Shown: one piece after another, positions 1-64,000 of the stretch
Position numbering within the stretch: position 1 is the stretch's first letter
How the letters are laid out: each line of letters begins with the position of its first letter
Source of the DNA: Klebsormidium nitens
Taxonomy: Eukaryota > Plantae > Klebsormidiophyceae
Reading direction: 5' to 3'
NCBI GenBank assembly: GCA_000708835.1
Contig: DF237186.1
Coordinates: forward strand, 1 to 64,000
DNA length: 64,000 nucleotides
The notes under the pieces: generated by a model
What the model saw: the letters and a program-made list of their open reading frames with translations, nothing else
What the model was told of the DNA's origin: nothing
Database searches by the model: none
Position numbers and translations under genes: made by a program

Positions 1-1263
1 ATGCATGTCTTTTGTTATACGTCGGCCAGCCGCGTGCGGGCCTGAGCCTGAGGGTTATCATAACCGAGTGCGGCTAGGCGGCCGCGCATGCGCGCCTCTT
101 AGGAGGCGCGGCCGAAGTTTGCCGCGTGCATACAGCCTATCCCGAGCAATGTCCTGGCTTTTAGTGTCATCAATAGCAGACTGACTAAGTCAAATTAGAT
201 TACCCACTAGGTTTAGGAGGTTCCTCGGGAGAGCTGCTTGCGGTCAGGTGGGCGATCAACTTCGGTACCAGGTGCTGTTGATGTCGATCAGTCATCAGAG
301 CAAGAATCCTGCTCTGCGGGCAGACATGAAGTTTTGCAGGCGGACGGTCAGACCAAATCAAGGCTTGATAATGCGCGCGTGCTGCAGGGGTTCGTCGTGC
401 CTAATCATACTGGTTATATAAAGAGCTGGGCAAGAATGCAAATGAGGTGCATGCGGTCCAGCCATGGGCAGAGCGCCTTGTTCACGTGCCGTTATAGAAT
501 ATAGACTCGTCTAAAATGCACATGTGCCGCTACGCGCTGCAATACGTACGGATATCCAGAACGGACGGTCATGCACTGAACATGCATGCGCGCAGAAAGT
601 GCGATTCCCAGGCACATGCTCGCGAGCTATCTCTGATCGTGCAGATTAGTTGAATCTCAACTTCAATTGCTGACATGAGATCATACGCACTCATGTTTAC
701 ATGCTTCGCAACAGGTAGTCGGAAGAATATACATCAATCGATGGCAGAGCCGGATTGAAGCAATCTCACAACCTGCGGTCCCCAATAGGTAGTAAGAACG
801 TTTTTGTCTTAAAAGAGAGTCAGATGCACCATGGTCCGTCTTCCAAGCTTGACGAGAGCAATGCCAGAACTCATTGTGTTGGCTAGCTATCATGATGCAT
901 GAGTGACCATAGCAAATCACATCACTTATCAAGCAACACAGTACGAAGCAAGCGTAAGGGGTTTGCTATAGCAGCATGTATCAGTTCACGCAGTTTGAAT
1001 TATGCATTGCATGAACCTCTGTTCATGCATCTATACACAGAGTCCTGATGAAATGGTAGCAAGTATGCTAAATGTGCACATAAACAACCCGACATCGGAG
1101 TTCCAGGTAGCTTGATGTCGGTCATAAGTGTTGCATCGGAAAAGTCATGCACTGAGCACTTGAAACATTAAGTCAGACACCGGGTCGAACGTTACAGGCG
1201 CATGCATTCAGAAACATTCGCAATGAAAGGAACGGCAGATCAAGGTGTCCAATCGTCTTACAC

Positions 1264-4200
1264 TCAGTCCTCCCATACATCGGCGAGTTCGTCCGGTTGC
1301 AGCGGGTTCGCTGCGAGGTGCGTTTTCCGCCGTTGCTTGGCCTTCACCTTCTTGACGTACTTGCCAGCCTTGGCCTTCTTCTCGTTCGATCTCAGCTGCA
1401 GCCAACAGGCGGACACGTGTCAACAATTCAGAGGCACTCGATCCGTGATAGCTTTCGAAAGAATCTGCATGGAATTGGACACGGATACAGTCCATGCAAT
1501 CGAGAAGCCGGGTTCGCGCTGTATGCCCGCAAAGACGACACAATGACACGCGCCGATTCCAGCAGACAATATCAAGACCCAACATTTGGGCGATACACAT
1601 TTTCTGCACTTTGACATGTGGTTGCACTCGATCATTTTCGGCGGGGAACGCGAAGACATGGGCAGTCTGGAAGAAACTCCAAAAAGCTCCGTTTCGGATT
1701 GGGGTTCGGGAATACGAACCAGATTGGGTGAGACGTAGTCCGGGTTCTCGTACAGCGTCGCCCCCGCGAAGCTGTTTGAGAACATCTTGATCGGGTTCAG
1801 CACGAAGCGGGGACCGACCTGGAAACAGATGGAAGAAGTCAGAAACGCTTCGATCCGGGATGGTTTACATCCTGAAATAATGGAGAAGAAAGGCCCTGAC
1901 AGTGTGCGAATCAGTTGTAAGAATCTCGGAAATTCATGCTCGAGAAACTGGAGGAATACAGTAGAGGTACGGTGCGCAGAAAAGACAGTATGTTTCCATG
2001 AGAACAGCCGGATACTCACACAAGGTTTCCGAGCATTGACGGACTGGATTTAAGCAAGAAGGCGGGCCGCCAAGGTAATGCTTGACAAAAGCGCGCAAAA
2101 GAAGTGCGCTCAAAGCCCTTGAAAGTTACGCACTGGCGAGAGCAGCAGTGAAATAGGCGCCGACCACTTTCGAAGCCGGCCCCGCCGTGCTTTGCTTACG
2201 TCACGCCAGTTTTAGGAGGGCGCACGCAAGCGTTTTCCAGGCTTCTTCCCGGTGGAATGATGTAGTTTCGGAGAGAGCTCTCGTGTATTCACTGATGACC
2301 TCTGTGATGGATATCGTGCTCCCCTTAGCAAACAATTCTTGTCAAGAATAACTTTGGGTAACAGCAACTCTTGACGTCACGCCCAGCTTCCAAGAAGAGC
2401 GCGCCCTCACCTTGAGAGGGGTCACCTTCTCAGGTCGACTCTGCTCGACGCCTGTGGATTCCGCAAGCCTTGCAGAATCTAAGTGACGCAAAAAGGTGAC
2501 TCGAGCGATGACGTCATGCCTGCTTACTTCAATCGACGTCCTTACGACGATCGTCGAAACTCCGCACGGGCATGGGGACTTCAAACCTTGTGGACCGAGC
2601 AAAAGCTGAGGCCGTACAGGATGACGTCAAAGATCGATGTCGAGCCCGCTCACATCAACGAGCGCCATCTTCTCCAGCGCCGCCTTGTCGAGCTTCCCGA
2701 GCGGCGCGGGAACCGCAGTTTTGCAGTTCCCAAGAAATCAAAAGGTCAAAGACGACGTCAGATCATGTCAAGAGGTGACGTGTGCTCACCTCGATGAGCG
2801 TCATCTTCTCCAGCGCCGCCTTGTCGAGCTTCCCGAGCGGCGCGGGGACCGCAATCTGGTAGTTGCGGAACCAGATGCGGCCGTCCAGCACCGAGAACGC
2901 GAACACGTGGTCCACGAATGGCTTCACCTTGCGGTGCTCCTTCGGCGTGCCGAATATCTGTGGGGTCGGAAGTAAAGGTTTACGAGGTTATTCCGGAATA
3001 TAGGGTGTTTTGGAACCTCAAACCTTTGAGTTTGTGGGAGGGGTACGAAGTAAAAAACGTGATGTGCAAACGGCTTCACCTTTCAGTGCTCCCTTAGGGC
3101 CAGTTATACGAAAAATAAGTGGTTCAAAGTTTTTGGGGTTTGCCGTTAAGGTATCAGGGCAGACGAGTGATATACGAACGGCTTCACCTTGCAATACGCT
3201 CTACGCAAGCCGAATGCTCGCAAGCAGTGGGGTAGTGGTTGCGTTGAGGGTCTTCACCTCGATTGTTGAACAAACTTCAGATTTGAAGGGACAGGTCTAC
3301 AACAATCACCCCCACAAGCGAGAAGGATAATGAAAGTCGACGAGCCTTCACTTGCGGTGCTCGTCGGGCGGACTGAACATCCACAGGCGCTGAGTCAATT
3401 CAACAACTTCAACTACGCCTGTCGCCTTTTCGCATATAAACATAGACAGAATCCGCTCCAACGGGGCGAAAAAGTCTAGGCAGGAGAACCGGCTAGGTGC
3501 GGAAATATTGAAAAGGCGACTCTTTCAACGGAGCACTCACTTGCGTGAGCAGCTCTTTGGTGACCTGCAGATGCGGCAGCTGGTCGAACTCGGCGGAGAA
3601 GGAGAGGACGGGGCGGGAGCCTTTCAGGTGGTTGCCCGTCAGCTTCAGCTCGTCCATGGTGTGCACTGCGAGACAAGCGGAATAGGTGTGAATACGGGGG
3701 CAAGAAAAGGTGTGAATACCGGCACTCGGAATGGTTGCCCGTCAGCTTCAGCTCGTCCATGGTGTGCACTGCGAAACATGCAAAATCGGTGTGAATACGG
3801 GGGCAAGAAAAGGTATGAATACGGGATTCGATGTTGGTACTCGGAATGGTTGCCCGTCAGCTTCAGCTCGTCCTTGGTGTGCACTGGGAAACACAGCGGA
3901 GTGGGTGTGAATACGGGGCAAGGACGGGTGTGAATGCGGGTTGATGTTGATGAATAAAAAGCGATTTCGAGCTTAAGCTTCGTTCGCAGTGTGCGCTGCA
4001 AATGAAACAAACCAACAGGGAGATTCGGAGAGCTGTTGATAAAGGAGACGTGAGGGGGAAACTGTTTTTGTGACGCCGGCATGGCCTCCTGCAGCGACTG
4101 CAATCATTACGTGCCTGACTCGAGAGCTGACTCGACAAGTAAGTCACGACAAGTAAGTCACGCCGCCTCTGGGTTTCCCACGAACGAAACCATTGATGCG

Positions 4201-6103
4201 TGGAGCACGCTTGCAAGGCCTACTGGACAGCCAAACGCTTCCTTCATGGCGAACTTGACCTTAGTTACAAGACTGAATCTTCAATCCAACCTCGTAAGTC
4301 TGCGGAATCTCGGTGATTTTTCAGCAACACACGGCGTCTCTCATGATTTCGATGTTGATGCAAGCCACATGTTGCAGGCGTCCAAAGGGGAGAGCGGAAT
4401 TGACAACAGGGGCTTTTTGAGCCCATCTCGAGCTCTGAGAACGTGAGCAAAGTAGATAACGTACCTCCAGCCACCAGGAACTTCGCCGAGGGCCCTGACG
4501 GCGTCTTTGCGAGCCACATGTAAAGATCTTTCTTCTTCCGACACTGCAGAAGAGCGAACCGATCTGGTCAGTGACTTTCAAGAGATGGATTGGCAGACAA
4601 GAGAGGGCGATATGAACCGATTCTGCCGGTATCCGAGCATCCTCACCGAGCATCCCACAAACGCCGGGAATGTCGACCAGGCAAAAACCAAATCTAGCAG
4701 ATTGTCAGGAGCAGAACACTTTTGGCAAGTTGAATACTGATCAGTCCTGCCTCTAAAACCCGTCGCATCTCTCCCCAAAAACGCGCCTTTCATTGCCCAA
4801 TGGGCTATCCCCACTGATAAAGAGAGCCCAGAACAGGTTCGCGAAAATACCATCAGAGTAGGTCTCGAACGATTGGAAACAACGACAACATTCCCAACCC
4901 TCCAATGTGTGCCTGAAAGGCACCTCATCAACTCTCGAATCTTGCCCCACAACAGGTCAGCTGCCCCCCAAAGATCATTCATTGCCGTAGGTGTCGCTTT
5001 GTATCAATCGAGAGTTTCAGTCGTAAAGTAGAACAGTTGGAGGGCTTACCTCAAAGAAGAGGCAGCTGGTACAGCCTTTTAAGTCGGCGAGCTCGTTAAG
5101 CGTGGTCTTGTTGTTCTTGGACTCGACTTTTACGTCCTTCTTGCTGTGGGGAAGCAGCTCGAGCATGTCTGTCATCAAATGCCGGTACCTGTAAGCGCCC
5201 ACAGTTGGATTCGAAACTGGATGCGATTGGTTTGATGCGTCCGATTGAGTCTGGCAACTATGTTTGACCAAGAAAGGGGAAAAGAAGGACTCGAATAATG
5301 TGTTAGGCTGGCAAAGTTCATGCTTGACTTAGATCACCAGGACTGAGGGTTGACAAGTTGACAACAGCAACCAGGTTTGAACCTGACCGGGGTTAGATTG
5401 ACGGAGTTCGGAGATGGACTTAGGCCAAACGAGTAAAGCTAAGTCTACATTCAGTTCTCTGCAATCAGCGCCGTTTCTATTTTAGAAATGGTGGTGTCAC
5501 CCTCTTCTTCATACTGCGAACATCATACGGTACGCAGCATCTGCACCTGCCCAATGCTTATCAGTTGCACCACCCATTTGAAAGTCCATGTAGTGGCACA
5601 TTTATTATACACACAACCAATCAAGGGCCGCCACACTTTCATCAGATACATATACAGAGGTTCAAAAACTAACGGAAGCGGCCGCGAGAAGGAAACATTG
5701 ATTCTCCCTGAGAAGTCGTGCCACAACAATCAATCGGTATGCTCCACAACCGGAGGTGGTTAGACAACGCAGACGGACATGTCTTCCTGCCACTACTCTC
5801 TTACACCACCACAAGTGCTGCCGCATGCGCAACTCTAAAAGCAAGCATTCCCTTCACCCGCGCGCGCATAAGCGCATACAATAAACCAGAACGATATTTC
5901 CTTTGTGCCCACCTATACGTGATGCCCCTCGAACACAGTACGAGCACCTTCTCTTTATTTCTAAAGACATCCTTGGCGGCCCCATTGCCCGCTTCTACCA
6001 CCGCTGCCGGTGCCTTCTCCCCGGCTGGTTCAGCTTTGGACTTTTTTGCCCCGCTCTGTTTCAGAGCAACCTCGTCAGCGCCAACCTTCCTCTTCTTCCC
6101 CAT
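1264..6103 (-). CDS. BRX1: Ribosome biogenesis protein BRX1 (Brix domain), 7 exons
   Basis: Manual splice model with GT-AG sites, exons 6103-5913, 5188-5050, 4543-4465, 3665-3541, 2957-2790, 1818-1720, 1395-1264. Translation includes FRNKEKVLVLCSRGITYR, YRHLMTDMLELLPHSKKD, VHTMDELKLTGNHLKGSRP, IFGTPKEHRKVKPFVDHVF..IWFRNYQI, VGPRFVLNPIK..LYENPDYVSPN and C-terminal KKAKAGKYVKKVKAKQRRKTHLAANPLQPDELADVWED, matching plant BRX1 as I recall it. Confidence 0.95.
3630..3935 (-). repeat. Tandem splice-junction duplication (3 units of ~103-115 bp) spanning the BRX1 intron 3/exon 4 acceptor
   Basis: GGTTGCCCGTCAGCTTCAGCTCGTCCATGGTGTGCACTG occurs at 3630 (true exon), 3733 (identical) and 3848 (1 mismatch). 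Each copy is followed by related intronic GGTGTGAATAC(G/C)GG sequence. Confidence 0.93.
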
Positions 6104-6440
6104 TGCTGCTGAAAGGTTGATGCGATGTACCGAGTGAAGCTTTGCCGCCAATGTGGTAAACCACCACTGACTTGAAAAGTACCACCACTCAATGCTTTGT
6201 GAAAGTTGGAAAAACTCAAGGAGACGACTGGTGTGCAAACTTAGAACAAGTGAATTGAGAGCCTGAGATGGGCCAAGTTGTCTTGGAGCAGCTCTGAGCT
6301 AGGACTAGGGCCAAGGATCATGCTTCGTTCAACAGATCATGCTTTGGTAACAGATGGCTTTGCAAACTAGAGGCTTGGTTCCCTCATACCATTAACGCTC
6401 AGTATTGAAGTTTGACAGGGTGACCGTTTGCAAGAGCCTA

Positions 6441-6572
6441 AAATCATAAGAACACTTTAACAACCAATCACAGATCCAGGATTGTCAGTTCCGTTCAATC
6501 TCAACCTTCCGATAGGGGTGTTGGGGGGCGCCCGGACGGTTGCAAAGTGCTCCTGGTGTGCCGAAAACGCCG
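6441..6572. repeat. Split direct repeat B2 (terminal copy)
   Basis: AAATCATAAGAACACTTTAA...CCGAAAACGCCG is nearly identical to 7649-7778 (one substitution, one 2-nt indel). Confidence 0.95.
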
Positions 6573-6958
6573 GGTAAGGCATAGGGGCACCGGAGGTTTG
6601 CGTATGACGTCCGGGACAGTGCGGCGACCTGCAGGGGTTGCATTACCGGGAAGGTCGCCGCGGACCGAAGGTTGAAATTTTGCGGTTCTGACCGGGGGGG
6701 ACACAGATCGACGGTTGTGAGCAGTCGATCGAAGAAGTCAGGGTTTGGGGGTTTTTGAGTGACGCGCGATGAGCGGTGGGGCCGAGCTCTGGCGAGTAGG
6801 AAGCAAAGGGAGGTCTGCATTACAAAAGGTGCCTGCGGTAATGGAGGTCGCGTTAGGGGGCAGTGGGCCGGAAGCGGCCACTGACAGGTGAGATTTCTGT
6901 CTTAAGTGTCTTTAGCTTGTCTTTAGGGTGGGTGGGCTGGGTCGAAGCGGAGCTTCTC

Positions 6959-7645
6959 GAACGAAGCGCTCAACAGCAGAGGAGGCGCCACGGGCGCTTT
7001 CCTTCTTCGCAGACCTGAAAGAGTGCAACATCTTTCTACTTTTGAACAAGACGTCTAGATGCACAGAGTGAGTCAGCAGGGGCAGTGTGACGGTTGGACG
7101 GGTTTCAACGCTGCCCGTCTGCTAGACATGTGCGGAATCCATGCCCAGCTTTTCAGCCCAACTTAGGTTCACCTTCAGCAAGAGCGCCTCTCAGAAAAAT
7201 TGTTGCTCTCTTGCCTTCTTCCCAAGTTCTTTCTTTTCTCTGATCAGTTAGGACTCACGAAGAGGCTCCATGTTCAGATTTTGGGAAGTCTCTAGACTCG
7301 CCCCNNNNNNNNNNNNNNNNNNNNAGAACGCCGTATATCAACGGTCTCACAGCGCGCCGTTAAGACGTAACCGCTGTCGTTTCGCTAACAAGCAGCTAAC
7401 GAAATCCTGACGAGAACGAGGTTAGGCTTAACCAGACGTAATCGTCACAGGCAGCTTCGGCAGCTCAGCTGGGCGCGCACGCGCGCGGCACTCGCGCTTA
7501 GGCGGCGGGCGGCCGCGGGCTGGGCCCGGTTGTCTGCGCCCGGTGCTTATGTCAGGCGCCACATTCCGGGCTTAAATTGCTTGTGTTATCTAACGGACTT
7601 AGCTGAATTCACTGCGCATCGTAGAGCAGGCGAGTATTCCGATGA
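6959..7645. repeat. Split direct repeat A2 (internal copy, interrupted at 7086-7449)
   Basis: 6959-7085 plus 7455-7645 together reconstitute 13964-14283, with about 5 differences. Confidence 0.93.
7086..7449. mobile_element. Nested LTR-type insertion (solo LTR or gap-collapsed LTR retrotransposon)
   Basis: Starts TGTGACGGTT and ends AATCGTCACA (9/10 inverted match, TG...CA). Flanked by a GGCAG duplication (7081-7085, 7450-7454); the uninterrupted A1 copy has a single GGCAG. Contains a 20-N assembly gap at 7305-7324. Confidence 0.85.
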
Positions 7646-7648
7646 CTA

Positions 7649-7778
7649 AAATCATAAGAACACTTTAATAACCAATCACAGATCCAGGATTGTCAGTTCC
7701 GTTCAATCAACCTTCCGATAGGGGTGTTGGGGGGCGCCCGGACGGTTGCAAAGTGCTCCTGGTGTGCCGAAAACGCCG
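7649..7778. repeat. Split direct repeat B1 (internal copy)
   Basis: Near-identical to 6441-6572 and directly abuts A2 through CTA. Confidence 0.95.
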
Positions 7779-7825
7779 CCCCAAAAAGACAATCGTTTGC
7801 CAAACGACAATTATAGGAGATAACA

Positions 7826-8968
7826 GTGGATTGTGAGTGCAGGTTGGACTTTCAACGAAGCTGCGAAGAACAGTTGCGGATTGTTAGAGGGGTTGGGCTG
7901 GGTGGGAGCTGCACAGCAGGGGATCGGATGAGTTCGGAGCAGACGCGACGCTTTTACGAGGGGGCGCTCGCTAGCTTTGGAAAGATAGCGGAAAAGAGTG
8001 TGAATGAGGCCAGTAACAATAGCCGAAAGCGAACGTTCCAGCAATTTCAGGGTTTCTTGGCGCAAAATGCCTTTGGCATCACCGTTGAGACTGCCACGCC
8101 TGCAGATGTAGGGGCGTTTATTGTTGGGGATTGGATCCCCAGTCATAGTGCCGGCTGCCGTACTAAGCTGCCGCAAACTGGAGAGTGCATTCCGTCGGTC
8201 TCCGCGGTGACTCATGTGGTGAAAGATTTAGCTAAGTCGTACGCTTTGCTCGGCTACGAAGGCCGGAGTAACCCTGCCAAATCCGAAGTGGTTAAATCAT
8301 TTCGGGTGGGTTACGAAAAGATGCTGCACGAGCAGGGCGTGAAGGTGAAACGGGCGAAAGTGTTTACCGAAGAGAAGTTGGACGCCCTGCTGGCGCACCT
8401 TGCGCGACTGATCCAGGCGAGCGGCCCGGGTTTAGAGAGATGCGTGCTGCTCACCGACCAGGCGGCCGTGTTATACCTTTGGGAGTCCCGTGCCCGCGAG
8501 AAGGACTGCGGACAGCTGCAGCGACAACAAGTCAAACTGGGGGAGCAGGCGGCCTACCCGGGTTGGAGCAAGACCGTCCGGCAAGAACCGAGCGCGCGCA
8601 TCCCGCTCGCGGTGCCGGTTCCGGAAGGGCGCCTGGCGTTTGTGGAAGCCGCCGTCCAGCTGCTGCACGGGATGGAGGAAGGGGGCTTTCCCGTTGGCGA
8701 GGATGGTTTCCTATTTCGCGCCATGAATCGGAGTCGCACCGGCTTCGTCAATGAGCCGATGAGCAGCGATACGCTGAGGAAGCGGATACAAAAACGGCTT
8801 AAGGACGCTGGTCTGTTCGAGGGGGAGACCGTACACAGCTTCCGGCGTTCGGCCGTCCAGCATGCTGCAGTAAATCTGAATTACAACGTGAAGGAGTTAA
8901 TGGATTTAGGACGTTGGAAAAGCTATGCCGCTTTCCGGTTGTACGTAGAAGAAGTTTGGCGAAAGTGA
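7826..8968 (+). CDS. Tyrosine recombinase/integrase of the retroelement
   Basis: 380-aa open ORF with candidate catalytic residues R (WESRAR), K (WSKT), HxxR (HSFRR), W (GRW) and Y (FRLYV). The true start codon is uncertain (GTG at 7826 or ATG at 7928). Confidence 0.9.
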   Translation: MDCECRLDFQRSCEEQLRIVRGVGLGGSCTAGDRMSSEQTRRFYEGALASFGKIAEKSVNEASNNSRKRTFQQFQGFLAQNAFGITVETATPADVGAFIVGDWIPSHSAGCRTKLPQTGECIPSVSAVTHVVKDLAKSYALLGYEGRSNPAKSEVVKSFRVGYEKMLHEQGVKVKRAKVFTEEKLDALLAHLARLIQASGPGLERCVLLTDQAAVLYLWESRAREKDCGQLQRQQVKLGEQAAYPGWSKTVRQEPSARIPLAVPVPEGRLAFVEAAVQLLHGMEEGGFPVGEDGFLFRAMNRSRTGFVNEPMSSDTLRKRIQKRLKDAGLFEGETVHSFRRSAVQHAAVNLNYNVKELMDLGRWKSYAAFRLYVEEVWRK

Positions 8969-9274
8969 CCTTGATTAGACTGATTGCCTGTGCGCTGACG
9001 TTCTTCCGGTTGAGGCCGACCTCAGATTTTAATCAACTCGAACATTGCAACGGCTGTTAATGTTTCATACACAGACCTTTATCCACATGACTCTGCGCTT
9101 CTCGCCATAGGCGTGTCTGGCTGTGTCTATCATAAGCGCCCACTAATGACGCATGGGTCCTGCATCTCGTGCTTGCCTTTAATGTTGTATGCACTTGTCA
9201 CTCAGAAGCACGGCGCTACATCATTAATCCTTTACGGCGCACATAGTGTGAATCCCCGCCTTTTCTAGCCTACC

Positions 9275-11680
9275 TTACTTCCAATTAATCTTAAACACTC
9301 GAAGCTTATATAATGCTGGATTGACCGTTCCAGCCGGCACCCGCCTGCTAGGGATGCACGCATCTGTAGACCGCTCGATGGCCAGAGGCCCTGCCATGAC
9401 CGCGCCGCTGCCTAAACTCATCAGCTCGACCCACCAGTTTGTGGTGGTCGCTTCCGGAACCACTAGAATTGCGTCCGTCCTGAAGTTTCGCAACGACTGC
9501 AACACGCTAGGAATGGCCCTAACTGGCGGGAATATCCACGCCGTTTCGCCTTGCTTAACTAGCGTCCTCCAATCCGTCCGGAGAGCGTCGACTGCAAGGC
9601 AGCCTGGCATATAGCGGGGGGTCACAAACCGCCCCGCCACATGCCACGTGTCAGAAGCAAAGAGGTCGACGTCCGGCCGACCGAAGAGCGAGATGACGTC
9701 AGCGAAAACCTTGGGGGTTAGGCCCCAGTCCGACGCGTCGGGGACTCGGCTAAGGGCGTCCTGTTCTGCCAGCTCTATCCGTGGTTTCCACTGGGCTAAA
9801 ACGTCGAAGTCCGCTTCTGAGCAAAGCTTGAAGATCCCTTGCAGAGCGGCGTTGACGTCGGACGCCGAGCTCCTGAAGTTGTTAACGGCCGCCACCGCTC
9901 CTTGGTTGTCGCCGACCAACAAAACGGCTGCCCCCGAGAGAAGAGGACGGTGGCGTTGCACTGCTTGCTGTAGAATTCGGAGAAACCCAATCATTTCGCG
10001 CGCGGTGCTGGATTGGTGGACCTCCGTCTCGGTTAAGGACCCCGCTAAGTGGAAAGGGGGGCTGCCGGCAATGTAGAAGGATCCCCCGAAGCCGAAGTCC
10101 GAGGCGTCCGAAGCTGCCTCGATCCGGATCTGACGTGGAAACCATCGCCGTCCGTTCCAGTCGTCCAGGCGCTCCAGGAAAAGCTTGGCCGCGTCCTTGG
10201 CCGCTTGTGGGGTAGCGAAAATCGCGTCCCACGAAATGCGACCTTGCATCGCCTGGAAAAGGGGCCTGCTGTACAAGGAAGCGGGGAGCACCGCGGGTCC
10301 TAGCGCGATAATCTTCCCCGCTACTTTGGCAAGAATCCGGGGGCTGACTTCCTTTGCCCCTAGAAGCTCCCCTAAGGCCGCTTTCACCTTAGTCATCTTG
10401 GCTGTTGAGACCCGAAACTGCTCCGCCTGCGTGTCTACCACGAACCCGAGCCAGTCGCCCGTTTGGACTGGCCAGAACTGGCACTTTGGCAGACTGAAAA
10501 CTGCCCCAAGGAGGGTGAGGAAGCGAACAATCGCCACGATGAGCCAAAGGCAGAGGGCGAAGTCCTGGTTGGCCGTCAGGCCATCATCTAGATAACTGGA
10601 AACGGGGACACCCCGGGTTCTGAGCTCTTTGGCCGCTTCTTGGGTTATAAGCGTATACGCATAGCAGGCTTCGGACCACCCGAAGCACATCGCGTTGTAG
10701 TAGAAGTAGGCGGTGCCGATCTTGAAGCCGAAGTAGGTCCGAAAGCGGGGGTGAATGAGGACGTGGTAGTAGCCGGCTTTGAAGTCCCACGTGGCAAAAA
10801 AGCCTTTGGACGAGAGGAAGGTGAGGATGTCGCGGAGCGTTTCGTACTTGAACGGGTGCGCTTTCGAGAAAGCGTTGATGTAGCCGGCATCCAGGACGAG
10901 GCGTCCCTTGGGGAGGTTTACTACGCCCAAGGGGTTTACGACTTTTGGTTTTCTTTCACCCGCCGCGCAGAGGTGAACGGAGCCGTTGACGAGCATCTCC
11001 CCCACTGTTTCGAGAGCAAACTCCGAATTCTCGTAAAACGAGCGGTGGTTGGGAAATTCCACCGGGTGAGGCACTTCTCCCGAGAGCCACTCCTCAACTC
11101 TTGAAACGCCCACCGTTCGCCTGAGCATAAGCCGAACCCGCTCTAACTTTTTAGGGTCGCACTCTGCCGTTCCCACGAAGGACGGCTTGATGCCGTTCCG
11201 CAGCCAGGACAACACCGTCTTGGAGGACGGCCTTGTGGAATCCTTCAGAAGCTCTTCCCAAATCGGAAGGTGGCGGCCGAAGCAGCCCGCCACGAAACTC
11301 TCTACCGGATTCACTTTGGTTACAACGGATTTGATCCACTCTGTCAGCTCGCCTTCCCGCAGCGGGCTTATCTCAGGCCCCGCTTCGATTTCCATCAGAA
11401 GCTCCCTCAATTCCCGGACAAGCTGCTCGTTATTCGGCGTCGGCGGGATCCGAGGAATGAACTGGGCGAAAAATTTAACATCCCACTCCAACAGATCAGA
11501 AGCGTTAGCGGGGCTGCCTAACGGATCTGCTTCGAGGTCTATCTCTACAGACGACGGCTCGAACGAGCTAGCAGCGTCTACGTCGAGCCCAACATCCGGG
11601 GAAACCTCCGGTAATTCGCTCGCTTGTTCCAGCCTGGCCGGGGGATCCCCTCCGGGCAGCGCGGCCGCCGCCGCCGCCAT
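9275..11680 (-). CDS. Pol: reverse transcriptase + RNase H + DIRS-type methyltransferase-like domain
   Basis: 801-aa intact ORF. RT motifs WDFKAGYYHV, YYNAMCFGW, YLDDGL. RNase H motifs SDASDFGFGG, SSTAREM, GDNQGAV, QDALSR. C-terminal PDVDLFAS...DAL..W...WIFPP...ILVVP...WW motif pattern of the DIRS MT-like domain. Confidence 0.95.
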   Translation of the reverse strand: MAAAAAALPGGDPPARLEQASELPEVSPDVGLDVDAASSFEPSSVEIDLEADPLGSPANASDLLEWDVKFFAQFIPRIPPTPNNEQLVRELRELLMEIEAGPEISPLREGELTEWIKSVVTKVNPVESFVAGCFGRHLPIWEELLKDSTRPSSKTVLSWLRNGIKPSFVGTAECDPKKLERVRLMLRRTVGVSRVEEWLSGEVPHPVEFPNHRSFYENSEFALETVGEMLVNGSVHLCAAGERKPKVVNPLGVVNLPKGRLVLDAGYINAFSKAHPFKYETLRDILTFLSSKGFFATWDFKAGYYHVLIHPRFRTYFGFKIGTAYFYYNAMCFGWSEACYAYTLITQEAAKELRTRGVPVSSYLDDGLTANQDFALCLWLIVAIVRFLTLLGAVFSLPKCQFWPVQTGDWLGFVVDTQAEQFRVSTAKMTKVKAALGELLGAKEVSPRILAKVAGKIIALGPAVLPASLYSRPLFQAMQGRISWDAIFATPQAAKDAAKLFLERLDDWNGRRWFPRQIRIEAASDASDFGFGGSFYIAGSPPFHLAGSLTETEVHQSSTAREMIGFLRILQQAVQRHRPLLSGAAVLLVGDNQGAVAAVNNFRSSASDVNAALQGIFKLCSEADFDVLAQWKPRIELAEQDALSRVPDASDWGLTPKVFADVISLFGRPDVDLFASDTWHVAGRFVTPRYMPGCLAVDALRTDWRTLVKQGETAWIFPPVRAIPSVLQSLRNFRTDAILVVPEATTTNWWVELMSLGSGAVMAGPLAIERSTDACIPSRRVPAGTVNPALYKLRVFKINWK

Positions 11681-12278
11681 AGGCGCTGGGGGGCTGTCAG
11701 TACAAACGTACGGCTTTTAGCCATGGCAGGGTCCTTCTGTTCATGACAACTCTAACATTCAATTAAAATTGTCCTCTTCTTGCGACGGGTTAGAGAATTC
11801 GATGAAAAGCGCTGCGGGGGGATCCCCCGCGCGGCGCGGCCGCCGCGTCGCCATAGGCGATGAGCTGCTCCTGACGTATACTTTATCAGAAGCGACAGTC
11901 ACGCCTATTCCTCTATCCTCCAGACGCGAACCAGCACGGACTAAGATGGGGCTCAGAAAGACAGAATGATGATGTTTCTTCCGGTGCGTTTAACATTGGG
12001 CGCCAGTTCTCGCCTCTAAAAACTGAACGACAAAACGAGACAATCGTGGTCTTCTCGACCTTGTCAGATTGTAAACTTTCAAGTGATTCCAATCTGACGG
12101 CAGCGCCGATACATGTTGTCCAGTTCCGAACTCCTACTGTTCTCTACGGGTCCTCGAACGCTTATCTTCTAACTCTGTAACGTATGAGTTCCTTCTCGGT
12201 CTTGCCGCTAACCGACTGTAAAGCTAAGCCAACCTCGCTAACAACCGATCTTAACCGAATCTTTACGAACATGTTTAC

Positions 12279-14072
12279 CTGTTCCCTCTATTCTGGCCTG
12301 CAGCAGGATCTCCCTGATTCTCTCTATCTCCAAACCTAGGGCGCCCGCCACCTTGGCCGCCTCCAAAATTCTGCCTTCCTCCCGAGTGGGGGGCGTTCCA
12401 GCCGCCTTGGTTATTGTTGTTCCTTCTGCAAGCCGGCACACACCAGCATCAGGACACATGCCTGCCTATAATAGGCTTTTCTCACATCTTGAGGGGCGTC
12501 TATGCCCGGGCGCGCAGCCCTGTAACGGCACACATGGCCTGGCAACATGCCTTTTGGTCCTTATCGGACGATAACCCTTTACCAGGTAGTGCCCACAGGG
12601 CTTTGGCATTCAGCCAGCAGAAGACTTTATTTGCTCACAAGGCAAGCCCTCAGGCCTTGAATTTATGCACTGCAAGCCTCCTCAAGTTCTTGCCCATAGG
12701 GCTCAGGCATTCAGCCACGTGGCGGATGTTTCGAAGCGACTGCCACGTCCGTTTAACTCGTCTCTATTGCAGAGCGAGGCCACCGTGCGCCTCCACTTAA
12801 TTCAACACTACGCAACCTTGCAAACCTTCTTAATCCAAGCCAGAATTTGCTCTACTCGAGCGGCCTGCAGCGTTATTCTCTGAACGACAAGCAACGGTTA
12901 TCGGAGCCGATGGCCATAGGCCTAAAGATGGGGAACCAACCGACCTGGGTGGCTTGTCCGGATCGAAGAGAGGGCGAACAGTGCCCTTGCCAACCATGGT
13001 ATCCGCCTTCGCCTTGCTGTTGAAGAATGCGTGGCGGATTTCAGCCTCCAGGGACGCCCTCGTCTCCGGCGTCCACGTGGTGCTGTCCCCCGCTTGCTCG
13101 AGCTTCATTTTTCGCTCTGCCACAAATGCGTTGGCGAGCCACTCCAGATCCGGTGAGACATAATTGAGACGAGTCGCGTAGAAGTACACCGCTGCCAGGA
13201 GGTGGGCCACCTGAGAGTCCGGCTCCTGGTAAATATCAAAGAGATAGCTAGCCTTTGTGTACCACGCAGCCATCCTCGGGTTAATCTCACGAAGCACTGA
13301 CGTCAGATGCGTCTCCAGAGTTCCTTTAGAGACCAACTGGCGGATCGTCTTTTCCAGTCTGGCTGATGAAGCAGGGTGGAACGGGTTGTTCAAAACCCCC
13401 CTGCAGAATCCTCATGGCCGGCGTTTGCGCACCCAGTGCTGCAGGTGTTTGTTCAGGATTTCCCCCCATGCCGTAAATCGGCTGCGGAATCTGGACCTGA
13501 GGAGGTCTGACGTCAGCCTGCCCTTGTCCCCCCTGCGGAAACGCTTGAGCGTTCATGGGGGGAGGCCCCAAAGTGCACTGCAGGACCTTGCGGACGAGCA
13601 CCTTGCTGGGGTTGGTCCTGCTGAGGGGCCGGAAAGGCTCCGAATCCAGAGACGGCCACAATGTACTTCTCCCATTCTAACTTGTATTCCTTCAGAGCCT
13701 CGATTATCGGGTCGTTCAGCAAACGAGTCCCTCTCCCAATTCTCAAGTCCTGAGGCGGGATGGTGCCTGGGTAAAGGTTGCCTTGTTCATCTACTCCCGA
13801 GAAGGTGCCATACGGATGGATCAAGTTGAGAGAATGGTCAAAACCTGCCTCCCCTGATACATGACCAGAAAGTCCTTCCCCACCAGCCAGGGGAGCTGCT
13901 TAATTGCGATCAGGATCTCTAGCTCGCGCTCCATCCCGGAAATCTCGGGGCCAACGACAAAATGAACGAAGCGCTCAACAGCATCGGAGGAGGCGCCACG
14001 GGCGCTTTCCTTCTTCGCAGACCTGAAAGAGTGCAACGTCTTTCTACTTTTGAACAAGACGTCTAGATGCAC
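12279..14072 (-). pseudogene. Gag-like ORF1 of the retroelement, apparently spliced and frameshifted
   Basis: Overlapping minus-strand ORF pieces (14072-13821, 13824-13513, 13661-13326, 13393-12945) shift frame, two of the shifts at C6/G6 runs. A phase-2 GT-AG intron (12944-12426) then joins in frame to a 147-nt N/G/R-rich exon (12425-12279). The Gag identity rests on position only. Confidence 0.55.
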
Positions 14073-14283
14073 AGATGAGTCAGCAGGGGCAGCTTCGGCA
14101 GCTCAGCTGGGCGCGCGCGCGCGCGGCACTCGCGCTTAGGCGGCGGGCGGCCGCGGGCTGGGCCCGGTTGTCTGCGCCCGGTGCTTATGTCAGGCGCCTC
14201 ATTCCGGGCTTAAATTGCTTGTGTTATCTAACGGACTTAGCTGAATTCACTGCGCATCGTAGAGCAGGCGAGTATTCCGATGA
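13964..14283. repeat. Split direct repeat A1 (terminal copy)
   Basis: Matches 6959-7085 + 7455-7645. Confidence 0.95.
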
Positions 14284-14996
14284 CTAGCTTGCTGGTTTTG
14301 TGACATCACTTTTGAGAATCCTCCTCGGTGTCGGCGATCTTGGTCCCACTGAATCTGCCCGTGTCAAGGCGGATTTTGAGGGAAATAATCGGGGTAGTTA
14401 ACCGGGAAGCTGACCAGGGGTCGGCTCCCACACGAGAAGAGTCGGTTTCCAGAGTGGAAATCAGCCGGGTGGAAACTGGCTCCACGGGGACTCAAGCGGG
14501 TCACGTGGTCTGGATCACATGGGGAGCTCTTTTTTGCTGCACCGCAGAGGAAAGCAGTCGCCGGAGCTGTGTCAGCTTGGGAAAGCCTTTGCTAGTGTCA
14601 AGAAAGTGTGCCCGGGCAATCTGGGTACTTGTCTAGGCTCAACGGCTGGGTCGGAGTACAAGAGAAATAAGGGTGCTCCCTTGATATACCAAGGTACACC
14701 GTACCCCTGCATGGTTCACTATCTGGACTTGACACTCCCTGCTTGAATCTTGCTTCGCAGATATTTGTCGAGCCCCCAACAAGCAGGAGATTGCAGCATT
14801 TCTGTCATGCTGAATTGCTGAATTGCAGCGTGTGTTTGTTTTGTGCAAAGGCACCAAGCTGTTTGATTGCGCGCTGCTTTTTGCCAGGGAGGAAGGGGAC
14901 AAGGCTGTGCTTGGAGAGGTCGATCGAATTGTGTTTGTTTCTCTGTTTGTGAGAGCGAAGAGTGCACCGTTGCAGGTTGTTCTGTAGCTACTTACG

Positions 14997-17900
14997 ATGG
15001 CGGGGGTGCTGCGGGCCACCCCAGCCACCTTTAGCTTAGCAGGAACCTTTACCACCCGCACATCGTCGATCTCAACCAAGAATGGCGCAGCCGCGTCCGC
15101 ATGCCCTCTTTCCATTCGCAATGCATCGAAAGTGGTCGCAGAAGCATCCGTTCAGGGCGGCCTGGCGAGATTCTGCGGGTCAAAGGCCCCAGAAAGGATG
15201 AGCTTCAGCCATGCCATCTGTGGCTCGCAGAAGGGGCTTGCTTTGTCTGTGGTGGGAAAGAAGCTTGTGGCTAGGAGGCGAAGGGGGGTGGTCATGAATC
15301 TTTCCCAGATCCCTGAGGCACGGGGTCTGTACGATCCTGCAATGGACAAGGACGCGTGCGGAGTCGGGTTTGTTGCTGAATTGACGAGCAAGCCGACACG
15401 CAAGACGGTGAGCATCAAGACACAGTTGTTCTGAAGCAGGCTTTAGGAATTTGACACTGAGCTGGTTGTGTAAAGGTTGGCTCATTCTTGCTTTGAAAAT
15501 ATGGGAAACAACCATTTCCCTTGGTGGTGTCTCTGGCTGACCCCCACATTGCCTTCGAGCTTCCATTGAAGCATTGCAGGGCTTCTGGAGAGCAGGTTTG
15601 GATAGTTTGACTAATTCAGCGTATAAGGATCCCCACTGGCTAACTTTTTGTATCTATAAAGCAGGCTTGAGTGGGAAGGCTAATTGAAAGAGTGATGTAA
15701 AAAGAGGCCCATCCACTCAGCAAGTTGATTCATTTCTTTCTGCCTAGCTTTCAAATCTTGGTCCGAGATATCATGCTTCCAAGCATGTAATGTCGGGTGG
15801 GCTTTCAAAGAGGGCTGACATAATGCTGCCAGTTGCTGACCTCACCTGTTCCTGCCCACAGGTTGCCGATGCTCTGGAGATGCTAGTGCGCATGGCCCAC
15901 AGGGGTGCCTGTGGTTGTGAGGCCAATACTGGGGATGGTGCTGGTATCCTTGTTGGGATGCCGCATGACTTCTTTGCAAAGGTGAAACCTTCTTCTCCAA
16001 TCAAGGTTCTTCTTTTTCAAACAAGGACGCAGTTTGGTGTTACTTGGTGCAATCTTAAAAATTTGCAGAGTGAAGCTTGGATGGTATAGATCTGATTGTG
16101 TGACCTTGATTTACAACAGAGCTTTCAGTGGAAACCCAGACGCTGCAAATCCTTGCCTTCTGGTTTGCTTTACCATCAGAAAGAGCAATCTGGCAGCGTT
16201 GGTGCTGTTTGGCTCAGTTCCGATCTGCCGGTGCCTTGTTTGGGCCAAGACGACACCTGTACGGAAAGGCTTCAAAATTCTCGCTGCTTTTTTCTAGTGA
16301 AAGCTTTTGATCAGCTTTCAGCGACAACTGATAAGGTCAGATCTTGGGCCAAGGCTTCAGCATTGCTCGCTCTCTTTAAAGAACACCCCAGTTTGTCTGC
16401 GCACAATTGGTGGTCAATGCTGATCAACTCTCCCTCTAAATTCTGCCTTTCTGTTTATTCCAGTAGAGGAGTCGTCTGTCATAGTTGCAGCATCCATGTA
16501 GAACCTTATTGACAATGACGTAGCGCAATTCTTTGCACAAATTTTCGATGCCGCGGAGAGGAGTGTTAGAGCTTGCCTTGGTCATCTGTCCTGGAGGTTT
16601 GACCAAAAGTGCAATTGTAAAGAACAGAATATTGAGTTTTGCTCAGGAATGTTAGTGTGACGAGTGCAAGTACCCTCTGGAGAGATTGATCACAATTTTG
16701 GATTGAGTGAAGCCAACCTGCCTCCGCTAAGAAAGTGGATAGAAAGGACTACTCCCTTTCACTCCGCCTCCTGCCATTCTTCCTGCATGATCTGGAAAAT
16801 GTTGTTCTTGAAGAATCAGATATATTGTTGTGTGAATGATTAAGATATGTGGCAGATTGAGAGATGTCTTGTGATGGCAGCGTGCGGGCCCGGATCTTGG
16901 GCTGGACAAGCTGCCTCCCAAGGGAGAGTACGGGGTGGGCATGTTGTTCCTGCCCACAAACGAAGAGCGACGGGCCAAGGTCAAGAGCATCTTTGAGCAG
17001 GTAAGAGAACGGGGTGATCTGGAGGACGAGTTCAATTCCTTGCATCTTTGTTGTGCGGATGTCACTAAGTTGGATTTCACATTGGCTCAGCTTCTCTCTC
17101 ATCTCTTCACGAAGATGTGGTGGTTGCAATTGTTGCACTTCGACTAGTTTGGACTGGCAAAAAACTTGAAAACCCTAACACACAAAATTCTCGTTTTGCC
17201 AATTCTCTTGCTCCATTCACTCTCTTGCGCACTGGTCGCTTTCTTTGAGTTGTGCTTGGACCTTGAAAGGGGCTTGTAGCGACCGCAGGTAATGACTGTA
17301 AGGCTTTTGACAGACAGAGTGACCTTTCGCCAGCTGTACACATGGCTGAACACCTCTGGTGTTAATGCAGTGCGCGGCACAGCGGGGCCATGACATCTTG
17401 GGCTGGCGCTCAGTGAAGACCGACAACTCTGATCTGGGCAAGGGTGCCCTGGATACCGAGCCCGTTATTGAGCAGGTCTTCATGTCACCGTCCAGCAAGT
17501 CAGAGGCCAACTTTGAGAGTCAGGTGAGGGTGGGAGCAATCAGGGGTGGTTGGTGGGAGAGAAGTGACGCGCCGAGAGACAAAGCAAGCCAGAATACGAT
17601 CATCTGCACTGGGGCAACCATCTCACTTCCAAATATAGCAGGAGACAGTCGTAATTTCAGGACATGTGATGCCCCTCATTGGTAGAATCCTCTGCCTGAT
17701 TTCAAAATATTCTTCCAGTTTAATGATCAGTTGTGCCCGTCATTGGTTTACCCTATGTTGATAGTCGTAATCAACGTATGTAGCGACTGAATACATTGAT
17801 TGTGTCTTTTTCTCTCTGTGCCGCTGACATTGCAGCGCCGTATCTGATCTCTGTTCCTAACCTTCATTTCCTGACTAGGCATTCTTCACGCGTTATTGTA

Positions 17901-20900
17901 ATGATGGCACACCTGCTAGCACAGCTGCTGATGATCTGCTGGACTTGTTCTCCCTTCCCTACTATCCTTCCTTCTGCGTATCTTGACACCAAACCTCTGT
18001 CCTCCCTGCCAGCTGTACATCCTGCGGAGGCTGGTGTCGCGCGAGAACCGTGCAGAGTTGGAGCGGGCACTCGGCGCGGGCGCCAAGCGCGACTGGTACA
18101 TCTGCTCGATGTCCAGCCAGACCGTTGTGTATAAGGGCCAGCTGACCCCTGCGCAGCTCAAGGGGTACTATTACAAGGACCTGGGCAGCTCCGACTTCAC
18201 GTCCTACATGGCCCTGGTACGGGCTTTAGGGGATTTAGAGTCTTCAGTTTGGGTCATGGTTATTTCCATCGATGCTTGAACAGTTTGGGTCACAATCATG
18301 TCTATCGATGCTCGCACGCACCAAAGCAAACCAGAACAAGGACCTGGCAATTTGAACGGTTCGTCTGACGTGGCCCCTGGTATGGCGTCTTGAACTCTGT
18401 CTTTATAGTATTGGGGTATTGGGGTTCGGGTTGACTCAGTTTGGGTGTCTGTAGTGAAGCTTGGTTGTTTGAAGGACCTTGGCTGGCTCTTTGATCCAAA
18501 CCTGCTTGCCTGTATTTTGATGTGGTCGCAGCATCTGAAGCTTCTAAGGGGTCAATTTTTGTTTTCGTAGTTGGCTCTGAGGTTTGTTCAACTCCGCAAA
18601 TATGTTGAGGCTATGGGTTGCAAGCGCCCTTGCCGGCAGTTGAACCCCCTTGGAAGTTTTTCGGATATTGGTGGTCAAACAACTGGACGTATGTGGTTTC
18701 GTTCGAGAGATCGATTGGTCTTTGGCGTCATGCAGGTGCACTCGCGCTTCTCCACCAACACGTTCCCCAGCTGGGACCGTGCGCAGCCCATGCGTGTGTT
18801 GGGCCACAACGGAGAAATCAACACCCTCAGGGGCAACGTCAACTGGTGAGTAGTACCAGGTTGATCTTTTGGAAGAGGGCCTGTGTTTATCACAGTGTTA
18901 GGTGGGCTTCTCTCCTTGAACAGACATGTTCTCTGCCACCTCCAAGGACCTTCTTGAGGCCATTTCGTTACACCCCTGAGCCTGCATAGAGTTTCTGTGT
19001 TGGATTTGAATCCTCAGCCCAGATTGCTTGCTTGCCCCTAATACGGTGCTTGCCTTTCGGGGGCCTCATCAGATGCACGTACCTCCTGCTCAGCTGCGCC
19101 TTCATACATCAGCTAGAACGCATCATCGATCCGTAGCCCCCAAGTCTTCATTCTTTTCCTTCTTTCTTTTCTGAACAATGAACCTCCTGCTCCAGGGTGC
19201 GCGCCCGCGAGGGCCTCATCAAGTGCACCCAATGGGGGCCTCAACTGCGTCTCCCCGTTTCTCTCACTTGTGTCTTTGCCCCCCTGTTTTCACGCAATAT
19301 TCGTGCATATTTTTGAACAACCACTCTCCTCTGCAGGGTGCGCGCTCGCGAGGGCCTCATTAAGTGCACCCACTTGGGCCTCAACGAGGAGGAGCTCAAC
19401 CTTCTGCTGCCCATCGTGGACGCGGACTCGTCCGACTCCGGCGCCTTCGACGGCGTGCTGGAGCTGCTCATCCGCTCGGGGCGCTCCCTGCCGGAAGCCA
19501 TGATGATGATGATCCCCGAGGCCTGGCAGGTGCGGCGCTGCTCTTGGTCGCTGGAGTCCTCATTTTCGATCTGTTGAAACTCAAGCAGCCTCCAGTGTGT
19601 CCTTGTCCTTGATACAATACGCGAACGAGCCTGTGTATGGCTGTCGATTTCAGTCACCTTGGCCCCTCGCTGAGGCCAGCGAATCCCTCAGCAGTCAAAA
19701 ACAGAGGGCGCATTCCCTTCCTTGAATCTCAGAACCTAGGGGGTTGAGAATGCAACAACCACGTGGCTTGACGGTCGGGTTTTTATTCGCTTTCCTTGTG
19801 CCTGCTGATTGACCCCGCGATGTGCTTGTGGCAGAACGATTCCAACATGGATCCAGCGCGGCGGGCGCTCTACCAGTACCACTCCGCGCTCATGGAGCCT
19901 TGGGATGGGCCCGCGCTGATCTCCTTCACAGGTAGGATCCCGTTTCGCAGCCCGTGTTGAATTTCTCAGCAGAAGGTTACCGTGGTTTTACATGTTCCAT
20001 AGTTCGTTCCTGTTCCTTGAGAGCGACTCCAGAGGCGCTGGCGAGTCACAAACATCGTCAAATCTGCAAAAAATACAAGCTTCAGAACGGATACGAGACG
20101 ACCATGTAAGAAGACACGAGCACTGAAGCTTCGACAGGCAGTAGCTTCACAGGTCAAAGCGCAGGAGAAGTTGTGCCCTCACTTCTTACTCGAATAGTCC
20201 CTAGACCTCGCTTTCTCCCTCATGCAGATGGGCACTTCTTGGGCGCAACGCTGGATCGCAACGGGCTGCGCCCTGGGCGGTACTACGTGACGCACAGCGG
20301 GCGTGTCATCATGGCGTCGGAGGTGGGGGTCGTCGACGTTCCCGATGATGACGTGGAGCGTAAGGGCCGGCTGAGCCCCGGAATGATGCTCCTGGTGGAC
20401 TTCGAGAAGGTGAGACAAGATTTAGACGGGACGCAAACTCGCAGCAAAGCCTCAGGCTTTCCTTTTCTTGTTTTTCTCCCCCTCTGATTTTGCGAGGCTT
20501 AGTCATTTTTGTACGGTGCTGGCAAAAACGCTCCTGGCGGCCTTTGAGGAGGTTAGAGAATATGGCCATTCCGAGCATCCATTATTAGGTGCACTAGGGC
20601 TCTGTCTTAATCGCAAGGGGTGCTCACTTCATTTCACTAAGTATGAGGTAGGGAGGAGACTCTGTGGATGGATGCTTCCATCTTGGAACTTACATGGGGG
20701 AATTGATTGACTATGGAAATCTTTCGAATCTTTTCTTCAGAAAGCTCGTTCAGTAAGAGGGTACAGGCAGATTGGGCTTTTCTTGCTCATCTAGCTTGCC
20801 GCGGGCTTGTCGTTTCTCCCTGCAATACCTCGGCTTTTCATCACTGTACTTAAGGGACGCTCAACTTTCAAATGCTTATGCTTAGCAGGATGTTTGAGCT

Positions 20901-22457
20901 CGCCCTCTTGTCGGAATCGTTCCCAACCTGCCGCGTTTTGGGGAAGTTCGGAGTGACATCTTTCATCGCCTCTGCTGATACAATTGCTGTATGACCTCAG
21001 AGAAATCTCCAGCACTGGTGCGCCTTCGCGTGTGCAGGGCATCCTGGTGGACGATTCGGAGCTGAAGCGCACCTTCTCCCAGGCCCGCCCGTACGAGGAG
21101 TGGCTGGACCGCCAGCTCATGACGCTCGACGGCGTCGTGCAGTCAGTGCCCGAGGAGGAGCGCCAGGCAGCGCCTATCATCGGCACACTCCCGGTAAGCG
21201 CACCTTAAGTGTCTGTATTCTTTCCTCATGTAAGGGCTTGATTACATTTCAGGCCCGTTTTGAAGCCGGTTAGGGTCCTGTCGTCGCCTGAGGAGAAGCG
21301 TCCTTTCCCGGTCCGCTGACAACTGCTTCTTCTCTTCGTCGTTTTGTGAGAAGCAAGCCGCGATGGACCAAGAGTCGGGTTGGTCATTTGAAGACGATTG
21401 CGTGTTCAGGGTAGCAGCACCAGCTTGTACTGCAGAGCTTTGGCGTCACTTCTCTTACATAGTCGTCAAGGCACTTCGATTCGCCCTATCGGACCCCGCT
21501 TTTCAATACTATCCATCTGCGCTCCGAATCTACCGAGCAATCTTTGCTAGAGGACACAGCCTGCTCTCGTTCTTTGTCCTCTCATCACCAACGAGCCGGC
21601 TATGTTTCTTTCCGTCTCCTCGCTGAAACCGATCCCAACACCATCTAGGTGGACCCGGAAAAAGACCGCATCATGGAGAAAATGGGCGTAATTGGCATCG
21701 TTTCCCCCGTTCGTAAACATACAACTCGATTTTTCTCTCCTATTATTAACGGTAGACCGACCAGCCTCGACCTTCCCCTTCCAGGTGGACCCGGAGAAGG
21801 ACCGCAGCATGGAGAACATGGGCGTGACCGGCATCGTGTCCCCGCTCAAGGCGTTCGGCTACACGATCGAGGCGCTCGAGATGCTGCTGCTCCCGATGGC
21901 AACCACCGGCGCGGAGGCGCTCGGCTCGATGGGCAACGACGCGCCGCTGGCGTGCATGAGCGAGCGGCCGAAGCTGTCGTACGAGTACTTCAAGCAGATG
22001 TTTGCGCAGGTGGGCACGGTCTCTTGTTGAAAGTCCTGGGGAGGGAAAGCGAGAGGGGATCAGATTTGAGAAGTCCGGGTAAACTTGGACGTGGACGAAG
22101 TGGTTGAAGAAATTCCTTGCCTGCATGAGAACTTAGTGATTTAGGCAACGCTTGCGCGGTTCGTCAAGGTTTCTTTAGTAAGGTAAAGATCACTAGCCCG
22201 TTCCAGGAACATGGTCATGCTGCGTTCTGGAAGAACTCGATATCTGCTGCGGTGAAAGGACCTGATAACTGCTGCGGTCAACTTCAGGGAAGATGTCTGT
22301 GCAAAGCGCAATTACTCTTGCTTTCGGTTCATGCTTGTAAGGTTTGCCTTTCTGAGGGATGTGCGTTCCTTCGAGTTGAAGCATGCGCAGCCATCCTGGC
22401 TCGTCTTCTGGCACAAACACCGTAAGGCCTCTGCAAATGGATGCACGTCTTCTCTTG

Positions 22458-22489
<32 letters not shown>

Positions 22490-25400
22490 TGAGGCGATTG
22501 TGACGTCCACCGAGTGCATGATTGGACCGGAGGGTGACGTTACCGACACCACCGAGGAGCAGTGCCACCGTCTGAGCCTGCCTGGACCCCTGCTGACGCC
22601 CGAAGAGGTGGGATGACGCCCCAGTCTTTGATATTCTTTTTAACGCAGAAATAGCCGTGTGAGTTTGGAAGCAAATTTGAGGACGAGCCTGGAAGACTGT
22701 TTCTCTTGCGTCTGTTGTTTCTCTTTTGAGTTGAGAACGTCATGAGTTGGACAGTGGGACGAGGCTCAGCGAGCAGAAATTTTATGTTTCCGTGGGAAGG
22801 GCGCTCGTTCGGCGTTTCTTTGTAGTTCTCTTTCTTTCTTTCCCTTCGTTGGAGCTGCCTTGGAACGTGCTTCACCGCGCTTTGAAAACGAATCCGAACA
22901 AGAGGTAGAGAAAATGGTAAAACTGGAATTGGTTACCATTCCCTTTCTCTTGTGCTTATGATTTGGTACTCGTGTCCCGGGAATAGTGTGTGGGATGATG
23001 ACATCGAATGTCGCCCCAGTCCTATCGGCATTACGCCATGAGGATTGACCCAAAGCTGAAGTTCCATCAGCTCTGACCACACATGTCTCCAATTGAATGC
23101 GGCAAGACACACCCTCGAACAGACAAGCTTGCGAAAGATTGTAGCCACTTTCTAGATCGGTCTGTCTGACTTCGCTTTCCGCTTTCCTTAGTGAGACTGG
23201 TTTTCTGTTTTTAAGGAGCTTGCAGCACAGAGTATCCTGGTTGAACTTCTTCAGACAGTCTGCAGGGTGACAGCTCGACCCCTTGTTCGCCCTTGCAAAG
23301 CTTCAAAGCTTTCAGACCTCTACCTTTCCATGATTGCTCGTTTCGGAACCAGCCGTTGGCCATGTGTCACCACAAGGAGGCCATGCTTTGACAAATTCTT
23401 ACGGCTCATGGGTCCATTGTTTGTTCTCGCAGACTCCCCATAAGATTTTGTTTGTGCCGAAATGAAAGCTTGCATAATCGCCTTTGCTGAATTGGCATTT
23501 TGCCACGTGTCACCAGATGGAGGCCCTGAAGAAGATGGACCACCGCGGCTGGCGCACCCAGACCGTTGACATCACGTTTCCCAAGTCGGAGGGAGCCGCC
23601 GGCCTCGAGAACGCACTCGTGCGCATCTGCGGGGAGGTGACGCAGGCGCTCGCAGATGGGTACAAGATGCTCGTGCTCTCAGACAGAGGTGAGGGGACGC
23701 TAGGTTTCTGGGGTTTCTATCTCCATGACCGAAAGGACCACTTTCCAAATCGGTTATGTCAGAGCGTTGCCGAATCCTGCCGATCTGTGAGCTTTGCCCT
23801 TACCACCGAAGAGATGGGCTCCGGTGTAGATCCTGAGGACACTGTAATATCAAGCTGCGTTCGTTATTCGAACAGTAGTTTTTAAGAGGCTGCCGATGTG
23901 CCCTTAATCCTTATTCATGTGCATCGTATTCCCCACAGCGACGTCCCCAAGTTCCACAAGTCAACAAGTTCCTTCAAGTTTTGCCCTTACTTTCCCGCAG
24001 CCACGTCCCCGTCCCGCGTTCCCGTGAGCGCGCTCCTCGCGGTCGGCGCGGTGCACCACCACCTGGTTTCCACGCGGCAGCGCACCAAGATCGGGCTCGC
24101 CATCGAGACCGGCGAGGCGCGCGAAGTGCACCACTTCTGCACGCTCGTCGGCTATGGCGCTGACGCGATCTGCCCGTACCTCGCGATTGAGGCGATCTGG
24201 CGGCTGCAGATCGACGGGAAGGTGCCGCCGACGAAGGACGGGAAGCTGCGGACCAAGGACGAGCTGACGCGGACGTTCTTCAAGGCGTCCAACAGCGGCG
24301 TGCTCAAGGTGAGGGGTTACGGGAATCTAGATTACGTGGGACCATCTTCAATTTTGATGAGTTGTAGACTTTTGTTGAGAACGCGACAGGTGTAATCAGT
24401 CGCAGGTGGCAAGGATAGTTTCTGCTTTCTTGCCCTTGACTAAGCTTAATGCGTCAACAGCATCGCACTGATGAAGAGAAAGGACTGCTATTAACCAGCG
24501 AAACACTTCGAATAGAGGCGCTTGAATAGATTTGTATGAAGGTAGTTTAGTTCGGCCGTCACGCTTGACAGGGTGGGTGATGAAAAATGCTTTTAGAATC
24601 TTTCGAGGGGGAACGTTGAATCGCAAGTTGCAAAGAGGAAGAGGATGTCAAAACTAGGATAAAGGAGTAGAAATGTTACAAAAACGGGTATCTATGGCGA
24701 AGAACATGTCCGAATCAGCTCACTGAACTTTATCTCTTCACCACAGGTGCTGGCTAAGATGGGCATCAGCACGCTGGCCAGTTACAAGGGCGCGCAGATC
24801 TTCGAGGCGCTGGGCCTGTCAGGCGAGGTCGTCGAGCGGTGCTTCAAGGGCACGCCTAGCCGCGTCCAGGGCTCCACGTTCCTCAACCTGGGGGAAGACA
24901 CACTCAGGCTGCACGACTTAGCCTTCCCCCCCCGCCGCCTCGCCCCGGAGGGCAGCGCAGAGGCGCACGCGCTGCCAAATCCAGGTGCGCTCAACGGATT
25001 TGGGATTTTGTCGAAGCGCTCTCAAGTTTCGTATTTCAACTTCTGATGAATCGGATTTTGACCTGTGTAGCGAGTGCCGTATGAGATTGAAATGTTAAAG
25101 TGTGGACCAGGGGGCTTCTTTCCTGGGTTTTCAAAGGCGACTATAGTAGCCTCATCACCACTCGTCCGCTACATGGTCGGCTTTCAGCTGTTATTTTGGA
25201 CCACCCCCGGGCCCCGTTCGCAGGGGACTTTCATTGCCACCCATTCAGCAAGTTTCATGCGAGTAATCTCCTCCGACCTGGCGACCTTCGCTAGCCGATT
25301 GGTACCCAATGGTCGCCCCTTTCGCTGGTCGCCCTTTTCACTTTTCAAATCTCATGTTTGCCTCTTCCCGCAGGCGACTTCCACTACCGCAAGGACGGCG

Positions 25401-28400
25401 AGGTCCATTTGAACGACCCTACCGCGATTGCGAAGCTGCAGGAGGCGAGCAGCACCAACAGCCGCGTAGTCTACGCCGAGTTCGCCAAGATGACGCACGA
25501 GCTCAACAAGAAGGTCAACCTGCGCGGCATGCTGCGCTTCAAGACCGCGCCTGACGGGCCCATCCCGCTCGAGGAGGTCGAGCCCGCGTCAGAGATCGTC
25601 AAGCGCTTCTGCACCGGTGAGAATTCGCGAATGTGTCTGCCTAGGTTTGCCCGCTGCTTCGCTTTCCGTCCAGTGTGCCCGATCTTTCGTCTGGTGCAAC
25701 TTGGCGTCCTATCAGCAGGAAAAACGTGTATTGATCTCATGTCACCAGGAGTGGAAACTGGTGCTTCGATCAACAATTAGGGCGCATGTTCGCAATCCCT
25801 GGAAGTGTTCAACCTTCCAAACTCCCTGCTCTTCTTAATTGAGAATCTTGAGAGGTCGTCGACAGCACTGTTCTTGTAGGAAAAGTTCTCATTTGCACTG
25901 TAATGCCTAGGCGTTTGAACAAGGCTTGAAGAGCATTGGAGCCAGTGTCTCGAGCCGCTAGCCTCTCCTTAAAAGATCCTAACCGATTTCTGCAGGCGCC
26001 ATGAGCTACGGTTCCATTTCGCTCGAAGCCCACACCACTCTAGCGGAAGCCATGAACAAGATCGGCGGAAAGTCCAACACCGGCGAGGGGGGGGAGAACC
26101 CCGGCCGTTTGGAGCCCCTCGCCGATGGCAGCCAGAACCCGCAGCGGAGCGCCATCAAGCAAGTTGCCAGCGGTCGGTTTGGCGTGACCAGTTACTACCT
26201 AACCAACGCGGATGAGCTGCAGATCAAGATGGCGCAGGGGGCCAAGCCAGGTGAGGGTTTGGAAGGCGGGTTTGCATGAGAGTTAAGAGAAGGGTTTCAG
26301 GAGTATATGGAGGCGTTTCGACCTAGGGGGGAGGTAAATTCAGACTACGAGTTCGGAGGGAAGGTGAAAGAGAGCTTCGAAGGAAGGGCAGCGAGTGTTT
26401 GGTCCCCTTTCGTTATTTTTGAGGGATGATGGCGTGAGTTCTGGGTACAAGGTCAGATGCAATCAAAATGGACTCCGCTTCAGGAAGGGAAACTCTGAAA
26501 AGATGTCGGATTTGGATTAGCTCGAATCTCACTCCGCAGCGTCCTCTGTGTGCCGTCAACACCGCTTGAATCTAACACCCCCCCTCCTGGGTCGTCTTCA
26601 AACATCCCCCTCGTCTCACTCCGTTCTGAACCACCCCCTTTTTCATTTCTGTTCGACCCACCCCCTTTTCTGCTCCTCTCTGAACAACCCCCCCCTTTTT
26701 CGTCCTTTCAGGCGAGGGCGGCGAGCTCCCCGGTCACAAGGTCATTGGCGACATCGCCGTGACTCGTCACTCCACCCCCGGCGTGGGCCTCATCAGCCCA
26801 CCCCCCCATCACGACATTTACTCCATCGAAGATCTGGCGCAGCTCATCTACGATCTCAAGAATAGCAACCCGAGCGCGCGGGTCAGCGTCAAGCTGGTTT
26901 CGGAGGCGGGAGTGGGAGTCATCGCGTCGGGAGTGGTCAAGGGCCACGCTGGTAAGTTGATTGGGCTATTTTAATGGTTTCCTCGTCATTTTGATCCACC
27001 CGGCTGAGAAGCTTCTGGTTGTGTTTGGTATCTGTGGCTGCTTAGTGCAGAAGCTGAAGATGGCATTACCCTTGAAAATCGAAGCCGTTGTGCATCTGCA
27101 GTCAAGCTGACTGCAAGGACGTTTGCGCTCCCAAGGGATACAACATCTCAGTTCGGGACTCAATTTTCAATCTTGGACTGAAGTTGGGTTAATGGCATGG
27201 CAATTTGATGAGGCAACTCTTGGTTCAGGACTTGCTGCAATGAGCAGACCCAATCCATAAACCTCGTTTCACCACGTCTGACCCCACGCCTCCTTCACCA
27301 TTCCTACTTTCCACACACCCTAGACCACTTCTAACCTTTGAATCTGTCTCCTCCAGACCACGTGCTCATTTCCGGTCACGACGGCGGCACCGGCGCCTCC
27401 CGCTGGACCGGCATCAAGAACGCGGGGCTCCCCTGGGAGCTCGGTCTCGCGGAAACGCACCAGACCCTCGTTGCGAACGATCTCCGCGGCCGCACTGTCC
27501 TCCAAACCGACGGGCAGCTCAAGACCGGGCGTGACATCATGGTCGCGGCGCTCCTCGGCGCGGAAGAGTACGGGTTCAGCACCGCCCCGCTGATGACGAT
27601 CGGTTGCATCATGATGAGGAAGTGCCACAAGAACACGTGCCCCGTCGGGATTGCAACGCAGGACCCGGTGCTGCGTGAGAAGTTTGCGGGCGAGCCCGAG
27701 AACGTGGTTAACTACTTTTTCATGGTCGCGGAGGAGGCGCGCGAGTACATGGCGAGCATGGGCTTCCGCAACATCGACGAGATGGTCGGGCGCGCCGACA
27801 TGCTCGAGGTGGGTTTGATATTCAGTATGCTTTCGTTCAGGTTCGGAGACACTTCTGCTCTTCTGCTTTCGCCAAAACGGATTGTGGTGCTTTTTGCTTT
27901 TGCCGAAACAGCATTGCGTGGTGCGAATGTTGAGCTGGTTCGTGAGAAGCGTGGCAAGTCGGTCTTGTATAGCGACGCTTCTTTAGACAGAAGTTGGGAG
28001 ACTAGAGGCCCGAGCACCGGCTTAGATTACCATGGTGGAGTTTTTATTGACTACACGAGCCGAACACCGTGCAGATCCAGAGCATCACACCTTAGTAAGA
28101 AGACACAAAGAAGTAGCGCCTTCCCTTTACCGGCGGCTTAGGTCGCCGCTAATCTGATGCCCCATCGCTCCGGGAACAAACTCACAATCCAGGAGTCAAT
28201 TCTGTACATCACACTGTCACTGGATTGCTCTTTGTCTCAATCGCAGACGGATTCCAGTGCTCATTTCCCCTCGCTTTACACCTTACAGGTTTGACCCCGA
28301 TGTTGTCAACGCCTGCAACAAGCTGTCCCACCTCGACCTCTCCCCCCACCCTATCCCTTTAATTCCCAACCCACTCGGTAACACTCTTTAGTGGGCTCAT

Positions 28401-31400
28401 GTATCCTAAATTGATTGGAATCGCCTCTTTCCAGGTCGATCCTGACGTCGTCAATGCGCGCAACAAGCTGTCCCACCTGGACCTCTCCCCCATCCTGCTC
28501 CCTGCGTCCACTCTTCGCCCGGGCGCCGCACAGCGGTGCGTTCAGAAGCAGGACCACGAGCTGAACATGGCGCTCGACAACGAGCTTATCGAGCAGGCTA
28601 GGCCGGCGCTTGACAAGGGCATGCGGGTCTACTGCGAGGCGGAGGTGGTCAACGTTAACCGTGCGGTTGGGACCATGCTCAGTCATGAGGTAAGTGGAGG
28701 TACTGAAGGGTCGTTTGCAAGTCGGAGATGTTTGCGAGAAAAAATGAGGAATGGACATCGAAACTGGGTGAATCCTTCTGAACGATGCTCACTTTCTTGA
28801 GACCTTTTAACAGCCATCAAAGCCTTCAATTGCCTCATAATGACACCTGACCGATTCCCCCGAGCCACCTTCAATTGCATACGATTCTTGCTTTGCAAGA
28901 GGTGTGAGAGCCAGAGTGGATTTTTCTCGTTGCCTTCTTTATGCAAGAATTCTCTTCCTGAACCTCCTGGCCTCTCTGCAGGTGACCAAGATTTACAAGC
29001 GCGAGGGCCTCCCCGCCGACACGATCCACGTCAAGCTGACCGGCAGCGCGGGACAGTCCCTGGGCGCGTTCATGTGCGCGGGGATCACCCTGGAACTAGA
29101 GGGGGACAGCAACGACTACGTTGGTAAAGGTCTGTCCGGAGGAAAGGTCATCGTGTACCCCCCCCGCAAGAGCACGTTCAAGGCGGAGGAGAACATTGTG
29201 ATTGGCAACGTGGCGCTGTACGGTGCGACGTCGGGCGAGTGCTACATCAACGGAATGGCTGCGGAGGTGAGGCGGAGTTTTGGTTGGAGCCCCATGGGTT
29301 GTGTCTAGTTGAAAGTCCACCTAGAGCTCTGAAAGTTGCTCATGGTGTTTGTAGGCAGGGCGGAAAGAGTAAGACCTGCTATTACACCGTCGTCCTGTCC
29401 GCAGAAAGGGCGATCGCTTTTGAAAGTCATGTGTTTAGCAGATGCGTCACGTTTTGACGGCCTTGTGAACGGCCTCATGTTTATGTTTCTGTAGAACATA
29501 AAAGAGTCTGTACCTTCCAGTCTAACATCATCGGACACATCTGTTTCAAGTGCTTTTTATCGCTTTACGAAAGCGCCCTTCTGTAGCCTCTTCTGTCAAT
29601 CCGTTCGTATCTTGTCCTGTCAAAAGTCGCTTCCGAACTACCGTTTCGTCTCCCAAGTCTCCTGGACCATTTACGCAAGGGGTTCCTCTTCCCGCTGGTC
29701 GTACTTCTCGCCTTTCGTTATTCTGTTGTCTTTGATTCCCCGCCGCTCTTTGCATCCTGTTTCCAACCCGCTAACCTCTCTCAACCTGCTAAGTTTGTCA
29801 TCCCGTTCGTCCAGCGCTTCTGCGTCCGCAACTCTTGTGCCAACCCGCCGAACTCTCTAAATCCTACTTAACCCCGCTTAACCCGTCCGTACAGCGCTTC
29901 TGCGTCCGCAACTCTGGCGCCAAGGCCGTTGTCGAGGGCGTGGGCGACCACTGCTGCGAGTACATGACCGGCGGAGTGACCGTCGTTCTGGGCGGAACGG
30001 GGCGGAACTTCGGCGCCGGAATGAGCGGCGGAGTGGCCTACGTTCTGGACATCGAGAAGGGGTTCAAGCAGAAGTGCAACCGGGGGACGGTGGACCTGGA
30101 GAAGGTGACGGACGAGGAGGACAAGCTGGAGCTCAAGTTCCTCATCCAGCAGCACCGGCGGCACACCAACTCGTGAGGCCGTGGTTCTGTTCGCCTGTTC
30201 CTTTCTCGCTTCTATTGCTCGCAAATAGAAGCTGAAAAGCCCGAGCGATTACGAAACGTGCCTAGCTACTCCGCTTCTTTTGCTTTTCGTTCGTTGCGAA
30301 GTTGTTCCCGATCTTTTCTGCCTCTTTCTGCGGCCCTTGGCTTGTCTCTGATTCCTGAACTCACTTACCAAATCACCTTCTTAGCAGCCACCCCGTCAGT
30401 AAACCCCATCTAAATGTGCGGCTGATCGAAAGAGTGCTGGCCAGCTCCGAGCACCTTGCTTCTTTATGAGCCCACCACCCTCTCAGATTCCGTCCTCTAA
30501 GCCCGTCGACTCCCCGATGATATGTCCTTAGCCCCACCTTTAACCCCGCTTTCTTCTTCCCTCCAGCCGCCTCGCCAAGTGGGTGCTGGCCAACCTCGAG
30601 CAGCTGCTCCCGGTGTTACCACAAGGTCATACCCGGCCCATACCAGAACATCATGTAACCCCTCTTTGACCCCGGTTATATTACCCCAACCCACTCCGCT
30701 TTCTTCTTCTTTTTCCAGCCGCCTCGCCAAGTGGGTGCTGGCCAACTTCGAGCAGCTGCTCCCCAAGTTCCACAAGGTCATGCCCCGCGACTACAAGGCG
30801 GTCCTGGAAGCCAACAAGGCCGCCAAGCGCGAAGCCGAGGAGAAGGCCGCGGAAGCGGAGCGGCTGCAAAAGGCGGACGCTTTCGCGGAGCTGCAGAAGC
30901 TGGCGCAGGATGCGGCTGCTAACGGGGTGTCGCCGCAAGTCGAGGTGAGGGCTAAATGCGTATGTACTTCTTGATGCTCGCGGAGTGCTTATCATCTTTG
31001 CTGCTTGCCGCGGGACCTCGGCACACTCCAACCCAGACCTTCGGACGCCAAGACAGTGTCAGGCTCAGGCCAGTCTCCATGGCTCACGGCAAATATCTCG
31101 AAGAGAAGCCCACGGATGTCCAGAAGATCAAGCCTGAGCGCCTCCGCTGAGTTCTTATCGAAGTTGCATGTTATCCCCGTCGCTTCTAGGGATATCATGA
31201 ACTCAAGCAAGCTCCCACCTCTTCCACCTCTCGAGAAAAGGAGCACACAAGCCGCTGAACGGCAAGTCCAAGCGGCCGATCCATTTCCATCTCTTCATAT
31301 GGAAGAATCTCGTAAATCTGCCCGTACCTTTTGCCTATGCTCGACTCCTTCTCTACTTCTATAGCATGCACTCGAGCTGCTGAACGGGCAGCTCAAGCGA

Positions 31401-34400
31401 CCGACGCACCTCCTCCTTATAGCCTTTGGCGAGCCCCGTAGCTTATGTTGAAACTTATTCTTTGCCCCTCAGGAGAAGCACGTGGAGCTGCTGAACGGCC
31501 AGCCCAGGCGGCCGACACTCCATTTGGTTTCGCTTCATTGCTTCTCGCGAGCCCCATACCTTATGCTCAACGCTAGTCTTGTTTCCTCCCTTCCAGGAGA
31601 AGCACGTCGAGCTGCTGAACGGGCAGCCCAAGCGCCCGACGCGCCTCGCCGACGCGGTGAAGAACCGTGGCTTCGTCATGTACGAGCGCGAGGCGCTGCC
31701 GTACCGGCCCGCGGAGGAGCGCGTGAAGGACTGGAAGGAGGTTTTGGCAGGCGAGAGGCAGGACGATCTGCTGAAGGCGCAGTCTGCGCGGTGCATGGAC
31801 TGCGGGACGCCGTTCTGCCACCAGGAGACGAGCGGGTGCCCGCTTGGGAACAAGATCCCCGAGTGGAATGAGCTGGTGCATCAGGTATGGCCGAAAGCCG
31901 CTTGTTTGGGGCATTCAGTTCCTAAGGATGTTAGATTGCGTCCCTGCGAGATGCAAATTTTCGGCGTTGGTCGGTCCGTTGTTGATACTTTCTTTTCTCA
32001 ATCGAGTTCACGAAAGGTACGTCGAACGAAAAGATGCCTTTCTGCTTCGTACGTGCTCATGCGGGGCAGCTTTTCCCGCAATTCGAGAGAGGATTTTCTT
32101 GGTCTTTTAACGCTTCGTTGGAGAGTCTTCCATCGTTCCTTCCAGCTTTCGTTGGTGTCCTACAGTAGTGCATAAGCGTTCGCTGCTCGTCCAAAACCCC
32201 TTGATCTTCGGATTCTCTGAGAGTGCCCTCGTAATTGTCTAGAGAATTTTGGCCGGAAGGAAGGGAGTCTTTCGTCGGAAGTGTTACGCGAAACCTCCCA
32301 CAAACGCCTCCTACCGCCCCTCAACCAGCTCTTTCACCTCGTCTTGACCACGCTCTTCCAGCGCCGTTGGTGCGAGGCTTTCTACCGTCTCCTCGAGATC
32401 AACAAATCCACAGAGTAAATACTACACAACTTTCTTTCACCTTCTCCCTTTTCGTTAACCCGGCCTCGGTGCTTCTTAAGCCTTCTCTAGACCTGTCTGA
32501 ACCACTCTCTTCCAGGGCCATTGACGTGAGGCTCTCGACCGGCTGCTGGAAACTAATAACTGCCCCGAGCTCAACATACCCGAGATTGCTCTTTTCACCT
32601 TCTGCTCTTTTGCTACCTCGCCCTCGAACCCTACTAAACCGTCGTAATCACCCCTTTCCAGGGCCGCTGGCGTGAGGCCCTCGACCGGCTGCTCGAGACC
32701 AACAACTTCCCCGAGTTCACCGGCCGCGTCTGCCCCGCCCCGTGCGAGGGCGCCTGCGTTCTTGGCATCATAGAAAACCCGGTTACCATCAAAACTATGG
32801 AGTGCACCATTATCGATAAGGCATTCGAGAACGGGTGGATGGTCCCCCGACCCCCCGCGCAGCGCACCGGGAAGAAAGTGGCGGTCGTTGGGAGCGGTCC
32901 GGCGGGCATGGCGGCGGCGGATCAGCTGAACAAGGCGGGGCATAGCGTGACGGTGTATGAGCGTGCGGACCGGATCGGGGGGCTCATGATGTACGGCGTG
33001 CCCAACATGAAGACGGACAAGGTCGAGGTGAGGGGACAGGGGACCGTTGCGCAGGAGAGAGAGTTCTCTATTGCTGATCCCGTTTGTTTGAGCAACTCGA
33101 GTTTTTGTGTTCGTTACTACTTAGAAAGGGTGTACATCGGGCGGTTTTTGTGGCGTCTTTTGGGCCTCAAGAAAGCTATTACTTGACAAAAGCAACCCTC
33201 TGTCCTATATCGTCACGCCAAATCCTCACGCCTTATCCGTTATATCTCTCGTCGTTCGATCTGATCCTGCTTACTGCTTCGATGTCCGTTTCGATGCTGT
33301 CCAGATCATGAAGAGTACCGAAACCCTTGTATCGTAGGGCGAAGCTTGAAGGGCGAACAACGATCAACGAACGATCTTCCCCACTGTCTAGTTGGTGGAG
33401 CCCCTGTGAGCTCCATGTAAAGGGAGGCGTCCCATTCGTAACCAGCGCCCACGTGTGTTTGTCACTAACAGACTGAATCCTGCAGTTGACACATTCTTCA
33501 GATCCCAAACCCCAGGCGACGTTGCCTGCAGGTCGTCGAGCGCCGCGTGAACCTGATGCGCGAGGAGGGCATTGAGTTCGTGACCAGCGCGCACGTGGGC
33601 GTGGACGGCAACTTCCCCATCGAGAAGCTGCGCGCGGAGCACGACTCCGTCGTGCTCGCGCTGGGCGCGACCAAGCCACGTGACCTGCCGGTGCCGGGGC
33701 GGGAGCTCGCGGGCGTGCACTACGCGATGGAGTTCTTGACCGCCAACACCAAGTCGCTGCTGGACAGCAACCTCGAGGTAATTGGACGGACCGGAAGTAC
33801 TTTGAAATTGCGGTTTCAGTTCTGTTCTGTTGTGGTTTGCAGGTGGTTGCGGTGCTCGGGGCAGCAGCAGTGCGAGTTCTATTCTCAGTCTCTGCTTCCT
33901 GCTTGTCAGGGAGCGGGTTGAGTCAAGTGAAGTGTCACATTGCACAAACCCTGGATGACACAGGCGTGGAGAAATGTTAGAACCGCGGCGCATGTTTTTC
34001 ATCCAGCAGACTATCCAAAATTGACCCAGACCGTCGTCTTCAACTAGCTTCTGTATGAAGCCCAAATTGGTCATGCTCTGTCCCAACCCCTCTCTTGCTT
34101 TGCAGTGCGTCCATTGGTTTCCCCGCTTCCGCCACGGCCAGCAAACAGCGTTCTTGCAGTCTCCGCCTCCTCACAAGACTCAGCACACGAAACCTGCCCT
34201 TCCCTTAGCTGCTCAAATTAGTTCCTCACACTAGTTCCTCAACTGTCCTCTCCAGGACGGCAACCACATCTCCGCCAAGGACAAGTCAGTCATCGTCATC
34301 TGGGCAGTTCAGTAGATTCTCACTCCCCTTCTAAAGCCGCTGAATGACAACCCGTAGGCGACCCACTTCTGACCTCAACCTCCCTGATCCGCAGGACGGC

Positions 34401-36189
34401 AACTACATCTCCGCCAAGGACAAGGCCGTCATCGTCATCGGCGGTGGCGACACGGGCACCGACTGCATCGGCACTTCGCTCCGCCACGGCTGCAAGTCGT
34501 TGGTCAACCTAGAGCTTCTCCCTCAGCCCCCGGAAACGCGGGCGCCGGGAAACCCGTGGCCGCAATGGCCCCGCGTTTTCCGGGTGGATTACGGCCACGC
34601 GGAGGCGGCGCACAAGCTTGGGAAGGACCCGCGGCAGTACGAGGTGCTGACCAAGGAGTTCATCGGGGACGGGGAGGGGAACGTCAAGGGGATCAAGACC
34701 GTACAGGTGAAGGGACTTTTTGCGTTCTGGCTTCGTTGAGGGTTGCTGGCGTTCAGTTTTTGATGAAAGAAATCTCAAATGTTTGCTCCGCCACGCCGCA
34801 GGCTTCCCAAAGGCTTCTGTATGAGAAGATGTGGGCTTTCGTTCGTACTCTAGAAGTTGAAGGTATTGATGACATTGCACCTTGCAAAGAAAGGTTACTG
34901 GTATGGGACGTCTTTGATGTTTTAAATCTGTGGCGGATTGCTTTTGTGCCCTGATTGTTATAGCACCTCAATCGAGTCGTATTATGTTCTGCTTCCCTAT
35001 TCATATTGTCGTTTGGAGCCCCTCTTCTTGGAACTGCAAAGTTTCTCGTCCGTGGTACCCAATCAGAGTTGGTGCCGCAAACCCAAGGTTTTCTGACTGT
35101 TTCCACCTAACCTTCGCTCACAGGTCAAGTGGGCCAAGGACGAGTCGGGCCGCTTCAAGATGGAGGAGGTCGCCGGCAGCGAGGAAGTTCTGGACGCCGA
35201 TCTAGTTCTCCTGGCCATGGGCTTCCTCGGCCCCGAGCAGAACCTCGCCCAGAAGCTGGGCCTAGAAACCGACCCCCGGTCAAACGTCAAAGCCGAGTAC
35301 GGCCGATTCAACACCAACGTCGAGGGCGTCTTTGCGGCAGGGGATTGCCGCCGGGGGCAATCATTGGTCGTGTGGGCGATCAACGAGGGACGCTTGGCGG
35401 CGGCAGAGGTTGACAAGTGGCTCATGAAGGACGTGGCGCTGCCCAAGCCGGAGGAGCTCGAGGCGTTGCTCCCGGGGGGCGGGAATGGTGAGTGACGGCA
35501 GGCTTGTTATTACCCCCCTGGTTTGGGAGTGTCGTTCGGTTGTTTTTGGGAAATCAATGAGGGGTTTGGTTGCCGCAGAAACTGGGCAATGCGCTGCTCG
35601 CAATGGGGGGACATGATGATTGGGCGCAAGTTTGATTCCCCCCTGGATTCCCCATTCCGTTTGGTCGTAATCCTGAAAGTTTTGGTGAGGGTGCTGAGTT
35701 GCTATGAATCCGGGTATATTTTGCAAGGCTCTCCGAATCTCCGACCTTGGGTTTGCTTTGCCTGCCGTCGCTGCGGATATGTCTCGTTTTGCAATAACCC
35801 TTGTCATCTGCATTTGGGGAGAGGGCACTCCAATCTTCAAAGATCCACAGATACCTAGACTTAACGCTTTTGATGAGGATCTAAAGACACGGAACACTAC
35901 ATAGTCGACAGATGCACGAAGCTAGACACGACGCTTTCTTAACAGGTTTCTTGTGAAATGGAAGCTCACAGCCTTTTGTCCAACGGTCTGCTCAGGCGCG
36001 TCAACCAACGGCCGCCACGTGGAATCGTTCCCAGCGGGGCTGGAGAAGGCCAAGGAGGAGGCGGCGGATGCTTGCCTCGCAGTCCAGGACGAGAACGCTC
36101 CCGCATCCGTGCTGCAGAAGTGCATCGACCTCAGTGTGGAGGCCGCGGCGCTCAGCGACCGCACCATCACCACGGAGCAGAGCTTCTGA
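14997..36189 (+). CDS. GLT1: NADH-dependent glutamate synthase (NADH-GOGAT), plastid-targeted, 29 exons
   Basis: Exons 14997-15407, 15862-15981, 16881-17000, 17371-17523, 18013-18216, 18736-18845, 19337-19529, 19835-19931, 20228-20409, 21038-21193, 21785-22009, 22461-22607, 23517-23688, 24001-24308, 24747-24984, 25374-25616, 25996-26250, 26712-26951, 27357-27808, 28435-28689, 28982-29266, 29895-30172, 30719-30944, 31597-31884, 32662-33027, 33532-33777, 34395-34706, 35124-35487, 35996-36189. Contains a transit peptide then [39 protein letters not shown]-type FMN motif ([20 protein letters not shown]), [15 protein letters not shown] (3Fe-4S), and a fused beta subunit ([39 protein letters not shown]). 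The last exon is less certain. Confidence 0.97.
31232..31645 (+). repeat. Graded tandem echoes of the GLT1 exon 24 start
   Basis: The GAGCTGCTGAACGG..CAAGCG..CGAC motif occurs at ~31250, 31374, 31485 and 31609 (true exon), spaced 111-125 bp, with similarity falling with distance from the exon. Confidence 0.9.
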
Positions 36190-36190
36190 G

Positions 36191-36281
36191 TGACGTCAGA
36201 GAGGGGTGTCTGATGACGTCAGCGCGTCGATTTTCAGGGCAGGTGGTCTGATGACGTCACGCAGTGTTTTGAGTGACGACA
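36191..36281. promoter_or_regulatory. Cluster of TGACGTCA (CRE/as-1-like bZIP) palindromes just after the GLT1 stop codon
   Basis: Perfect TGACGTCA at 36191, 36214 and 36252, plus TGACGACA at 36274. Function is not demonstrated. Confidence 0.3.
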
Positions 36282-37318
36282 CGGGGAACGGGTGCGGGAG
36301 GGCCTGTGTGTGACAGAAACGCATACGAGGATTTCTTGTGGGGCAAGCGCAAGCATGCCCACAGATGTGCTGTTTGGGACTGTCGAGAACTTCCATACTA
36401 TTACATATCCACCTGTTATGTCAGTTCCTATAGAAAGCTCCTCAGAACCGCTTCCAAGACGGGGCTTGGAAGGTTGCATATTTGCTATTGAATTGCCTGG
36501 TGCTAGGTTCTAGGTCGCCTTGTAGTCTGCTGTTATATACAGACAGAATTGGTTAGTTGACGCAGTCTGAGCAGGATTTGAAGGTTTGTGCACTCCTTGT
36601 AGTGTTCCAGAACGTGCTCTGGCTAGCATGTAAAGTAATCTTAGTTGAGAAATATATTCTGTGTCTACCTATCCCCCCTTTGTTCAGCCCTTGCTGCAGC
36701 TCCTACTTGATTTTCTGAAGTACCATGGGACATCTACATAGAATGAGTGCATACTAATGCCGGCAAAATATCCGCGTGGCAATATCTCTCGTCAGCGCAC
36801 TTGTGGCCATGTACGTTGCACGCATCGCAATCACACAAGTATAGAGGTGGTCTGTGACTATACTGCATGTTAGCTCCCTGTGCTGTACAATCTGTGAAGT
36901 CCTTCCGCTGCAGCAGCTTCTGAAATGTGCATCTAGGTAGACCCCATTGTACAGAAACCATCAAAGGCCGGAGGCAGTCACTTCATCAACATGAAAACTT
37001 CAGATCTCGCGGATCATGTCACACAGAAAGGTAAACCAAGAACATTGACAGTACAATGTGATGCCCCGGCCAGGCTCGTCTGCATCTTCTCTGATGGTTT
37101 TGCACGATCAAAGGATGGATGGACTGACCATCACATATGCCCGACCAACCAGAAGATCAATGGAACACCCTTCGGGAGTCGTTGGACATATACAATCTCC
37201 ATGCATTGCACTCGGTCTTGCTCAACTTTACCGGCACATGTTTGGAAAGAGTTGTATGCACCTCGTCTTTGCAAGATTGGATATAACACGTCTTTTTATA
37301 ATTTCAGTAATGGCCCCT

Positions 37319-38982
37319 CTACCGCAGCCTCCTTGCCTCACGCTCTGACTCCAACAGGACCAGGATGTCATCTGCAAGCAGAGGGTGCAACAAAGTGTTC
37401 ACAATCTCTTCAGGGTCTTAGGAAGATGGAGTCGCAGAACCTTGGCAGCGCTCCTAGACAGACCTTGGCAGCTGGTCCTTACAGAACTTGAGAAGGCTCT
37501 CCAAGCATGCACCTCGACTCGAGGTAGCTGTAAGCAAGCGGAACAGCGGCACATAGTAATCAAATCATTTCAATCTGAGAAGCTCAGACGTCTGAGATCA
37601 TCAATCCCCGCAATCAATAAGAACTAGGACTGAGGCGTCACCCATCCCTCCAGCGCGGGCTTGTCAAAGGGGATGTGTCGGGTGAGCCAGATTCACAGGT
37701 GTGACTACAAACTTTTGGCCCGCAAGACAACAATCTCCGTTGACCGAGAATCCTAGCCCTCCAAAAGACTTTCACTATCTTCGTCAAACAGCCCCGAAAG
37801 TCAGTGCGGCCCGAAACACACAAGCAGGAGTGAAAGATGAAAACCCAAAAGCTGCAGCAGACTGTGGCACAGCTGGGGCCGAATTGAATCCCATTCTAGG
37901 CCGATTTCGAACAGGAGACCTGCCTGACCGTCCTGTCTTCATGAAATAAGCCAGGTGCCGTGCAGCACAACTGTACCCCAGAAGACGTACCGGATAACCG
38001 CAAAATCTTATGACTTCCAGGCCGCTGGAGCGAGGTAGCCTCATTGAGGTCTTCACCAGCTCCAGAATGTGAGCAGGCCCATGTGACACCCTAACATTCT
38101 GATTAAGTTCCCTGCTCATTTGGACAATTTGAGGTAGCAAAGTTCTCAATCAGAGCTTCAAGCCGTGAGACTGCCCGTTTCAAGTTGCCCCTCCGCTAAA
38201 GGTTTCAAGCTCTGCACAAAGCTACTATAGACAAAGCAGGCCCGCTCCCTGCTGTCCCACTAAATATCCTTGCCTGGCTGTCGTAGCCGTCTTCGTTTCC
38301 TAATCAGCTCCTCAACCGTAGTGCAAACCTGCCAACGTAGCACCCAATTTTTGGCTGTGCAGTGAGGCTCAAGGTGTCACACAATTACCTTTACCAGCCT
38401 ACCAGTCGAAGCCCATCCGGAGCAGTAAACCATCCCTAGCTAACACACGCTGTGTGGTAACCGTTACCACCGCCATTGTGCGAGAAGCACACTGTTTCTG
38501 ATGCATAGACCATTGAGCAGGCCCTCAACATACCAATATGATGAACCCCTGCACAAGTACCATTGCGCACCGAGACTAAAGATACAAACCGTCCCCTGGT
38601 GTTAAAGATCTGTGAGCACCATCTCACCTTGCCTCACGGGCCCCTTCACATTCCTCATAATTTGCCGGTCCTTGTCATCCCCCAGGAACTTCACCCTGAC
38701 CTGCGTGACCTGACCACGAGAGCCCGTCCGCCCCACGACCTTGGTGACAATGGCGAGCTTCACAGGTTGATCCTGCACCCAGAAAAGTCCGCTTTCTCAA
38801 CCGCAGCCCTCAGCGATCCTGTCACAGCCGCTCCTGCACGTTGCACCGAGGGCAGCCGTGCTGCAAACAACGGAACGGAAAGTGGCAAGACATCTAACAG
38901 CAGGGGGACAGAGACAATACACCATAAAGTCATCAAAAGCCAAGCAGGACAGTGTACAGAATGGGCAGCCGCCACTCACCAT
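37319..38982 (-). CDS. RPS28: 40S ribosomal protein S28 (eS28)
   Basis: ATG-only first coding exon 38982-38980 (GCCATG|GTGAGT). Exon 38772-38628 reads [48 protein letters not shown]. Exon 37371-37319 reads [17 protein letters not shown]. Confidence 0.95.
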
Positions 38983-39436
38983 GGCTGCTTGGTTGCGCTG
39001 CGGCTCAGCGAAAAGGGTCGAGGCAGGGCGAGAGAGCAGAACTTGTCCAGCTGCGAAAGGTTCCGCGTCGAACGTTGCCCTCGGCTTGCAAAGTCCTTTC
39101 AGAGCAATTGTCGCGCGGAATGATTCGACGCCGAAACGATGTTCCAGCCGAAGGAGCTCGCTTGGGGAACTCGAGCTGCTCTCTCTGTTGCCAGCACCAA
39201 TTCTGGGTCCTGTGAAAAGCTCTGCCAACGTGAAGCTTTTACTATTACTATTAGGCGGCAGCAGGGATTGCAATCAAGCGCTTTGGAAAAGCTTGCTTTC
39301 TCACGAGGGGTGAGCAGCCGTCTGAAGGTTCGGCGGTAGAGGCACAGGGACAGGTTGTTTGCAGTCTTAGCTGGAAGAAGCTGCTGTGGAGAAGCTGGTG
39401 ATTGTCTGTAACGTTTGATCTGATAAGAGACCGACG

Positions 39437-42035
39437 ATGTTGGCCCGGAGCCTCGGTAGGAGGCTGCTCGAGGCCACCCTTGTGGCAGCTCGGGGGGGGC
39501 CTGAGGTGCAGGCGGCGCAGTATGCCCTGCGTGCGATCTCCACAGGCGCCGGGATCCATGAATGGACGCCGCTCTCTGGATCACAGGATGACAAGCACAA
39601 GGGAGACTTCTCTGGCCTGACGGCGTGGCAGAGGGCAGCTCTGAAGGGTGAGGGGCATACTCTGGCCTGTGCTTGTGATTTGCAGTCTTCTGCATTGATT
39701 GCTTTGTGTGACCAATGGTGTCTTGTGTCAAAGAGTGTTTTTCTTTTGGTGTGCCCTTTTTGCATCCTCTGAGCATGTGTCATACGAACATGCAGAGGTT
39801 GGAAAAGACAAGCCTGTTCTCGCCAGGATGCTACTTTTGCGGTCAATCTGGTGTTTTCGGGTGAACGCACCAGTCGGTCAGCAGAATTGACCTCATGGTA
39901 AAGAGATTGTTTGAATTGAGGTGGGAGGTTATGGATTTTAAGCTGCCTCAAAGCCGGCTGCAAATGTGGTCTTTCTGCCGCAAAAAGCCAGATCATCTTT
40001 TTCGTTGGCATTCCCGCAAAGTTGCCATCTTTTGAGAAATTGCAGGCAAGCACCGAGCACCGAAATGAGTTTGTGCTTGCATGTATTGTAATGCTGTACC
40101 AGTCTTGCTCTACAGGCAGGTAAAGTCCTATGTATGTTGTGCTTTCATGTTTCTAGTGAGGCCCACGGTCCTTTGTCTAATTGTGGTGCAGACACCTGTG
40201 CACTTTAGACATCGAAAACCCTAACCTTGCCCGATACTGTAAAGTGCTTGAATAGATCTTTCAGCTGTTAAAGGATCCAAGATAATCTGTCTTGAAGAAA
40301 ACATATAGTCCATTGCAGCCTTTTCCTTGGGATGCTGCAAGTATTGTTGTGGTGGTCATTGTGCGGAGATCTCCGCATGTTGCATTAGTGAACACAGAAG
40401 CTTGTCAAAACCAATCTAGTAAACCTTTGATCAGAACTCCGCTGCTCGTCGACCTATGCTTCTTTTCAAGACAACAGTTTCACAGCGAAGACCTCCCAAA
40501 ACTTTATACTGTCCTTTCCTAACTCATCACCCCTTCCTGTTTCCATGCTCCATTTTGCACTGCTCTGGCTTCAGGTTTTCGAACGCATCTTCCTCTCTGC
40601 AATCTGCAGATCGTGGTTACTCTCCCCCCCTCATCTCCTCTTGCTTTTTCCTCAAGCTTTGCTGTCCATCAATTGTACTCCCATCCTTAACCCTGCTCTA
40701 GTTGACGCCGTTCGCTCCCATTTACAGGTTTCGCAACCGACTCCGTCACTGTCTCCCGCCCTGCCACCCAGCTCGCCATCAAGAACCCTAGCCCCTACAT
40801 CACGTACGACGAGCACCAGCACGCGCGCCTCCCCCCCGGCGACCCCAGCAAGCGCGCCTTCACCTACTTCATCCTCAGCGGGGGGCGCTTCATCTACGCC
40901 TCGGCGCTGCGCCTGCTGGTCCTCAAGTTCATTCTGAGCATGCAAGCTTCCAAGGATGTGCTGGCGCTGGCCAGTCTGGAGGTGGACCTGTCCAGCATTG
41001 AGCCGGGGAACACGGTGACGGTCAAGTGGCGGGGGAAGCCCGTGTTTGTGCGGCACCGGACGGAGGAGGACATTGCGAAGGCCAACGACGTGCACCTGAA
41101 CGAGCTGAGGGACCCTGAGGTGAGAGTTGGAGCTTTTGGTCGTGATGAGATTTGGGGAGTTGCGTTGTGGCGCAACTCTGGATTTCGCTGTCGCACGGTG
41201 ATGTGTGCTGAGAGGTGCTCTGACTCCCTTGCTCGCTATCCCTGCACTATGGTGAAAGCAGTTTGTAGGCAGATAGAGATGCAGCAATGCAGGTTCGGGC
41301 ATGATTAAGTGAGGGAGAGCCCCCTCCGGTCAGTGGCTGCGATGTTGAGTTCTGCTGTTGCAAGGATGACATGTGCCGAGAGAGTTAACTGGAAAGCGTG
41401 CTGGCTATGCCTGCTGTGGTGAAGGCACATGTAAGCGAAGGAGATATGCGATGCGGATTGATCGACTTGAGGAAGAGACCCTGTGGGTCGTTTCCTGCGA
41501 TCTGCGACAATGATTACTGCTTTCGCACGACTGACATGTGCGAAGAGGTTATTTTATGGATCAATCTGTTTGTTCCGCCCGCTGTGGTTCAGCAGCTTGT
41601 AGGCAAAGAAGATAGGTAACGTGATATTTGGATTGGGCATGGTTAACCATTGAAGAAGGCTTCCATGAGGAAACTGCAGTTATTAACGGACAGAACGTGA
41701 CTGTAAGCGTGTGACATTCAGCAATTGAAGCAGGTCTGCCGTCCTCCTTGACCATTGGAGTACTTGGAAACATGTGCTGAACCAGAGAAGCTTCCGTGAA
41801 TTTGCAGGAGGACTCGGCTCGTGCCAAGAACCCCGAGTGGCTGGTCGTGGTTGGCGTGTGCACCCATCTCGGTTGCGTGCCTCTTCCAAATGCTGGAGAT
41901 TACGGTGGCTGGTTCTGCCCGTGCCACGGATCCCATTACGACATCTCAGGCCGCGTGCGCAAGGGGCCTGCCCCCTACAACCTGGAAGTGCCCGAGTATT
42001 CATTCATAGAGGAGTCCAAGCTGTTGATCGGATAG
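39437..42035 (+). CDS. UQCRFS1: Mitochondrial cytochrome bc1 Rieske iron-sulfur subunit
   Basis: Exons 39437-39647, 40728-41119, 41808-42035. Contains a presequence, [26 protein letters not shown], and Rieske boxes CTHLGCVP and [13 protein letters not shown]. Confidence 0.97.
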
Positions 42036-43439
42036 GCCGGTCTGTGTCAAGGTTAAAGTAAGGTTTCGTACCAGATTGTCATGATCTGTGCACCTCACAT
42101 TAAACATGAAAGGTTGCTGTTGGAAGTTTCACAACATTGGAATATGCATCCTGATGTAGGAGCCCATATTGTTACTAGAATTGGACCAATTCGCATAGAC
42201 TGTCGGGATCTCCGGCCGCAATTCGTAAGACGGTAAAAGTAATCATCTCCAACAACACCCTTTTGTGCCAGTGCGTGTATGTTTTCATAAGCTCGAGCAT
42301 CATGAGGCTGCCCTGAGCAGTGACTAACTCTTAAGTGCTTAAGATTTTGGACGTGCTAGGCACTAGGTACAGCTTGCTAAATAGAGGACCCGTCCTGCAA
42401 ATTTTCAAGCTGCGTGATACTAAGCATCAATGCATGACATGGCATGTCATATGCTTGTACTACTGCAATTGTTGTGTGGTTCAGTTCTGAAACAGATCGA
42501 TTGCTTATATTGTATATGCAGTGCATCGCATCGAGTATAACCGTCACGATCCGACGTGGCATGAAGCCGTGTATGCGATATCTTTGATTCAAACGCGCGG
42601 CGCAGCCGGCTCCCCTCCGATCAATGATGATCGTAAATCAGTGCGCCGCGGCTCAAGATCAGATTGACACGTCCAACGATCAAATTGTTTCATGACAACA
42701 ATTAATGACATGGTACATACATGCCGTGCCGACCGGCCGGGAACACATAGACGGTTTTGGTTGCAACATACTAATATCGATCATATGTGAACCAAGTCAA
42801 AAGCTTCAACTCTAATAATAAGCTGATACCGTACCGAAATGACATGCTCAGGCATCGAATATTTGCCAGTTGGTTCGAACCTAAGCTGAAAACGTCGAAT
42901 TCAATCAAGGTTCTTCGAAACAAGCCTGAGTCAAAGCAACAGTTGCGGTTCGACTGAGGTCGGAACGAGCAGAACATATCGACGTTGCGGGCGGATCCGT
43001 TGGGACGTACTTCAGAAGATGATGCTGTTATATTCTCTTACCGAGGTTCTATCGTCTGCTTCTGTCAGGCAAGATCCGATGATCTCCCAGCGGCCTCTCC
43101 TTTCACCTGGAGAAGATCGCGGAGCATTCAATCGGCGAACTCAAGACCTCAACTTTGCAGTGTTCAATCAAGCAAATGACTTCGCCCTGTCCAGCAGTTG
43201 CCACCCTCGACGTATTGGAGCCTACCAAAGCCTTTGAGTCAATCTCTTGAATTCACCAACTAAGGTTGCGGTAGGCACTTGCCATCTTCAGCACGGCCCT
43301 CCGACCTACTCTTCTGTCTTGAAGATCTCAGCTTTGCAGCCAACCCTCTATTTTACAGATTGCAGGTGTCCATATGGCTTCTCATCAATTGTTCATTGAA
43401 GAAAGGCGATGTAATGTCTGATGTTCCATGATCGGCCTC

Positions 43440-45094
43440 TCACCTTACTTCGATCGGCTGCCGATCCTTTCTTGGGCACGTCTGCTTGTGACCAGCTTTC
43501 CACGCTGCTCTTTGACAATCTGCAAAGAGTGCAATCATTCCGTGAGAGTCGGCTGACGCCGAGAGGGTCAGCATCACAGCATTCAAAGGCTCAGCTTGAT
43601 TCTGGGGGAATGAACAGAAGTCTCGGACTCGGCTCAACTTATGTTTGTGCAGCAGCTCGCAACGAAGCCGCGCTCGCATGCTTAGGGTCAGATGAACTGC
43701 AGAGGCATAACGTAAGGAAGCGGCGAGATTGCACAACGAGTAACTCTAACTTGTCATTTACCTGTACTGCAGTAGAGCTCGAGCAAGCAGCCACGGCACG
43801 TCTTGAACGTCTCGTCCCTGGTCTCCACTTTCTCGCACGCAGGGTTGGAGCACTTCCTTCTATCGGCGGGGACACTTTTCGAGAGCGGATTCCTCCTCTC
43901 AGCAGCTACCAGCCTTTCTACTCTATGCTTGACTGCAGGATTGCTTTCCGCACGACTCTCACAGAGCTCCAGCTTCAGTTCCTCAAGAGCAGAAGCGTTC
44001 TCGGGGCACATACACTGGGCCTCAGGCGCTACTTCAGCACGACTCGCGAGGTAAGCCGCTATGTGCCGTAGAGAATCATTGTAGGCTTTACAGGCCGCGA
44101 TGGCTGTGAGAGCTTCTGGGATGCCGTCATGACTGAGAAGCTTTTGAAAGATCTCTTTCTGGTCCAGGTTCACCACTGTACGCAGGATCAGGACGGCATG
44201 CTCGATGCAAGGTAACAGGTCTGATTCAATAAGTGTTTGCGCGACCAGCCGCAGGTCGTCGGGAAGAGACTCTTGCTTGGACGCAGGGTAGCTTTCGTAG
44301 AGGACTCGAATGAGCCTCACTCCATAATATGTCACGACGAGATGCTCGGCATTTCTGAGCGTGAGCTCGCCACTGGCGCTCCCTTCGGACGTCATCTGCA
44401 TTACTTCCCGTATCATGCACAGGTAGAACTTCGTCCTTTTCGCCAAGAACCTCTTCGCTTTGTTTGACACCCCGACCAGTACTGAGAGTGCTTCAATAAT
44501 TGATGTCCTTGCTTCTGTTCTAGGCTCCGGTCGTAGAGCGACGAAGCGCCCTTGCGCCAATTGCAGCACTGATGGCGCATGCTGCGCTTGGTGAAAGGTT
44601 GCTTCCAGCAATTTCAGCAGGTCCTTGATCTCCTTCATGAAGAATCTGGCGGTCATCTCGTCAACCGTCATGGCCGTCACAATCGATGCGTAAACTTCCA
44701 CTCTGTTTATGAAGAAGACATTTCGAATTGGACCTCCAGTCGATGCGGGCTGTGAAACGAGAAGCCACTCCCCCGAAGCTCTTGCTTCAGGGAAGCCCGC
44801 TTGCAGCTCCTTGAGGAACCCTCTCTGCAGGAGATAGGAAACACAATCTGCCCCCTTTGCCAGTCCCTGCTCGGTCACAAGCCCAGGGAACCTGTTTTTG
44901 AACCTCCACAGCGCGCACAATCGTCGTTCAGGGTCATCGCACGTGGCTTCTTTAAGGATCTGCTTCAGCCAGACAGAGGAGTCCGGCTTTCGGAGGTCAA
45001 AGGAGTCGTTCTCTTCCTCGGGAGTCAGCTCTTCAAATTCTTGCACACTTCGCGAGCATTGCTTCCATGTCACTTCGGCCTCCTCTCGCGCCAT
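43440..45094 (-). CDS. MYND zinc-finger protein with helical (ARM-like) N-terminal region, paralog 1
   Basis: Large exon 45094-43762 plus exon 43519-43440. The spliced finger reads CSNPACEKVETRDETFKTCRGCLLELYCSTDCQRAAWKAGHKQTC. The start (MAREEAEVTW) is chosen by alignment with paralog 2. The ARM-like call is inference. Confidence 0.85.
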
Positions 45095-46971
45095 GGATCT
45101 GTGATGCGCGGACGCCTTGCCGGGACCAGAATTATCTGTGAAGCGAGTCTGATAGAGCGGCTTGCGTCTCTGCCAAAATTCAGATGTCTCGGAACACATC
45201 AAGCCTGGATTTTGGATCTACTCGAGAAGATCCTTGTGCAGACGATCCAGACAATCTTCTTTACGTGTCGAAGCAGCTGGCGCAATGAGCGCTCTACTTC
45301 TGCAGCTGACGTTGGGCTCCACCAATCATGTTTGCAACACGGTGTCCGCTCTTCAGCAGGCTTTGCAGCTCAGCCTCATGCGTGATCTTCCGGAGATCAA
45401 ATTGCGCTCTCGATCCCGTCGTCTCTAAGTTAATCAACACCAACGTAGGTACTCCTCAGGCTCAGTACATGCACCAGCAAGAGTCCAGTCTAACGTGGTC
45501 TAACGTCCCGGGCTGCATGCATAGCAAGAACCCTAGTAGTGTGAATAAGTGCGCAACTAACAAGGACGACGCGACATGACCTCAAAGGTCCGCCTCATTT
45601 CGAGGTGGATCGCGATATCTCGACGATGATGTCAACAGTATGAGGAATGAGGGATGAAGATGTCACGTAAAGTTGCGAATCAAGGTGACTGGCGAAGATT
45701 GCTTCGACACAGTGTCGATTTTGTGCAGAATCTGGTCCAGTCGCTAGGGCAGCAGATCAACAGGCTTTGTTGATTAGTCTGCTTAGCTGATAAGCCGCTC
45801 ATCACGTTTACCAAATCGATATCAGGTGGTACGATCATGCCCACAGCCGTTCCAAGAGAGCTGTTCATGAAGCCAAGTGAAGCCAGCCGGCTTGTCGAAC
45901 CAGCATAGCGCAAATAGTTGAACAAACTGGTCGCTGTTGGGCATGATGAAGCAGAACTCCGAAGCGAAAATTCACTAAATTCGATTCAGTCACCATGTTT
46001 AGTCTTACGTGCTCCATTTACACCTCGCCACAGGATGCATTCATTGCAAGCTGGCCCGCACCTTATGGCGGCCCCTGTCACACCACATTTGGTCCATGCA
46101 AAATGGCATATTCTCAGAATGCGACACGGATACTTGATTGTAATAAGACAAGACCCTGAATTACTTGCGTATACGATCAAGTTCTCCAGAGGATTAAACC
46201 TCGGACTCAACGACGGCAGCGCGTTCCATTTGTCTACTCGGCCAGACAGCCCAGAACAGGTGCAAGCAATCTCTTTAACGTATACGATACCAACATCATG
46301 CAGCGCACAAGATTCAGATAATCAAGGAATGCATCATGATTAGAAGCTCTCTGAATCTTGATGCATTCCTTGATAGAGGGGCCAGAAAAGCGTTCGCTCT
46401 TCTTCCATGATCAATCTTCCAAGTTTTCTCGTCGTTTGTGAGCTTCTAGCACCGTAGCTATGTCATTGGAGCGGAGAATTGGATCTAGAGTCGGTGTAAA
46501 CGTGTTTAACGCACAGAGTATCCGGATTCTCGATTGTCCGACTCGAACCGGAGCCTCGAAACAGTCCCTCTGCGGGATGAGATTGATATATGTAGTTCAA
46601 CAAAAGCAACAAGCCCTTGCATTTATATCTCTTCAGGAGCTTGTGTCGTGGCACCAGCTCGCTCAACCTGAATCATGAAAAACCGTAATGAATGATCAGC
46701 CTAACCGCAAGGTTCTGGCACGGGTCACTCAAGGACAAGTTCGATCGCTCTTTAGCCGTTCGAACAGAGTAGGCATAAGTTACAACGACTCAAGGTTCTC
46801 CTTTTTGAGAATGATATCTCGGACTTGACTTACAAAGGCTGCCCGGTCTCCATCTTCCAGATTCACTCCAAACGCCTCATTCAAGAGAGACAAGCGTACT
46901 GCAACCGCAACACGCGAACGCGCGAGTCGCCTCGAGAAGTCAAGATGAGTAACATTCCAGAAACCCTGACC

Positions 46972-48552
46972 TTAAATCAAGTTGATCCTCTCACCTTTTG
47001 TCGAACCCCGCCGATCTTTCCTTGGGCACGTCTTCTTGTGACCACCTTGCCAAGCAATCCGCTGACAATCTGCAGGGGCACTGAAGTTTCGTTAGAGCGA
47101 GCAGCCAAAGGACGAAGTAGAAGTCGAGAACATTGAGTCATTCCAAGGCAAACTTTTGAGCTGGGCACGATCGTGCTGCCTCTTCAGAGTCATCTGCTCA
47201 AACACAACCTTCAAACCTTATCAATACTTCTCTTACTCACCTGCACTACAGTAGATGTCGAGAAAGCAGCCTCGGCACATCTTGAACTTTTCGTCTCCCT
47301 CCAACTTTTTGCACGCAGGATTGGAGCATTTTCTTTTGCTGACACGGTCAGGTCTAGCACGTGAATCCCTTTGAGCAACGGCCAGCCTTTCTACTCTTCG
47401 CTTTACCGCAGGATCCTTCTCCGCAAGGTATTTAAAGATCGCTAGGCGCTGCTGTGCTGTTGACACGGAGGCTCTGGGGAAACGGTCTTGAGGTACGACG
47501 ATCTCAGCGGTACGAGAAGCGAATTTGGCCGCACTTGTTCTTAGCTCTTCGCTGTATGTTGTACAGGCTGCAATTGCTTTGAATGCTTCTGGGACGCCGC
47601 GGTATCTTCGAAGTCTTAAGTAGATCTCTTCTCGATTCATCATTGTTTTCAACGCCAAAAGGGAGAGGCGTAGCATGGGGGGGAAGTCCGACTGCGTGAG
47701 GATTCTTGCAATCAAGTTCAAGACTTCATCCAGCAGAGACTCTTGCTCGCACGTAGTGTTGTATTCGTTGACCGCCAGAACAAGAGCTAGAGCGTTGCAT
47801 CCGTCGCTTTGATAGTCTTCATCCCTGAGCGTGGGCTTGCAATTCTCTTTGAATAGTCCCGCAATTTCTCGTATCATGCAAAGGTAAAAGTCCTTTCTTT
47901 TCAGCAGGAACCGCTTTGCTCTGGCTGACATTTTCACGAGCCTTGAAATTGCTCTGACGATCGCTCTTCGTGCGTCTGCTCTTGGTTCCGGGACCAGACC
48001 GCCAAAGTCTTCCATCACTTTCAGCTTGTTTGACGCGTGGTGCGATTGATAAAAGGTTGCTTCTAGCAGCTTCAACAAGTCCTCAATGTCCTTCAACAAG
48101 AATCTGGTGGTCCGCTCGTCCAGCGTCATGGCCGTGATGATGGTTGCGTAGACAGCAATTCTGTTTATCAAGAGAATCTGGCATGATCCTGTCTTCATAG
48201 TAGGACTTGCATTTGGACAGAGAAGCCACTCCCAGGAAGTTTTTGCTTCGGCCAAGCCTGCATGCACCTCCCTCAGGAATCCCCTTTGCAGGAAATACGA
48301 AGCGCATTCTGTTCCCTTGCCCAGTCCTTGCTCGTGCAAAAGACCAGGGAAGACTTCCTTAAACCTCCATAGCGCGAATTCTCTCCTCTCAAAGTCGTCA
48401 CATGTGGCTTCCTTCAAGATCTCTTGTATCCAGGCAGAAGATTCAGGTTTCCCAAGGTCGAAAGAAACTTGCTCATTGTCAGGAGTCATCTGTTCAAACT
48501 CGTCATAGGTCCGTGAAGATGTCTTCCATGTTACTTCGGCCTCCTCCGCCAT
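46972..48552 (-). CDS. MYND zinc-finger protein, paralog 2 (tandem duplicate)
   Basis: Exon 48552-47241 plus exon 47069-46972. The finger reads CSNPACKKLEGDEKFKMCRGCFLDIYCSADCQRIAWQGGHKKTC. Collinear with paralog 1 (EEAEVTWK, ILKEATCDD.ERR..ALWRFK, YFLQRGFL) with the same intron position. Confidence 0.85.
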
Positions 48553-50891
48553 GCTTTCCTGGACCTTGTGGATATTGATCTAGACACCTAGCTACTTTTT
48601 GATCAGCAAGCATACGAGCAGTCTTCGCAGAGCTTCTGGCGCCTTGAAGTTATCCGCGCTACCCACCTGCTGTGCTCTCCAACTGCGAGCGTTCCATGAG
48701 TATGCGCTCCGCCTTTGGGCTAACTTCATGTCCAGTGGATCTGGCGCCCTCTGAAATCAGCATCCAACTTCAGGCAAACGCAGCCTAACGGTGTTGATCT
48801 TCGCGCAGCTGCACTGCATCAGATGCGGTGTGACACTTTCACGTGATTTCACCTCTTAATAGTGATCAGTCCGACTTGCTGTAAAAATTGATAGCTGGAC
48901 TTCTCTGGACTTCGACTCGGAGCCCTGAGCTGAGTATCAACGAAACCCACCCGTGCGATCTGATCGGCTGCGATGACGAAGCGCGATTTGCTCGATATGA
49001 TTCGGACATGATCTGGAACAAGCATGCGTTCGAGTGGCCTACTGTAATACTTGCGTGCACCAGATTGACGGACGGACCAGCTCTGGAGTCCTTCCGATCT
49101 CTTGGCCGCTGCTATGATTCGCAACGTTCGCTACAAGCCCGGTACACTTACGCAGGCTTTGAGATGGGCTCCCATAAGGTCGTAGGAGAGAAGCAGCTAG
49201 GATCATTGAATAAGTAATGACGATGTCGGTCAAACCTTTTGATTACAGCCAGGGATTGACCATGTATGGTTGGTGACTACCAATCACTTTTGAGGCTGCT
49301 CGTGATAAGCTCGGCTGCACTGTTGCTTTCCGTCCAATTCATGCAGCGCCGGCAGTTCTTTCTGATTCTGATTCGATCATATAAGTAATCCCGCCGCACA
49401 TGCCATGCGCTCGACGGGTTCTCCGAACTCAGACTGGTCAAATAGGCCGCGCGCCGCGCCGATCTTGATGTGCATCAGCATGACAATCAAAGCAACCGCG
49501 GATCTGTCCTGGCATATATGCGCATGCATCACAGATGTTTAGATCATGGAAGCTTGCACCACGTACGTAAATTATACGTGTACGTTCATGCAATCTTTGC
49601 ACACGAATCATTAACGTTTGATCCTCGATAAGCACATGCATAATTTACAATGCTGGCAGCCTAGCTGGCGGGATGCTGCGCTGCACACTGACACGTCGAA
49701 TTGGACTGACTGCATATTGCGATGCAGAATGCAATATGCGCACGTTTCGATGCTCTTTCCGATCTTAAAGAGGGCGTGGCGATACGACAAAATTGCAGCG
49801 ACAGTAAGAGTGAGACTGCTGGCATTGGGTCGCTAAGATGGTACCACGTGGTCACCGGCTGATGTCATTTCTTGGCGACAATCAACTTGATACTCCGGGT
49901 TGTATGTCGCTCTTGACGTCACTGCGGATGCATCCGCCAACGCCCTCTTTAAGGCGCGGGCCACCAGATTCCCAGCCCATGTGCAAGGCATGGCAAGACG
50001 CAAACGCAAGGTGCGCCGGCGGGAGGCCCTCAATATAATATGACATGGCCGACGGTTCTAGGACACGTGGCTGTACGTTGGACGTCTTTCATCGTGTAAA
50101 CACACCAATCCGACGGTCAAACATTTGTGAAAATTTCAGTTAGCTGGCGCTTGGCAAGCAAGCGTGCTGTGCCGCTGATGTAGCTGGACCACTTCGTGTG
50201 ACCTAAAAGATACTCCCAAGCTGATCTTGCAATCGAGCTATAAATGCAGAAACCCCATTTTCAGGACCGCATGTCGACAGGAACCTGACCTGGTGATCCA
50301 ACTGTTCTATTGCTCAGGAGACCGAAGTCGCTCCTTGATGCGGACGCCGAAATGAAACACACCTCACAGGTTGCTCGAGGGAGGCGACGACGAACCAGAA
50401 CCCCCAGCCGTGATAGACAACCTGCGACTCCTGTGAAGCAACAGTCTGCTTTACACCTCAATTTAACCCACACCATTCTTCGTCATTCACCCCTCGGTCC
50501 CGGGTTCATCGATCGCTACAGACCTTTCTCGTCCTGCAAATTGGACTGCAGCATCAGCAGACTGCCGGACAACAGCACCGTTCGTGAGAGGCACAGAACG
50601 CTGGACGACTTTCTCCTCGCAATCCTGGCTACGAGTTAGTGAGAGCTGCTACGCACTTAGAACGGACCTTGCGATGACTCAAACCATGCTAGCTTACGTC
50701 TCTCCCTCGGAATCGAACTTCCGATGAACGCTTAGCAGAGCCATCATTTGATGCAGAACAATCTGGATTGCATGGCATTGAAGCGAGCGAGGATTCTACT
50801 GAGCAAGCTCACCTGTATGACTCTGCAGGACGCGGCTTGAGAACCAAAAGAATGTGACTTCTGCCCATGATTGCGTTCTCCTTCGTTACTC

Positions 50892-52552
50892 TTATTCGTC
50901 CGAGCTCAGCTTGGGAACCGGCTTGTTCTCGTAGTCATTGATGTTGACCTTCTCGTTCAGTTTCTGCACAGTCCACAATGTGTCAACGAATCTGAGACGA
51001 CCCGACTGTAGCCTCAAGTCGGTTGAAGAACCCCTAATGCCTCCTTCGATGGTCATTGCTTGAATGTTTTAATCTGGAAGAAACTTTTGTAGCTGCACAT
51101 CCTTTTCTGCACATCAAACTGACTGACGCTCAGAATCAGCAGTGGCTACTCCTTCGACGAAGGGAACAAGTACTAAACCACTATCATCGAAGTTTCTCCG
51201 TGGAGTCCACATACACTTTGAAAACGGAGGATGAAAAGAAGCATCACCAACGTGACCCCACTTCGCCATTTGAGCCCGTTACAGGCCCTCGTACTTTCGC
51301 AAGCAAAACTGTCACTCTTCGTCTTTGAAACACCCGGCCAAACGGACTGGAAAAAAAATTCTGCAACTCAGAAAACGATAGCCCTGATTCGACCAAGATT
51401 CACAGTATGGACGGTGGAGACTGCAAAGGATGATACCTATTCACCGCAGACATAAGCAATCTATTGCACGGCAGACCTGGCGGCTTGATGGAAAGGACAA
51501 AGTAATCATAAGCTGCCCATAAGATGTTGCGAAGACCAGAGCGAACGACCCCAAGGATTGTTCAAGTCAGCAGGTTTTGTTTGGGGGGGAAAGGACTGCC
51601 TCACCCGCAGTTCCTCATTCAGGTCCAATTTCTTCCCCTCGCTTTTCAGTTCCCCCTCCTTGTTCAGCGGCTGCAGTTGAGCTGGGGAGTGCGCGTTGAT
51701 CATCTCTCTCCGGCCCTGCAAAAGGGGAACTCTCAAGTGGATTCGAATTTGTACTGCGACCAAGCTCACTACTCTGAAAACACTCTTGAGATCAGGTAAT
51801 ATCGAGACTTTCTGCCACCAGATTTCTGTGCAGACAAACCCCGAAGATTCTGAACAGGAATACTGTGATCTGGGCAAAAAAGATCGCTGACCAGGACGCG
51901 CCGCTGATTTGTCACATCTTTTGCAGAAGGTTGCCGAACGGTGTCTGGCTCATTTGTATCTCACTGAAGCTGGCGCATTTCAACATATTGGCAAGCACCT
52001 GGTCCAATATCCTTAACGAGCAAGGAGCTATGCAGAAGGACCCCTTGCTGAAAGGCCCCTCAGATTGGACTGAAGTCGGCGCTTCAGGGCACATTAGAAT
52101 TGAGGAACAGAGCTGGGCAGACAAGATAGAAAACCATTTCAACTGAGCTTCGTAGTCAGCCCTTCCGCAGTTTTCAAGATTGCTTTATATCAGGGCATCG
52201 GTTTCTCGCCCTTCAATAGAGCTGGAGTTTCAAGCCACTGAGTGGCTCTAGAAGGCAGCGATGGTTTGGGTGGCCCGTACTACTCAACAAAGACTGCCGC
52301 TGTCAAGTAGCTTCCGATTGTCAAGACAGCATGATGAAAAGAAAGATACGCCCTCTGACACCACTTTGAATGCTGGTGCGTGGCCCTACTTTGGTGGTGG
52401 TCAGACAGGCCTTGCTGGCGGAGAAAGCTGGTACTAACCTGAGTCAGGTGCACAAGACCGTAGAAGCCCACTACTGAGAAGACGGTCATTGGCAAACCAA
52501 ACCGGAGAAAGGGGCCCCCACCACCAGCGCGGCGCTTGCGCACCTGGTCCAT
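50892..52552 (-). CDS. COX16: Cytochrome c oxidase assembly protein COX16
   Basis: Exons 52552-52439 (MDQVRKRRAGGGGPFLRFGLPMTVFSVVGFYGLVHLTQ), 51715-51605 (GRREM...KKLDLNEELR) and 50963-50892 (KLNEKVNINDYENKPVPKLSSDE*). All introns are phase 0, and the product resembles plant COX16. Confidence 0.85.
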
Positions 52553-53037
52553 CAATTGGCACCGAAGATAATCTGGTGTCCTGCGCCTGCTTCAGCAGGG
52601 CTGGTTCAAAGCATTGTGACCTTTTCAAGAGTATTTTGTAACAACAATCATCGCTTTCATCTCCTTTGACATGACCTACTCAGCTCGCAGTGGCGTCTCT
52701 GCTGTTTTGAAAGGTGCATGTTGTGTCTTATTCGAATGCACTTGTGCTTGCAAGTTGCAGACTTTGCTTGCAAGCTGAAACTTTGAAGGGGCATCTTTAG
52801 TCCCAGGGCCAGGGCCGTAGGCTCAAATGGGACCAGCCACATTAGATACGGCTGTAGCCAGCTTTAGCCAGTGATGTAAAGCAGGAGCACTAATCTGACG
52901 ACCGACGAGGCCTTCATTCTGGACGTTTGGCATATTCACACCTTGACACTGCTAACACATACTGGCTGTGTTCGAGCCTTGCAAGGCTCAGCTTTGCAAT
53001 TCAGCTGCCCCCGGATAGCTACACAATCATTGACATA

Positions 53038-54565
53038 ATGGCGGCTACATCCGCAAGTATTGTGGGGCCTCGGCTGAGCACTACATTGGCACCAACTTGT
53101 CGTGCTCAATGCAGCTCGCAACAGAGGGGTTTGGCTCCTGTTTCATGCCCAATTGGGCGAAAGCATTCCTCCCAGCTAAATGCACACACCTTGCAACGAA
53201 TTGCAAGCAACCCTGTGCAGAACCTTGAAAGTTCTAGATCCAGGAAAGGATGTTTACATCAGAGAGCTCGGAGGCGAGCTGTACAAAGAGTCAATGCTCA
53301 AGTAACTGAGAATGAGACTGCCGAAGAGGCTTCTGTAGCAGCAAAGAAAGAGTTTCTAGAGGATGCTAAGTCCTTGGGCAGCGTCCGGCTGATTGTGAAT
53401 ACTGGCCTTGGCGTCCTTGAATCTGTGACTACGCTGGAGAAGCTCTTCTATCATCCCATGCCAGGTTCGCAGAGCCCGCTCTTTTCTTTCAATGTGAAAC
53501 TGGACTTAATGCCACCATTGTCAGACAACTTCAAGGATGGGCTGACAGCTCACAAAATGTGGCATGCTCAATCTCAAAAGATACAAGTCTTTCGGTCCAC
53601 CAGAAGTCTTGTGGTTCAAGACCATCAGATCCTATAGCTTTTCTGTTGTGCTGTCTGAGCCGCTCCCAATCTGAGTTGGAGTTGGTCACTGCAGTTTTTT
53701 CCCTACCATGAGTAGCCAACTATAGAAATAGCTGAGCAACTAACCACCGCTGGAGAAGGAATTGTAAGCATACTTGCAGGAACTGCCCCTGTCAAAGCCA
53801 GTACTAAAGTTTGCATATTATCCGCAGGTAAAGGACTGTATGCGAACCTGATGAACAATGATGACAACGTGGATTTCCATCTCCTTCTGGACAAGGTAAG
53901 GTGTTCATCTGTCTTTGAAAACTTGAAAAATCGCAGTTTTGGGTTAAGTTGAAAGATCCACAGATTTTCATACATGTCATATGTCGAGAAGTGAGACAAG
54001 CACTCGTGGAAGCAAGGATGATGGTCGGGGGCGTATCCGAAACGAGGCTCACTTGTTCCCCAAGTCGAATGCAACTGCAAAAACGAAACGCCCAAAAACG
54101 TTCCTTGTCAACCGAAGAAAACATCTTTTCGAAACTTTAACCTCAGAACAGACGAAGGAGGAAACGCTTCAACAGTTTGGGCCTTTAGCGGTGTTCTTGA
54201 CACGTGACCGTGTTTAAGTTTTCGATTAGTGTACAAGGACGGAAAGTTCTCCCCCCGCACTGGTCACTTACGGATTGTTGCTGTTGACAGCTGGTAGATA
54301 GAGAAACACAGATTGTTGGATTGACAATTCTGGCAAATCTCATTTCCGACCCTTGCAGGTTGCTCGAGTCAACTTGGTGACGGCCAAGTCAAAGCGGGGC
54401 GACTTCCAAACACACACAATACGTTTTTATGATACCGAATCATTCAATGGAGCCAGCATCTTCGTCATGTGGAAGTCCGGGACCATGGGAGAATATGCTG
54501 AGGGCCAGGTCGAGGCTTTCGAAAGCTTAGTGAAGAAGTATGGCGAGGAGATTACATTTGATTGA
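53038..54565 (+). CDS. Plastid-targeted ChuX/HutX(HemS-fold)-like putative heme-binding protein, cyanobacterial type
   Basis: Exons 53038-53464, 53828-53895, 54359-54565. After a Ser/Arg-rich transit peptide the mature part reads EFLEDAKSLGSVRLIVNTGLGVLES..LEKLFY..GKGLYANL..DFHLLLDKV..AKSKRGDFQTHTIRF..SIFVMW..GEYAEGQVEAFESLVKKYG. This resembles cyanobacterial ChuX-like proteins as I recall them; no search was run. Confidence 0.75.
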
Positions 54566-55658
54566 TGAAGTGAGCCTAGTCGAGATGATTCCAATCTCAA
54601 ATTTGTTAAGCACGCTTTTATATCGTTCCCTTGAACACTATCGGGCGGTACGCTTGTCATCCGCTATGTCACTTTCGGCATTGAATTGATATGCTCACTT
54701 TCGAGCTTTTGGGCAATGGCGCCAGGCTAGGCCGTCAGCGACCAAGCACCACCATTGTTGACAAGAGCAAAGCGCACGGCAAGAAGTTGAGGTTTTGAGG
54801 ACTGCGACGGTTGCATGGGAAACGTCCGACACTTGTCGGGCGGCTCATACTTCGTACGTTATGTAGATATGGGCCAGACTTTGCTTGGCGGCAGCATCCT
54901 ACATATCATTGCCGTGCACAAGGCATCTGCACGTACGTACGAAGCTTCCAGGCAATGGTTGTGCAATTAATCATGTGTCACGATCGCATGGCGCAGCTGC
55001 CAGTGCACTGAGGGCGAGTGACACAAAAACCATGCACAGAGCCCCTGGCACGTGCATTGCTTAATGACGCAGGCTCGATCGAGTCCTGCAAGCGGGCCGC
55101 CCCTGCAGGACAGGCAGACTCATCATATTTGGCAGTACAGCTCGCCGGATCAGATGCATCTTATATGAAAGTATCCACCGATGTCACCATGTGTGCTGCA
55201 ACCGCGCTAATTGTTCCCCCAGTTAGTCAGAGAAAGGTTGCGATGCATCATTAGCTGTTGCTGGCAGCTCGCACATTATGAAGTATGAATGCAGGCATAC
55301 ACTGAGCAATTCAGATGTCCCAGATCCCGAGTCCACAGTCTTTGCAGCCGTGATTGGATCCCGTCCTAAAAGTAAGAGGTACATTTTCTTCCAAAATCCA
55401 TTTAGTCCTACGTGTGCGAGTTTCCACTGATCGCCAATGAAATCCACCTACTTTACTGAACCAGACGAGGGTCTGCCCTCTAAGCCAAGAAAGCTCAGAA
55501 GCAGGTTAGTTGCAACGGCCTACCTCATCAATGTAACTTGTCAGAGTTCGGATAGGCCTGTCTATACAGAATTTTGGATTGCAATTAGTTAATGCCTTCC
55601 GGCTCTTTTCTGCAAGCGGGCTGTCTATTAAAGTAAGAATCCTCGGCTTCAAAACGCC

Positions 55659-58600
55659 TCACGCCTCTGGCTCTTTTCGTTTGGCGCCTGCAGCTGGGGT
55701 CGGCCTGGCCATGGTATAAACGGCACTGCACACAGAAGGGACGACAGGTCAAGGTCGGTGTTGTGCTGCCACGTCGTCACGCACAAAATCTGAACCGTCT
55801 ACAGACCTGAGGAACCTCAACGAAAGAACCAAAAGCTACAGTCCCAGAGCTTGCGTGGGCGTCTCGCCTTTGATCAGTCGGGAGCTTTGCTTCGAAGCAG
55901 ATCTTGAGACAAAAGCAGGGACCCTCGATCAATTTCTAATCGCCAAAAAGCTGAAAAGCGCTTCTTCTCAACTTCGTCGGATACATACACACTGAAAACG
56001 CGTGTCGCAGAGCTAGAGATGCTCACCCGCATGTTGAGCACTCCCGGGAGAACTGGCAGAAGATGGACAGGCAGACGGAGCAGACGAAGCCCAGGTCGAT
56101 TGTCTTCTTGTGGCAGAAGCACCTGTGCAAATCCATCGAACTTAGAACAGCGTCCGCTACATCCGTCTTGTACCCGGCTGGGTTCAAAGCAGCATGCGCG
56201 GTGCACCGCATGGGGCGGCCGCTTATCGTCGAAGAGGACATTCAAGATTGAAAACGAATGGCCAGCAGGAGGGCGGGTGCAACCGGCTACAGGTTACGCG
56301 GAATCTAACCAAGCCTGCGCAGAGAACCGGCACATAAAGGAAGGCAAGTAGGCAGGAACCGACAGGAAAGCACAGACAGAAAGGCTTACGAGGCGCGAAA
56401 GTCGACGCCTGCCGGCCGGGGCGCGAGCAGGAACTGCCGCGAATGAAGGTCCATGGCGGGGACCATCTGCATACGACGAAAGCTAGCTCAGCCCGTGCTT
56501 TCGAAGTCGCAAGAAGCGGGTTCACATCCTATGATGTCTCGGAGACCAGATTCTCAGGCTAAGTCTTTAAAAGGTGCTTTTGATCCCCGTTCTTTGATCA
56601 ACAGTCTTTGAAAGGACTCAAAAACTTCAGATTCTCATTGGGGATTGCCATTCGTCTAAATCATTCGATGAGTATCCGGAACGGATCGTCGCTACTTAGG
56701 AGTTGTCGCCCTCAAGAAAATGCCCAGTCACGCGCTTTCGAGCCGGCCGCCCGGCCAGGGTGGGCAATCGACACGAGCTTTGCCATTCGACGATCTTATC
56801 CATTTCATCGACCGCAAGAAATGAACTCGACTGTCCAGGCCTCAAGAAGACAGAGGGAGCGCAGGCAGCGACTTAAAAGATCACCGCCGGAGCCTTAAGA
56901 GCTCGACAACTCGACAAAGCAGACCAAGAGCCTTTTATTGAAAGAGCGGAGCGGCTTAAAAGTGACTGCAACGCTCGCATGAGGTGGGCCCAAACAGCGG
57001 CTCTGACTTCCTACACAGCCCCGTCCAACTTCAGCAAGTTCCGACTCCGTAAGGCGGCACTTGTTCCGGTTGTAGAACTCCTGACGAATAACCGCAAAAA
57101 GGAATTTCCGCGACTTAGGTCGCCAACAAGGAGCCCCGGTTTTTTGACCGCGAATTCACCATTTCTGACAAAACCACACCGAGTGTCTCGAATACCTTAA
57201 CACCCTGGTTCAAAACTGAACGAAAACATGCGATACAAAAACCAGACTGAGACGAGGAGCTTTCGGACACCCAAAAACTAAGTCTGAAAAAAACGGGGCA
57301 CTCACGAGAAGATACTGTAGAAGGGCCTCTGGCCGGGGAGGCTTTTGGTACAGCCCTCCCGTGAGGTGCGCGGCCTGCAAGTTCGCAACAGACTTATGCA
57401 CGAGGTCTACGGGAACATGGCTAAAGGTATCCGAGATGATCAGCCAGATATGGGAATACAAGTATTGATGACGAGACCCGCTTCTTATTCTTTCAACCAG
57501 TTGTAGTTTTGAATTGCAACCAACGATGCCCGCTAATCAATCGATATCATCATGAGAACCGGTCCTTCTGTGAACAGCTGGTCCGAGCGCTTTGCAACGG
57601 TCTTGGAAAATCTCGGAGACTGAATTTGATGCAGGCACTCCATTAGCCATCGACGAAATCCAACACCCAGGGCCTCCTTCTTGATAGTGCTGGCAAATCA
57701 GGATCGTGACGGTTCACCAGCTACAGCTCTGCTCACAAATGAGATCAACACGCCCAATCCAATAAGCTGGGAATATCAATCTCTCAAAAAATCCCTCATG
57801 CAAAGGGTAGTACGAAAACGGACGGGCTGCAGCCAATGCCAGCGCACTCGCCTCTAAGAAAACGAGCAACTTTGGAATTCTCATGAGATTCACGGAAGGG
57901 CCTTAGGCTCGTGGACTGACCTGCTGCAGGAAAGCGGAGTCCTGGCCTCCGATCATGCATACGTCAATCGGAACCTGCACAGAAATCGAGTAGTGGTTTG
58001 CATGTGCCAAACAAAAGATAACGGGTTACGATTTGTTGCACGCTACTTGAGGTTCAAAGGTTTGTCTTTTTCAGGGCCGTTACAGCGGCAGCTCCTGGTC
58101 GATCCGGCCTTCGAAGGGCGTTACGGCTTGTCTGCTAGATGCGCCGTCTTCTGTCGTTCCTGAGTACGCCAGTCTCCAATAAAAACGTCACCCGGAAACA
58201 AATCTCGGGATCAATGGACTGCCGTAATCTAGGACACGACGACCGAGACATTGGGACGATTGCGAGGAAAGTGCATGAAGCATCCAAAGGACGAGAGGCG
58301 GTAGCAGGCACGCATATCAATAAGGAAAAAGGGAATGGAAGACAACATAGATTATCAAGTGTGCATACAACAAAAGGACTGTGAAGGATAAATGAGGGGA
58401 AACGCGGTCTGTGGGTTCAGACAAATAGGTGAAGCTACTCACTTGCAACTTCTGTGCTGAGAACATGGCATTCATGGTCGCGATGTACCTGCGATTGGAC
58501 GATGCAAGATGAGTACAGGGACTACGAGACTCGTCGCATAGCGCCGAAATGGTCCTTCCTGTGTGTCACCGCCTTGCCTCGGAAAACGAGGTCAAAAAGC

Positions 58601-60985
58601 AGGCTGCGGTCTTCAACTCTCGTCAAACCAAGGTAGCCCAGAGCCTCATATTGAGCGCACGCTAAGCGGTATCTCTGCACTTATTACTGTACGCACGACG
58701 AGCAACGCTCTGGCTACTTGTTGGGGAGTCGATGCAACTTGACGCTTTTATGAAGCAGGCAAGATTCATGCGAGATCCAAGGTCGACAATCTGCGAAGCA
58801 GATCGAAGAGGCACAATGATACCCACACCTTATTCGCGACAGGCAAGGAATGTTGTCGAGGAAAATCAGAATTGGTGAAGGACAGTGCAATCCACCAGCA
58901 TGAAAATCAGAATTGGGGAAGGACAGTGCAATCCACCAGTATAAAGAGGGATGCGGACTTACTGTTGGGGAGCATCGGGGGAGCCGTGTATGCACAACAT
59001 CTGCAGGGGGACAACAAGCGCAATCAAGACGATGCCTCAAGGAAGGAACACATCTTGACCAGAATCAATCCCCCCTTCTGGCTCTTTTCAGGAAGAGCAA
59101 TGCAGGTGGCAAAACAGACAGTGCAAATCGAGTGACGAAGTGCGCCTGTTCGCTCTTCCTGCTTCTTTCATCAGAGCGGAGGTTCGAGTTTTGGCTGCCC
59201 TAGACCGCTTCTCTGTCCAGTCTTTTCAGATTGACAACGAAGTATGCAGTAGACACTTCAATCAATTGAAGCCTGTGAGACCGAAGGAGCTGGTATTCAA
59301 ATCACGGATTCACGTCAGGCAGTGAAGAAAAAGAAGTCATGGTTCTCAGTAAGGTCTCACCCTCGGCTGGGGCTGCGGTTTTGGGCCTCGTAAGCAGCGC
59401 TGGACATCTGCAGAACTAGGCAGTCAAGGACACGAAGTGGCAGTGCGAACAAAAGCTTGGCTTTCTTAACGTTAAGAGGATAAGATGCAAAAAGGCGTTA
59501 TCAATACCATCCAAACGGGTTTCAGGCAGTAAGTGGGGGAGAACCCTTGACGAGAATCGCAACAAAGTTAACATGCATCGCCCCTCAAGCGGTCCAAATT
59601 CACGAGCTGATTGGTCAGGCGTAAGGTCTTACGCAAACTTCGCGCTTCCTCAAGACAGAATCTTGAGCAAGAACCAAATACAATGTCAGTTTCTCGAAGC
59701 AGGCTCTGATTGATTCATAACATGGCGCGACGCTGGAAGTGAGTAGAGTGGAGGAGGATACAGCACAGCGCCATTGACAGCGCCCCAGACAGGTAGGTAG
59801 TCCGATTCGGCTCGCCCCCGCTGCCCCCATCTTTCCACTTCTGCTCTGCCTCCGAAACGACCCTCTGTATTCGCGAAGCAAGTATGCTTCCGATGCCCCT
59901 CTCTCCCTCTTCTGAAACCCCGTTCGCACTTCCGTTTGTTGCCGCAGGCTGGGCGTTGGATGGGCCTTGTTTGGAGGCCGCGGAGTCGAAAATGTACGCA
60001 CTGGCAGAGGGGCGTGAGGGGGGGTGTAAAGCTAGACAAGAAGTTTGTGAGGAGAGTGGCACATTCGAGCCTCAAAGGACTCGGTCAAACTTACACCTTT
60101 GATATTTAATAAAGAAGATACGAACTTGACCATGCCTGGCCAATGAGAATAAGTCCATCAGAAGGGATCACCTGGGTAAAAGAAGTTTTTGGGGCTGTCG
60201 AAGCCTGAGAATAAAGTTCATTTGGCTAAATGGGGAAGAGAACAGCCCCTGAAGGCATGACCAGCCTGAAGTATGTTCACCCACTCTTACTCTCTAAAGG
60301 AGACTACCTGTCACCATAATGTCTCGGAGGCACCACGTTTGATGAAACCTGAGTAGGAACTTACCAGCCTTCTGTGCCAGCAGTGATGATTGCGACCTGG
60401 TTTTGGTGGTGCAGAAGAAGATACGAATTGACGAAGATAATCATCTGCACAGCGGGCCGCTTACTTTTCAATCTTTTGTAGGAGAATCTTCAGAACATAT
60501 AGTTCGCCAGTGTCGGTAGCTAATCAAAACAAAAATGATTGCAACTTATGATTACAACAAACGACTGTTCTCTCGATGCTACGGTGATGGAGTTTGAAAG
60601 CGGGGCCAACTTCTTTGTCGACATCTACAAACGGGCACTTGCTATTAGACCAGGAAAAAGGCTCTACAAAATTTCATGGACTTTTCTACAATGCTGGCCA
60701 TGTAATGCACCTTAGAGTTCTGAAGTTTGGAACAGTCTCCAGGAGTGTTCCACCATTTTGATTCTCACGGTTAGTGGTGGTGCTTATGAATCTAGAAGTA
60801 AACCTCCATTCCATCAGGAGTAAGTGGAGGGAAAGTTTGAAAGCCACACGAACCTGCTCTACCATGGCCTGGATTGAGAAAGCTGCTCCCATCCCATGCT
60901 TATCCCAAATGTAAGGGTTTATCTCAAGCGTGATCACCATAAGGCTAACGTCATCAGTGCGAGAAGGCACGGTGCCCTGTGCCAT
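55659..60985 (-). CDS. TFB4: General transcription factor IIH subunit 3 (p34/Tfb4), 11 exons
   Basis: Exons 60985-60854, 60444-60365, 60000-59762, 59407-59361, 59000-58963, 58488-58443, 57974-57921, 57374-57306, 56466-56390, 56122-56027, 55725-55659. Motifs [94 protein letters not shown]. Confidence 0.95.
58861..58942. repeat. Intronic 41-bp tandem duplication (2 copies)
   Basis: GAAAATCAGAATTGG(T/G)GAAGGACAGTGCAATCCACCAG occurs twice in the TFB4 intron next to exon 5. Confidence 0.85.
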
Positions 60986-61679
60986 GACTAAACGGACTGC
61001 TTAAGTGCTATGCAAACGACACTGCCCAGAGCAAGCCAGCATTTGCTCATTCATCCAAGGCATTGCCCTTGTCCTTCTGATTATCACCAAATGCCTAGGA
61101 ACTTCTCCAAGCCTGAACAAGTGGTGGCACCAATTCACCACTGCTCAGGAAAAGTTCTTGCAATTAATGCTTGAGATCATGTGCGCGATTCTTGTGGAGC
61201 CTTCGTTTATTCTTCGTGAATCGTCCATTCCTCCCCACCGTTTTGCCTCGTCTAGAGCTTCCCAATGCCAATGGAAGCCCGCTGCCCTTGTCGATGAGGT
61301 TCGTCCTCCCCAGATTGCTGTGGAAGTTTAGAGTTGCTCTGGAATCTACCAGGAAGAATCGGGATCGACGATTGCAGATCCATGGTGGAAGCTTCATCTT
61401 TTCATCGACGGTTTCAGAAGCATCACAATCCATCCTCCAGCGTACTGAAAGGACATAGCTAAAATCAGGCCTCGAGCTCGCTCTGCCTTTCCTTCCAACT
61501 TCATCTTCAAGTATTAAGGTAGGTACGTCACAAAATTCAGCCAGAAATCAAAACAGGGGCGCCATTTTGCTAAGAAGAAGGCGGGGAGATTGGAACGCTT
61601 TGTGGCCGTCTTCCCTGCATCCCGCTGTAGCTTATCTTCTGCAGGAGCTTTGTTGGTGTAGTTCATCCAGCGCGCAGGA

Positions 61680-62806
61680 ATGGCGTCTGCGATCGCTGCT
61701 CCGTCGGCGGCGGCCTTCTCCTCGCTCGTGTCCGCCTCTGCGGCGTCCTCAACATGTGGCAGACAAGCCACATACAGGGCCTGCCCTTACTCAAGGGCTC
61801 TTCCTGCTCGGCACAACGGCCTGTCCGCTATGCAGTTGCCCTCAACAAAGATGCATAGCCAGAAATTCAGGCCAGTTGCTCCCTGCCGCGCAAAGGTAGT
61901 TGCGGAGGCCAAGTCTGGGGCGCGGGTCCAGGATCCATGCGCAGAGGGAGGTAGGCGCAATCGCTTTTCTGCTCTGCTGAAGTCTGCAGAAGTGGGGTCC
62001 GCTTGTAGCATTGCTTATGTCAGCAGTTCAGCTTTGCATTCCCGTACCTTATGTGAAGCCTGCCGTAGGAATGCAGGTCTTTTTTTTGTGTCAGCCACTG
62101 GACCGTCTGAACTGTCATCCTTGCTTCAGTCTGCGGTAAAGATATGCTTGTGTAACTGCATTCTGCCGCCTGTAGTTGGGTTTTCTTGCTGCATTGAAAT
62201 GCTGCCAATGTGCAGAAAAGAAATTAGGTACCGTTGGTTGTTAGTGAACCCCAAGATCTGCTGAAAGATGCAGCAGCATCCCCGTTGCATTGCTGCTCAG
62301 CACCGCAAAAGGCTATGGAGGCATTCTTGTTGCTTTGCAGTGCAAACAAGTAGGCAGGCAGACATTGAGCAATTCACACCTTTTTGGCAATGCATGTTAG
62401 TAGCCGCGACTTGATACTTCCAACCTGCGGAGGCACGTACAAATGTCAGGTGCACATATGCTGAACTTTGCCTTTGGTCTTGGCAGTCACTGGCGTCGTT
62501 TCGGACAAGACCTGGGACGAGCTTGTGAAGAGCAGCAAAGTCCCCGTGTTGGTAGATTTCTGGGCCCCGTGGTGCGGACCCTGCCGGATGATTGCGCCCC
62601 TCATCGACGAGCTAGCAAAGGACTACAAGGGAAAGCTGTTGTGTTTGAAGCTGAACACCGATGAGAGCCCGAGCATCGCCACAGAGCACGGGATCAGGAG
62701 CATTCCGACCGTCATGATCTTCAAGGGCGGGAAGAAGCTCGACACTGTCATCGGGGCTGTTCCCATGACTACGCTGACGACCACTGTGGAGAAGTTCCTG
62801 GAATGA
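61680..62806 (+). CDS. TRXm: Plastid thioredoxin m-type
   Basis: Exon 61680-61950 (transit peptide) plus exon 62487-62806: [66 protein letters not shown]. Confidence 0.93.
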
Positions 62807-64000
62807 GAGGACCTGTAAATCTGCTTTCAAAGAGTAACATAGTGGCCGGGCATTTGAAGCGATGTTGTGATGAGGAGGAATGGGACGGCAGTCAATGTGC
62901 AGGGACGCTGCTGCCTTCCTGCATTTGGCGGTCATAGAGGGCCTCCACTGTATGGTTCATAGGGTTCCGGGTAGGAGGGGACTGCTGCTCCGGAGGTGTC
63001 AGAAGCTGGCTGCGGGGACGCTTCTGCATGGAGCTGAAGTGAGTTGCACTAAGTGGTGACTGGAGCAGCATCTGGACTTTCCACCTGTTTGAGCAATATT
63101 TGCAAGGAATCGAAGTCATCCAGCAGGAAAAGTAGGGACTGGGATCGGTTGTGTAGGTTGTTCATAAGCTGCGAAACTGTCCGTCCATTGTGCACAATGT
63201 TTCCGATCATGGTTGCTGGCAGGCCGAGTTGCATGGAAACCCGTTCTCGCAGCCTGCTTCGACATTTGCTTGCTTCTGTGGTCCCGATTGGTGGGACACC
63301 ATATGATGCAACTTTCAGTTTTTGCTTCCAATTGCATCGAGCACATTGCCTCCCTGGATTGCAAACTCTTTGGATGGTGTTTTGATTGTTGTTTCAGATT
63401 AGGGTTCGGGGTGGGATGGTTGCATTGCGCTCTTTCTTCGTGCGAATTAAAATGGTTCTGAAGCTTCTCAGTAATCTCAGACAACTGGATCTTGTGCAAG
63501 TGGTTCCCTGCTTGTACTGGAGCGTTCTTTTGTGTTCTTGTGCTGAATACTGATCAAAGCACAGGACAGAATCACCTACTGGTTGCGCCTATTACCCTTT
63601 TCCTTTCCAGTTTGGAAACTGGAACACTGGCTGGTAATGAGTCAAACCTATTCATCTGTGGCTGCCAGAGAATCCTCTCTGCAACATCCAGATTTGTTGC
63701 CTCTTTTGCACGTACAAAAGCATTCAGCTTGCTGCAGGCGCGCATTTGCAACAGCAGTTTCGTGGCTAACTGTTGTAATCCTCTTGATTTCTGTGCCTGG
63801 TATTCTAGGTTCTGATTAATGGGGTCCACTTAAATTTTGGATCAATGAGGAGAACGCCAATTTCTTGTTTTATGTGAGATTCTGATCAAGCTTTCTTTCC
63901 TATTCTGGTTTTTTCTGATAGGTTTTTTCCTTTTCTTACCAACTCTTTTGAATCTGTAATCAAGCTGGTACACCTTGTTCGGGTTTTTTGCTCTTACCTT

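Follow-up and report, generated by a model that had tools for sequence, protein, structure and literature searches.

Two conserved phase-2 introns lie between gag and pol in a PAT/kangaroo-type tyrosine-recombinase retrotransposon of Klebsormidium nitens

The ratio of Gag to Pol in retroelements is usually set by ribosomal frameshifting or stop-codon readthrough, and in a few LTR elements by splicing. In copia from Drosophila, BARE1 and Arabidopsis Ty1/copia, the balance of Gag and Pol products is tuned by splicing of the element RNA, the unspliced form giving Gag-Pol and the spliced form a Gag-only message (PMC3735527, PMC5580714). In Ogre, a plant Ty3/gypsy element, an intron lies between the ORFs and splicing joins the coding parts; because genomic copies keep the introns, replication must start from unspliced RNA (PMC3735527, citing Steinbauerova et al. 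2008). In the DIRS order, kangaroo of Volvox carteri and the PAT-like elements are described as having split direct repeats (A1..B1-A2-B2), a gag that lacks a zinc finger, a methyltransferase-like (MT) domain after RT/RH and an inverted tyrosine recombinase (PMC4157794, PMC3266345). The MT domain is absent in Ngaro and VIPER. Gag-pol introns go unmentioned in two overviews of the order (PMC3266345 and PMC6681497), in which the word "intron" occurs 0 times.

In the window, the 64,000-nucleotide stretch of K. nitens contig DF237186.1 analysed here, an element was found that, judged by its sequence, is a PAT/kangaroo-type tyrosine-recombinase retrotransposon of the DIRS order (Table 1). It is not a generic retrovirus-like Gag-Pol element: its identity is supported by the split direct repeats, the RT, the MT-like pol C-terminus, the antisense recombinase and a K. 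nitens protein matching at 100%. On the minus strand, the element reads A1 - gag - intron 1 - exon 2 - intron 2 - pol - (antisense recombinase) - B1 - A2 - B2, with the gag ATG (13934) located 30 nt downstream of the end of A1. Compared by description, it shares with kangaroo and the PAT-like elements the split direct repeats (96-100% identity), the lack of a zinc finger in gag, an MT-like domain after the RT and the RNase H-type motifs, and the inverted recombinase (PMC4157794, PMC3266345). A2 is split by 364 nt (7086-7449) absent from A1, and a repeat search found no inverted repeats. In kangaroo, the internal repeats lie between the MT domain and the recombinase (PMC4157794), whereas B1-A2 of the K. 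nitens element (7778-6959) lies beyond the recombinase rather than between the pol end (9275) and the recombinase (8968), a placement resembling that of the Daphnia "novel" PAT (PMC4157794).

Table 1. Positions of the element and its parts in the window
Feature	Position	Strand	Basis or remark
Whole element, 7.85 kb	6438..14286	-	Split direct repeats, ORFs, domains
Repeat A1, 5' terminal	13964..14286	-	99% / 96% identity to 7450-7648 / 6959-7085
gag exon 1	12945..13934	-	tblastn with intact L001 gag
Intron 1, 519 nt, phase 2, GT..AG	12426..12944	-	X2 joint and homologous donor/acceptor in related loci
Exon 2, 147-nt micro-exon, Asn/Gly/Arg-rich (RGG-like) tail	12279..12425	-	tblastn, length, dN/dS
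TAA stop adjoining donor 2 (AAC AGG TAA)	12275..12277	-	Sequence; would end Gag on intron-2 retention
Intron 2, 585 nt, phase 2, GTAAAC..ACAG	11694..12278	-	Conserved sites; part of NCBI model P0001
Candidate starts of exon 3 (two)	11693 (conserved, pol frame), 11685 (second AG, window copy only)	-	Locus comparison
pol exon	9275..11693	-	N-terminal region, RT, RNase H-type motifs, C-terminal methyltransferase-like domain
Tyrosine recombinase ORF, 380 codons	7826..8968	+ (opposite gag-pol)	Phage_integrase, conserved residues
Repeat B1, internal	7646..7778	-	98-100% identity to 6438-6572
Repeat A2 (7450-7648 + 6959-7085)	6959..7648	-	Repeat comparison with A1
Repeat B2, 3' terminal	6438..6572	-	Repeat comparison with B1

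The 801-aa pol ORF (9275-11680, minus strand) contains a reverse transcriptase domain (RVT_1, E 4e-10) that was also detected in all 11 aligned relatives, with caulimovirus, Ty3 and HIV-2 RT as its best PDB profile matches; DAS..G.GG, ..ARE.. and ..GDN.. are invariant columns of the pol alignment. A putative RNase H region is indicated at motif level only, by invariant D525, E562 and D591 columns and an RVT_3 match in 1/11 members (E 0.0068). At the pol C-terminus, the Pfam Dam match is under the cutoff (E 0.0019); AlphaFold modelled the last 182 residues with a pLDDT of 77, and nearly all of the top 50 Foldseek matches of this model in the PDB are methyltransferases, the best being N6-adenosine (CAPAM) and KsgA/Dim1 enzymes (E 8e-3, probability 0.99, TM 0.5). 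This weak but consistent picture points to an MT-like domain downstream of the RT, as in PAT-like elements. The recombinase ORF shows a conserved H-x-x-R motif (HSFRRS) and a conserved C-terminal Tyr region; Phage_integrase matches it under the cutoff (E 3.5e-4) and its L001 orthologue at the cutoff (E 4.3e-6, 27.1 bits), and a PDB sequence profile search with the ORF gave no recombinase match. No rve domain (DDE integrase) was found in any ORF scanned. The element carries a tyrosine recombinase in place of a DDE integrase, as is characteristic of the DIRS order. All related loci that reach past pol have the recombinase downstream of it and antisense to it.

The window copy is young yet partly decayed. 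Its gag carries three frame changes, near 13828, 13550 and 13395, so this copy is unable to make a full Gag. In tblastn, the intact L001 gag (336 aa) gave three HSPs in frames -3, -2 and -1, and sister contigs differ from the window gag by 1-nt indels at 13392 and 13566. Within gag, only 13408-12945 shares its reading frame with exon 2. The gag ORF of the original prediction represents only the C-terminal half of gag, the frame changes lying in the N-terminal part (13934 to about 13395).

All coordinates and sequences of that prediction were found in the window as given. On the minus strand, donor 1 is CCCAG|GTCGGT (final exon base 12945) and acceptor 1 is GCTTGCAG|AAGG (exon start 12425); exon 2 has no stop in its 147 nt, encodes RRNNNNQGGW...NRGN and ends at donor 2, AACAG|GTAAAC. 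Downstream lie two AGs 8 nt apart, CTGACAG|CCCCCCAG|CGCC, so that the next exon could begin at 11693 or at 11685. With the former start the product reads S-P-P-A-P-M-A-A-A, continuous with the frame of the pol ORF; with the latter it reads SAYGGGGGRAARRGSPG...RRRRC*. A 49-nt near-copy of the pol start lies inside intron 2 (11814-11862). Open stretches of 40-76 codons are common in all frames of this region and one of 57 codons is not rare, so the significance of exon 2 comes from comparison and RNA.

We compared the window copy with 12 related loci from four families, whose pol is 41-80% identical to that of the window copy. The plan common to these loci runs from gag to pol through two phase-2 introns with a small Arg/Gly/Asn-rich exon between them, the phase-2 donors and acceptors being at homologous positions. 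The length of exon 2 is a multiple of 3 in 10/10 loci (147, 168, 177, 150, 147, 123, 108, 96, 147 and 177 nt), whereas the introns vary freely in length, over 242-615 and 367-1076 nt, without being multiples of 3. At junction 1, differing bases preserve the split codon (AG|A, AG|G, CG|G, GG|G). In tblastn, exon 2 finds sister loci (E 2e-18, 1e-9 and 6e-9). It is under purifying selection, with a dN/dS of 0.10-0.31 and an excess of third-position changes. Intron sequences are less conserved than the exons. Conserved islands were seen inside intron 1; no convincing conserved fold was found. The sister-copy check proposed earlier thus came out as expected, GT/AG sites and phases being kept while intron bodies diverge in sequence and length. 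The doubly spliced frame continues into pol in 10/11 loci of four families, the acceptor-2 sites in families 2-4 having been picked with the pol frame known; in L004, the homologous acceptor 2 is one base out of frame. A stop (TAA, TAG or TGA) is found at the intron-2 donor in 11/11 loci examined, but such a stop is expected by chance after a phase-2 GTRA donor in about three quarters of such introns, so its conservation alone is no proof of selection.

Wherever the 12 related genomic loci cover this part of the element, the introns are still there. Together, this shared plan and an RNA-like joint described below bear out the view that the element has genuine spliceosomal introns between gag and pol. 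Retained introns had been called unusual, but there are precedents in Ogre, copia and BARE (PMC3735527).

We consider it probable that the two conserved phase-2 introns, when spliced out, join Gag to Pol, and that the efficiency of intron-2 splicing sets the Gag:Gag-Pol ratio. Three RNA forms would be made. The unspliced full-length RNA would be the template for reverse transcription, and the introns would persist because of this. Removal of intron 1 alone would give an mRNA for Gag with an RGG-like tail, translation of which would stop just after the intron-2 donor (AGG TAA); the intron-1 junction of this form was seen and one contig (X2) fits it. Removal of both introns would place Gag in frame with Pol. 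This doubly spliced form is supported by conservation and by the GenBank/NCBI K. nitens gene model P0001, which has the same predicted fusion with its joint at the first acceptor, in agreement with the fusion first proposed for that site. Sister-copy models disagree with one another, and P0047, P0011 and P0029 use the other frame of exon 2; these models seem to be ab initio predictions and do not count as independent support. The ratio would depend on how often intron 2 is spliced, not on a choice between neighbouring acceptors, and the recombinase would be expressed separately, from the opposite strand.

Alternatively, Gag and Pol could be separate, with intron 1 spliced to give Gag, pol translated from its own ATG (11680) on unspliced or partly spliced RNA and the fusion being an annotation artefact. 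An ATG lies within 2-5 codons of the acceptor in the window copy, L001 and L013, and in the majority of the DIRS-order elements described, the ORFs are separate or overlap (PMC3266345). Moreover, neither intron-2 junction (12279|11693 or 12279|11685) was seen in two probable RNA runs, whose coverage is very thin (depth 2-3). However, an ATG close to the pol start is lacking in L008, L004, L006 and L010, and neither the phase 2 kept on either side of exon 2 nor the frame running into pol would be needed if pol were independent. We consider separate expression unlikely.

The junction between gag and exon 2 was observed directly. A 217-nt contig of run X2 joins 12945|12425 exactly, flanked by 64 and 153 nt with 0 mismatches, skipping 519 nt (CT..AC on the plus strand) and continuing 6 nt into intron 2, to 12273. 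This joint is one of those that the original prediction had proposed to look for. X2 is probable RNA, so labelled by guess only, and processed copies are the naive expectation for retroelements; the joint could thus stem from DNA, that is, from a genomic copy that lost intron 1 through reverse transcription of spliced RNA. Such an origin is improbable, considering that runs labelled with this species contain 0-8% of the words of the element, where a DNA run of the species would contain nearly all of them, and that the DNA-like runs X3 and X4 cover the introns without joints at their borders, a 1614-nt contig of X4 being unbroken from 11832 to 13442. The introns present throughout the related genomic loci argue in the same direction.

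The original prediction further held that the two acceptors are used alternatively, 11693 giving Gag-Pol and 11685 Gag with a Gly/Arg-rich tail, thereby setting the Gag:Pol ratio. Both AGs are present in the window copy, each after a C, and a branch-point-like CTGAC motif about 4 nt before the first AG would, if it served as the branch point, favour the second. However, the AG at +8 occurs in the window copy only and is missing from the other five family-1 loci showing the acceptor, where the nearest downstream AGs are at +49 (L001), about +53 (L008), +22 (L013), +13 (L004) and +13 (L005). Sister elements have the GACAG|C acceptor but no second AG, so this acceptor must rely on a branch point lying farther away. 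The supposed Gag-alone tail is simply the weakly conserved N-terminus of pol read in the +1 frame, and an RNA joint was seen for neither acceptor. The switch is therefore very unlikely, and the second AG is probably a chance feature.

Under the reading in which intron-2 splicing controls the fusion, the K. nitens element is the inverse of copia and BARE1, since splicing would give Gag-Pol and intron retention Gag. It is like Ogre in the intron between ORFs, the need for splicing and the introns kept in genomic copies; Ogre differs in its LTRs, DDE integrase, other order and single intron, whereas the K. nitens element has two phase-2 introns flanking a coding micro-exon, a tyrosine recombinase and predicted intron-2 splicing. 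A speculative analogy may also be drawn with retroviruses, in which unspliced RNA is the packaged genome and spliced RNAs are the messages. Since the conserved islands lie in intron 1, spliced RNAs would be without them.

The predicted splicing-dependent Gag-Pol fusion is kept across families down to about 40% pol identity. Introns conserved across such diverged families have survived many rounds of reverse transcription, so the elements must reliably select the unspliced template, and conservation of the fusion would imply that a key expression step has been handed to the host spliceosome. More broadly, and with somewhat less than even confidence, we propose that a streptophyte-algal PAT/kangaroo-type clade may use the host spliceosome as a Gag/Gag-Pol recoding device, in which three products (genomic RNA, RGG-tailed Gag and Gag-Pol) would be controlled by two phase-2 introns of ancient origin, and conserved sequences inside the introns would single out unspliced RNA as the sole template. 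If so, no earlier case would exist in the DIRS order, and the strategy would be opposite to that of copia/BARE. For annotation, public models of these elements are inconsistent, several having the wrong micro-exon frame. K. nitens is culturable and its genome is sequenced, and these elements offer a tractable system for how a non-LTR, non-retroviral retroelement distinguishes genomic RNA from messenger RNA.

The element in the window carries split direct repeats ordered A1 ... B1-A2-B2 (96-100% identity), whose near-identity indicates that the insertion is young, and no inverted repeats were found in it. Its pol ORF is 100% identical to part of the public Klebsormidium nitens protein P0001, which places the window in this charophyte alga. 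The ORF contains a reverse transcriptase (Pfam RVT_1; the PDB profile matches were caulimovirus, Ty3 and HIV-2 RT), and alignment revealed the invariant acidic columns of RNase H-type domains. The C-terminal domain of pol gave a weak Dam match, and almost all matches to its predicted fold (pLDDT 77) were methyltransferases, with N6-adenosine and KsgA/Dim1 enzymes at the top. N6-adenine methyltransferases carry a (D/N)PP(Y/F) motif. In the methyltransferase-like domain, an invariant F-P-P was found instead (window pol residues ~715-720, alignment A5), and the domain may be non-catalytic, judging from this motif. Downstream of pol, a 380-codon tyrosine-recombinase ORF lies on the opposite strand. 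A PDB sequence profile search with the recombinase gave no recombinase match. This convergent layout was seen in every related locus reaching beyond pol, ruling out a nested Crypton insertion as the origin of the antisense recombinase, and the methyltransferase-like domain rules out the Ngaro class. By published criteria (PMC4157794, PMC3266345), the element is PAT-like with an inverted recombinase, as in Volvox kangaroo. Whereas the internal repeats of kangaroo separate the MT domain from the recombinase, those of the window element lie beyond the recombinase.

Repeat A2 is split by 364 nt absent from A1 (window 7086-7449), and the 386 nt between A2 and B2 (window 6573-6958) match nothing else in the element. 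On a 24.9 kb contig (ENA ERZ26165376), a sister element (loci L001-L003) is present as head-to-tail 6500 bp tandem units, 99.95% identical, together with one further unit, 6597 bp long, in which the recombinase is disrupted. All units are joined B-to-A and keep both introns; the arrangement may be a concatemer or a tandem array in the genome. Short direct repeats, tandem or dispersed (units of 77-300 nt, 70-93% identical), also occur outside the element, some of which look like repeated coding modules.

Compared with the intact 336-aa gag of L001, the window gag is damaged by three frame switches (near 13828, 13550 and 13395), and the gag ORF of the original prediction is therefore only the C-terminal half. 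At two of these three places, related contigs have single-base indels. The P0001 gene model begins at an internal Met. In the window copy, pol and the recombinase are both open. The recombinase ORF has no ATG where that of L001 begins with one; the start assigned to it, GTG, is mechanical, with no in-frame ATG until ~35 codons in. Since the recombinase-start sequences of both copies finish in TGCAG/G, the true start may sit in an upstream exon.

Between gag and pol, the original prediction had placed two introns flanking a small exon, and each feature it listed was found in the minus-strand sequence. The join at 11693 leads into the 801-codon pol ORF (9275-11680), and the join at 11685 yields a short Gly/Arg-rich frame. 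Intron 1 has a length of 519 nt and intron 2 of 585 nt, and both are in phase 2. As a 57-codon open stretch is unremarkable by itself in this region, the case depends on RNA and comparative evidence.

Features of the retroelement and other repeats in the window, with the L001 recombinase start for comparison (a slash marks an exon border)
Feature	Sequence	Position	Strand
Whole element		14286 to 6438	minus
Donor 1	CCCAG/GTCGGT	last exon base 12945	minus
Acceptor 1	GCTTGCAG/AAGG	exon start 12425	minus
Exon 2	open, 147 nt, end AACAG/GTAAAC	last base 12279	minus
Acceptor-2 pair, AGs 8 nt apart	CTGACAG/CCCCCCAG/CGCC	exon starts 11693 and 11685	
Tyrosine-recombinase ORF		7826-8968	plus
Recombinase start region, window	GATTGTGAGTGCAG	7817-7830	plus
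Recombinase start region, L001	GGTTGATGTTGTGCAG (with ATG)	~3321	minus
Repeats outside element		2648-2864, 3629-3940, 28282-28503, 32341-32719, 44759-48519	

Intron 2 contains a near-copy of the pol start (49 nt, ~85% identity; window 11814-11862 versus 11637-11688, minus strand). The near-copy follows a cryptic ..CGTCAG/ acceptor, use of which would extend Gag by 37 codons up to a stop. In a variant contig from the DNA-like run X4, 11676 is joined to 11828 with 15 other letters, indicating that some copies differ at this place.

Probable splicing of intron 1 was seen in one contig. A 217-nt contig from run X2 matched 13008-12945 and then 12425-12273 with zero mismatches, an exact skip of the GT..AG intron. 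Run X2, labelled with the same species, is probably RNA, a status that is a guess for it as for run X1. The same contig reads 6 nt beyond the predicted donor 2 (GTAAAC), so intron 2 was unspliced in those molecules. Coverage by the DNA-like runs X3 and X4 includes both intron regions, with no joints at the intron borders, and one 1614-nt contig is continuous from 11832 to 13442. At the depth of 2-3 with which the two probable RNA runs cover the element, they showed no junction across intron 2. A protein search with P0001 residues 40-260 returned genomic gag pieces and one gag-plus-exon-2 gene model, with no span from exon 2 to pol. The predicted Gag-Pol fusion coincides exactly with the public model P0001. 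The gene models of sister copies are mutually inconsistent, several reading exon 2 in another frame, and we therefore took annotation as prediction, not evidence. Among the models at the K. nitens loci L006, L009 and L013 (GCA_000708835.1), P0011, P0029 and P0047 place the micro-exon in another frame or use other acceptors, and P0047 and P0008 split one element into two genes.

For comparison with the window copy, 12 related loci were drawn from K. nitens sequence, from metagenomes and from Logan assemblies; these loci fall into four families with pol 80% to 41% identical to that of the window copy. A search of metagenomes for additional copies with a gag alignment yielded no confirmed relative. 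All related loci share a common plan, in which a phase-2 donor ending gag is followed by a small exon, a second phase-2 donor, a further acceptor and pol. As anticipated for sister copies of a genuinely spliced element, the splice-site plan and phase are kept while the intron bodies have diverged (identity 0.38-0.66, versus 0.55-0.87 for the flanking exons). Exon 2 starts after (T/C)GCAG or a similar acceptor and is rich in Asn, Gly and Arg. Its lengths (147, 168, 177, 150, 147, 123, 108, 96, 147 and 177 nt) are all multiples of 3, for which the chance is ~1 in 59,000 if the ten are independent and still well under 1% when relatedness is allowed for (seven distinct lengths). No such constraint applies to intron 1 (242-615 nt) or intron 2 (367-1076 nt). 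Junction 1 keeps its split codon by way of differing bases (AG/A, AG/G, CG/G and GG/G). In the predicted frame, exon 2 has a dN/dS of 0.10-0.31 and differences of 2/6/17 over the three codon positions (window versus the family-1 locus L008), indicating purifying selection on the exon. The conservation of exon 2, its multiple-of-3 lengths and its dN/dS together rule out a plain non-coding gag-pol spacer. With both introns removed, the frame continues into pol in all but one of the 11 loci, where acceptor 2 was set by the conserved motif TTGTA[AC]TGACAG/C in family 1 and picked with the pol frame known in families 2-4. The exception, L004, has an acceptor homologous to that of L005 (L004 5989-6090), and its spliced frame misses that of pol by one base and reaches a stop after 29 codons; L004 is either defective or misassembled. 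A pol start codon is not conserved among the loci compared.

A choice between two acceptors 8 nt apart had been proposed to switch between Gag and Gag-Pol. An AG 8 nt past the conserved acceptor occurs only in the window copy, the nearest later AG being at +49 in L001, ~+53 in L008, +22 in L013 and +13 in L004 and L005, and what had been read as a Gag-alone tail is a weakly conserved stretch in its +1 frame. The tandem acceptor is therefore rejected as a conserved device, and the second AG may be used occasionally in the window copy.

A stop codon lies immediately 3' of the intron-2 donor in all 11 loci (AGG TAA, AGG TAG, AGG TGA, or ATG TAA in L013, where the donor is AT/GTAAAT in place of AG/GTAAAC). 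RNA from which intron 1 is spliced and in which intron 2 is retained thus encodes only Gag with an RGG-like tail, a form that the single spliced X2 contig fits. Chance alone often places a stop behind a phase-2 GTRA donor, so the conservation of this stop is in itself no proof of selection; whether or not it is selected, it truncates the product upon intron-2 retention. Removal of both introns would yield the Gag-Pol message, and the Gag:Gag-Pol ratio would most likely depend on how frequently intron 2 is removed. The window-element Gag is without a zinc knuckle, as are the Gags of Toc3 and kangaroo (PMC4157794), and the Arg/Gly-rich tail may be its nucleic-acid-binding part.

Splicing within retrotransposons is documented. 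The logic proposed here would match that of Ogre, in which splicing occurs between ORFs (PMC3735527), and would be the inverse of that in copia and BARE, where splicing yields a Gag-only message (PMC3735527), as it also does in Arabidopsis Ty1/copia elements (PMC5580714). Introns are unmentioned in the DIRS-order overviews compared (PMC3266345, PMC6681497 and PMC4157794). Both the element type and this kind of trick are known; their combination and the depth of its conservation appear undescribed.

In its final ~130 nt (window 12426-12560, minus strand), intron 1 contains sequence islands that do not vary among the five aligned family-1 loci, such as GGCATG..GCC..GCCATGTG.GC and GGCAT.GA, and further upstream a GAGCCCTGTGGGC-like motif occurs twice in the window copy, L001 and L008. 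No convincing conserved RNA fold was found in the 3' part of intron 1 (-21 kcal/mol, covariation term -1). The islands could serve as marks of unspliced RNA. Persistence of the introns while four families diverged implies that unspliced RNA would be the template for reverse transcription.
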